From assembly GCA_002269645.1 (NCBI GenBank), contig NIVC01000607.1, forward strand, positions 11,694 through 75,693: DNA of 64,000 nucleotides. Reading direction: 5' to 3'. A program made the translations under genes and the position numbers. The notes beneath the pieces are model-generated. The model searched no databases, had not been told where the DNA came from, and worked only from the letters and a program-made list of their open reading frames with translations. Within the stretch, counting starts at the first letter, position 1, and the number at the start of each line of letters is the position of its first letter. Of this stretch, positions 1 through 64,000 are shown one piece after another. The DNA comes from Macrostomum lignano. Lineage: Eukaryota.

Positions 1-43
1 GCGGGGTTCGGGGAGAATATCTTTGATTATTAGGGGGGCTTCA

Positions 44-2664
<2,621 letters not shown>

Positions 2665-3485
2665 TTACATGAAATCAAAAGGTAAAATATCTGTTACCAT
2701 GGAATAAGGCTTTTTGGATTAAGTAAAATTATCTATATAATTAGAACACATTTTCTATCTACACATATGCTAGGTCATAGCCAAAGTAGTCTAGCACAAT
2801 GCTCTTATATGCTAGCAAACCAGGCCTAAATCCAAGTGCAGTCATATTAGTTTGGGGTAAATTGAAATCTTGATTTGTCTGCTTGTGCAATTAATAGCCT
2901 TGGGAGAAAACCTTTAAGGCACAATAAAGCATCCATGCCTAACAATAAATAAAGTTAGGATTAGGGCCACTATATACTTGTATTATAGAGCTAAATATGA
3001 CTACATATATATCTGCATACTTAATATATCTTATCTACTTATGGAAGTCAATAAAATGGGTAGTAATGCCTCTTACTAGTTGTGTATCAATGTTGCTTAA
3101 AAAGTGATGTTGCTCTAGCATTTGGGTTTATAATTATAGGCCTAATATTTTTAAGAAAAAAATAAAAATTTTAACTTTAGGAAAAGTTATCCCATTGAAA
3201 GTTATGTACATATAAAAATAATTAGGTTAAAAAAGGTTCTACTACTTTCTAGAAGTGAATAGGCTTAGCATAGATAGGCTTATTGATTAGGCCTATTATA
3301 TAATAAATATTAGGAGGCCTATATATTATATATAGCCTATAGGCCTATTGCAATACCTAAACCAATCTAGCTAAGCCCCTAGGTCACTAGGTGGCAAGAT
3401 ACCTAAGTAAGATATAGTATAATTTAATGAACATAAAACATTTAAGTTTTGTTAAGTTCTTAGCCTAGGCTTAATAAAGTTTAAA

Positions 3486-3750
3486 GCCCTATTGCAGCCA
3501 ATGGCCATTTTCGTGGACGGCGTCCGGCGCGGATTGGACTGGTGGCGGCGCGGCGCGCGGCGGCGGCGCGCGCGCGGCGGCGCGCGGTGGCGTGGTGTGT
3601 GGCGGCGGCGCGCAGCGCGCGGCGAGCCATTGACTGACTAATTGAACCAAATCACTGATCCTGGGGACTGGCCCTGGCGCAGTACAGGTAGATGTCTGGC
3701 GCGGGAAAGGGGGGCGTCCGGCGCGGTTCAGACCTTGGCTGCAATAGGGG
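3486..3750. mobile_element. Non-autonomous TIR element (MITE), GC-rich core
   Basis: Left end (G)CCCTATTGCAGCCAA at 3486-3501; right end TTGGCTGCAATAGGGG at 3735-3750. Both ends are flanked by TTTAAA (3480-3485, 3751-3756). Internal direct repeat GGCGTCCGGCGCGG at 3519-3532 and 3713-3726. Confidence 0.75.
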
Positions 3751-6390
3751 TTTAAAGCTTAGGCCTATAATAAAATAACTCAACCTAAGTCTAAAATTAA
3801 AAATTGAATATTGGCTTGGATGGCATCAAAATTTTTGGTTGGATCAAATCAGGATAATAAAATAAGTTTTCCAATTTTTCTAGAGATTCTAGGGAGGGAT
3901 TCTAGAATTTGGGTCAAGAATCCTACCTCTAGCTAGTCAACTATATTAAACACTAGTTGAGGAGGTGGGGGAAGGTCTGGCCAGCCACCCTAGGCCAAGC
4001 CATGTCGCATGCCATTCATCTAGCCTACCTAGTTTTAGAAGTAGAAGACTATAGGCCTAAGGCCTAGGCCTAACTATTGTAGGCCTATTGCAAAAACGTT
4101 TACTAAAAAGATGGTCAATTAGGCCTAATAAATGAAAAACTGAAAAGAAGCAAGCAATGTCGATTGCGTTACAAGTTACAGACGAGATCGTTTTAATGAA
4201 TGTCTGATTTGAAGAACTGTCCCTGTGGGCCTGTGGCTTTCGTCTGTCGCTGTCGGTCTGACGGTCTGGAAACCCACACTGCCACACATTTAGGGTAGCC
4301 GCACTAGCCGGGATGCCCGAGGACAGTTATTAAGACGTTAGTAGTATTAGTAGTATTAGTATAGGAACAAGTGGCTCAGGCAAAATAGCCTGTTTAGCCA
4401 ATACGAAAAGCTTGTACTGTACTGTACTGTTACTGTACTGAATATTTTTAAAAGTATGATCGATCTGAGTAGCAAAGAACATTTTCTATGAAATTAATCA
4501 AAATTCAATCTAGATCTAGTTCAAATTTTCGCCAAAAAGTGCATTGTTAAACAAGTTAAACATCCTTTTAATTTTGAAATACATTTTTTGAATATCAGCT
4601 CAAAAACAAGCTCAACATCGTTTGCCATCTGTTACAGTCTCGTTCAAAGTTCTTTGTGTCGGATCACTTTTCACTTTGAGTCTATTCTGGTTTTCAGTAG
4701 ACTGCAGTTGCAGGGGTTGCCAATGCCAAATACATTTCGGGGGGAAGAGATTACGAGCTTGCTTGATTTGATTGGTTGGCCCAGCTGACCAACTGTTATT
4801 AAAAAAATTAATAGGCGACAGTCAACACAGCAGGCGATCAACTAGAAACCAAATCCATATAAATGGCACTCAATTTGAACAACTCTTAACTTGAAAATTG
4901 TGTAATCGAAATCGCGCATGAAATGATGCAAAGACTGGCCAGTTCAGAAGGAAATTTTCGTTTAAGCGCTGTTACTATCTCAGAATCAGAACCAGAACCA
5001 GAATCAAATCCCTGTACCGCTCTACTAGGTCCTCATAAGAATTTATAGTTACATGTAGTTCAAGAGAGGACCTTTTGGTGACTCAGTCACAACAAAGCAA
5101 AGCAACTACAGAAGGAAGTAGTTCTATAGAGAGCAAGCAGGGACAACTAAAACTTTTAATTTTAAAACTTTTAGCTGCCAGGCTGCAGCTACATGTATTA
5201 TGCGCTTCGGTGCCAGCAGCAGAGGAGCTTGGAGTTGTTGCATGCGTGCAGGCATCACAAATTTGTACTTCTGTAAATCATATCTTTTGTACTTGGTGGT
5301 CTGCACTCACCAGCAATACAAACTGCAGTGCATGGCCCTTCTTGCAACAACCATTGCAGGAGCAGAGAGCCATTTTTGCGATTTATTTTGTCTCTCGAAA
5401 ATCAGCAGAAAATGAAAAACAAATAACATTGAATAAGAAAATTGAAATTGTCAAATAATCGTGCAAAATTCATGTACATACAATTGCATCGATCAGTGCA
5501 GAAAATAAAATGAGAATGCCCAAGAACTATACTCAAGTATGAATAAGACAGGACAAACTACAGCAGGTCTCTTGGAACTTTTTAGGGGGCAGGTTTACCG
5601 AAAAAAATACATTACGGAGCATGGAGGCTTTCATTTTTCAGTACAAAAATTGTTATAATTAATGCTTTTGATATAGGAGGCAGACCCAACGTTTTATGAT
5701 AAAGCAATAACAATTTTTGTGCTGAAAAAGCGAAAACCTCAATTCTCCGTGACGTATTTTTTGCCTCCAATTTTTTCCCAAGAAATGTATAGTTTCCATC
5801 CCATCCTTCCACACTTAAGTAGCCATTGTTAATACCGGACTTCTGAAGCAGCGGCAGTGCGACCAGCTGGACACCGCAGGTAAAGGAAATCGCTCGCCTT
5901 GGCAAAGCCGCCAGAACGCCCTGGCTCGCTAATTCCCAAACTCGCGCGTTTTTCATTATGGACCCGTTCGGCAGATCCGGCGGCTGATTGCTTCGGCTCG
6001 AACTTCTGGCGCAATCGGAGAGCTCCGAATTTCGGTCGGGTCGGACCGGTGCGCTGATTGCCAATTAGCAGGTTGGCGTGGTCTGGCACCGACTCTGATA
6101 GGAATAAGCAGCAAGTCGTTTGCTGCCCATCCGATTGGGTAGCAACCAAATTTTGCTGCTTCCGACTTTGATAGACAGGAAATTGCTGCTGCATCAGTGC
6201 GTCCATAGTCTGCGTGTGTAGATGGGCATTTGGGATTGTATCTCACAGTTGATATTCTCATCAACCTGGTTTACAGTGACATCAACCAACAGATACATGT
6301 ACGCAATCATACACGTACAAAACCCAGGTCATCTAATAATATGTAATTATAGCAATCCTTAATTCACCTCAAGCCCAATTATCAGGCATC

Positions 6391-7600
6391 TCAAACTCTG
6401 CTCTGCATCAATCTTAGCCGTTTTGCCCTCACCATGATGCTCTTAATAGTGGCGCCTTGAATGAAAATCTTGGCAAATTTTACCCAACCAGCTGAGCCTC
6501 TTCGCTTTCTTAACAACGCGGACCGTTTTAATTCCACAGCGCACTCCATTAGCCTGGCCAGTTTGCGTAGTTTTACAGCTTGATCTGAGAACATCTGCAC
6601 TACAGCGTCTGACAGTGGCAGCAGAAATGTTAAACCGTATGGCTTGAATGGCAGCCATTCGTCCAGAGCAGATATTCGAAGTCCATTTTTTGGCAATGAA
6701 ATGCACTGCTTCTCGTCAATATCACGGGCACCTATATTGTTAAGAATGCGAGTTAGGAGAAGGGTAAGTTTATGTGTACTTAGTACCAAATGGTGGGGAA
6801 ACTTAGTTGCACAGTTGCAGAGGGGTGGAAAGGTAAAGGTAAGGAGGTAAAGGTAAAGGCAAAGGAAAGGTAAAGGAGCTTGAAATAAGATGGTTGCGCA
6901 GAGGCAGGGGAAGGAGAAGGAATGGAATGAGGTGGGTGCGCAGAGGCGGGGGGAGGGGAAGGAATTGATTGAGGTGGTTGCGCGGAGGAGGGAGAAGGGG
7001 AAGAAATGGATTGAGGTGGGTGCACGGGGGCGGGGGAAGAAATGGAGGGGTGGGTGCAGAGAGGCGTAGGAAGGAATGGAGGGGTGGGTGCAGAGAGGCG
7101 TAGGAGGGAATGGAGGGGTGGGTGCAGAGAGGCGTAGGAAGGAATGGAGGGGTGGTCGCAGAGAGGCGTAGGAGGGAATGGAGGGGTGGGTGCAGAGAGG
7201 CGTAGGAAGGAATGGAGGGGTGGGAGCAGAGAGGCGTAGGAGGGAATGGAGGGGTGGGTGCAGAGAGGCGTAGGAAGGAATGGAGGGAGGTGAATGCTCA
7301 GAAGCGGGGGAAGGAATAGAGGGAGTTGTCTGCAAGGTGGCAAGGTGACTTAATTGTCATGGATCTCTTGATTGACTCACCTGTCGAACGAAACCAGTCT
7401 GAATGAGGAAAATGACCACCAAGAGCCGACGGGCCCTCGAGCTCCAGATGTTCAAGTTGTGTGGCTCGTCCGGAATTTCTTAGCGCAATCATTCGCTCAA
7501 GGTGCAACGCCGCCTGCTGGCCGACCTCATGGCGTTCGGATTCGGTCGGCATGGCTGCTTGTTGGAAAACTTTGCTTCGAACTGCTATGATGGGGTTCTC
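6391..7600 (-). CDS. Candidate exons of an unidentified protein
   Basis: Exon 7600-7381 (tag|ENPIIAVRSKVFQQAAMPTESERHE...SDWFRST G|gtgagt) is phase-compatible with exon 6731-(6433 or stop at 6391) (ag|GT ARDIDEKQCISLPKNGLRISALDEWLPFKPYG...). No family recognised. Confidence 0.4.
6890..7310. repeat. Purine-rich ~32-bp minisatellite
   Basis: GGAATGGAGGGGTGGGTGCAGAGAGGCGTAGGAA-like units, lying between the two candidate exons. Confidence 0.85.
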
Positions 7601-7782
7601 CTACGTGCTGTAGTCTATTCATATTTAATAGAATAAATGGCTCTGGACTTTGCCCATAGAAAGTTTCCCAGACTTCCACTAAATCAAATAACTCCTATCG
7701 GCTATAGGATTGCTACTGTTAGCAGCTTGTAAAACATATAATGTGTAAAGCATTTTGAATTGGTGGCAGACTACTGCTATCA

Positions 7783-9410
7783 CTGCGGATAGTAAGTTTG
7801 GCCACAGATTTATAGTGGTCACCGCGGATAATGAGTTTGGTCACAGACTATAGTGGTCACCGCGGATAGTGAGTTTGGTCACAGATTATAGTGGTCACTG
7901 CGGATAATGAGTTTGGTCACAGACTATAGTGGTCACCGCGGATAGTGAGTTTGGTCACAGACTATAGTGGTCACCGCGGATAGTGAGTTTGGTCACAGAC
8001 TATAGTGGTCACCGCAGATAATGAGTTTGGTCACAGACTATAGTGGTCACCGCGGATAATGAGTTGGTCACAGACTATAGTGGTCACCGCGGATAGTGAG
8101 TTTGGTCACAGACTATATTGGTCACCGCAGATAATGAGTTTGGTCACAGACTATGTGGTCACCGCGGATAATGAGTTTGGTCACAGAATATAGTGGTCAC
8201 CGCAGATAATGAGTTTGGTCACAGACTATGTGGTCACCGCGGATAATGAGTTTGGTCACAGATTATAGTGGTCACCGCGGATAATGAGTTTGGTCACAGA
8301 CTATAGTGGTCACCGCGGATAGTGAGTTTGGTCACAGACTATAGTGGTCACCGCGGATAGTGAGTTTGGTCACAGACTATAGTGGTCACCGCGGATAGTG
8401 AGTTTGGTCACAGATTATAGTGGTCACTGCTGATAGTGAGTTTGGTCACAGACTATAGTGGTCACTGCGGATAGTGAGTTTGGTCACAGATTATAGTGGT
8501 CACTGCTGATAGTGAGTTTGGTCCCAGACTATAGTGGTCACTGCGGATAGTGAGTTTGGTCACAGACTATAGTGGTCACTGTGGATAGTGAGTTTGGTCA
8601 CAGACTATAGTGGTCACTGCGGATAGTGAGTTTGGTCATGCAGATTATAGTGGTCACTGCTGATAGTGAGTTTGGTCACAGACTATAGTGGTCACGGATA
8701 GTGAGTTTGGTCACAGATTATAGTGGTCACTGTGGATAGTGAGTTTGGTCACAGACTATAGTGGTCACTGTGGATAGTGAGTTTGGTCACAGACTATAGT
8801 GGTCACTGTGGATAATGAGTTTGGTCACAGACTTTATTGGTCACCGCGGATAATGAGTTTGGTCACAGACTTTATTGGTCACTGCGGATAATGAGTTTGG
8901 TCACAGAATATAGTGGTCACTGCGGATAATGAGTTTGGTCACAGAATATAGTGGTCACTGCGGATAATGAGTTTGGTCACAGAATATAGTGGTCACTGCG
9001 GATAATGAGTTTGGTCACAGAATATAGTGGTCACCGCGGATAGTGAGTTTGGTCACAGATTATAGTGGTCACTGCGGATAATGAGTTTGGTCACAGACTA
9101 TAGTGATCACTGCGGATAATGAGTTTGGTCACAGAATATAGTGGTCACCGCGGATAGTGAGTTTGGTCACAGATTATAGTGGTCACTGCGGATAATGAGT
9201 TTGGTCACAGACTATAGTGATCACTGCGGATAATGAGTTTGGTCACAGAATATAGTGGTCACCGCGGATAGTGAGTTTGGTCACAGATTATAGTGGTCAC
9301 TGCGGATAGTGAGTTTGGTCACAGACTATAGTGGTCAACGCGGATAGTGAGTTTGGTCACAGATTATAGTGGTCACTGTAGATAATGAGTTTGGTCACAG
9401 ACTATAGTGT
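7783..9410. repeat. 38-bp minisatellite
   Basis: Unit TTTGGTCACAGACTATAGTGGTCACCGCGGATAGTGAG, ~42 copies. Confidence 0.95.
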
Positions 9411-9538
9411 CCATTGTACAGCTGAGTGACCTGAAGCAATGCGGAATGCTCAATCAAGGACAAAGGGTCGAGAAGAATCGAACCCTAGACCTTTCAGTCG
9501 TGAGTCTGACGCCCTAACCACCAGCTAGGCTACTGAGC
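9410..9538 (-). mobile_element. tRNA-derived SINE head fragment (family 1)
   Basis: Minus strand reads GCTCAGTAGCCTAGCTGGTGGTTAGGGCGTCAGACTCACGACTGAAAGGTCTAGGGTTCGATTC...CACTCAGCTGTACAATGG: A-box/B-box-like motifs followed by a SINE-core-like segment. Confidence 0.6.
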
Positions 9539-10258
9539 TACTGCCCAATAGAAATTCTGCACTTATTGACTTCGCAACCTCCTCTAGCTCGTACATGCGC
9601 ACGAAGATAGCAAAATATCCTAAATTGTATATTAAATATATACTCGTAGATCCTATAGCTTCAACTATTCACGAGCAATGATTATTAGAACTAAAGCTAG
9701 CATCTCTATATTAGAAATTACTGTAGTTCTTATAGAATCTGACTGACTATAGTTTAGTGCTAAGCCTACGCTCGCAAAGTCCAGCGCAGCGTGGGTGCCG
9801 CAGGATGTTCCCGTATTGCAACCGCCTCTCGCTTCACTCTTGCTGTGTTATCTTGGCTTCATCACAGCCTACAGCCTGCCTGCGCAGCGCAAGAGAAAAT
9901 CCCGATCCTGTTGTGTTGCGCAGGGCGGCTTTTGAAAGCTTTTGATCTGACTGATTGTCCACCGCGAACAAGTAGCTACTGCATTAGAGGCGCAGCAAGT
10001 TTGCATATAGTTTCGAAGTCTATCACTTTCATCACTCTCTCATTGTGGATTTTGGCTCCGAGAGGCCGTATAATATGGGAGCACTTTTAGACTCCTTCAT
10101 CTGCTAGCGGCCGACTCTATGCCCGTTGTTTATCGCTTTTTATGTCCTTTGTGTTCGCTTTCGGGTTAAAGTTGCGGACTCCGCGAAGGGACGTCTGCAG
10201 TTCGTGTCCGTTACAGGTTTTCAGAACCTGCGATTTCATAAGCTGGCTTAAGCCCGCA

Positions 10259-11098
<840 letters not shown>

Positions 11099-11547
11099 AA
11101 CCATGCCCTCCTAAATTTCACGATCTCAGTTTGCTCCCTCCTAAAGCTCCAAAGTTTTACATACACAGTATATTCATTTCAATTTCCTTGCCATCGCAGT
11201 CCTCATAACCATCCGGCTGATTAACATTTCCAGCTGTTTCCATCGCAATGTTTGCCCTGCTAAAAGCAGCAGCACAGAGCAGAAGAGAAGCAGAAGTTAC
11301 TCCCCAAACTTTCTCGATCAAACTGCTGTATTGCATGCATACTAGCGGCTATCAAGCCCTATCCGCAACCATAAGTTCTCCCAACAGCTCCATCATGTAA
11401 ATCCACTGGCTTATACACTATACTAATTCGCTTTATCAGATAATTAACTTCCTTACTTGCTGCATACTTGCAGGCAGCAATGATAGCCGAATTGCACAGG
11501 CCTTGGTTCTTCCCGTCTTGATGCGAAGCCAATACAGAATCTGGATA

Positions 11548-12312
11548 GGGAGCAGCAGACAGCAGGTCAGGACAGGACAGGGAGCAGCGGACAGCAGGTC
11601 AGGACAGGACAGGGAGCAGCGGACAGCAGGTCAGGACACGACAGGAGGTCAGGACAGGACAGGGAGCAGCGGACAGCAGGTCAGGACAGGACATGGAGCA
11701 GCGGACAGCAGGTCAGGACATGAAAGGGACCAGCGGACAGCAGGTCAGGACAGGACAGGGAGCAGCGGACAGCAGGTCAGGACACGACAGCAGGTCAGGA
11801 CAGGACAGGGAGCAGCGGACAGCAGGTCAGGACATGAAAGGGACCAGCGGACAGCAGGTCAGGACAGGACAGGGAGCAGCGGACAGCAGGTCAGGACACG
11901 ACAGGGAGCAGCGGACAGCAGGTCAGGACACGACAGCAGGTCAGGACAGGACAGGGAGCAGCGGACAGCAGGTCAGGACAGGACAGGGAGCAGCGGACAG
12001 CAGGTCAGGACACGACAGCAGGTCAGGACAGGACAGGGAGCAGCGGACAGCAGGTCAGGACAGGACAGGGAGCAGCGGACAGCAGGTCAGGACAGGACAG
12101 GGAGCAGCGGACAGCAGGTCAGGACACGACAGGGAGCAGCGGACAGCAGGTCAGGACACGACAGCAGGTCAGGACAGGACAGGGAGCAGCGGACAGCAGG
12201 TCAGGACAGGACAGGGAGCAGCGGACAGCAGGTCAGGACACGACAGCAGGTCAGGACAGGACAGGGAGCAGCGGACAGCAGGTCAGGACAGGACAGGGAG
12301 CAGCGGACAGAA
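11548..12312. repeat. Mosaic ~32-bp minisatellite
   Basis: GGGAGCAGCGGACAGCAGGTCAGGACAGGACA units with shorter sub-units. Confidence 0.92.
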
Positions 12313-12797
12313 GGTTAGGACTCTGTCAGCTCCATCACAACAAAGTTTATTGCAGTTCAGAAGTCATAAATCCATATAGCAAGCAAGGTGAATTGTAGAA
12401 TTTCCCATATTTTCTGCATGTAGAATGAGAACTGTACACGAATTAAATAGCGGATTGTTACAGTTGCGTCTCTTTGTTGTAGAAAGACTGCTTCGATTGC
12501 TGCTGCTGCTGCTGCAGCTGCTGGTATTGATGAAAATCTATAACGCTAGACGAATGATTGAAAATCTGTTTTGAGACCTCTTCATTGTCGACTTCTGTTT
12601 TCACCGAGTTCAAGCTTCTGTCGAGCCCGTGCCGAAGTCTGGGCTGCCGGTAGCGGTTCGGGTCGCGGTTTGAGAACAACTTTTGTCTTCCTGAGCTGCC
12701 AAGCCGCTGCTGCCTGAACGGTTGGTTGTCCGTTTTCTGTGGCTTTTGCCTTTCTCGCTGCCTGCAAAGATGGTTGGAGCTGAAGTAAGAGTTCTGA

Positions 12798-13515
12798 ATG
12801 ATGCTGGAGGATGCTGAACGCTTGAGGGATCATGATGGATGATGCTGGATGACACTGAAGGATGCTGGACAATGTTGAATGATGCTGGATGACGTTCAAG
12901 GATTCTGGATGATGCTGAAGGATGCTGGAGAATATTGGATGATGCTGGATTACACTGAAGGATGCTGGATGATGTTGGATGACACTGAAGGATGCTGGAT
13001 GATGCTGGATGTAACTGAAGGATGCTGGATGATGCTGGATGACACTGAAGGATGTTGGATGATGTCGGATGACATTGAAGGATGCTGGATGATGCTGGAT
13101 GACACTGAATGATGCTGGATGATGTCGGATGACACTGAAGGATGCTGGATGACACTGAAGGATGCTGGATGACACTGAAGGATGCTGGATGACACTGAAG
13201 ATGCTGGATGATGTCGGATGACACTGAAGGATGCTGGATGATGTCGGATGACACTGAAGGATTCTGTATGATGCTGGATGATGCTGGATGACACTGAAGG
13301 ATGATGGATGATGCTGGATGACACTGAAGGATGCTGGATGATGTCGGATGACACTGAAGGATGCTGGATGATGCTGGATGACACTGAAGGATGCTGGATG
13401 ATGTCGGATGACACTGAAGGATTCTGTATGATGCTGGATGATGCTGGATGACACTGAAGGATGATGGATGATGTCGGATGACACTGAAGGATGCTAGATG
13501 ATGCTGGATAATGCT
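12798..13515. repeat. 20/29-bp minisatellite
   Basis: GATGCTGGATGACACTGAAG with 9-bp GATGCTGGAT-type sub-repeats. Confidence 0.9.
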
Positions 13516-13563
13516 GATTGAAGCTGGTTAATTACTGGATGTCGAAAATTTCTGAATAATGGT

Positions 13564-16500
13564 TTAAAACAATATAAGAAGATGATTATGATGCATCAGC
13601 AATTGGATTAAAAGTACTGAGAAAAATGCCCTCCATGCACCCATCGAAACGAACCTCTTCGAAAGTCGATTTTGCTGACTTTTCTGATTCAACGCCGGCT
13701 TCTCCTCGGCCCACAGCAGAGCGCGGTTGCCCAGCGCCAAAGTGAGGCGTCGCATCAACAGCCGAATATAGTAGGAGGCCACTATCAGGGAGATTTCCCC
13801 GAACTCGCACAGTGTCACCACGGAGACGCCGATCCATAGGCCTGAGTTAGGTCAGGTGCTTCTTTTAGCAAAGCAAATTACAATTGACACTTTCGTTAAA
13901 AGGCTCCCTGCACCCACCTCACGCCTCACCCCAGTATTCCTACCCCTCTCTGCACCCACCTCACGCCTCACCCCAGTATTCCTACCCCTCCATGCACCCA
14001 CCTCACGCCTCACCCCAGTATTCATTCCTACCCCCCCTGCACCCACCTCACGCCTCACCCCAGTATTCATTCCTACCCCCCTGCACCCACCTCACGCCTC
14101 ACCCCAGTATTCCTACCCCTCTCTGCACCCACCTCACGCCTCACCCCAGTATTCCTACCCCTCCATGCACCCACCTCACGCCTCACCCCAGTATTCATTC
14201 CTACCCCCTGCACCCACCTCACGCCTCACCCCAGTATTCATTCCTACCCCCCTGCACCCACCTCACGCCTCACCCCAGTATTCCTACCCCTCCATGCACC
14301 CACCTCACGCCTCACCCCAGTATTCATTCCTACCCCCCTGCACCCACCTCACGCCTCACCCCAGTATTCATTCCTACCCCCCTGCACCCACCTCACGCCT
14401 CACCCCAGTATTCATTCCTACCCCCCTGCACCCACCTCACGCCTCACCCCAGTATTCATTCCTACCCCCCTGCACCCACCTCACGCTTCACCCCAGTATT
14501 CCTACCCCTCCATGCACCCACCTCACGCCTCACCCCAGTATTCATTCCTACCCCCTGCACCCACCTCACACCTCACCCCAATATTTCTACCCCTCCCTAC
14601 ACCCACCTTGCGCTTTACGCCTGCATTTCCTGTTCTGATTTGACCACCTCAAATAGAGCAGTTACTCACCCATAATGCCACCCAAATCGGAGAACAGGTT
14701 CACCAGCTCATAACTTCGTTCCTCGTACAGCTGTCTCACTGTTAGGGTCTTTGGATACACTCTGAGCTGCAGGAAGCTCTGCCTGATAATGCTGTGCACC
14801 TGTTGGCAATGCTCGTCACTATCGAACCTATCCAGGCTCTTATTCAGCCTATCATCCAGACACTCGCTCAGGTTAACACCGTGATACGCAATCGAGTGAT
14901 TCAATGCATGATTAGTGTCGAATGCAGGATTAACAGCTCGCAGTCTGAGCAGATTAGTGTCAATCTCTTTAATCCGCGACTTCAGCATAGCGGCAATCCT
15001 GGCCAATCGGATTCGAGCGCCGCGAATTTGGAAATTCGGATCCGGCCAACGGCTCTGAAATACGGAGAAGTCGTAGGTGGTGTAGTTGCAGATGTTCAGG
15101 CAGCTGGACGGCTTCCTGCCGGTGCGCAGGTGCGGCAGCGCGCACTTCAGTCGGTTTAAACGCCGACCGATGACAGGGAATTTGGAGCTCAGCAGGTCAG
15201 CCACTCTGAGCCGATCTGTATAAGCCAGCCGACTGAAAGTTCTCAACGAGAGTCTGCCCGACTTCTCAATCAAGCTCATATTGTTAACTAAAAAGTCGCG
15301 CTGAAAAAATTGGTTAATCTCAGACAATAGTTTTGGCAGTTGCTTGGTGTCCTGAGCGCCCAGGAGGTCGTGACAGTAGTCTTCGTCTGGCCTCCGACCC
15401 GAGTGCGTTTTTACAAGGCCTTCAATAGTGCAGCCGCACTTCTCCTGAACACTTTTCAGATGCTCGAATGTTGTGCAGTCCGCCAGCTGCCGGTCGTAGA
15501 CTTGGACAGTGCTGCAAACGAGGGTTGAGTAGGGTAGAGTAGATTAGAGAAGATTATAGTAGACTAGCAATCTACGCCCCCCGTTGGGGAGCCAAAGAAA
15601 TGCAATACACGTTTTTTTAATAAGCTACATGTAGCCTTGAAATCTTAAAAAATCTCCTGTCAAACTTCTAACCCTAACCATAACCCTAAATGTAATATTT
15701 TTTCAATGAGTTTTTGCATGATGCTTCTATGATTTTTTCATGACGCTTCCATTATTTTTTGCATGACGCTTCCATGATTTTTCACATGACGCTTCCATGA
15801 TTTTTCACATGTTGCTTCCATTATTTTTGCAAGCTTCTATGATAAACATCTTTAATAAGCTACATGAGCTAAGTTATAAGCTACCCTAACCCTAGCCCTA
15901 ACCCAAATCTTAATGCTGTAACCCTGACCCTAACCCTGAACCTGAATCTATAGAGTAGATTCGAGTAGATTAGATTAGAGTAGATTAGAGTAGATTAGAG
16001 TAGATTAGAGTAGATTAGATTAGAGTAGATTAGATTAGAGTAGAGTAGATTAGAGTAGAGTAGATTAGAGTAGAGTAGATTAGAGTAGAGTAGATTAGAG
16101 TAGAGTAGATTAGAGTAGAGTAGATTAGAGTAGAGTAGATTAGAGTAGGGTAGATTAGAGTAGAGTAGATTAGAGTAGATTAGATTAGAGTAGAGTAGAT
16201 TAGAGTAGAGTAGATTAGAGTAGAGTAGATTAGAGTAGAGTAGATTAGAGTAGAGTAGATTAGAGTCGAGTAGATTAGAGTAGATTAGATTAGAGTAGAG
16301 TTGATTAGAGTAGAGTAGATTAGAGTAGAGTAGATTAGAGTAGAGTAGATTAGAGTAGAGTAGATTAGAGTAGGGTAGATTAGAGTAGAGTAGATTAGAG
16401 TAGAGTAGATTAGAGTAGAGTATATTAGTGTAGAGTAGATTAGAGTAGATTAGAGTAGAGTAAATTAGAGTAGAGTAGATTAGAGTAGAGTAGATTAGAG

Positions 16501-19500
16501 TAGAGTAGATTAGAGTAGAGTAGATTAGAGTCGAGTAGATTAGAGTAGATTAGATTAGAGTAGAGTTGATTAGAGTAGAGTAGATTAGAGTAGAGTAGAT
16601 TAGAGTAGAGTAGATTAGAGTAGAGTAGATTAGAGTAGGGTAGATTAGAGTAGAGTAGATTAGAGTAGAGTATATTAGAGTAGAGTAGATTAGAGTAGAT
16701 TAGATTAGAGTAAATTAGAGTAGAGTAGATTAGAGTAGATTAGAGTAGAGTAGATTAGAGTAGATTAGATTAGAGTAGAGTAGATTAGAGTAGAGTAGAT
16801 TAGAGTAGAGTAGATTAGAGTAGAGTAGATTAGAGTAGAGTAGATTAGAGTAGAGTAGATTAGAGTAGAGTAGAGTGGATTTAAGTTCCGTAAAGTAACT
16901 TGCATAGAAGTCGATGGACATTCCAAACATACATGTAACTGGAACCCTCACTGAAAACTATTGCTAATAAAAATCGAACACTACACATCCTTACGAGCGT
17001 ACAAAGTGTGCTTAATCGAAATTCATTGAATAGTGAAATCAAGTCAATTAGTTTTAAACCTCAAGATCTCCGCACTTAAAAAAGATACTAAAAGATACAA
17101 ATTCTCTTTTACGAACTTTAATTGCATCATGAAAAATTATAAATTCAAAGTGCAGTGAAAGCAGACAAGAAGTGCAGTAGTGAGGAGAGAGATGGAGAGA
17201 GAAAGAGAGGAGGAGAGAGAGGGTGAGGGTGAGAAGGAGAGAGAGTGAGAGGGAGAGAGGGGGAGAGGGAGAGAGGGAGAGAGGGGGAGAGGGAGAGAGG
17301 GAGAGAGGGGAGAGAGAGGGAGAGAGGGAGAGAGGGGAGAGGGTGAGAGGGAGAGAGGGGGAGAGGGAGAGAGGGAGAGAGGGGGAGAGGGAGAGAGGGG
17401 GAGAGAGAGGGAGAGAGGAGGGCACCTCCAATCTCAGGCACTGACATGGTAACGGTAGAGAGGACTGAACAAAGTCAGTTTAATTGAATTGCCGATATTT
17501 CGAAATTATTATATTTCTTCGTCAGGGCAAGTGAAGGGAGAGAGGGGGAGAGGAAGAGAGGGGGAGAGGGAGAGAGGGAGAGAGGGGGAGAGGCAGAGAG
17601 ATGGGTTTTGGCAGCGACCGCACGCGGAACTCGTCAGCTGTACATGCTGACCGTGTTCTCGGTGTACACTCAACAGGAGCCAACCGGGCACTCACTCCAG
17701 CAGATGATCGAACGCTTGAAAATTGGTCCTCGCTTCGCAACGTTTCGTTGGAGTATCGGCCAAGTTGGTCTGAACTTGGCTGAGTGCCAACACCGTCTGC
17801 ATGCCGCTGGGCGAGTTGATGCCGTACTCGCCAGGATAGGGGATCGTGTCCTGTCAACAGAAATCAATAGATTGCCTGTAAGCAGTGCCAGGCATTATCC
17901 TGGCGCACTTTGAGCGACATTGTCACACAACCGGCGAGAGGCATTGCTGCCCATTCCGCCGACTCCCCTGAGCAGGCACACGAGCGCGCGGATACGTACG
18001 CAGTCATACGCACAGGCACACACTCACAGGAGTGTACAGCGGCCCTAACTTTATTTATCGTTAGGCATGTACACTTCACTGTGCCTTGGGGTTGGTCCTC
18101 AATGCCGCTAATTGCAGGAGCAGAGCCCAGCCAAGATTCCAATTCAGCCCTAAATTAATGTGACTGCACTTGGAATCGAGCCTGGGCCGCTGGCACATCA
18201 GAGCGCCGCGCCAGACCACTGGGCTACGGCAGCGGGCTCATAGTAGCCTCTGATTGGTTGGTTTTTAAGTCACGTGACCTACAGGTCTGAAAATAAATAG
18301 CAAGCAACGTTTACTTTGTTTGTTTTGTAGGTAATCCTACTATGCGTAATCCCAGGTATTGATCTGAACAAAATATAGCAAATCTTTTATGGAAATTCAG
18401 ATTCCTGGCTTAAGCTCCCATTGACACCATAATTTGCATCGCTAAATTAGCACTCGAAGATTTCTCCTGCCCGTGTCTGAAACCTTCAGCTAGAAGTTGG
18501 CGCAAATGAATATTCAACAGATTCTGGCTGTCATTGTTGCCGATAAATCTCGGCTGTTGTGATTTAATTAAATGAACTGCATTGTAAGGAGCAAACACCT
18601 ACATGGGGTATGAGATTGATGCCTTGGTATCTGTGATGTTTCGGATTCACGATAGGGTTTCCAGTTTTTGTAATGGGATGCCAGTTTGTGTAATGGGTTG
18701 CCAGTTTGTGTAATAGGTTGTTAGTTTGTGTAATGGGTTGTTAGTTTGTGTAATGGGATGCCAGTTTGTGTAATGGATTGTTAGTTTGTGTAATGAGTCG
18801 CCAGTTCGTGTAATGGGTTGCCAGTTTGTGAAATGGGTTGCCAGTTTGTGCAATGGGTTGCCAGTTTGTGTAATGAGTCGCCAGTTTGTGTAATGGGCGC
18901 CACATTGAGTGTGAGAGGCGCCATTTTGAGTGTGAGAGGCGCCACTTTGAGTGTGAGAGGCGCCATTTAGAGTGCGAGAGGCGCCACTTTCAGAGTGTGC
19001 TGGGAGGAGTCCTTTACACACCGGAAACGAGACAGCAACCAGAAATCATCATATAAACTGCAATGTGCTTTCTAACAGGCATACCAGCTAAAAATGAGCT
19101 CAAAGTTAAACTGAGTTCGCGGCCTTCATCCCAGGCCTCAGCATCATTTGAATACATCAGCGCATAATTTGACTCAAAAAACATCTCCAGTAGCAAGCAG
19201 GAACAGCCGTAAGTCATTTTCAGCCACATCTTCCGGGCGGCGAGGAGGTTGCAAAAAATTAATGAATTTTCCTAGTGACCCGCATTTCTGCCTTAATAGC
19301 TCCTACGCACCGGGTCTGCAGTCCCCTGAGGCCGGCTTGAACTCTCTCGAAAAATTTGGCTCATTTGGTAGTGAATTTTATGAATTTATTCTCATTTTTA
19401 CTTCTGGAGAAATTAGACAGAAAAAGGAACTCCTACGTAGGAGGAATATCCGGAACTGAAATACCCGGAACTGAAATACCCGGAACTGAAATACCCGGAA

Positions 19501-22500
19501 CTGAAATACCCGGAACTGAAATACCCGGAACTGAAATACCCGGAACTGAAATACCCGGAACTGAAATACCCGGAACTGAAATACCCGGAACTGAAATACC
19601 CGGAACTGAAATACCCGGAACTGAAATACCCGGAACTGAAATACCCGGAACTGAAATACCCGGAACTGAAATACCCGGAACTGAAATACCCGGAACTGAA
19701 ATACCCGGAACTGAAATACCCGGAACTGAAATACCCGGAACTGAAATACCCGGAACTGAAATACCCGGAACTGAAATACCCGGAACTGAAATACCCGGAA
19801 CTGAAATACCCGGAACTGAAATACCCGGAACTGAAATACCCGGAACTGAAATACCCGGAACTGAAATACCCGGAACTGAAATACCCGGAACTGAAATACC
19901 CGGAACTGAAATACCCGGAACTGAAATACCCGGAACTGAAATACCGGAACTGAAATACCCGGAACTGAAATACCCGGAACTGAAATACCCGGAACTGAAA
20001 TACCCGGAACTGAAATACCCGGAACTGAAATACCCGGAACTGAAATACCCGGAACTGAAATACCCGGAACTGAAATACCCGGAACTGAAATACCCGGAAC
20101 TGAAATACCCGGAACTGAAATACCCGGAACTGAAATACCCGGAACTGAAATACCCGGAACTGAAATACCCGGAACTGAAATACCCGGAACTGAAATACCC
20201 GGAACTGAAATACCCGGAACTGAAATACCCGGAACTGAAATACCCGGAACTGAAATACCCGGAACTGAAATACCCGGAACTGAAATACCCGGAACTGAAA
20301 TACCCGGAACTGAAATACCCGGAACTGAAATACCCGGAACTGAAATACCCGGAACTGAAATACCCGGAACTGAAATACCCGGAACTGAAATACCCGGAAC
20401 TGAAATACCCGGAACTGAAATACCCGGAACTGAAATACCCGGAACTGAAATACCCGGAACTGAAATACCCGGAACTGAAATACCCGGAACTGAAATACCC
20501 GGAACTGAAATACCCGGAACTGAAATACCCGGAACTGAAATACCCGGAACTGAAATACCCGGAACTGAAATACCCGGAACTGAAATACCCGGAACTGAAA
20601 TACCCGGAACTGAAATACCCGGAACTGAAATACCCGGAACTGAAATACCCGGTACTGGACCAGACACCAGAGTGCGCAACTTCAACATTTGTCTTGATTC
20701 GTATAAAGGTATGAATGCATAAAAACAGCCTACGATTGTATAGTTATCGGGAAGAAATATTGCAAGCGGCAGAAAGATTACACACAGCATGAAGTGTAGG
20801 ATGCTACACAATAATTTTGTTACACTGCGTGCCCTTTTCTGTTTAGCTAAAGATAGAAACAGAAAAAAGCCAACAATATGGCTTGCCGCACACACACACA
20901 CTGATTATGGCACTTTGTCATTGCCGAATTGTCTGACTGATTTCTCTTTTCTTTTTCGAGTACAAGCAGACCGTCTGGAAAAAAATTGACTGACTTTGCA
21001 GGATCTAAATTGACTGCGTGACGGTGGCCGTCTGTGCCATGTTAATTAATTCAGTAATACAATCAGGTAATGTAGGGATCTAAAGACCGGTAGGTTTCCG
21101 CCCTAAAAGACAGGTAGGTTGTCGCCCTAAAGACAGTAGGTTGTCGCCATAAAGACAGGTAGGTTGCCGGTCTAAAGACAGGTAAGTTTCTGCCCTAAAG
21201 ACAGGTAAGTTTCCGTCCTAAAGACAGGTAAGTTGACAGGTAAGTTTCCGTCCTAAAGACAGGTAAGTTGACAGGTAAGTTTCCGTCCTAAAGACAGGTA
21301 GGTTGTCGCCCTAAAGACAGGTAAGTTTCCACCGTAAAGACAGGTAGGTTGCCGCTCTAAGACAAGTAGGTTGTCGCCATAAAGACAGGTAGGTTGTCGC
21401 CCTAAAGACAGGTAGCTAGCCGCTCTAAAGACAGGTAGGTTGCCTCTCTAAAAACGGATACCCTCATCAGCGAGGGCAGTTTCAGCTTATACATAGATAA
21501 GAAATACAATATACAATTCAAAATGCAGCCACTACCCAAACCCCAAAGCGCAGACCAATAGTCCAGATTCCCTATACCAATCTATCCCCCCACTCTTGTG
21601 CATCGCGTGCATTTTATTTCCATAAAGACTTAGTCGGCCAGTTCTGCCAGAAAATCCCAATCTTCTCGCCAACCTTCCCCGAGGGGAATCCGCAGAGACA
21701 ACCGAGGGAGTCGAGTGGGGGGGGAGAGAGGGGAAAAATGCGCACTGGCGTTTAAAAATCCCCAAGCCGAAAGAAAGTCTAAATAGATCAGCAGCAGCGC
21801 CTTGCGCAACTGCCGTCTTATAGCGATCGCGCGTCCCATATTCTAGACTGGGGATTTGATTTAATTTGTCCTTAGCAACTGAGTTGTGTTCTTTCCCGGC
21901 TGTGTTCTTCCTGGCCTGCTCTGCTCTCCGCGATCCTCTCCTGCCTCCATCTCCGTTTTAGAGCACCTCGGTGTTGGGTGAGCCAAGACTCGGACAGACT
22001 ACCAGTATAAACCAGTATAAAGCAATCAGTTTAAATTTATACGGAGCAGCAGCTAACGATTGAGACCGAAATTTTAGACTGGCATAGAGAAAAGACAAAC
22101 AGAGACAAGTTAGACAGAGACATATAAAACAGAGATAAAACAGAGACAAGACAGGACATGCAGGGACAAGATCGATAGATTTAAGACCATATGGATGAGA
22201 CAGGACAGAGAAGACAGAAACGCGGCACAGAAGCGGGAGAAACTCAGACGACTTCAAGAGGGTAGGTCGTAGAAAAGCCAGTTCAAGATCGTAAGGTCTT
22301 CCTCCCCGTGCATTCTGACCCCTCTTGACTTGGCTTCGCGTTTGGGGTCACTCGCATTTCACTCTTGAAAAATTATTTTGAGGACGTTTATAGCTGCTCC
22401 AATTGAAAGCGATCTTGGAGGACACTTATTGAACAAGCCGATTTCGATTTTGATCTATGGCTAGTGGAACCTATGAAAGAAAAAACACCTTTGCAACTTG

Positions 22501-23931
22501 AAATAAGTTCTTGCCTAAAGAGCGCCAACTTGATGTCTAAGGAGCGTCTAAATTGATACCGAAAGAGCGCCAGCATGATGTCTAAGGAGCGTCTAAATTG
22601 ATGCCTAAAGAGCGACAACATGATTTCTAAGGAGCGTCTAAATTGATGCCTAAAGAGCGTCAGCATGATGTCTAAGGAGCGTCTAAATTGATGCCTAAAG
22701 AGCGTCAGCATGATGTCTAAGGAGCGTCTAAATTGATGCCTAAAGAGCGCCAGCATGATGTCTAAGGAGCGTCTAAATTGATGCCTAAAGAGCGCCAACA
22801 TGATTTCTAAGGAGCGTCTAAATTGATGCCTAAAGAGCGTCAGCATGATGTCTAAGGAGCGTCTAAATTGATGCCTAAAGAGCGTCAGCATGATGTCTAA
22901 GGAGCGTCTAAATTGATGCCTAAAGAGCGTCGTCAGCATGATGTCTATGGAGCGCCAACATGATGTCTAAGAAACGTCAACATGATGTCTAACCGAACCT
23001 TTTGATGCACGGCAACCCTCAGGCCGCCAGTCTCCAGGCCCGTGGTGACGATCTCGCTATAGTAGTCGATGCTCTGCTTGACGTCAACACTCGGACTGTA
23101 CAGGATGAGCACGAGGCCTTTCTCAACTCCGCTAGATTTAATCGATCGACTGTCGGCTTTAAACGAGAAACAATTGCCGTAGCCTCTGTGGTAGAAGACG
23201 GTGAAGTTGGCCTCGCTGCAGCGCTCCTGATTGTACTGGCAGTAGATCAGCATGTCGTAGATCCTGGCGCTGGCGGCGCTCATGTTGAACTTTGGCCACG
23301 AGTGCACCGCGTGCTCGAAACTGGCGTAGGCAATTTTGATGGCTTTGACCCGGCCGGCCGACTCCTCTTGCTTCGGATGAGGACCGGACGAATCTGGAGT
23401 GGACGCGAAACCGTAGCCCAGCATGTAGCTGGCTGTGAAATAATCGCTAATCTCGCGCGATTCAGTTCTCAACGAGTCTGAGTTGAGCGTTAGAAACTTT
23501 TTCATCAACGGGTCGCAGAAAGTGACGTCCGGGAAGGTGAACTGGTTGGTGAGCAGTCTGGTGGTGCTGGACACCGGATAGGCTCTGAACAGGCTGATCT
23601 GCTTGTAGGTGTGCAGCGTGAGGCCGGTGACGGCTCCCAGGACTACGCAGCCCCACAGCAGGCGCAGCCACGGCACCTGCTGGGCAAAGAATCTGCCCAG
23701 ACCGTGAGCCGAGGTCCTTCCAGCGAAGCCGTGCAAGTTGGTGTAGAGCATCCGCTGCCGGTGATGATGCCGCAGCTTCCGTTCGCACTCATTTGTTGTC
23801 GAGTCGACGAAGCTGCTTGTGCAGTCGCCTCCATCGCAGCGGAGGCCGAATGACTCCGTCAGCGGGTTCATGGTGGATTTGCGATGGGGTCGGATCGACA
23901 TGGGAGGGTCAGAATCGAGCTTCATATACAC
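13564..23931 (-). CDS. DEG/ENaC (amiloride-sensitive Na+ channel / degenerin family) subunit, channel 1, ~735 aa
   Basis: Exon 23931-22999 has the TSAHG motif, TM1, FPDVTFCD, CQYNQERC, GNCFSF and GLRVAVHQK|. Exon 17850-17696 reads DTIPYPGEYGINSPSG...KRC. Exon 15511-14670 has the thumb CGC, CLNIC, QSRWP and YELVNLFSDLGGIMG|. Exon 13841 to stop 13564 has LWIGVSVVTLCEF (TM2 GxS filter). Phases 0, 2, 1 all match. The 3' end may be spliced to further exons near 12458-12790. Confidence 0.93.
13905..14600. repeat. ~39-43-bp minisatellite in channel-1 intron 3
   Basis: CCCTGCACCCACCTCACGCCTCACCCCAGTATT(CATT)CCTACC units. Confidence 0.9.
15953..16876. repeat. (TAGAG)2TAGAT 15-bp / pentamer satellite
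   Basis: Continuous TAGAGTAGAGTAGAT tract. Confidence 0.95.
17190..17600. repeat. GA-rich low-complexity tracts
   Basis: GGGAGAGAGG-type runs at 17190-17415 and 17535-17600. Confidence 0.85.
17899..18233 (-). mobile_element. tRNA-derived SINE (family 2), full-length copy
   Basis: Minus strand starts GCTGCCGTAGCCCAGTGGTCTGGCGCGGCGC...GGCTCGATTCC (A and B boxes). The body is nearly identical to the copies at 55253-55515 and 60586-60937. Confidence 0.8.
18655..18995. repeat. Adjacent ~21-bp and ~22-bp minisatellites
   Basis: CCAGTTTGTGTAATGGGTTG-type units, then GCGCCATTTTGAGTGTGAGAG-type units. Confidence 0.85.
19449..20652. repeat. Near-perfect 15-bp minisatellite (~80 copies)
   Basis: CGGAACTGAAATACC repeated, with a single 1-nt deletion near 19944. 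Confidence 0.98.
21085..21450. repeat. 23-bp minisatellite
   Basis: TAAAGACAGGTA(G/A)GTTGTCGCCC units. Confidence 0.88.
22510..22995. repeat. 45-bp minisatellite abutting the channel-1 exon 1 donor
   Basis: AGCATGATGTCTAAGGAGCGTCTAAATTGATGCCTAAAGAGCGTC units. Confidence 0.92.
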
Positions 23932-24384
23932 GACTGGTTAATTCTATAAGATCGAGTCTGATTGGCTGCTAAAACTGGAGCCCAGCGAGTCGCAGTTGGC
24001 GCAGAACGAAGTGGGTCAATTAATCTATGAAGGACTTCAAAAGTCTGTCGCAGTTATGTTGATAAAATTAGCCAAAATCGAAAAGAAATGGGCCAAACAG
24101 AAATTTGAAATTCTAGCGAAGCTTTAATAAAGCCAGTCTGTCGCGTATCTTTACGTAAAAATGACTGCAGGAATGAATGGAAATATCGATAAAAGTAGCG
24201 TTTTTACCGAAACAGACTACTAAATCTTGCTTAAATTGTGCATAAATACTCATTAGAAATATCTATAAGCACTTTAAAGATTGGTATCTACACGGTATCT
24301 ACTAAGATTGGTATCTACACTTTATAAAATAGCTGAGACTAAAAAGTAAATTTCAAGACAGGGTGGGTGTCTGAGAACAGACAG

Positions 24385-25056
24385 GGACTGAGACAGGAAT
24401 AATTAGGGACTGAGACAGGGATAATTAGGGACTGAGACAGGGATAATTAGGGACTGAGACAGGGATAATTAGGGACTGAGACAGGGATAATTAGGGACTG
24501 AGACAGGGATAATTAGGGACTGAGACAGGGATAATTAGGGACTGAGACAGGGATAATTAGGGACTGAGACAGGGATAATTAGGGACTGAGACAGGGATAA
24601 TTAGGGACTGAGACAGGGATAATTAGGGACTGAGACAGGGATAATTAGAGACTGAGACAGGGATAATTAGGGACTGAGACAGGGATAATTAGGGACTGAG
24701 ACAGGGATAATTAGGGACTGAGACAGGGATAATTAGGGACTGAGACAGGGATAATTAGGGACTGAGACAGGGATAATTAGGGACTGAGACAGGGATAATT
24801 AGGGACTGAGACAGGGATAATTAGGGACTGAGACATGGATAATTAGGGACTGAGACAGGGATAATTAGGGACTGAGACAGGGATAATTAGGGACTGAGAC
24901 AGGGATAATTAGGGACTGAGACAGGGATAATTAGGGACTGAGACAGGGATAATTAGGGACTGAGACAGGGATAATTAGGGACTGAGACAGGGATAATTAG
25001 GGACTGAGACAGGGATAATTAGGGACTGAGACAGGGATAATTAGGGACTGAGACAG
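24385..25056. repeat. 22-bp minisatellite
   Basis: TAGGGACTGAGACAGGGATAAT, ~30 copies. Confidence 0.95.
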
Positions 25057-25075
25057 GAAAAATGCAGAGACCATA

Positions 25076-26905
25076 AAAGTACACAGACCAGAGCAGTACA
25101 CAGACCAGAGCAGTACACAGACCAGAACAGTACACAGATCAAAAACAGTACACAGATCAAAAACAGTACACAGATCATAGCAGCACACAGACCAAAACAG
25201 TACACAGATCAAAACAGTACACAGATCAAAACAGTACACAGACCAGAACAGTACACAGATCATAGCAGCACACAGACCAAAACAGTACACAGATCAAAAC
25301 AGTACACAGATCAAAACAGTACACAGATCATAGCAGCACACAGACCAAAACAGTACACAGATCAAAACAGTACACAGATCAAAACAGTACACAGATCAAA
25401 AACAGTACACAGATCATAGCAGCACACAGACCAAAACAGTACACAGATCAAAACAGTAGACAGATCAAAAACAGTACACAGATCATAGCAGCACACAGAC
25501 CAAAACAGTACACAGATCAAAACAGTACACAGATCAAAACAGTACACAGACCAGAACAGTACACAGATCATAGCAGCACACAGACCAAAACAGTACACAG
25601 ATCAAAACAGTACACAGATCAAAAACAGTACACAGATCATAGCAGCACACAGACCAAAACAGTACACAGATCAAAACAGTACACAGATCAAAACAGTACA
25701 CAGATCAAAACAGTACACAGATCAAAACAGTACACAGACCAGAACAGTACACAGATCAAAAACAGTACACAGAGCAGAGCAGTACACAGACCAAAACAGT
25801 ACACAGATCAAAACAGTACACAGATCAAAACAGTACACAGATCAAAACAGTACACAGACCAGAACAGTACACAGATCAAAAACAGTACACAGAGCAGAGC
25901 AGTACACAGACCAAAACAGTACACAGATCAAAACAGTACACAGACTAGAACAGTACACAGACTAGAACAGTACACAGATCAAAAACAGTACACAGAGCAG
26001 AGCAGTACACAGACCAAAACAGTACACAGATCAAAACAGTACACAGACCAGAACAGTACACAGACCAGAAGAGTACACAGAGCAGAACAGTACACAGATA
26101 AAAACAGTACACAGAGCAGAACAGTACACATCAAAACAGTACACTGAGCAGAACAGTACACAGACCAGAGCAGTACACAGACCAGAGCAGTACACATATC
26201 AAAACAGTACACATATCAAAACAGTACACAGAGCAGAACAGTACACAGAGCAGAGGAGTACACAGAGCAGAACAGTACACTGACCAGAGCAGTACACAGA
26301 TAAAAGCAGCACACAGAGCAGAGCAGTACACAGACCAGAGCAGTACACAGACCAGAGCAGTACACAGAGCAGAACAGTACACAGAGCAGAACAGTACACA
26401 GAGCAGAACAGTACACAGAGCAGAACAGTACACAGAGCAGAACAGTACACAGAGCAGAACAGTACACTGACCAGAGCAGTACACAGATAAAAGCAGCACA
26501 CAGAGCAGAGCAGTACACAGAGCAGAGCAGTACACAGACCAGAGCAGTACACAGAGCAGAGCAGTACACAGAGCAGAGCAGTACACAGACCAGAGCAGTA
26601 CACAGAGCAGAGCAGTACACAGACCAGAGCAGTACACAGACCAGAGCAGTACACAGACCAGAGCAGTACACAGAGCAGAGCAGTACACAGAGCAGAGCAG
26701 TACACAGACCAGAGCAGTACACAGACCAGAACAGTACACAGAGCAGAACAGTACACAGACCAGAGCAGTACACAGACCAGAACAGTACACAGAGCAGAAC
26801 AGTACACAGAGCAGAACAGTACACAGAGTATAACAGTACACAGACCAGAGCAGTACACAGAGCAAAACAGTTCACAGAGCAGAACGGTACACAGACCAGA
26901 ACGGT
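25076..26905. repeat. 17-bp minisatellite with a variant gradient
   Basis: CAGTACACAGATCAAAA on the left, shifting to CAGTACACAGAGCAGAA/ACCAGAG on the right. Confidence 0.93.
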
Positions 26906-27439
26906 TAGGCTAAGACAAAGTAAGCTGTAAAAGAGTAGCAGAGGGAGACAACAGTTATATAGAATTGTAGAGAGAGATGCCAGAGGTTGAGAAGAATAGG
27001 AACGAATTAAAACACACACACACATATCTAGCTCGTATCGGCCATCGAAGGCGCCTAGAAAGGCAATGGAGGTGCCAAAAGCCCGAGCCTTAAGCTATAT
27101 ATACCTGCCTAATTAGTTTTCGTATGTTGGAGTAGGTTTTCTCATGCACAGCGGCATTGTGATGCTCATTTTTGGGGTCGCTAACCCCCTAGCCAAAGAG
27201 TTGAACAATATAAAATTTCAAAGCCCAGAGTCCAATTTGAGCTATAAAACTGTTTGACAGAAATAAACTGCTGCAGCATCTGGTTTTAAAACTTAGAGAA
27301 AATTTTGCAGTTTTTAACGCAATCACTTTGAGAATGCAGCAACGCGAACGGAGTGGCACTTTGTTCAGCTACTTTAATAGCAATGATGGGTGAGTGAGAA
27401 TTCTGTGCTCTGGATGGTTGCTAACGTGTGTTGTGGCTG

Positions 27440-28322
27440 TTGACTCATTTTTGGCGCTATATTGACTCTTTCTAGTAGCTGCTGACTCATTTTAGGCGCT
27501 ATGCGGACTCTTTCTAGTGGCTACTGACTCATCTTTGGCGCTATACTGACTCTCTAGTAGCTGCTGACTCATCTTTGGCGCTATACTGACTCTCTAGTAG
27601 CTGCTGACTCATTTAAGGCTTTATACTGACTCTTTCTAGTGGCTGCTGACTCATTTTTGGCGCTATGCTGACTCTTTCTAGTGGCTGCGGACTCATTTTT
27701 GGCGCTATACTGACTCTTTCTAGCGGCTGCTGACTCATTTTTGGCGCTATTCTGACTCTTTCTAGTGGCTGCTGACTCATTTTAGGCTTTATGCTGACTC
27801 TTTCTAGTGGCTACTGACTCATCTTTGGCGCTATACTGACTCTCTAGTAGCTGCTGACTCATCTTTGGCGCTATACTGACTCTCTAGTAGCTGCTGACTC
27901 ATTTTAGGCTTTATGCTGACTCTTTCTAGTGGCTGCTGACTCATTTTTGGCGCTATGCTGACTCTTTCTAGTGGCTGCGGACTCATTTTTGGCGCTATAC
28001 TGACTCTTTCTAGCGGCTGCTGACTCATTTTTGGCGCTATTCTGACTCTTTCTAGTGGCTGCTGACTCATTTTAGGCTTTATGCTGACTCTTTCTAGTGG
28101 CTACTGACTCATCTTTGGCGCTATACTGACTCTCTAGTAGCTGCTGACTCATTTTTGGCGCTATGCTGACTCTTTCTAGTGGCTGCTGACTCATTTTTGG
28201 CGCTATACTGACTCTTTCTAGTGGCTGCTGACTCATTTTTGGCGCTATACTGACTCTTTCTAATGGCTGCTGACTCATTTTTGGCGCTATACTGACTCTT
28301 TCTAGTAGCTGCCGACTCATTT
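27440..28322. repeat. 42-bp minisatellite
   Basis: GCTGACTCATTTTTGGCGCTATACTGACTCTTTCTAGTGGCT units. Confidence 0.93.
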
Positions 28323-28699
28323 TCGATGCTTTTAACTCATTCTCCGTCACGGGTACTGACTCACGCAGACTCACGTACGCTCGTAGCATCTTATACATGC
28401 AGTTGTCTAGCTACTCTAGTACGAGTGAAGCCAGATCTACCAGCAGCCAAGGCATTTTTACTCAAAACTGGCAAGAAAAAGTACTCTAGTACACCGAGCG
28501 GAAGAGAGATGGAAAAATTGCTAAGCTTGCCCTGTCCCTGACCAAACAGTTGCTATGGCGACCGCGAGAGTTGTTGCAGCTTCTCTTTTGCTATGGGAAA
28601 ATTATTCTATCCCACACATAACACGACCGTTCCTTCCCATCCAAGTTCATGAAGGTGTCAGTCCAAGGCCTTCAAAAACTATTGGCTTATCTTGCCCCC

Positions 28700-29803
28700 T
28701 GACTCCAGTTTTAGTACAAGTGATGACTCCTAGTTTTGGTGCCAGTGACTGTTTAGAGTTTCGGCGCCAGTGACTCTTTAGTTTCGGCGCCAGGGATTCT
28801 TTAGTTTTGGTGTCAGTGACTCTTTAGTTTTGGTGCCAGTGACTCTTTAGTTTCGGCGCCAGGGATTCTTTAGTTTTGGTGCCAATGACCCTTTAGTTTT
28901 GGTGCCAATGACCCTTTAGTTTTGGTGCCAATGACCCTTTAGTTTTGGCGCCAGTGACTCTTTAGTTTCGGCGCCAGTGACTCTTTAGTTTGGCGCCAGT
29001 GATTCTTTAGTTTTGGTGCCAATGACCCTTTAGTTTTGGTGCCAGTGACTCTTTAGTTTTGGTGCCAGTGACTCTTTAGTTTGGCGCCAGTGACCCTTTA
29101 GTTTTGGTGTAAATGACCCTTTAGTTTTGGTGCCACTGACTCTTTAGTTTTGGTGCCAGTGACTCTTTAGTTTCGGCGCCAGTGATTCTTTAGTTTTGGC
29201 GCCAGTGACTCTTTAGTTTTGGTGCCAGTGACTCTTTAGAGTTTTGGTGCCAGTGACTCTTTAGTTTTGATGCCAGTGATTCTTTAGTTTTGGCGCCAGT
29301 GACTCTTCAGTTTTGATGCCAGTGACTCTTTAGTTTTGGTGCCAGTGACTCTTTAGTTTTGGTGCCAGTGACTCTTTAGAGTTTTGGTGCCAGTGACTCT
29401 TTAGTTTTGATGCCAGTGATTCTTTAGTTTTGGCGCCAGTGACTCTTTAGTTTTGGTGCCAGTGACTCTTTAGAGTTTTGGTGCCAGTGACTCTTTAGTT
29501 TTGATGCCAGTGATTCTTTAGTTTTGGCGCCAGTGACTCTTCAGTTTTGATGCCAGTGACTCTTTAGTTTTGGTGCCAGTGACTCTTTAGTTTTGGTGCC
29601 AGTGACTCTAGAGTTTTGGTGCCAGTGACTCTTTAGTTTTGATGCCAGTGATTCTTTAGTTTTGGCGCCAGTGACTCTTCAGTTTTGATGCCAGTGACTC
29701 TTTAGAGTTTTGGTGCCAGTGACTCTTTAGTTTTGATGCCAGTGATTCTTTAGTTTTGGCGCCAGTGACTCTTCAGTTTTGATGCCAGTGACTCTTTAGT
29801 TTT
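28700..29803. repeat. 23-bp minisatellite
   Basis: TTTAGTTTTGGTGCCAGTGACTC units. Confidence 0.93.
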
Positions 29804-30374
29804 GCCCCCCTGCAAAACTTGATGGTATGAATATACCTTGCATTGAATTCATAACATAACCTGCACCCATCCTCAACTCATCTGAATCGTCTTAACATTG
29901 ATTAGCTTAGCTACTGCAGTGCTGTACTCTGCCCAAACAGCAGCAGCAGCAGCAGGCTGAGAACACTTCCCAAAGCTGCAGGTGTAAGTCAGGGAGAGCA
30001 CAGTCAGAAAAGAAAGGGAATGAGGGGAAGAGAAAGAGAGAGTAGGAGGGGGAGAGACGGTGACATGAAAGCTTAGAAATTTCCTTCCCTCTCCTACCGG
30101 AATCCCCCAGCAGGCAGTTGCGAACAAATTGGAAGAAGCTTCCGTTTTGCTGCAGTGGCTAAGCTGGTTATAGAGAGGCAAAAACGGTCTGGATCTATCT
30201 GCTTTTTCTGCAGCCAATAGCTCTGGCAGAATCCTAGCTCTCGTCATTCTTTTGGCTGCCACAGTTCTCAACTTCCATTTTTTACCTTCTTTTCCAATCC
30301 CAAGCGACCAGAAGCAGAAACAGAAGCAGCAGCACGCCAAAGCCGCTAAGCCCTACCGACGACCAGAAGCAGCA

Positions 30375-31544
30375 ATGGAAGCCAGCAACGCCAGAGCGGG
30401 AACTGGTCATCAAGATGGCAAAGACGCTGTAAACCAGGACAAGATTTGGAGACAGTTTCTTGAGAATGAGCAACGGCTTGACAAGCAGTGGTAAGTTGTG
30501 CGTGACCATGGTGATCTGTCAGTCAGCTTGTCTTTCCATCTGTTAATCAGGCTGTCTTTCTACCTGTCAATCAGCCTGTCTTCTAACCTATCAATCAGAC
30601 TGTCTTCCTACCTGTCAATCAGCCTGTCTTCTAACCTGTTAATCAGCCTGTCTTCTAACCTGTTAATCAGCCTGTCTTCCTACCTGTCAATCAGCCTGTC
30701 TTCCTACTGGTCAATCAGGTTGTCTTCCTACCTGTTAATCAGGCTGTCTTCCTACCTGTCAATCAGCCTGTCTTCTAACCTGTTAATCAGCCGGTCTTCC
30801 TACCCGTCAATCAGGCTCTTTTAATACCTGTAAATCCTGTCTTTCCACGTGTTAACCAGCCTGTCTTCCTACCTGTTAACCAGCCTGTCAATCAGCATGT
30901 CTTCTAACCTGTTAATCAGCCGGTCTTTTTACCTGTCAATCAGGCTGTCTTAATACCTGTAAATCCTGTCTTCCCACGTGTCAATCAGCCTGTCTTCTAA
31001 CCTGTTAATCAGCTTGTCTTCCTACCTGTCAATCAGCCTGTCTTCCTACTCGTCAACTCGTCAAAACAGCCTGTCTTTCTACCTGTCAATCAGGCTGTTT
31101 TTGCACCTGTCAATCAGCCATACTATCTGTCAATCAGCTTGTCAGAATCTGAATCAGAATCTGAATGTAATCATTAATTTAGCTACATTTTTAATTTCAC
31201 ACGCACGCAGGGAGCAGAACTGGGGCTTCATCTGCGAGTTTGATCCAAAGGTAACCACTCTAAGCTACTCAAAAAACTATATTGCAATTTTCTAAAGTTC
31301 ATTCTGTACATGTACTTCAATACAAAATCATCCACCGATTGCTCTGCTTCAGGGCAATCCCAAGACTAAGAAAGTTCTCCCGGAAGAAGCATCTGTTTAT
31401 TCCGAGAAGGTGCCGAACACGGACGCTGGTAACTATGGCAACCGATTGGCAACGGAGGCTGGACAGCGAGTGGCGCAGATGCAGGCCAAATTTGAGACGC
31501 AGAATCGCAGATCAAAGCCGGACAAGGATATCATTTGTTACTGA
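30375..31544 (+). CDS. C2orf50: C2orf50/CIMIP5-like ciliary microtubule inner protein, 115 aa
   Basis: Exons 30375-30490 (MEASNAR...VNQDKIWRQFLENEQRLDKQW), 31211-31250 (EQNWGFICEFDPK) and 31353-31544 (GNPKTKKVLPEEASVYSEKVPNTDAGNYGNRL...DIICY*). Canonical splice sites, phases 2 and 0. The QDKIWR...E...W..NW.F...DP.GN pattern matches the C2orf50 family. Confidence 0.85.
30515..31140. repeat. 24-bp minisatellite in C2orf50-like intron 1
   Basis: ACCTGTCAATCAGCCTGTCTTCCT units. Confidence 0.88.
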
Positions 31545-31804
31545 GCACAGGATAAACGGACCAATTATTTGTTTAACTAAGCCAGCGTACAGATAAATTA
31601 TTATTCTACTTCGTATGAGCGTATTTTGAAAATTCATAAAATAGATAAAACTTGAAGCGATCGATATGCGATCTTTTGCAAAAACGATGAACGCAATTCA
31701 ATACAATTAAATAAAAACAAACTTCAAATCTTAAATGTTCCTTCTTTTAACGACCAATTATGCCATCTTTCAGCAATTTTACTAAACCGGGCATAACAAA
31801 GAAA

Positions 31805-32735
31805 AGGTCTATTGAACAGGTGAAAGGGCCTATTGAACAGGTGAAAGGGCCTATTGAACAGGTGAAAGAGCCTATTGAACAGGTGAAAGGGCCCATTGAA
31901 CAGGTGAAAGGGTCTATTGAACAGGTGAAAGAGCCTATTGAACAGGTGAAAGGGCCCATTGAACAGGTGAAAGGGCCTATTGAACAGGTGAAAGGGCCTA
32001 TTGAACAGGTGAAAGAGCCTATTGAACAGGTGAAAGAGCCTATTGAACAGGTGAAAGGGCCCATTGAACAGGTGAAAGGGTCTATTGAACAGGTGAAAGG
32101 GCCTATTGAACAGGTGAAAGAGCCTATTGAACAGGTGAAAGGGCCCATTGAACAGGTGAAAGGGCCTATTGAACAGGTGAAATGGCCTGTTGAACAGGTG
32201 AAAGGGCTTATTGAACAGGTAAAAGAGCATATTAAACAGGTGAAAAGGGTCTATTGAACAGGTGAAAGAGCATATTAAACAGGTGAAAAGGGTCTATTGA
32301 ACAGGTGAAAGGGTCTACTGAACAGGTGAAATGGCCTATTGAACAGGTGAAAGGGCCTATTGAACAGGTGAAAGAGCATATTAAACAGGTGAAAAGGGTC
32401 TATTGAACAGGTAAAAGGGTCTATTGACCAGGTGAAAGGGCTTATTGAACAGGTAAAAGGGTCTATTGAACAGGTGAAAGGGCCTATTGAACAGGTGAAA
32501 GGGCCTATTGAACAGGTGAAAGGGCCTATTGAACAGGTGAAAGGGCATATTGAACAGGTGAAAGAGCATATTAAACAGGTGAAAAGGGTCTATTGAACAA
32601 GTGAAAAGGCCTATTGAACAAGTGAAAGAGCCTATTGAACAGGTAAAAAGTTCTATTAAACAGGTGAAAAGGCCTATTAAACAGGTAAAAGGTTCTATTG
32701 AACAGGTGAAAGGGTCTATTGAACAGGTGAAAGTT
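31805..32735. repeat. 21-bp minisatellite
   Basis: ATTGAACAGGTGAAAGGGCCT units. Confidence 0.93.
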
Positions 32736-33943
32736 TATTAGAACCATAAGAAAGAAATTAAATACCTGGTAAAATAAATCATAACGCAGTACAAAGACAG
32801 TAGCATGTGTTGTTTGCTCTTTTTTCTTTCTCATTCGTGATAGCTTTTTACTAAGTATAGTTTCTGCTTAATATTTTATTCAAATTTTATTGCTGAGCTG
32901 AGCGAGAAAGCAAAACACAATACAATTTGAAAAACAAACAAAAATAACGCAGAGAAAAAACATTAAAAACAGGGAGCAAACAACAAAGATTTTAAGTGAT
33001 GGGATTAAAGGATAAAAAAGGAAATTGACTGGTAGAACTGGTTTCTGAAAACAACGGATATAAAAGTTTGTTTTATATTTTATTGCATTCATTTGAATTA
33101 TTAATAATTAGAAAGTTGAAATTGCCAAATATTTATTGCATCAGTGACCAAACAAGAGCGCTGCATTTAAAGCTATTAAGAAACTAATTAAAATTTACTT
33201 AATTATATAGGAAGAAAAGGTTGGAAACAGCTTGATTTGCTGTGAACTGTGAATAGCGATTCACGACAGACACACAGTCTCTGCTCTTTAACACTGCTCT
33301 GCCAGTCTTATCACAGGCGAATTACGAAATTATTTATCATATATATAAACATAAAACTGATTTATTTACCATATGCGCTTCATGCTACTTAAAACAAATT
33401 AACGGCGACAGTAGGAAAAATAGAAAATTTAATTATTAGATAAATTTAAATATTTTCATTAATACATTTCATGCCTACTTCGGTACATAGAAGACAGGAA
33501 GAAAAGGACAAGATTTCGGCGGCCCATATTTATATTTTGACGTCCTAATCTATTTCCAGTAGTAACTTAAGCTTAAGTTAAAATAAGTTAAGCAATAATC
33601 ATTTATTCAGTAGCACAGTGAAACAAATTAGCTTTAGAAATTAGTTTAACTATTAATTTACAAATGTAACAAGTTCTAAACCCAGTCACATATTCCACTA
33701 TTGGTAATAACCACAGATACTGCAGTAACTAGATATGTCGTTCGCAATTAAAATTGTTAAAAAGCAGAGCCACTACTCATTATTCAGTAGTTTGTCTGAG
33801 CAGTGCCACTCGAATTTTATGTGGCAGCTAAAATTTCCTTTTCTTCCTCGGGGTTTACTAACTCCGGACCAAATGGGGTTAAGAATGAACCACAAGCAGT
33901 TAACTCGATGTTACAACAAGTAAACGCAAGGGGGACAAAACAA

Positions 33944-34160
33944 GGGGCAGGCCTAATCTGGCTCAGCCAATGAGAGAGCAGTAAGGAGAGAGGTCAAAGT
34001 CAGAAGGACGAAACTCAGTTTAGGGGGCAGGCCTAATCTGGCTCAGCCAATGAGAGAGCAGTAAGGAGAGAGGTCAAAGTCAGACGAACGAAACTCAGCC
34101 TAGGGGTGGGGGGCAATTCAGATCAGCCAATGAGAGAGCAGTAAGGAGAGAGGTCAAAGT
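33944..34160. repeat. ~80-bp tandem repeat, about 3 copies, each with a CCAAT box
   Basis: GGGGCAGGCCTAATCTGGCTCAGCCAATGAGAGAGCAGTAAGGAGAGGTCAAAGTCA at 33944 and 34024, plus a partial third copy. Confidence 0.8.
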
Positions 34161-34864
34161 CACACACAAGCGGGCAAGAGGAAAGCAAAAACTAGTTTAT
34201 CGGCCTGGCTGCAGGCTGGGGCGCCACCCCTTTTCTCTTGCTCGCCACGCACACGCGCTGGATTTGGCTCTCTCTTTTTAAATAATTTCGAGTCTGAGGC
34301 AGTCTGGAGTCGGTAAAACAAGGAAGATGCAAACTTAGTGGACCGTGTTTGTAGAGAACCAGAAGCAATTATTTCAGCTTGAAATACGTAAATATCTTGT
34401 AAAATTTCATAACTTTTTTCTTTACTTATTACTAAAGACAAAAAACGCAGATTCTGCTACTGAAAAAGGGTAGGTGAGTGCATTTTTTGCGAGTGACATA
34501 TCTACTGATTCTAACATCTGTCGTAATACTCGTAACTAGCAAACTACAGTTTTTTTACAATACGGCACTAGCGCCATTATAAATTATCGTTCAAAGCAGT
34601 TTATGCTCAATAATTTAGAGTTGAGTGCTCATCATACTTGTTACTAAACACTAAACAGCAAGCAATGAAATCAAGTTTTGCAGTCTCGCAAAGCTGAAGA
34701 AAACAAAATATAGCATTTATTAGAACATTTATTAAACACATTTGCGCCAGAAAAAACCGTGCAGACACTGACGTTCAAAATTGTTGCGCTTGACTTTTTG
34801 CTTGAATATAGAAGAAGCCGATCAGCAACAGGTGAATTTATTCTGATGAAGGTCGGATTGCACT

Positions 34865-43095
<8,231 letters not shown>

Positions 43096-45055
43096 AGTTG
43101 GTTGAGAGCCAAGTTTAGTTAGCTTTCACGGTTGGTAACAAAGATTGAGAAGTATGAATGACTTTTTATGAAGAAAAAAAATGCGTATTTTTCTGCAATA
43201 AAAATAGTTTATTAAGAAATTTAATTTAATTAATTAAAATGCTAAGCTATAAACACACATTAAATTATGTCTAAATTTTATCTACTCACTTTAGTTAGTT
43301 TAAACTCATTATGAAAATAAAAATATAGGGACAAGTATTGAGTAGTCCCTAATAGGATAACTATTTATGAGGTATTTATTTCAGTTTCACTATATAAATA
43401 ATACTGGCAATATTTATATGGACCATGCAAATGATGCTTGTCTTACTTTAAACCAAAAAATGGCCATGGTCTGTGCACTACCCCTAAGTTGTTTTTGCAC
43501 TGTGGACTAGTGATAGACCAAATATGGGTTTTTGCAAGTTTCCAAAACCAAATCCAACTGTACAAAAAATTTTTGAATCTGAATCTGAATATTTGAATAT
43601 GTTTCCAAATGTAAGCAAAAAGTAAAAGGTAAATGACTGGAGTAACTATGACACTTTTAAGGAACAAATTGTTAGCAAACTCCTATCCCGGCTGATGAAA
43701 TCCAATTTCCAGCTTGTAGTGCACATTTTTCTGATGGGTACAACAGTATTATCTTAGCATTTATTTGCTTGCAGTTGTATCATTGGTATTAAGAAAAGAT
43801 GTGCAGCTTGAAAGCTATTGCTTACAAGTAGTATATAGTTTGCAAAGTAAAGAAATTAACAATTGATTAACAAGTTCTAAGCCAATTATCCTAGTCTTGA
43901 CTTCTTTATATTTTTATAGTTTTCTACAATTGTAAGTCTTAATTATTTAAATTTATTTCTTTTTAAACTGGTAAAACTAAGTAGACATGCTTATTTAATT
44001 AGCTTAGACTACTTGTAGAAAATCAGACAACTTTTGCAGCTTTGAAAACTTTAAATATTGTTTAAAACTAGATAAATTTTTATTTCACTTTTATAGGCCT
44101 AAAAGCAAAAATGCTAATTTTGCTATTGAAAAAAGTAGAGAAATGCATTTTTTACAAGTGAGATTTCTAGTTATTCTAATATCTATGGGTGCACTTGAAC
44201 CAATGAGCAATCTTTGGCTCTCTTAGATGGGCTAGGTCTAATTAGCTAAGCTTGTCAATTGTATGCCCCCAAATTATCTCTAGCCTCTATATCTAAATTT
44301 GTTGTCATTAGGTTATTATACACATTTGCATTGGTTAATTAATATTCAAAAGGGAATTGTTAGCCCAAATCTAAGACATTAGTGATTTGGGATAGGCCTA
44401 TATTAGTAATATAGAGGCCTAGCTTATATAAATAAGTTCATAATGAGTACAAAAGGTATATTTTAAGTTTTGTTCTAATAATACATTCAACTAGGGGCTA
44501 TGGCAAGATGAAATTTCAAATTGCTTCCATATAACCCACCTGCTTTGCCTTGCACTTAACTAGTTTATTATATAGAATCACAAGACAATAAATAATGAAT
44601 AGTTCTCTGATTCTTCTTTGATACAAATTAGCCTATTAGGCCTATAAATATAAATCTAAGGGAATTAGGCTAGGGATAGACTGATTGTCTCTAGATGCAA
44701 CCTTTATGCTCAGTTACCAAAGTCAATCTATCTAGCAGAGTAATAGACTAGGTCCAAGAACCTATATAACTTTTGCCAACACATTTTCAGACACATCCTT
44801 TAACACTTTTTTATAACACTCAAAATGTCATATGTTTCTATAAGTATAGGAAAAAGTATCAATACTGTTGGTAGATAGTGTTAGGGCTATATATCAATCT
44901 ATATACTGTATAAGTACAACTAGGCCTACATGATATAATGGGATTGCAAGTTTCATAATTGCAAGTTGTAATTATATTTTGCTAGACCTTATTAATCTGT
45001 TGCTATATATATAATGTACATGTAGGATAGTTTTTTCTTATAATATAAATCAGTG

Positions 45056-45768
45056 GGTTGACGTGGGTCGACGCCAACTGGAGAGATGGCTCAGTGTGCT
45101 TGGCTATGCTGATGACCTTGCCCTGCTGTCCTTGACCGTCGAGGGCGCCCAATGACAGCTGGATAGGCTGGTTGCTGTTGCGGCAAGTGTCGGCCTGGTG
45201 GTCAACACACAGAAGAATGTCGTGCTATGTATGCCGGATGACACCAAGGCTGCAATCTTCTGCCAAGGCGCTGACGGACAGGTGAGTGAGCTTCCAAGAT
45301 GTCAGCAGTTTGTCTACCTTGGCAGTCTGGTTCCCCAACATCCACGAGGATCTGTGGCGTCGCCAAGGACTTGCCTGGGCTGCCTTTTGTTCTATAAGGT
45401 CAGTCCTGCAGTCCAAGGCCCTACCGGACCGCCAGAGGGTGGCACTGTTCCAGGCAGTGATTGAGACTGTCATCGCGCCGGCCTGGCCTGTCCTAGCGAT
45501 CTGCTGCACCGTCGGCGACTCCAGTTGGCAGGCCATGTCATCTGCACCGAGGCCTAGGGCCTACTGTCCAGAGCCAGTACTTACGTTGCAGGCACCCTAC
45601 CGGTGGGGACAGACAAGGACGAGGACTCGGCGCTACGTTGACTGTCTGCTGGCTGACACCGGTGCTCCGGACTCTGCTAGTGGTGTAGCCTTTGTTTGCG
45701 CCCAAGCTTCAAAGCGTGCCATCTGATGCTGCTTTTGCGAACTGACAGCGTACTCTGTTGTTGTTTAT
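45056..45768 (+). mobile_element. 5'-truncated, internally deleted RTE-like LINE fragment
   Basis: RT motif VLGYADDLALL, then FVYLGS, RRQGLAWAAF, RRLQLAGHV and RGRP-like C-terminal remnants, with stops and frameshifts. (TGT)n tail. 12-bp TSD TATAAATCAGTG at 45044-45055 and 45769-45780. Confidence 0.85.
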
Positions 45769-46814
45769 TATAAATCAGTGAATCTTAAAAGATCCCTTCA
45801 TCATGGGAGAAGAACTCTTTTCCAAATCACAAACTTATATGTAGGCCTAATGGTTCAATTTACTGTAAGTGTAGGCTATATTTATATTTATATGAATGAA
45901 CATTAATTTGAATGAATCTATTATATACATAATAGGCCTAATTTTTTATTTTGTAGGCCTATTAATTTGACTGCAATAACTTTAACATTGAACATGACTT
46001 TCATTGTTTCATGTACAATTCATATTGTATCTAGTCAAAGTGTTGGAAGATATGTCTGAAAATGTGTCAGCAAAAGTTATAAAAGTGGTCTAAAATGAGC
46101 TTGTGCTTGCCTACTAGGAGAAACAAGTTTATTCACAATATGTCTATCAATTTAGACCTGCTAGGCCCTATTCTATAAAAACCCTAGGTAGGCCTATCTT
46201 GCTCCTTGCACAAATTCTAGCCACCCTAAATGCTATACCATGATATTGCATATTTTAGCAAGGTTCAATGATGGACAAGGTGCCAGAAGCCTTTGCAGAT
46301 AGGCTAGGCCTAGGCTAACCTGTCATTTTGGTAGTTGTGAGCTTGTTGTTCCGTGATGAGCAACTTCTCTGTTCACATTTAAGGCTTTGTATTGCTAGGC
46401 CATCAGAGAGTCGAGAGACCACTTTGAAACTCAGAAACTGCTTGAATTTGTTGAAGATTATAAGAGCCAAAGGTCCATTTTATTATTGGATTCAACCCAC
46501 TTCGGCGAAGGAATTTTTGGCGAAAGTCAATAACGGCGAAAAAGACTATATATATACATAGAATAATATATATATCTAGATAATATATATATAGAAAATA
46601 TCTGTGCTGAAGACGACGAAGAGAGTTTAAATGGCGAGTTTAAGGCTTTTAACAAATTAAAAAACAAACTGCATGACCAAAAAACAAACAGTAAAAATGA
46701 ACGAATTTAGCAAATTAAATTGATAAATAAAAAAAGTCGCTTGCGCTAAAAAGTTAAAGTAAAATTAAATTCGTTCATTGTAATTATATATACGTTGGTG
46801 CATTCACTTCTATA

Positions 46815-47374
46815 CTGCAGCAACAGTCAAAAGTTCCACCCTCCAAATTGCGAAAACTTCACACTCACAATTCAACCCTCAAGTTACGCAACTATAAAGC
46901 CGCCGCGAGGAAGGGAAAGTTGATTGAATATCAATACTCGTAGTAAACGTCAGTCGCACAAATCATAAATTTTTTATGCAATATATTCAGTCGCACTCAG
47001 CCCAAGGATGAGGGGCGCAGAAAGTCCTGGGGAAGCTGCTCCGAAGCGTTTTCAATGGCATGACGCAGAGCTCTCCGCAAAATTCATGGTGGATTCTATT
47101 TTCGAATGTTGCGTTTTAGGAAGTCCCCAGACATGCTCGATGGAATTCATGTCTGGGGACCGGGAAGGCCAGCGCAGAGTGCGCAGCTGTAGCTGTTCTT
47201 TCGGTTGACTGACAGCCGGCTTGGTGTGGCGGCGCGTTGTCCTCCTGGACCATTAAGCAGACCCAAGCCCCCAAGCGGCAATAATTAGCTTTGCGCGTGC
47301 CGTATGTTGCGTCACTCGCGACAAGTGAAAAAATCATCTCGCTTAGTGGGGTGGAACTTTTGACTGTTGCTGAG
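46815..47374 (-). mobile_element. Internally deleted Tc1/mariner-type DNA transposon
   Basis: TIRs CT(G)CAGCAACAGTCAAAAGTTCCACCC at both ends, flanked by TA. Minus-strand transposase remnant QEDNAPPH...(frameshift) RWPSRSPDMNSIEHVWG. Confidence 0.85.
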
Positions 47375-47997
47375 TATAATTCAAAAAGCTCTCAGTTTGC
47401 TATGCTTGCGCTGGAATCGTCGCAAACTGTCCTTGTGCAATCAGCTGAGCCGTCTGGGGCTCTGCTAGTGACGGCACCTAGCTGCATGATTGAGCGCCTA
47501 GGGCCAACAGTAGTAGAAAGTTCCACCTGTACAAATCACGCGTAGTTAGAGAGAAAACCGTTTTCTGGATATATTGCTGATGTAAAACTACTGTTCGATA
47601 TTTTCAATGCTGCCATCCACCCCATCCGGTTACAGTTGATGGCATATGTTGACAAGCGATCTTCTCACACAGGTATACGCTGCATGTACTGTAAATCTCT
47701 AGGGTGTATTCATGCAGTTGCAAAGTGCAGAGTTCTACATGTATTATACTCTCGTACACATTTGTAAAGCAAGTTTTTATGAGCAAAGAGTGATTTAAAG
47801 CTCATTCGAACTTTGGCCTCATTTGATGACGGTGTGAACGACGAGCCTTTGGTGCTGTTGCGAAAGTGTTTGATTAATTTGTGTTCAATCGAATACTTGA
47901 ATTCGCGGATTATTTGTGGAGCCACCCCTAATCCTTCGATTGTACTTTGTACAAGTATGTACCAGCGTGCATTCGATAGATAGACAGTTAAACACTA

Positions 47998-48956
<959 letters not shown>

Positions 48957-49059
48957 CTAAGACACTAAGACACTAAGACACTAAGACAGACACACTGACT
49001 TGACCATAGCTTTAATTTTATTTGTCCTGTTTTATCCACTGATCTCAATCTGGCCGAGT

Positions 49060-51290
49060 GGCAGACGGAGTTTTGCAAGCTGGATCTCCCGCCCGGTCGG
49101 TTGGTTTTTATCCTTGATGGAATTTCTAGCGGCTTTCGTATCACTAATCGTCGGATGCGTGGCGACGAGCTGGTTGAGGTGGCAAACTACCATGTACTCC
49201 TCGGTTTCTATGCACCAAGAGAGGGTCGCGCGTCAGATTGCTAATGAGCTTCGTCTCGGTCGTTATCGTCTCTACGCTGCTGGTGACAAACCTCGCATTG
49301 TCAGCGTCCTTGGTGCGTTGCCGAAGTCAAATGGTGGCGTTCGCTTAATCCATGACTGCAGCCGGCCGCAAGGGAAGTCTGTCAATTCCGCTAACGAGAG
49401 CGAGCAGAGACTGCGTTTCACCTATGTCCAGAACTTCGCTAAGAGGCTTAAGAAGAATTACTTTATGTGCAAAATCGATCTCAGCGAAGCTTATCGCTCA
49501 TGCGGGATCCATCCTGACGACCACCTACCAGTTTACCGGTTTGAAGTTTCGGTTAGGTGGTGCTGCTCGCGACACCTACATGGTGGACACGCGCCTGCCA
49601 TTTGGTGCGGCTGCTTCCGTCAGAGAGGTCATCTCAGCAAGGCGGTCAGGCTGATGATGGTGCACCGCGGCTTCGTCAATACCGAGGCCTATCTGGACGA
49701 TTTTGCCTTTTGCGGCTCGTAAGACGAGTGCGAAGCCTTCTTCAATGTGTTGACATCAACGCTGATGGCCAAGCTGGGGTTCACTGTGAACTGGGCGAAG
49801 TGTCAGCGGCCTTCGAAGATGATGACGTTCCTCGGTGTGGAGCTCGACACCGTCAAGGGCCTGAAGCGGCTTTCAAACGAAAAAGTGGAGAAGCTTTTAG
49901 AGCAGCTGGACGAGATTGCTGCCAAGGATCGCATCAGCAAGCAAGGTTTACAGCAGATCATCGGCAGGCTGGTGTGGGCTTCGCTGGTGATCGAATGTGG
50001 TCGGCCCTTCTATCAGTACCTGAGTTCGCGCTCTAACAGCTTGACCGTTGGTCAGCAAGATGAGGTATATGCGGCCCTGCGTAGCCAGCTGCGCTGGTGG
50101 AAGTCTGCTCTGTTGGCCCAGAGGTGGAAGACTTTCTGGTTCAATGGCGATTTCGATGCTGCGATTGAGTCGGACGCCTGCCTGGTGGGCGGTGCAGCCG
50201 TGTTGCGGTTGTCGGGTGGCGTGAGTGACTGGGCACTACGTTACTGGGACCTCGACGCGAATGCTTTTTTTGGGACCTGCCAATCAATTACAAGGAGGCC
50301 GTTGCGCCTCTAATGGCGTTGCTTTCGTGGCGGGACCGCCTGCGCAACTGTCGGCTGTGCATCTACTGCGATAATATGGCAGCGGTGCCCTCTGGTGATG
50401 ATGCTGTTGCAGACGGTGGGGCTGCTTTGCATTCGTCAGAACATTCAGCTGTGTGCTTACCACGTGCCAGGGCCGTTTCAAATTTTTGCTGACGCCGCTT
50501 CTCGGCTGCATGAGGGCAGTCAGTTGTTGAATTTTTTGCTGCGCTATCACGGTTCTCTGATGCGTCCCCCTCAGCCGCAGAGCCCGTGAACTACTCGGTT
50601 CCTCCTACGCGGCCCGCTCGAAAAGCGCCATCAGCTCACACGTGCGGTCCTGGCGCGCGTACTGGTCAGCCAAGGGACTCGACCCTGCCGGGTGCACTGT
50701 GTCCGCGCTGCTAAACTACCTGGCTGGCATCACGGGCACGCGTCTGCGAGCCTACAGTAGCATTCGTGGTCACGTCAGCTCGCTTTCAACTGTGGTTTCG
50801 GCAGAACGGCGCACAGGATCTGAAAAAGCACACCAGCATCTGCTGTGGGGCTGCATGCGAGCGCTGGGGCTTCAGGTTAACCAGAAGCTACTGATGTCTC
50901 CGTCTGTGCTGCAAAATCTGTGGTCTATGGTTGACGAGGGCGACAATCGGCAACTGGCCTGCTGGGCGGCCACCATCACGGCCTGGTGGGGAATGCTGCG
51001 AAAATCGTCACTCCTTCGGTCCCAAACTCAGTTGGGTAGTGGGATGAGGGTGCAAGATCTGGCATCTCATCGTGCGGCCTCATCTTGAGCTTGGATTTTG
51101 GCAAGACTATCCAGTTCCGGGATCGGGTGCACCGTGTCCTGCTGCCGAAGTTCCGCGCCTGCCCCGCGCTCTGCCCGGTGGAGGCGATTCGCCGACACCT
51201 GTGCGTCAACAAGCCGCCCTTCTTCCGCCCTAAGTGCTCATTTTTGACGGTGGTATTCCCGCTGGTTTGTTTTTTCCCCTGTGCCTAACT
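49060..51290 (+). mobile_element. Degenerate DIRS/Ngaro-type tyrosine-recombinase retrotransposon (RT, RNase H, YR)
   Basis: RT: VRLIHDCS, KIDLSEAYR, RLPFG, YLDDF, FLGVELD. RNase H: ESDAC, CDN, HVPG...ADAASR. YR: WWGMLRKSSL, KTIQFRDR, LCPVEAI. Several frameshifts and a premature stop at 49720-49722. The YR is C-terminally truncated and no gag or termini were seen. Confidence 0.88.
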
Positions 51291-51725
51291 GCTGGTATTA
51301 GTCCTGTTGTGTTTGGCTTTGGAGGCCCTTTTCGATTCTGTGACAAATGCCAGCCTTTGTAGCTGGAAGCACTAAATGCTTGATCGAGCGATTGCTGAAC
51401 TGTGTTTGCCGTCTTGATCAGGCTTACTACTAATGCTTCTGTGTTTATCAACGGCAAATATATTGTAACAAAAAATTCAGACGGGAGTTCATGTATGCAG
51501 CCATGCAGAGTATATATTTGATATTTGAGGGAATGGCCAGTTTCCCAGCAGTCAGGTTTAGCCGAATTGACATAATTAAAATTGGCTGAAAATCATTTAC
51601 AGCTGCTCTATAGTTTGCTTTTGCCAGTTAGGTTGATATTTTGTTACCAGGCAATGTGGATCATTTTAGTGATGGCTCTGGGGATTCGGTGTCCATGCAG
51701 CTCGAGCTTACAACAGTTTCATATT

Positions 51726-52478
51726 TCAGTTGAATGGCGACACGCACTCGCACAGCCCCGATGTTATCTCGGCATTGGCCTCATAGATATCAACCAGCAT
51801 TTTCGCCCCTAGATAGCGGGCCACAACATTCTCCTTGTCACCTGAATCAGTGGGCTCTCCTTCCGCCCACAGGCTGCCGTTTAGGGTGATGTTGCAGCCG
51901 ACCCAGTGCCAGCCTCCGTCGGGCTCAGCGCTCCCAGCAGGCTGCAAACCTCCGAGATAGAAGCCCTTTCCTGAGCTGCGCAAATCGTAAATCTCGTCCA
52001 CGTGGCTCATCTCGGTGGCGTCTTCCACGTCGGCCATGATCACCAGACCGCTCTCCGACTCGCACTTCTGTCTGCTCACCGACCAGTTTCCGGTGTTGTT
52101 GTACAGCTTGTACTTCACTCCGCACAGGTCGTCTCCGTAGCCAGACGGACACAGCGCGCCCGCCTCGAGTCCTGGCTGCTGCTTCACAAACACCCGGCCT
52201 CTCCTGGAGCAGCCGAAGTCCCTCACCGACTTGCTGCACTTGTCGAACACGAACAGCTGGCACGGACCGTCAGCCAGGCTGAACGCCTGACAGCGCGGGT
52301 TTCGGTTGCACAGAGTGGCGCACCCGATCTCAGAGTGCGAGCCACCTGGAGTCTCAATGAAGTCGCTCCTGATGCACAGGTAGCCGGTGATCAAGTTGTA
52401 GGCGTCCTGCATCGCAGCTGGAGCTTGCAGAGCCAGCAGGACCAGGGCGACTCTCGCTTGGAGTCCGAGCGTCTTCAT
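51726..52478 (-). CDS. Secreted PAN/apple + C-type lectin domain protein, 250 aa, single coding exon
   Basis: ATG at 52478 follows an acceptor-like tctctggtgcccag. Signal peptide MKTLGLQARVALVLLALQAPAA; PAN-like CATLCNRNPRCQAFSLADGPCQL; CTLD with WSVSRQKC, FYLGGLQ, GWHW, WAEGEPTD and a terminal CEC. Confidence 0.85.
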   Translation of the reverse strand: MKTLGLQARVALVLLALQAPAAMQDAYNLITGYLCIRSDFIETPGGSHSEIGCATLCNRNPRCQAFSLADGPCQLFVFDKCSKSVRDFGCSRRGRVFVKQQPGLEAGALCPSGYGDDLCGVKYKLYNNTGNWSVSRQKCESESGLVIMADVEDATEMSHVDEIYDLRSSGKGFYLGGLQPAGSAEPDGGWHWVGCNITLNGSLWAEGEPTDSGDKENVVARYLGAKMLVDIYEANAEITSGLCECVSPFN

Positions 52479-53271
52479 TGCTAGCTGGGCACCAGAGAGA
52501 TTCAGATGAGCTGAGCTGAGTTGCACTGACGTGTTCGAGAGATAGCGGACTGGGGTAAAATTGAGGCCAGTGCTGCATCAGGGATGCTTTTATGCTGCTT
52601 GGCCCGCTGGCTGCGTGAGCTGTCATTGGTTGGGACACAGCATACTGGAGCAGGGTTTGGTTTTATTGTATTTAAATTTGAGGAGGCGACATCCGAATGG
52701 TGAGCTTCTATCTCTGTGTAGAAAGCGAGATGGGGGCTCGTGATTGGCCAGGGCCGTCCTGAGCCCTCACTCTTCCTCAGTTAAGCCTTAACCGTTGAGC
52801 TAGGATCTCTTCAATGGACCCCATCACGGCCACTGTTCAACAAAGCTATTAAACAATAGCTCATATTTAAAAGTGCGTGGTACGCTCGTACTTACCTCCT
52901 ACAATCGAAGCTTGTTGAAAGTTCCCACTTTTAAACCTGGTAATGGTCAACTTTTCTCAGATCTCAGCCAGAAATGACGCAATTCACACCACGTCTTGAG
53001 GTTGTCATCTGAGCCGTGGGTGATGCAAATTGCGTCAAATGGCCCTAGCTAGCTTAGCTGAGGCCGTGGCTAGATAAAGTATAATTGAATCAGTGACGGA
53101 TAAGTGAAAGTGCAAAGAAAAATCCATGGAAACTTTCCTTAAGAGTCTTTGAAACAAACACCTGGTGCCCAGCTGGATGATACAACAAATTCAAAAAGGA
53201 GCTTGCTGAACTGTGCACAGCCACAGAGCTATCGTGGAAGGTCTGAATGCTGTTTTGAATATATACAAGAG

Positions 53272-53975
53272 CGAGACACCTGGTCACTGCACAAGTGCAA
53301 GACACCTGGTCACTGCACCAAAGCAAGACACCTGGTCACTGCACCAAAGCAAGACACCTGGTCACTGCACCAAAGCAAGACACCTGGTCACTGCACCAAA
53401 GCAAGACACCTGGTCACTGCACCAAAGCAAGACACCTGGTCACTGCACCAAAGCAAGACACCTGGTCACTGCACCAAAGCAAGACACCTGGTCACTGCAC
53501 CAAAGCAAGACACCTGGTCACTGCACCAAAGCAAGACACCTGGTCACTGCACCAAAGCAAGACACCTGGTCACTGCACCAAAGCAAGACACCTGGTCACT
53601 GCACCAAAGCAAGACACCTGGTCACTGCACCAAAGCAAGACACCTGGTCACTGCACCAAAGCAAGACACCTGGTCACTGCACCAAAGCAAGACACCTGGT
53701 CACTGCACCAAAGCAAGACACCTGGTCACTGCACCAAAGCAAGACACCTGGTCACTGCACCAAAGCAAGACACCTGGTCACTGCACCAGTGCAAGACACC
53801 TGGTCACTGCACCAGTGCAAGACACCTGATCACTGCACCAAAGCAAGACACCTGGTCACTGCACCAAAGCAAGACACCTGGTCACTGCACCAAAGCAAGA
53901 CACCTGGTCACTGCAACAAAGCAAAACCTGTTCAATGCACCAAAGCAAGACACCTGGTCACTGCACCAAAGCAAA
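53272..53975. repeat. 26-bp minisatellite
   Basis: CAAGACACCTGGTCACTGCACCAAAG units, ~27 copies. Confidence 0.95.
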
Positions 53976-54809
53976 ACGCGTAAGCAACAATCTGAAAATC
54001 ACTGCAAGTTTCCACCACAATGTCAAAGTTTTTCTTATTCGAGAGCTGCAACTTGGATAAATTTTTATTCGGATTTTCTGACGGTTTTCTATAGCTCACG
54101 TATATCTTAGTTTGTTTAACTGGATTGTTTCCAAGAAATTCTATACATATTTGAACATGCGATTTGTAAGCTTTTCTCTGCAGCCTTGAACGCAGAATCA
54201 GCCTGCATACAACATTGTTTTTATCCAGCCCCACGCATAGTCAGTAGATAACAATATATATGTTTGTAAATTAATAGTCGTTAATAGTTCAATAATAGTA
54301 ATAGTAATAGTTTATAGTAAGTTTATATTTAATAGACTAGCAAGAAAACGGGTTAACCAATTGTTACGGGCTAATGTCTGGGTTTGTCTACTGATAAGTA
54401 GAAAGTATGGAGTATGGCGTGAAAATCTTGGTTAGCGGGCAAGAAATTCCGTCATGCGACAGGGCAGAACGTAAGTAAAGGTTCTGTTGGGAGCACGAGA
54501 CTTTCTCGCAGGAAGGATTCCCACAGGAGAGATTCCCTTAGGAGGGATTCCAGCAGGAGGGTTTCCCGCAAGAGGAATTCCCATAGGAGGGATTCCCGCA
54601 GGAGGGTTTCCCACAGAAACATCTTTTGTTTCCTTGCTACGCTCGACTTTCGCATCGATGCTTTGCATTTATCAGAATAAATATCTTAGTAAATGTAACT
54701 ATTGCAAATACAAGCAAAATTGCAAATGAGTAGATCAATAATAATATTAAAATCAATGGTCATGCAGTCACCACTAGGCTGATGCCGTAAAATCGCTTAA
54801 CTCTTGCTG

Positions 54810-57800
54810 CTAAGCGCTCGTCTGCTCCGCTCTCCTATCAAACTGCTGCATCTGTCTCACCCGCAGCCGGTGATGAAGCGCCACTAGGAGGCTGGACAGC
54901 AGTTCAATGAGCTCGCACACGGTCAGAACTGAGACTCCGGACCATAGACCCAAGGCTCCTGCGGTTGTATTGTTATATTAGAAACATGTTAGGCCACTCA
55001 TTTTAAGTTTCTTGTCAAATACACTTCAGTCTACTTTCTATTGGGCATATATAATGCACACGGATTTTTAATTCTATTGAATGCGTGAAAAATGAAGCTG
55101 TTATGCCAGGTTTATCGCTTGTCGCTCCGCCTAATGGCTCTTCAGTGGCTGGCGCGATATACAACGAGTGCAGAGACTGCGGGTGAAGCTTCATTCCGCA
55201 CCACTTTGAAATGACATTAAAACTCTGGTGTCTTTCTTTAGTAAAGGCAGAAGGGTTGCTGTGTGCACCCTGGCGCACTTTAAGCGACATTGTCACGCAA
55301 CCGGCGAGAGGCATTACTGCCCATTCCGCCGACTCCCTGAGCAGGCACACAAGCGCGCGGATACGTACGCAGTCATACGCACAGGCACACACTCACAGGA
55401 GTGTACAGCGGCCCTAACTTTATTTATCGTTAGGCCCTCAAGGGGTTGGCCCTCAAGGCCGTTAATTGCACGAGCAGAGCCAGCCGAGATTCCAATTCAG
55501 CCTCATATTAATGTCAAGGACTACTCAAGTAGAGGGACTGAAAACTACGATTCTTAGAAAAAGTTACGGAGGCGGCTGGTTTTCGCCGAAAAATGCACTA
55601 CGGAGATAGGAAGTTTTCACTTTTTTCATATCAAAATTGTTATTGCTTTCAATAGGAGGCAGACCCAGTGTTCATCTTTTGATATGTTCTGTTTTTCATA
55701 TTGCTCTATCGATATTCATAAAGCTTTTTGTTTAGAAAATTAGCATTCTATGTTAATTTTTCATTCTACATGGCACAGCTCGGCTCTTTGGTTTTATGAA
55801 TCTATTTTATCGATCTCTGTTACACATATTGTTACACAGTCAGCTGAGAATGATAAAATACATTCATAAAACAATGAGCCGGGCCCGGGCCGCTGGTACA
55901 TCAGAGGGCCCCCTGCCCTCGTATTCAGCCAGAGCTGCATTTTGCAAAAGTCTCCGTTGATCCTTGACCGACTCACCGCCCAAGTCAGCCATGAGGTTGG
56001 TGGCTGTATAAGCCGGCTCCTCCGTGATCTCATCTCCGAACTCATCGGAGGCTGACACTGTCAGTTTCAACAGCCGATTCTCCAGCTTCTCCAACAGATC
56101 CGTCAGGTGAGTCACCTGGTCATCTGTTCGCTCTACATCGCTAAGATGAGAGAACCGCTTGGCCCTCAGGTAGACATAGTAGATGCTGGCGATGCCCCTG
56201 GACATCATGTAGTTGTTGGGGAAGGCCCAGTCCTGCAGGTGGCTCACCAGAAACTCCATCGCAGTCTCCGGCCGCAGCTTCGGCCAGGGCGAGGTGGCCA
56301 GCCGGATTTTGTAGCCGCGAACTTCGCACGGAGGCGGGCAGAATCTCCGGGCCTCGAGCTCGTAAGAGTACAGCTGGCGCAGCTGCCTGGAGTGGCACTG
56401 CTCCGTCTGATGCACCTGCTGCGGCTCCGAGGTGTTGAAGCAGCCGGGGTGGCCCGCCAGGTCCGCGGGGATCGGCAGGAAGGAGGGCAGGCAGCCACAG
56501 TTGGCGAAGAAGCGGCGCACTTTGAAGGCGTTGAGGCAGTCCTCCTGCCGGGCTGCCGGGAACTGCAGCGACTGGGAGACCGGGCCTCTGCGGGGGGACA
56601 TGGGGAGTGCTGGGATCTGTGCTGGGATCTGTGCTGGGATCTGTGCTGGGATCTGTGCTGGGATCTGTGCTGGGATCTGTGCTGGGATCTGTGCTGGGAT
56701 CTGTGCTGGGATCTGTGCTGGGATCTGTGCTGGGATCTGTGCTGGTATCTGTGCTGGTATCTGTGCTGGGATCTGTGCTGGGATCTGTGCTGGTATCTGT
56801 GCTGGGATCTGTGCTGGGATCTGTGCTGGGATCTGTGCTGGGATCTGTGCTGGGATCTGTGCTGGGATCTGTGCTGGGATCTGTGCTGGGATCTGTGCTG
56901 GTATCTGTGCTGGTATCTGTGCTGGGATCTGTGCTGGGATCTGTGCTGGTATCTGTGCTGGGATCTGTGCTGGGATCTGTGCTGGGATCTGTGCTGGGAT
57001 CTGTGCTGGGATCTGTACTGGGATCTGTGCTGGGATCTGTGCTGGGATCTGTGCTGGGATCTGTGCTGGGATCTGTGCTGGGATCTGTACTGGGATCTGT
57101 GCTGGGATCTGTGCTGGGATCTGTGCTGGGATCTGTGCTGGGATCTGTACTGGGATCTGTGCTGGGATCTGTGCTGGGATCTGTGCTGGGATCTGTGCTG
57201 GGATCTGGGGCACAGGGATCTGGGGCACAGGGATCTGGGACACAGGGATCTGGGGCACAGGGATCTGGGGCACAGGGATCTGGGGCACAGGGATCTGGGG
57301 CACAGGGATCTGGGGCACAGGGATCTGGGGCACAGGGATCTGGGGCACAGGGATCTGGGGCACAGGGATCTGGGGCACAGGGATCTGGGGCACAGGGATC
57401 TAGGACCTGCACTCCCAGCAACCAGCGAGTGACCACCCAAATCCGGACTGCACCTTGAGCTGCTCAACTTCTCCAGGACTCGTTTCAGTTCCGCAATCTT
57501 GGCTGTCCAATTGGTCGCTGAGAACATTCGGCTGAGGTCGAGGCTCTCGCTGCAGTGTATGAGGTTGCATTTATTGGTACCTTTAACTCGAATTAGCAAT
57601 TGATGACTTGGTAACTTAGTAGCTGAGCTACCCACATTCATCGCTGCACCACTCTCATCTTTGTCACTCTCATCCTTGTCACTCTCATCTTTGTCACTCT
57701 CATCTTTGTCACTCTCATCTTTGTCACTCTCATCTTTGTCACTCTCATCCTTGTCACTCTCATCTTTGTCGCTCTCATCTTTGTCGCTCTCATCTTTGTC

Positions 57801-60800
57801 ACTTGTCACTCTCATCTTTGTCACTCTCATCCTTGTCACTCTCATCTTTGTCGCTCTCATCTTTGTCGCTCTCATCTTTGTCACTTGTCACTCTCATCTT
57901 TGTCACTCTCATCTTTGTCGCCCTCATCTTTGTCACTTGTCACTCTCATCTTTGTCACTCTCATCTTTGTCACTCTCGTCTTTGTCACTCTCTCATCTTT
58001 GTCACTCTCTCATCTTTGTCACTCTCATCTTTGTCACTCTCATCCTTGTCACTCTCATCCTTGTCACTCTCATCCATGTTACTCTCATCTTTGTCACTCG
58101 CCCTGTCACTCGCCCTGTCACTCTTTTCTTGCTTATTCAATGTATCACTCCGGATCGTCACTCTCATACTGACAGTCCATCAAAAATCAGCCTCACTTAA
58201 GCTGCACCCAGGTGTTATTCCAATTCGGCAACAAATAGGTGATCGGCCTCGTTTCGCTGACGCACTCTCGATGTGGCGGTTTTGAGTAGCGAGTAGTCTT
58301 GCTGTAGCGGAGCCGCAGGTCCGTGTGCTGGCCGGGGCTGAGGTTAATGATGTCCGATGGCCAGGGGTACTCAGAACGGGGCACCACCAGCACCTTCGTG
58401 GGTGGTTGTTTTTTTGAGGGCTGGCTTATATGAAGTAATTAGTGGAGCTATTTAGACGCAACTTTATAACAAGATTTACGAATTCATTTTACTAGTCACT
58501 CCATCGTCACTCTACTAGTCACTCCACCATCACTCTACTAGTCACTCCACCATCACTCTACTAGTCACTCCACCATCACTCTACTAGTCACTCCACCATC
58601 ACTCTACTAGTCACTCCACCATCACTCTACTAGTCACTCCACCATCACTCTACTAGTCACTCCACCATCACTCTACTAGTCACTCCACCATCACTCTACT
58701 AGTCACTCCACCATCACACATGCACACAGCCCCATGCCTCTAAAAATAAAAGGTCACTCCATCGTCACTATGCTAGTCACTCCAGCGTCAAAATTTACTA
58801 TTCACTTCACGGTCACTCTCCTATAAGTCACTCGCGCATTCTTACGCGCATGGCGCTGCTGTCGCTGTCAAAGTCGCCTGAGCCCGGTCGCAGGATGCGC
58901 GCCAGCTTGCTGGCGTTGTCGAAGCGCCTGCCGACGGAGTCGGTGGCGTCGGTGAAGAAGCCGACACTCAGGCGGGCCTCGGCAGGTCGCAGCAGCCGCC
59001 ACGGATCCTCGGAGGCCACCGGGCGGAAGCGGTGGCACAGGCCGAGCCGCGGGTGCAGCAGCGTCTGGAAGTCGGCGGCAGAGCAGCGGCGGCCGGCGAA
59101 TCGGCAGCCCGAGAGGCCGGCGGCCACGTCGCTGCCGAACTGCCGCCACAGAAGGCCGCGGCCGGCGCCGGCCGATACGGACTCGGACACCGCGGTCACG
59201 GCGCGGTCTGCGGTACGGCGGAGGCTTTGGGGTGTCAGTGGATGCATTGGGGTGTCAGTGGATGCATTGGGGTGTCAGTGAATGCATTAGGGTGTCAGTG
59301 GATGCATTGGGTGTCAGTGGATGCATTGGAGTGTCAGTGAATGCATTGGGGTGTCAGTGGATGCATTGGAGTGTCAGTGAATGCATTGGGGTGTCAGTGG
59401 ATGCATTGGGGTGTCAGTGGATGTATTCGGGTGTCAGCGAAGGCGTGAAGATGTCTGTAGATGATTTATGAGCAAAGCGACTACATTAAGCCTCTCTGGC
59501 AAGCTCCTGGATGCAAAATTAACGTTGAATAGCAGTCTGTTGCCAGGGACTCACAGCATGGCTTGACGCTGCAAATTCTGAATTGAGCATATCCCCGCCG
59601 ATTGGACTTCGAGAAGCAGGAAGGCACGGCTGAGGCTGATAGAAGACTGCGGCGGCTGTTTTTAAGCAAATACGTCAATTTTAACTACTAGTAGTAGAAA
59701 TAGTAACATTTTTGTTAATTTTTTTTCCAAAAGATTTTCCTTACAAATAAGTTCCATTCTTCCATAGATAATCCACCATGACTTTGGCTTGACGGCAATG
59801 GTTGTGGTTCACCTTCAGCTCGAGATCCGGGGTTTCAACGTGAACTCGAATGACGTCTGCGAAATTCACGTTTGTAAAGTTTGTTTAGTTTCAAGCATGT
59901 CGAAAAGATTTCTAGTAGACAAATTGATCAGGTCAAATTCAAGGATATCATTCAATCTAACTGGGATTTTCGGCCTTCAAAGTCGGCTCCAGCTGGTCCC
60001 AAGCGATGCAGTCGCGTCCCAAGTTGTCGGCGCTCTGACTTCCGGTGTACCGACCGGAGTGGCTCCTGTCTGGCTGGCTGCCGCGACTTGACGAAGGAAC
60101 GCAGTCATAGTTAGGTGACATTGCTGCGGATTTAGTTGCCAGGGTAGCGAAAGAAGTTTTTCAAGGTGAATCACCAAGCTTAAAATGGAATCGAGGCAAT
60201 TGCAGCGGCCCTGACTTTCTCTCATAGGTGAGAATGCACGAGCCAAAATGTGCCCTAGTGGTATCATGTGCCAACAGCCTACGCTCGATTCGGAATACTG
60301 GCTTATAACTACCGAAGTTATATTATTAGACGACTTTTTCTATCAACACTTACAAACTCATTTCACCAGTCACTCCACCGTCACTCTACTAGTCACTCAA
60401 CCGTCACTCTACTAGTCACTCCCAGTCACTTTGCTAGTCACTCCACAGTCTCTCTACTAGTTCACTCTACTAGTCACTCAACCGTCACTCTACTGGTCAC
60501 CTCCAGTCACTTTGCTAGTCACTCCACAGTCACTCTACTAGTCACTCCACCGTCACTCTACTAGTCTCTCGAGCGTCATTTTACGGTAGCCGCAGCCCAG
60601 TGGTCTGGCGCGGCGCTCTGGTGTGCCAGCGGCCCAGGCTCGATTCCCAGTGCAGTCACATTAATTTGGGGCTAAATTGGAATATCGGCTTGGCTCTGCT
60701 CGTGCAATTAACGGCCTTGAGGGCCAACCCCCAAGACGCAGTGAAGTGTACATGCCTAACGATAAATAAAGTTAGGACCGCTGTACACTTCTGCGTGAGT

Positions 60801-62933
60801 GTGTGCCTGTGCGTATGACTGCGTACGTATCCGCGCGCTTGTGTGCCTGCTCAGGGGAAGTCGGCGGAATGGGCAGTAATGCCTCTCGCCGGTTGTGTGA
60901 CAATGTCGCTCAAAGTGCGCCAGGGTGCACACAACCCCTGGAGGAACGAAATTAAGACAATAATGTGCTTATCGTGCTACTCACGACAGTAAGGCACGTT
61001 GCAGTAAGCCGCTGAAAGCTGACCAAGTTCATCATGGTAGAAGCAGTACGGCCCGTCGTTGAAACTGGAAATCGAACTCCGGAACGCCAAGATTAGCGGC
61101 TTTGGTGCTGAAATCAGTGTTAATAACGATTGAGCAGCTCACCTGAATGTCTAACCCTAACATGAAAATGAAAATGAAAATGAAAAAAGAAACTTTCACT
61201 CCACAACTATATAAAATAGAACAGAGTCACATGCGGTAACCTTCACTGCCCCAGATCAAATGCAATCATTTATTTTCTGTGAAAAAAAGATTTTCTCTTA
61301 TCTCCGCAGTGTATTTTTTCCCGGAAATCGGCCGCTTAAAAATTAAACGATTTTTTAGTTCTACCAGGTACGTCCTGTGATACTACAGTGGTCGTTGATC
61401 CTGTGATACTACAGTGGTCCTTGAACCTGTGATACTACAGAGGTCCTTTTGATCCTGTGATACTACAGTGGTCCTTGAACCTGTGATACTACAGTTGTGC
61501 TTTTGATCCTGTGATACTACAGTGGTCCTTGAACCTGTGATACTACAGTGGTCCTTGAACCTGTGATACTACAGTGGTCCTTGATCCTGTGATACTACAG
61601 TGGTTCTTGAACCTGTGATACTACAGTGGTCCTTGAACCTGTGATACTACAGTGGTCCTTTTGATCCTGTGATACTACAGTGGTCCTTTTGATCCTGTGA
61701 TACTACAGTGGTCCTTGAACCTGTGATACTACAGTGGTCCTTGATCCTGTGATACTACAGTGGTTCTTGAACCTGTGATACTACAGTGGTCCTTGAACCT
61801 GTGATACTACAGTGGTCCTTTTGATCCTGTGATACTACAGTGGTCCTTCAACCTGTGATACTACAGTGGTCCTTGAAACTACAATGGTCCTTGAATCACG
61901 TGCGTGGTGTGAACCGCGTCACTTGGGGCTAAGATTTACCTTGGAACATAAGCAAGAGTTTCATTTTATCCATGTGGCCTGGTGGTGAATTGCTTGAATT
62001 GCAAAGCACTCACCTTCATGCCTCATTTGATAGACGCTTAAGTAGCCTCCAACTCCGCCGCACTTTTGCTTATAACCGAAAGGACAAGTTGAGTCGCAAT
62101 GCTCGTCTCCTTGAGGACGGTTCCACAGAAATTTCCTGGTGCAATGGCAACCCCTCGGGCTCAGTCCGATGTAGCTGAAGTTGCTATTGAAGCAGCACTG
62201 GGCGCAGTTGCTGGTCGACCAGCGCATGGCGTAATCAATTCTGTCCGCATTGGTGTCTCACCTGGCTTATAGATTCGTTCGTACATTGAGCCGCATATGG
62301 AGAATGCGGAGCCCACCGTGTCATTGTGGAAACAGCCCCTGTACCTGTGGAATGGATCTGGAAAGATTTGTATAGATTTTACTTTTCTACTCATTATGGT
62401 CACTAGAGAGTCACCACCAGTCACCACACTGAAGGCTCTCACAAGCTGCCACCAGTCACCACACTGAAGGCTCTCACAAGCTGCCACCAGTCACCACACT
62501 GAAGGCTCTCACAAGCTGCCACCACACTGAAGGCTCTCACAAGCTGCCACCACACTGAAGGCTCTCACTCGCTGCCACCACACTGAAGGCTCTCACTCGC
62601 TGCCACCACACTGAAGGCTCTCACAAGCTGCCACCTTCCGCAGGTCAGTCAGCGGCAGTCCTCGCGGCTGTCGGCACCTTCTGTCGTTCTCCGAGAAATT
62701 CATCGCTAGGATGCGGTCAGTGATGGAGCGCCCAGCCTCCCCCAGCGCCCTGGCAGCGCGGTTCCAGCTGATGCACTGCCGGTGCGTGACGTAGGGCCGG
62801 AAGCGGCTCAGGTTCAGGGGCTGCGTGGGTTCCAGAGGCTCAAATAGGATGCCATCTGAGTACACAGGGACTGCGGACTGGTTGCCTGAGTACTCCTCCC
62901 CTGAGTGAGTCGTGCGGCAGAGGCTCGGGTCCG
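54810..62933 (-). CDS. DEG/ENaC channel 2 with kringle, WSC and kringle modules spliced into the ectodomain; 5' end (TM1) expected beyond the right edge
   Basis: Module exons: 62933-62625 (kringle 1, N-half), 62357-62014 (WSC, one internal frameshift), 61107-60985 (kringle 1, C-half), 60123-59962, 59856-59745 and 59655-59555 (kringle 2). Channel exons: 59207-58846 (GCRFAGRRCSAADF...GLCHRF), 58393-58197 (VLVVPRSEYPWP...LSPG), optional 57549-57454, 56587-55977 (NCGC, CPPPC, EEPAYTATNLMADLG) and 54958-54810 (GALGLWSGVSVLTVCEL...*). All junction phases match with GT/AG sites. The channel identity is high confidence; the fusion is inferred from splice phase. Confidence 0.8.
55253..55515 (-). mobile_element. 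SINE family 2, 5'-truncated copy
   Basis: Body matches 17899-18160 and the reverse complement of 60660-60937; the tRNA head is absent. Confidence 0.8.
56608..57400. repeat. 12-bp then 15-bp minisatellites in a channel-2 intron
   Basis: GCTGGGATCTGT units, then GGGATCTGGGGCACA units. Confidence 0.95.
57650..58125. repeat. 15-bp minisatellite
   Basis: TTTGTCACTCTCATC units. Confidence 0.92.
58490..58810. repeat. 23-bp minisatellite
   Basis: ACTCTACTAGTCACTCCACCATC units; a related array lies at 60350-60575. Confidence 0.88.
59225..59440. repeat. 20-bp minisatellite
   Basis: GGGTGTCAGTGGATGCATTG units. Confidence 0.88.
60350..60575. repeat. Degenerate ~23-bp minisatellite related to 58490-58810
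   Basis: GTCACTCTACTAGTCACTC units. Confidence 0.8.
60586..60937 (+). mobile_element. SINE family 2, full-length copy
   Basis: GTAGCCGCAGCCCAGTGGTCTGGCGCGGCGCTCTGGTGTGCCAGCGGCCCAGGCTCGATTCCC head (A/B boxes) plus the shared body. Confidence 0.8.
61375..61890. repeat. ~26-28-bp minisatellite
   Basis: CCTGTGATACTACAGTGGTCCTTGAA units. Confidence 0.9.
62400..62635. repeat. 28/35-bp minisatellite overlapping the kringle-1 exon donor
   Basis: CACCAGTCACCACACTGAAGGCTCTCACAAGCTGC units. Confidence 0.88.
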
Positions 62934-62979
62934 CTGAAACGGTTTGGGGTCAGCTGGGGTCAGCAGGTGATGAGTCCCT

Positions 62980-63637
62980 ACAGCAGACACTAACCAGTAG
63001 CACACAGACACTCACCGGTAGCACAGAGACACTCACCGGTAGCACAGAGACACTCACCGGTAGCACGCAGACACTCACCGGTAGCACAAAGACACTCACT
63101 GGTAGCATGTAGACACTCACCGGTAGCACACAGACACTCACTGGTAGCATGCAGACACTCACCGGTAGCATGCAGACACTCACCGGTAGCACACAGACAC
63201 TCACCGGTAGCACACAGACACTCACCGGTAGCACGCAGACACTCACCGGTAGCACAGAGACACTCACCGGTAGCAACAGACACTCACTGGTAGCACACAG
63301 ACACTCACCGGTAGCATGCAGACACTCACCGGTAGCACGTAGACACTCACTGGTAGCACACAGACACTCACTGGTAGCACACAGACACTCAACGGTAGCA
63401 CACAGACACTCACCGGTAGCACACAGACACTCACCGGTAGCACGCAGACACTCACCGGTAGCACACAGACACTCACCGGTAGCACGCAGACACTCACCGG
63501 TAGCACACAGACACTCACCGGTAGCACGCAGACACTCACCGGTAGCACACAGACACTCACCGGTAGCACAAAGACACTCACCGGTAGCACACAGACACTC
63601 ACCGGTAGCACAGAGACACTCACCGGTAGCACAGAGA
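62980..63637. repeat. 21-bp minisatellite
   Basis: CAGACACTCACCGGTAGCACA units. Confidence 0.93.
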
Positions 63638-64000
63638 CGCAAATTTAATTCAACTGCAAGCCATGTTCACACAGTTTTCTATTGTTGCAATGTGAAGCAG
63701 CTTTCTTGCTTGCACAAAATAAAAAACTGAAAGCAAAAAAGCGATTTCAACAAGATCTTAACTTGATGCTTATCAAAAAATTAATTTGAATCGTCGAATT
63801 TCTATTTTGATTCAAATTGGATAGGCCTGTGAAGATTGCAGGGTATAAATTGATAGAATCAATTAAAAAACTGTTTGATTTCTCGTATAGCATGGCAGAC
63901 TGACTTCAGAAACTACTAAAAAGCCCATAACATGAAGTAGCGAAGTAGCTGTTTAAAATAAAGTGCTGAAAAAAGGAAAAGGAATGCAGTATTTTCTAAA

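What the first reader, a model, noticed from the sequence alone, without database searches (positions are those of the whole stretch)
54810..62933. DEG/ENaC channel with a kringle-WSC-kringle cassette where its finger domain should be
Seen in sequence: the channel exons (54810-59207) begin just before the conserved C-x-F-x-G-x-x-C motif, and no TM1, HG-motif or FPxVTxC exon was found between them and the window edge. The upstream minus-strand exons instead encode two six-Cys kringles (CRTTHSGEEYSGNQS...QCISW...RCRQP...GPYCF...YCNVPYC and DC...YTGSQS...RDCIAW...NHCRQ...PSCF...ICSVKPC) and a WSC domain. The last kringle exon (TGC T|gtgagt, 59555) joins the first channel exon (cgcag|AC, 59207) in frame, and every other junction also matches in phase. 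Established: the region between FPxVTxC and CxFxGxxC is the hypervariable finger domain that controls gating; kringles bind proteins or lysines, and WSC domains are linked to carbohydrate binding. Inference: this is a channel with a built-in receptor module that could be gated by a protein, glycan or matrix tether. I recall module-bearing invertebrate DEG/ENaCs being reported but do not know this arrangement; its novelty needs a database check.
Basis: partly seen in the sequence, partly recalled or inferred. Interest (0 to 1): 0.9.

Follow-up and report, generated by a model that had tools for sequence, protein, structure and literature searches.

The report
Sodium channel with built-in kringle/WSC module
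The region holds the last twelve exons of a flatworm DEG/ENaC sodium-channel gene with about 370 residues of cysteine-rich binding-type domains (kringle-like and WSC) spliced into the finger region that controls gating; the same layout recurs in Macrostomum lignano proteins but I found no paper describing it.

Summary
Twelve minus-strand exons (62933-54810) join through GT..AG sites with matching phases into one 839-codon frame ending at TAG 54812-54810.

- **Channel part:** the last five exons are a clear DEG/ENaC body (Pfam ASC 7.5e-31, CRFAGRRC motif, TM2 with GVS filter).
- **Cassette:** the first seven exons encode a 22-cysteine module. The order is kringle-like 1 (first half), WSC, kringle-like 1 (second half), kringle-like 2. 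The WSC is nested inside the first kringle-like module, not placed between two kringles.
- **One gene, not two:** Macrostomum lignano proteins of 1033-1091 aa align across the whole model (34-38% identity). They carry the HG motif, TM1 and FPDVYxC about 80 residues before the cassette. Intron positions match. The missing TM1 exons therefore lie beyond base 64000.
- **Insertion, not replacement:** the homologues keep about 110 non-cassette finger residues.
- **Distribution:** a profile search of 1.84 billion representatives found the full cassette only in M. lignano. No paper describing it was found.

Caveats: the kringle assignment is below Pfam threshold and has no structural support. The WSC exon needs an odd 44-nt intron or carries a frameshift. 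Function is inferred only; my best guess is a ligand- or matrix-binding module coupled to gating.

The parts
62625..62933 (-). Exon K1a: first half of kringle-like module 1 (Cys1-3; CRTTHSGEEYSGNQS...QCISW...RCRQPRGLPL). Starts in phase 1, so at least one coding exon lies upstream, beyond the window.
   Evidence: Cassette HMM positions 4-97, E 4.4e-30. Aligns to P0001 residues 166-259 at 47% identity.
62285..62357 (-). Exon WSCa: start of the WSC domain (YRGCFHND...SICGS).
   Evidence: Phase-1 acceptor. The donor GTACGA at 62284 is doubtful.
62241..62284 (-). A 44-nt interruption of the WSC coding sequence. It is either a very short intron (GTACGA...ACAG) or a frameshifting insert.
   Evidence: The frame changes here. 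Removing it gives a GC-to-CAxCC spacing of 27 residues, against 26 in P0001. The WSC is a single exon in M. lignano L001 (11594-11896) and L002 (7702-8025).
62014..62240 (-). Exon WSCb: the rest of the WSC domain (NCAQCC...CHC...CDSTC...KCGG...VYQ).
   Evidence: Pfam WSC 27.5 bits for the joined WSC, cut-off 27.8. Cassette HMM positions 127-195, E 3e-14.
60985..61107 (-). Exon K1b: second half of kringle-like module 1 (GPYCFYHDELGQLSAAYCNVPYC; Cys4-6).
   Evidence: 64% identical to P0001 residues 363-404. Matches the Kremen1 and plasminogen kringle C-terminal motif. Phase 1-1.
59962..60123 (-). Exon K2a: kringle-like module 2, Cys1-2 (DC...RYTGSQSADNLGRDCIAW).
   Evidence: The K2 family profile hits tPA kringle 2 at this motif, E 2.8e-4. 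The donor GTTAGA is weak but is the only GT before the in-frame stop.
59745..59856 (-). Exon K2b: kringle-like module 2, Cys3 (ETPDLEL...NHCRQAK).
   Evidence: E 2.8e-7.
59555..59655 (-). Exon K2c: kringle-like module 2, Cys4-6 (VPSCF...RICSVKPC). The donor TGCT|gtgagt is in phase 1.
58846..59207 (-). Channel exon 1: about 33 residues of post-cassette finger, then CRFAGRRC (59109-59086), then the beta-ball motif LGLCHRF.
   Evidence: The alignment to P0001 and P0002 runs without a break across the 59555|59207 junction.
58197..58393 (-). Channel exon 2 (VLVVPRSEYPW...PGQHTDLRLRY...HRECVSE).
   Evidence: 44% identity to P0001 residues 670-732.
57454..57549 (-). Channel exon 3 (short helical linker).
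   Evidence: Phase 2-2. Its position matches the P0001 exon for residues 740-771.
55977..56587 (-). Channel exon 4: Cys-rich thumb and palm (DCLNAF...CGCLPSFLPIP...FCPPPCE...SPWP...EEPAYTATNLMADLGG).
   Evidence: tblastn E 3e-47 to P0001. Part of the best Pfam ASC stretch.
54810..54958 (-). Channel exon 5: TM2 (ALGLWSGVSVLTVCELIELL, about 54956-54870, GVS at the selectivity-filter position), a short C-terminus and stop TAG 54812-54810.

Best explanation
What it is: the 3' twelve exons of a DEG/ENaC channel-subunit gene from a Macrostomum-type flatworm genome. It belongs to a lineage-restricted, multi-copy subfamily.

In this subfamily a module of about 370 residues and 22 cysteines has been inserted into the extracellular finger. 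It sits between the FPxVTxC strand and the CxFxGxxC motif. The module consists of a kringle-derived unit split between its 3rd and 4th Cys by a WSC domain, followed by a second kringle-derived unit.

Each unit is bounded by phase-1 introns. That is the usual signature of exon shuffling into a phase-1 intron.

The N-terminus (HG motif, TM1, first palm strand, first part of the finger) is encoded upstream of base 64000.

How it most likely works (inferred, not shown): the subunit forms a trimeric Na+ channel. Its finger carries an outward-facing binding module for a glycan, a protein or the matrix. Occupancy of, or pull on, that module shifts the finger against the thumb and so changes gating. 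The finger-inserted GRIP domain does this in ENaC, and finger-region ligand sites are thought to do it in peptide-gated relatives.

The stated confidence is for the identity and architecture. For the gating role I would give about 0.35.
For: - **Gene model:** one open frame through 12 GT..AG exons.
- **Channel identity:** Pfam ASC 7.5e-31. The CRFAGRRC, LGLCHRF, thumb cysteines, ADLGG and GVS-TM2 motifs are all present.
- **Same architecture elsewhere:** colinear alignment over 99% of the model to M. lignano P0001 (38% identity, E 2e-184), and to P0157, P0151 and P0002. All have HG, TM1 and FPDVYxC before the cassette. Pfam reads them as ASC-WSC-ASC.
- **Gene structure:** exon boundaries coincide with HSP boundaries in L001 and L002.
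- **Constraint on the cassette:** 21 of 22 cassette Cys are invariant in five full-length paralogues. Cassette identity (27-42%) is close to channel identity (32-52%).
- **WSC:** the family profile matches Wsc1 at 4e-10 and Kremen1 at 6e-10. Foldseek matches Wsc1 at TM 0.62.
- **Kringle-like K2:** 52 of 53 PDB hits are kringles, best 2.8e-4, with the three motifs in order.
- **Kringle-like K1:** K1 with the WSC removed aligns to K2 by hhalign at 86.7% probability, E 4e-6.
- **Exon phases:** all cassette units are 1-1.
- **Extracellular location:** six N-glycosylation sequons.
- **Precedents:** the ENaC GRIP domain lies between finger helices alpha1 and alpha2 and controls gating (PMC6197857). 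ENaC N-glycans are reported as matrix tethers (PMC7958617). C. elegans EGAS proteins combine EGF and ASC domains (PMC10424705).
Against: - The N-terminal exons are not in the window, so TM1 is inferred from homologues only.
- No transcript evidence was available for this locus.
- The WSC exon needs a 44-nt intron with weak signals that M. lignano paralogues lack, or else carries a frameshift.
- Kringle scores are below Pfam's cut-off (18 and 12 bits against 34.3).
- The AlphaFold cassette model (pLDDT 65) gave no kringle match.
- The full-length model failed (pLDDT 42), so the position of the cassette on the channel is not modelled.
- Nothing here tests binding or gating.
Confidence: 0.8

Rival explanations
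1. Anchoring or assembly module without a gating role. The cassette only fixes the channel to a particular extracellular matrix or cell-surface partner, or directs subunit assembly or trafficking. Gating would be set elsewhere, for example as a constitutive leak or by pH.
For: WSC and kringle domains in Kremen1 form a rigid protein-binding platform (PMC5014086). The cassette is conserved to about the same degree as the channel body, which fits any essential role and not specifically gating.
Against: The insertion is in the finger, the region where ENaC places its gating-control GRIP domain (PMC6197857). A pure anchor could sit at a terminus or a peripheral loop.
Confidence: 0.25
2. This copy is a recently disabled pseudogene, or carries an assembly indel. 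The WSC exon has a frameshift at 62284-62241, and the rest merely still looks intact.
For: The WSC is one uninterrupted exon in two M. lignano paralogues. The proposed 44-nt intron has a weak donor, no pyrimidine tract, and is shorter than the introns of about 70 nt or more seen in L002. The window's WSC scores only 27.5 bits, against 39-41 in the paralogues. No identical or close protein is in the databases.
Against: All nine downstream exons (about 1.9 kb of coding sequence) remain open, keep every conserved Cys, and keep the channel motifs. Removing the 44 nt restores the family's Cys spacing.
Confidence: 0.12
3. The two six-Cys modules are not kringles. They are a lineage-specific disulfide-rich fold that shares only short motifs with kringles.
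For: Pfam Kringle is below threshold in every member. K1 with the WSC removed reaches only E 0.8 against the PDB. AlphaFold predicts helices in K1a and long strands in K2, and Foldseek finds no kringle. Both modules are 50-70 residues longer than a kringle.
Against: The K2 profile's PDB hits are almost all kringles, with the three motifs in the right order. The six Cys are colinear. UniProt names a paralogue fragment (P0158) 'Kringle domain-containing protein'. Seven of eight family members give Pfam Kringle hits, best 1.3e-4. The AlphaFold model is weak exactly in these parts.
Confidence: 0.3
4. Protease-released auto-inhibitory plug. As with the ENaC GRIP domain, the cassette holds the channel shut until an extracellular protease cuts it out.
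For: It lies in the same general region as the ENaC GRIP domain (PMC6197857). Kringles are typical of protease-system proteins (established knowledge).
Against: I noticed no conserved dibasic or furin-type site flanking the cassette when reading the alignment, though I ran no systematic scan. The one RxxR in the window (RAAR) is not conserved in the paralogues. A 22-Cys module cross-linked by disulfides is a poor candidate for release.
Confidence: 0.08
5. Two neighbouring genes joined by mistake: a secreted kringle/WSC protein gene followed by a 5'-truncated channel gene.
For: Phase-1 to phase-1 joins are common among shuffled modules, so a phase match alone has about a 1 in 3 chance. No transcript data exist for this locus.
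Against: The same fusion, with TM1 in front, occurs in at least four divergent M. lignano genes and in entries from more than one source (NCBI PAA accessions and UniProt-only A0A1I8 accessions). The alignment is continuous across the junction. The intron 59554-59208 is only 347 nt and mostly minisatellite. A channel starting at 59207 would have no TM1 and no start codon context.
Confidence: 0.04

Closest known systems
Uncharacterised Macrostomum lignano proteins: PAA82974.1 (BOX15_Mlig007204g1, UniProt A0A267GC91 'WSC domain-containing protein'), PAA47210.1, PAA86857.1, A0A1I8IV52
   Same: Same architecture from end to end (cassette, then channel). They share the same 22-Cys skeleton and the same intron positions.
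   Different: Only 34-38% identical to the window's protein. Their WSC is a single exon. They are complete, with HG motif and TM1, whereas the window copy is cut off at its 5' end. None has a described function.
Classical DEG/ENaC channels (ASIC, ENaC, FaNaC, MEC-4). The nearest solved structures by sequence are FaNaC 7yvb and 8on7.
   Same: ASC family body: CxFxGxxC, beta-ball, Cys-rich thumb, and TM2 with a GxS filter.
   Different: Their finger is about 60-100 residues long. Here it carries about 370 extra residues of imported domains.
[quoted passage not shown]
   Same: An extra domain inserted within the finger that controls gating (PMC6197857).
   Different: GRIP is a small beta-sheet between alpha1 and alpha2 and is not a shuffled module. 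It acts through proteolytic removal of inhibitory tracts. There is no sequence relation.
[quoted passage not shown]
   Same: DEG/ENaC subunits that carry an imported extracellular module type (PMC10424705).
   Different: The module is EGF rather than kringle or WSC. The position of the EGF domains was not checked here. No currents were obtained from them in oocytes in that study.
Kremen1/2 ectodomain (Kringle-WSC-CUB)
   Same: The only well-known pairing of a kringle with a WSC domain. The Kremen1 WSC and kringle C-terminus both match the cassette profile, and Foldseek gives probability 0.95.
   Different: In Kremen the domains follow one another and are followed by a CUB domain and a TM anchor. 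Here the WSC is nested inside the kringle-like unit, there is no CUB, a second kringle-like unit follows, and the whole is embedded in a channel.
Yeast Wsc1 cell-wall stress sensor (WSC domain, PDB 7pz2)
   Same: Best sequence match (E 4e-10) and best fold match (TM 0.62) for the WSC part. Its WSC domain is described as a mechanosensor head (PMC9024836).
   Different: It is a single-pass fungal sensor, not a channel. The family's WSC has two extra conserved Cys.

Membership tests
DEG/ENaC (Pfam ASC, PF00858) | Match to the ASC profile above the gathering score | tested here: met
   108.1 bits against a cut-off of 23.6, E 7.5e-31.
DEG/ENaC (Pfam ASC, PF00858) | Conserved ectodomain motifs: CxFxGxxC, the beta-ball G-x-C-x-x-F, the Cys-rich thumb, and the pre-TM2 DxGG | tested here: met
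   CRFAGRRC, LGLCHRF, eight thumb-region Cys and ADLGG are present and aligned with the homologues.
DEG/ENaC (Pfam ASC, PF00858) | TM2 with a G/S-x-S selectivity filter | tested here: met
   LWSGVSVLTVCELIELL, with GVS at the position of the ASIC GAS.
DEG/ENaC (Pfam ASC, PF00858) | N-terminal HG motif, TM1 and the FPxVTxC strand | not testable with these tools
   Absent from 59208-64000. Exon K1a starts in phase 1, so upstream exons exist outside the window. All three features are present in all full-length M. lignano homologues.
DEG/ENaC (Pfam ASC, PF00858) | Forms an amiloride-sensitive trimeric Na+ channel | not testable with these tools
   Needs expression and electrophysiology.
Kringle (PF00051) | Match to the Kringle profile above the gathering score (34.3 bits) | tested here: not met
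   K2 scores 18.1 bits (E 0.0035) and K1 scores 12.1 bits (E 0.25). The best score in the family is E 1.3e-4, still below the cut-off.
Kringle (PF00051) | Six conserved Cys with the motifs YxG...CxxW, NxCRxP and PxC...CxxxxC in order | tested here: met
   Both modules have six invariant Cys and the motifs in order. For the K2 profile, 52 of 53 PDB hits are kringles, best E 2.8e-4. K1 is weaker: E 0.8 against the PDB, but hhalign to K2 gives 86.7% probability.
Kringle (PF00051) | Kringle fold with 1-6, 2-4, 3-5 disulfides | tested here: inconclusive
   The AlphaFold cassette model has pLDDT 65 and is below 50 over parts of both modules. Foldseek finds no kringle.
WSC (PF01822) | Match to the WSC profile above the gathering score (27.8 bits) | tested here: inconclusive
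   The window copy scores 27.5 bits, just under the cut-off and dependent on the 44-nt intron model. The paralogues score 39-41 bits. The family profile matches Wsc1 and Kremen1 at 4-6e-10.
WSC (PF01822) | WSC fold | tested here: met
   Tested on the M. lignano homologue, not the window protein. Foldseek matches 7pz2 (Wsc1) at E 8e-4, TM 0.62 normalised to the target.
Kremen | Kringle-WSC-CUB ectodomain on a single-pass anchor | tested here: not met
   No CUB match in Pfam. The WSC is nested rather than sequential, and the host is a two-TM channel.

The most novel reading that the evidence does not exclude
These are DEG/ENaC channels with an intrinsic receptor or tether. The kringle-like/WSC module binds a matrix glycan or a secreted protein, and force or ligand occupancy on it is passed through the finger to open the pore. 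That would be the first member of the family in which the long-postulated extracellular tether or macromolecular ligand site is part of the channel polypeptide. The paralogue expansion in Macrostomum would then represent diversified specificities.
Probability: 0.25. Interest if true: 0.85.

Novelty: new variant of a known kind. Interest (0 to 1): 0.62.

Why it matters
How extracellular matrix, force or large ligands reach the gate of DEG/ENaC channels is an old open question, raised by the tether models for MEC-4 and ENaC.

Here the candidate binding module is fused to the gating-control region itself. Delete-and-swap experiments in oocytes, and RNAi in Macrostomum (an established laboratory flatworm), could test the idea directly.

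It is also a clean example of exon shuffling into an ion-channel ectodomain, including one module (WSC) shuffled into the middle of another (kringle-like).

One large DEG/ENaC survey that sampled M. lignano dropped all sequences longer than 1000 aa (PMC9234716). That filter would have removed these proteins, and may explain why the architecture has gone unremarked.

Tried and rejected
The profile search and both structure predictions therefore used M. lignano homologues instead.
- **AlphaFold on full-length P0001** with a 14-sequence alignment gave pLDDT 42 and pTM 0.31. It is unusable, so the placement of the cassette relative to finger helices alpha1-alpha3 rests on sequence only.
- **AlphaFold on the cassette** gave pLDDT 65. 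Foldseek confirmed the WSC but no kringle.
- **K1 profile with the WSC removed** against PDB sequences reached only E 0.8.
- **Exact threading of P0001 onto L001** failed because the locus encodes a 98%-identical allele. I used HSP boundaries instead.
- **Other ways to splice the WSC:** the strong donor at 62261 (phase 1) has no in-frame phase-1 acceptor in WSCb. It could only skip WSCb altogether (reasoned).
- **Species identification:**
  - Searches with two other window genes gave no hit or only a 51% match to an unnamed protein.
  - Complex minisatellites are shared with M. lignano contigs at 89-93% identity.
  - I conclude Macrostomum or a close relative, but the species is not settled.
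- **Literature:** searches for kringle or WSC together with ENaC, degenerin or amiloride, and for the M. lignano gene identifiers, found nothing relevant.
- **Other checks:** no tRNA genes were found in the window. No long ungapped inverted repeats were found in 54500-64000.

Full report
**1. What is in the sequence**

Reading 54500-64000 on the minus strand and translating all frames shows a row of G+C-rich open segments. They are separated by A+T-rich or minisatellite-filled spacers, which is a eukaryotic exon-intron pattern.

I fixed each boundary by anchor strings and joined twelve exons. Every acceptor is AG and every donor is GT. The phases agree throughout, and the product is one open frame of 839 codons ending at TAG 54812-54810.

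The first exon (62933-62625) begins in phase 1, so the gene continues upstream. The 1067 bases left in the window hold a 21-bp minisatellite (62984-63638) and A+T-rich DNA with no coding signal.

**2. The channel part**

Pfam gives ASC at 108 bits, E 7.5e-31. The five 3' exons carry these features:
- CRFAGRRC (59109-59086) and the beta-ball motif LGLCHRF;
- the Cys-rich thumb;
- ADLGG, then a TM2 reading LWSGVSVLTVCELIELL, with GVS where ASICs have GAS.

The nearest solved relatives of the homologue P0001 are the FMRFamide-gated channels 7yvb and 8on7, followed by ASIC5 and ENaC subunits.

**3. The cassette**

The seven 5' exons encode 369 residues with 22 cysteines and six N-glycosylation sequons.

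The middle part is a WSC domain.
- In the window copy it scores 27.5 bits, against Pfam's cut-off of 27.8.
- It is clear in the paralogues (39-41 bits).
- The family profile matches yeast Wsc1 at 4e-10 and Kremen1 at 6e-10.
- A model of the homologue's cassette matches the Wsc1 structure (TM 0.62).

Each has six invariant Cys and the kringle motifs in the right order, but both are 50-70 residues too long and fall below Pfam's threshold.

Evidence for a kringle origin:
- A profile of module 2 finds kringles in 52 of 53 PDB hits (tPA kringle 2, HGF, ROR1/2, uPA, prothrombin, plasminogen, apo(a)). The best E-value is 2.8e-4.
- UniProt labels a paralogue fragment 'Kringle domain-containing protein'.
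- Module 1 with the WSC cut out aligns to module 2 by profile-profile comparison (probability 86.7%, E 4e-6).

Evidence against:
- Module 1 alone is not significant against the PDB (E 0.8).
- The AlphaFold model (pLDDT 65, weak exactly in these parts) gave no kringle match.

I therefore call them kringle-like. The acidic NPDGD stretch that follows CR in classical kringles reads QPRGLP and QAKVM here. I recall that stretch as part of the lysine-binding pocket, so lysine binding should not be assumed.

The WSC is not between two kringles. It is nested inside the first one, between Cys3 (RCRQP) and Cys4 (GPYCF). The order is K1a-WSC-K1b-K2. Module 2 also has its longest extra loop at that same place.

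**4. One gene or two**

A search of 5.8 billion proteins with the spliced model returned Macrostomum lignano proteins that align over 99% of it: P0001 (1052 aa, 38% identity, E 2e-184) and P0002.

A profile search of the cassette against 1.84 billion representatives found the whole cassette in only nine clusters, all from M. lignano. The other roughly 1100 hits match the WSC part alone.

The full-length members are P0001/P0162, P0157 (1091 aa), P0151 (1033 aa) and P0002. In all of them the chain runs HG motif, TM1, FPDVYxC, about 80 residues, cassette, about 30 residues, CxFxGxxC, and then the rest of the channel. Pfam reads them as ASC-WSC-ASC.

The entries come from more than one source: NCBI PAA accessions and UniProt-only A0A1I8 accessions.

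On the M. lignano loci L001 and L002, the tblastn segment boundaries fall at the same alignment positions as the window's exon boundaries. This includes the cassette-to-channel junction.

The intron at that junction in the window is only 347 nt and mostly a 20-bp minisatellite. A channel that started at 59207 would have no TM1.

A family N-terminal HMM run against the six-frame translation finds nothing between 59208 and 64000.

So this is one gene, truncated by the window edge.

**5. Insertion, not replacement**

In P0001, 496 residues separate the FPDVYFC cysteine from the CTFGEHLC cysteine. About 385 of these are cassette and about 110 are not.

The conventional DEG/ENaC gene that also lies in this window has 91 residues in the same interval. 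Its first exon is 23868-22960 and scores Pfam ASC 5e-27.

The stretch just after the cassette (G..LLa.qFgsd...gl.gC.F) resembles the helix that precedes CxFxGxxC in other family members. The finger therefore seems to be kept, with the cassette hanging from one of its loops.

I could not confirm this in three dimensions because the full-length model failed (pLDDT 42).

**6. Origin**

Exons K1a (309 nt), WSC (73 + 227 = 300 nt), K1b (123 nt), K2a (162 nt) and K2b+K2c (112 + 101 = 213 nt) each start and end in phase 1.

That is the pattern expected of modules moved by exon shuffling into phase-1 introns (established knowledge). It explains both the cassette in the channel and the WSC inside the kringle-like unit.

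**7. Constraint**

Among five full-length paralogues, 21 of 22 cassette Cys are invariant. Pairwise identity in the cassette is 27-42%, only slightly below that of the channel body at 32-52%. The module is therefore maintained by selection as strongly as the channel itself.

**8. The weak spot**

The WSC coding sequence changes frame at 62284-62241. Removing these 44 nt as an intron (GTACGA...ACAG) restores the frame. It also gives a Cys spacing of 27 residues, against 26 in P0001.

However, the splice signals are poor. The shortest introns seen in the M. lignano paralogues are about 70 nt, and their WSC is a single exon.

The alternatives are an assembly indel or a very recent disabling frameshift. 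All nine downstream exons are still intact.

**9. Source organism**

Complex minisatellites in the window match M. lignano contigs:
- the 28-bp unit at 53-517 matches at about 89%;
- the array at 47975-49000 matches at about 92-93%.

Yet no window-encoded protein has a close database match. The best reading is Macrostomum, possibly M. lignano itself in a region whose genes are not in the deposited protein sets, or else a close relative.

**10. How it may work**

The architecture is shown; the following is inferred.

The finger is where ENaC carries its GRIP domain, which controls gating (PMC6197857). ENaC N-glycans have been proposed as tethers to the matrix (PMC7958617). The WSC domain is the head of a yeast mechanosensor (PMC9024836). 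In Kremen1 it forms, together with a kringle, a rigid protein-binding platform (PMC5014086).

The most economical reading is a binding module on the gating lever. A glycan, protein or matrix partner would hold or pull the finger and shift the open-closed balance. I put this at about 0.35.

A purely anchoring or assembly role comes next (about 0.25). A protease-released plug is less likely (about 0.08).

**11. Novelty**

The sequences are public but uncharacterised.
- No paper in the searchable library links kringle or WSC domains with DEG/ENaC channels, and none mentions these gene identifiers.
- A large survey that sampled M. lignano discarded sequences over 1000 aa (PMC9234716), which would have removed them.
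- Module-bearing relatives do exist: C. elegans EGAS proteins combine EGF and ASC domains (PMC10424705).

This is therefore a new variant of a known kind, not a new kind.

Noticed in passing
window 13567-23868, minus strand: A second, conventional DEG/ENaC gene. Exon 23868-22960 runs from the start Met through the HG motif, TM1, FPDVTFC, an ordinary finger of about 90 residues, and CQYNQERC (Pfam ASC 5e-27). A large exon lies within 15543-14665, and the TM2 exon starts near 13851. It has no cassette, and no database protein matched its first exon.
   Followed up: partly
window 62984-63638, 62422-62635, 61374-61877, 60367-60565, 59227-59437, 58490-58717, 57650-58099, 56607-57401: Almost every intron of the gene holds a minisatellite. 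The 21-bp unit just upstream of exon K1a reads CGGTGAGTG on the sense strand, a consensus 5' splice site repeated about 31 times. The donor used by exon K1a (62624) is itself the first unit of a 28-bp array whose units each contain GTGAGA.
   Followed up: no
window 62241-62284: A 44-nt interruption of the WSC exon that is absent from two M. lignano paralogues. It is either an unusually short intron with weak signals or a frameshift or assembly error.
   Followed up: partly
window 51729-52577, minus strand: A long open segment with a PAN/apple-like Cys pattern, followed by what reads as a C-type lectin domain (…WHWVGCNITLNGSLWAEGEPTD…). It lies just downstream of the channel gene. This was judged by eye only.
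   Followed up: no
window 48985-51085, plus strand: Overlapping long open frames that look like a retroelement (a reverse-transcriptase-like stretch, then a possible recombinase-like stretch). A 1-kb satellite (47975-49000) lies immediately upstream and matches M. lignano contig NIVC01004536.1 at 92-93%.
   Followed up: no
window 38078-43125, minus strand: Exons of a HEAT-repeat protein. The only database match is 51% identity to an unnamed protein from a Logan assembly (P0166).
   Followed up: partly
window 60589-60924, 17899-18230, 55260-55514, 2785-2960: A dispersed element of about 340 bp (93%, 89% and 74% identical copies, two of them inverted). Two copies sit in introns of the cassette gene. 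One end looks tRNA-like by eye, but ARAGORN calls no tRNA.
   Followed up: partly
L002 3094-4363 and 7962-9580: On the M. lignano locus of P0157, weaker second tblastn hits (30-45% identity) cover the N-terminus, K1a and the channel exons and are interleaved with the true exons. This suggests remnants of, or overlap with, another paralogue on the same contig.
   Followed up: no
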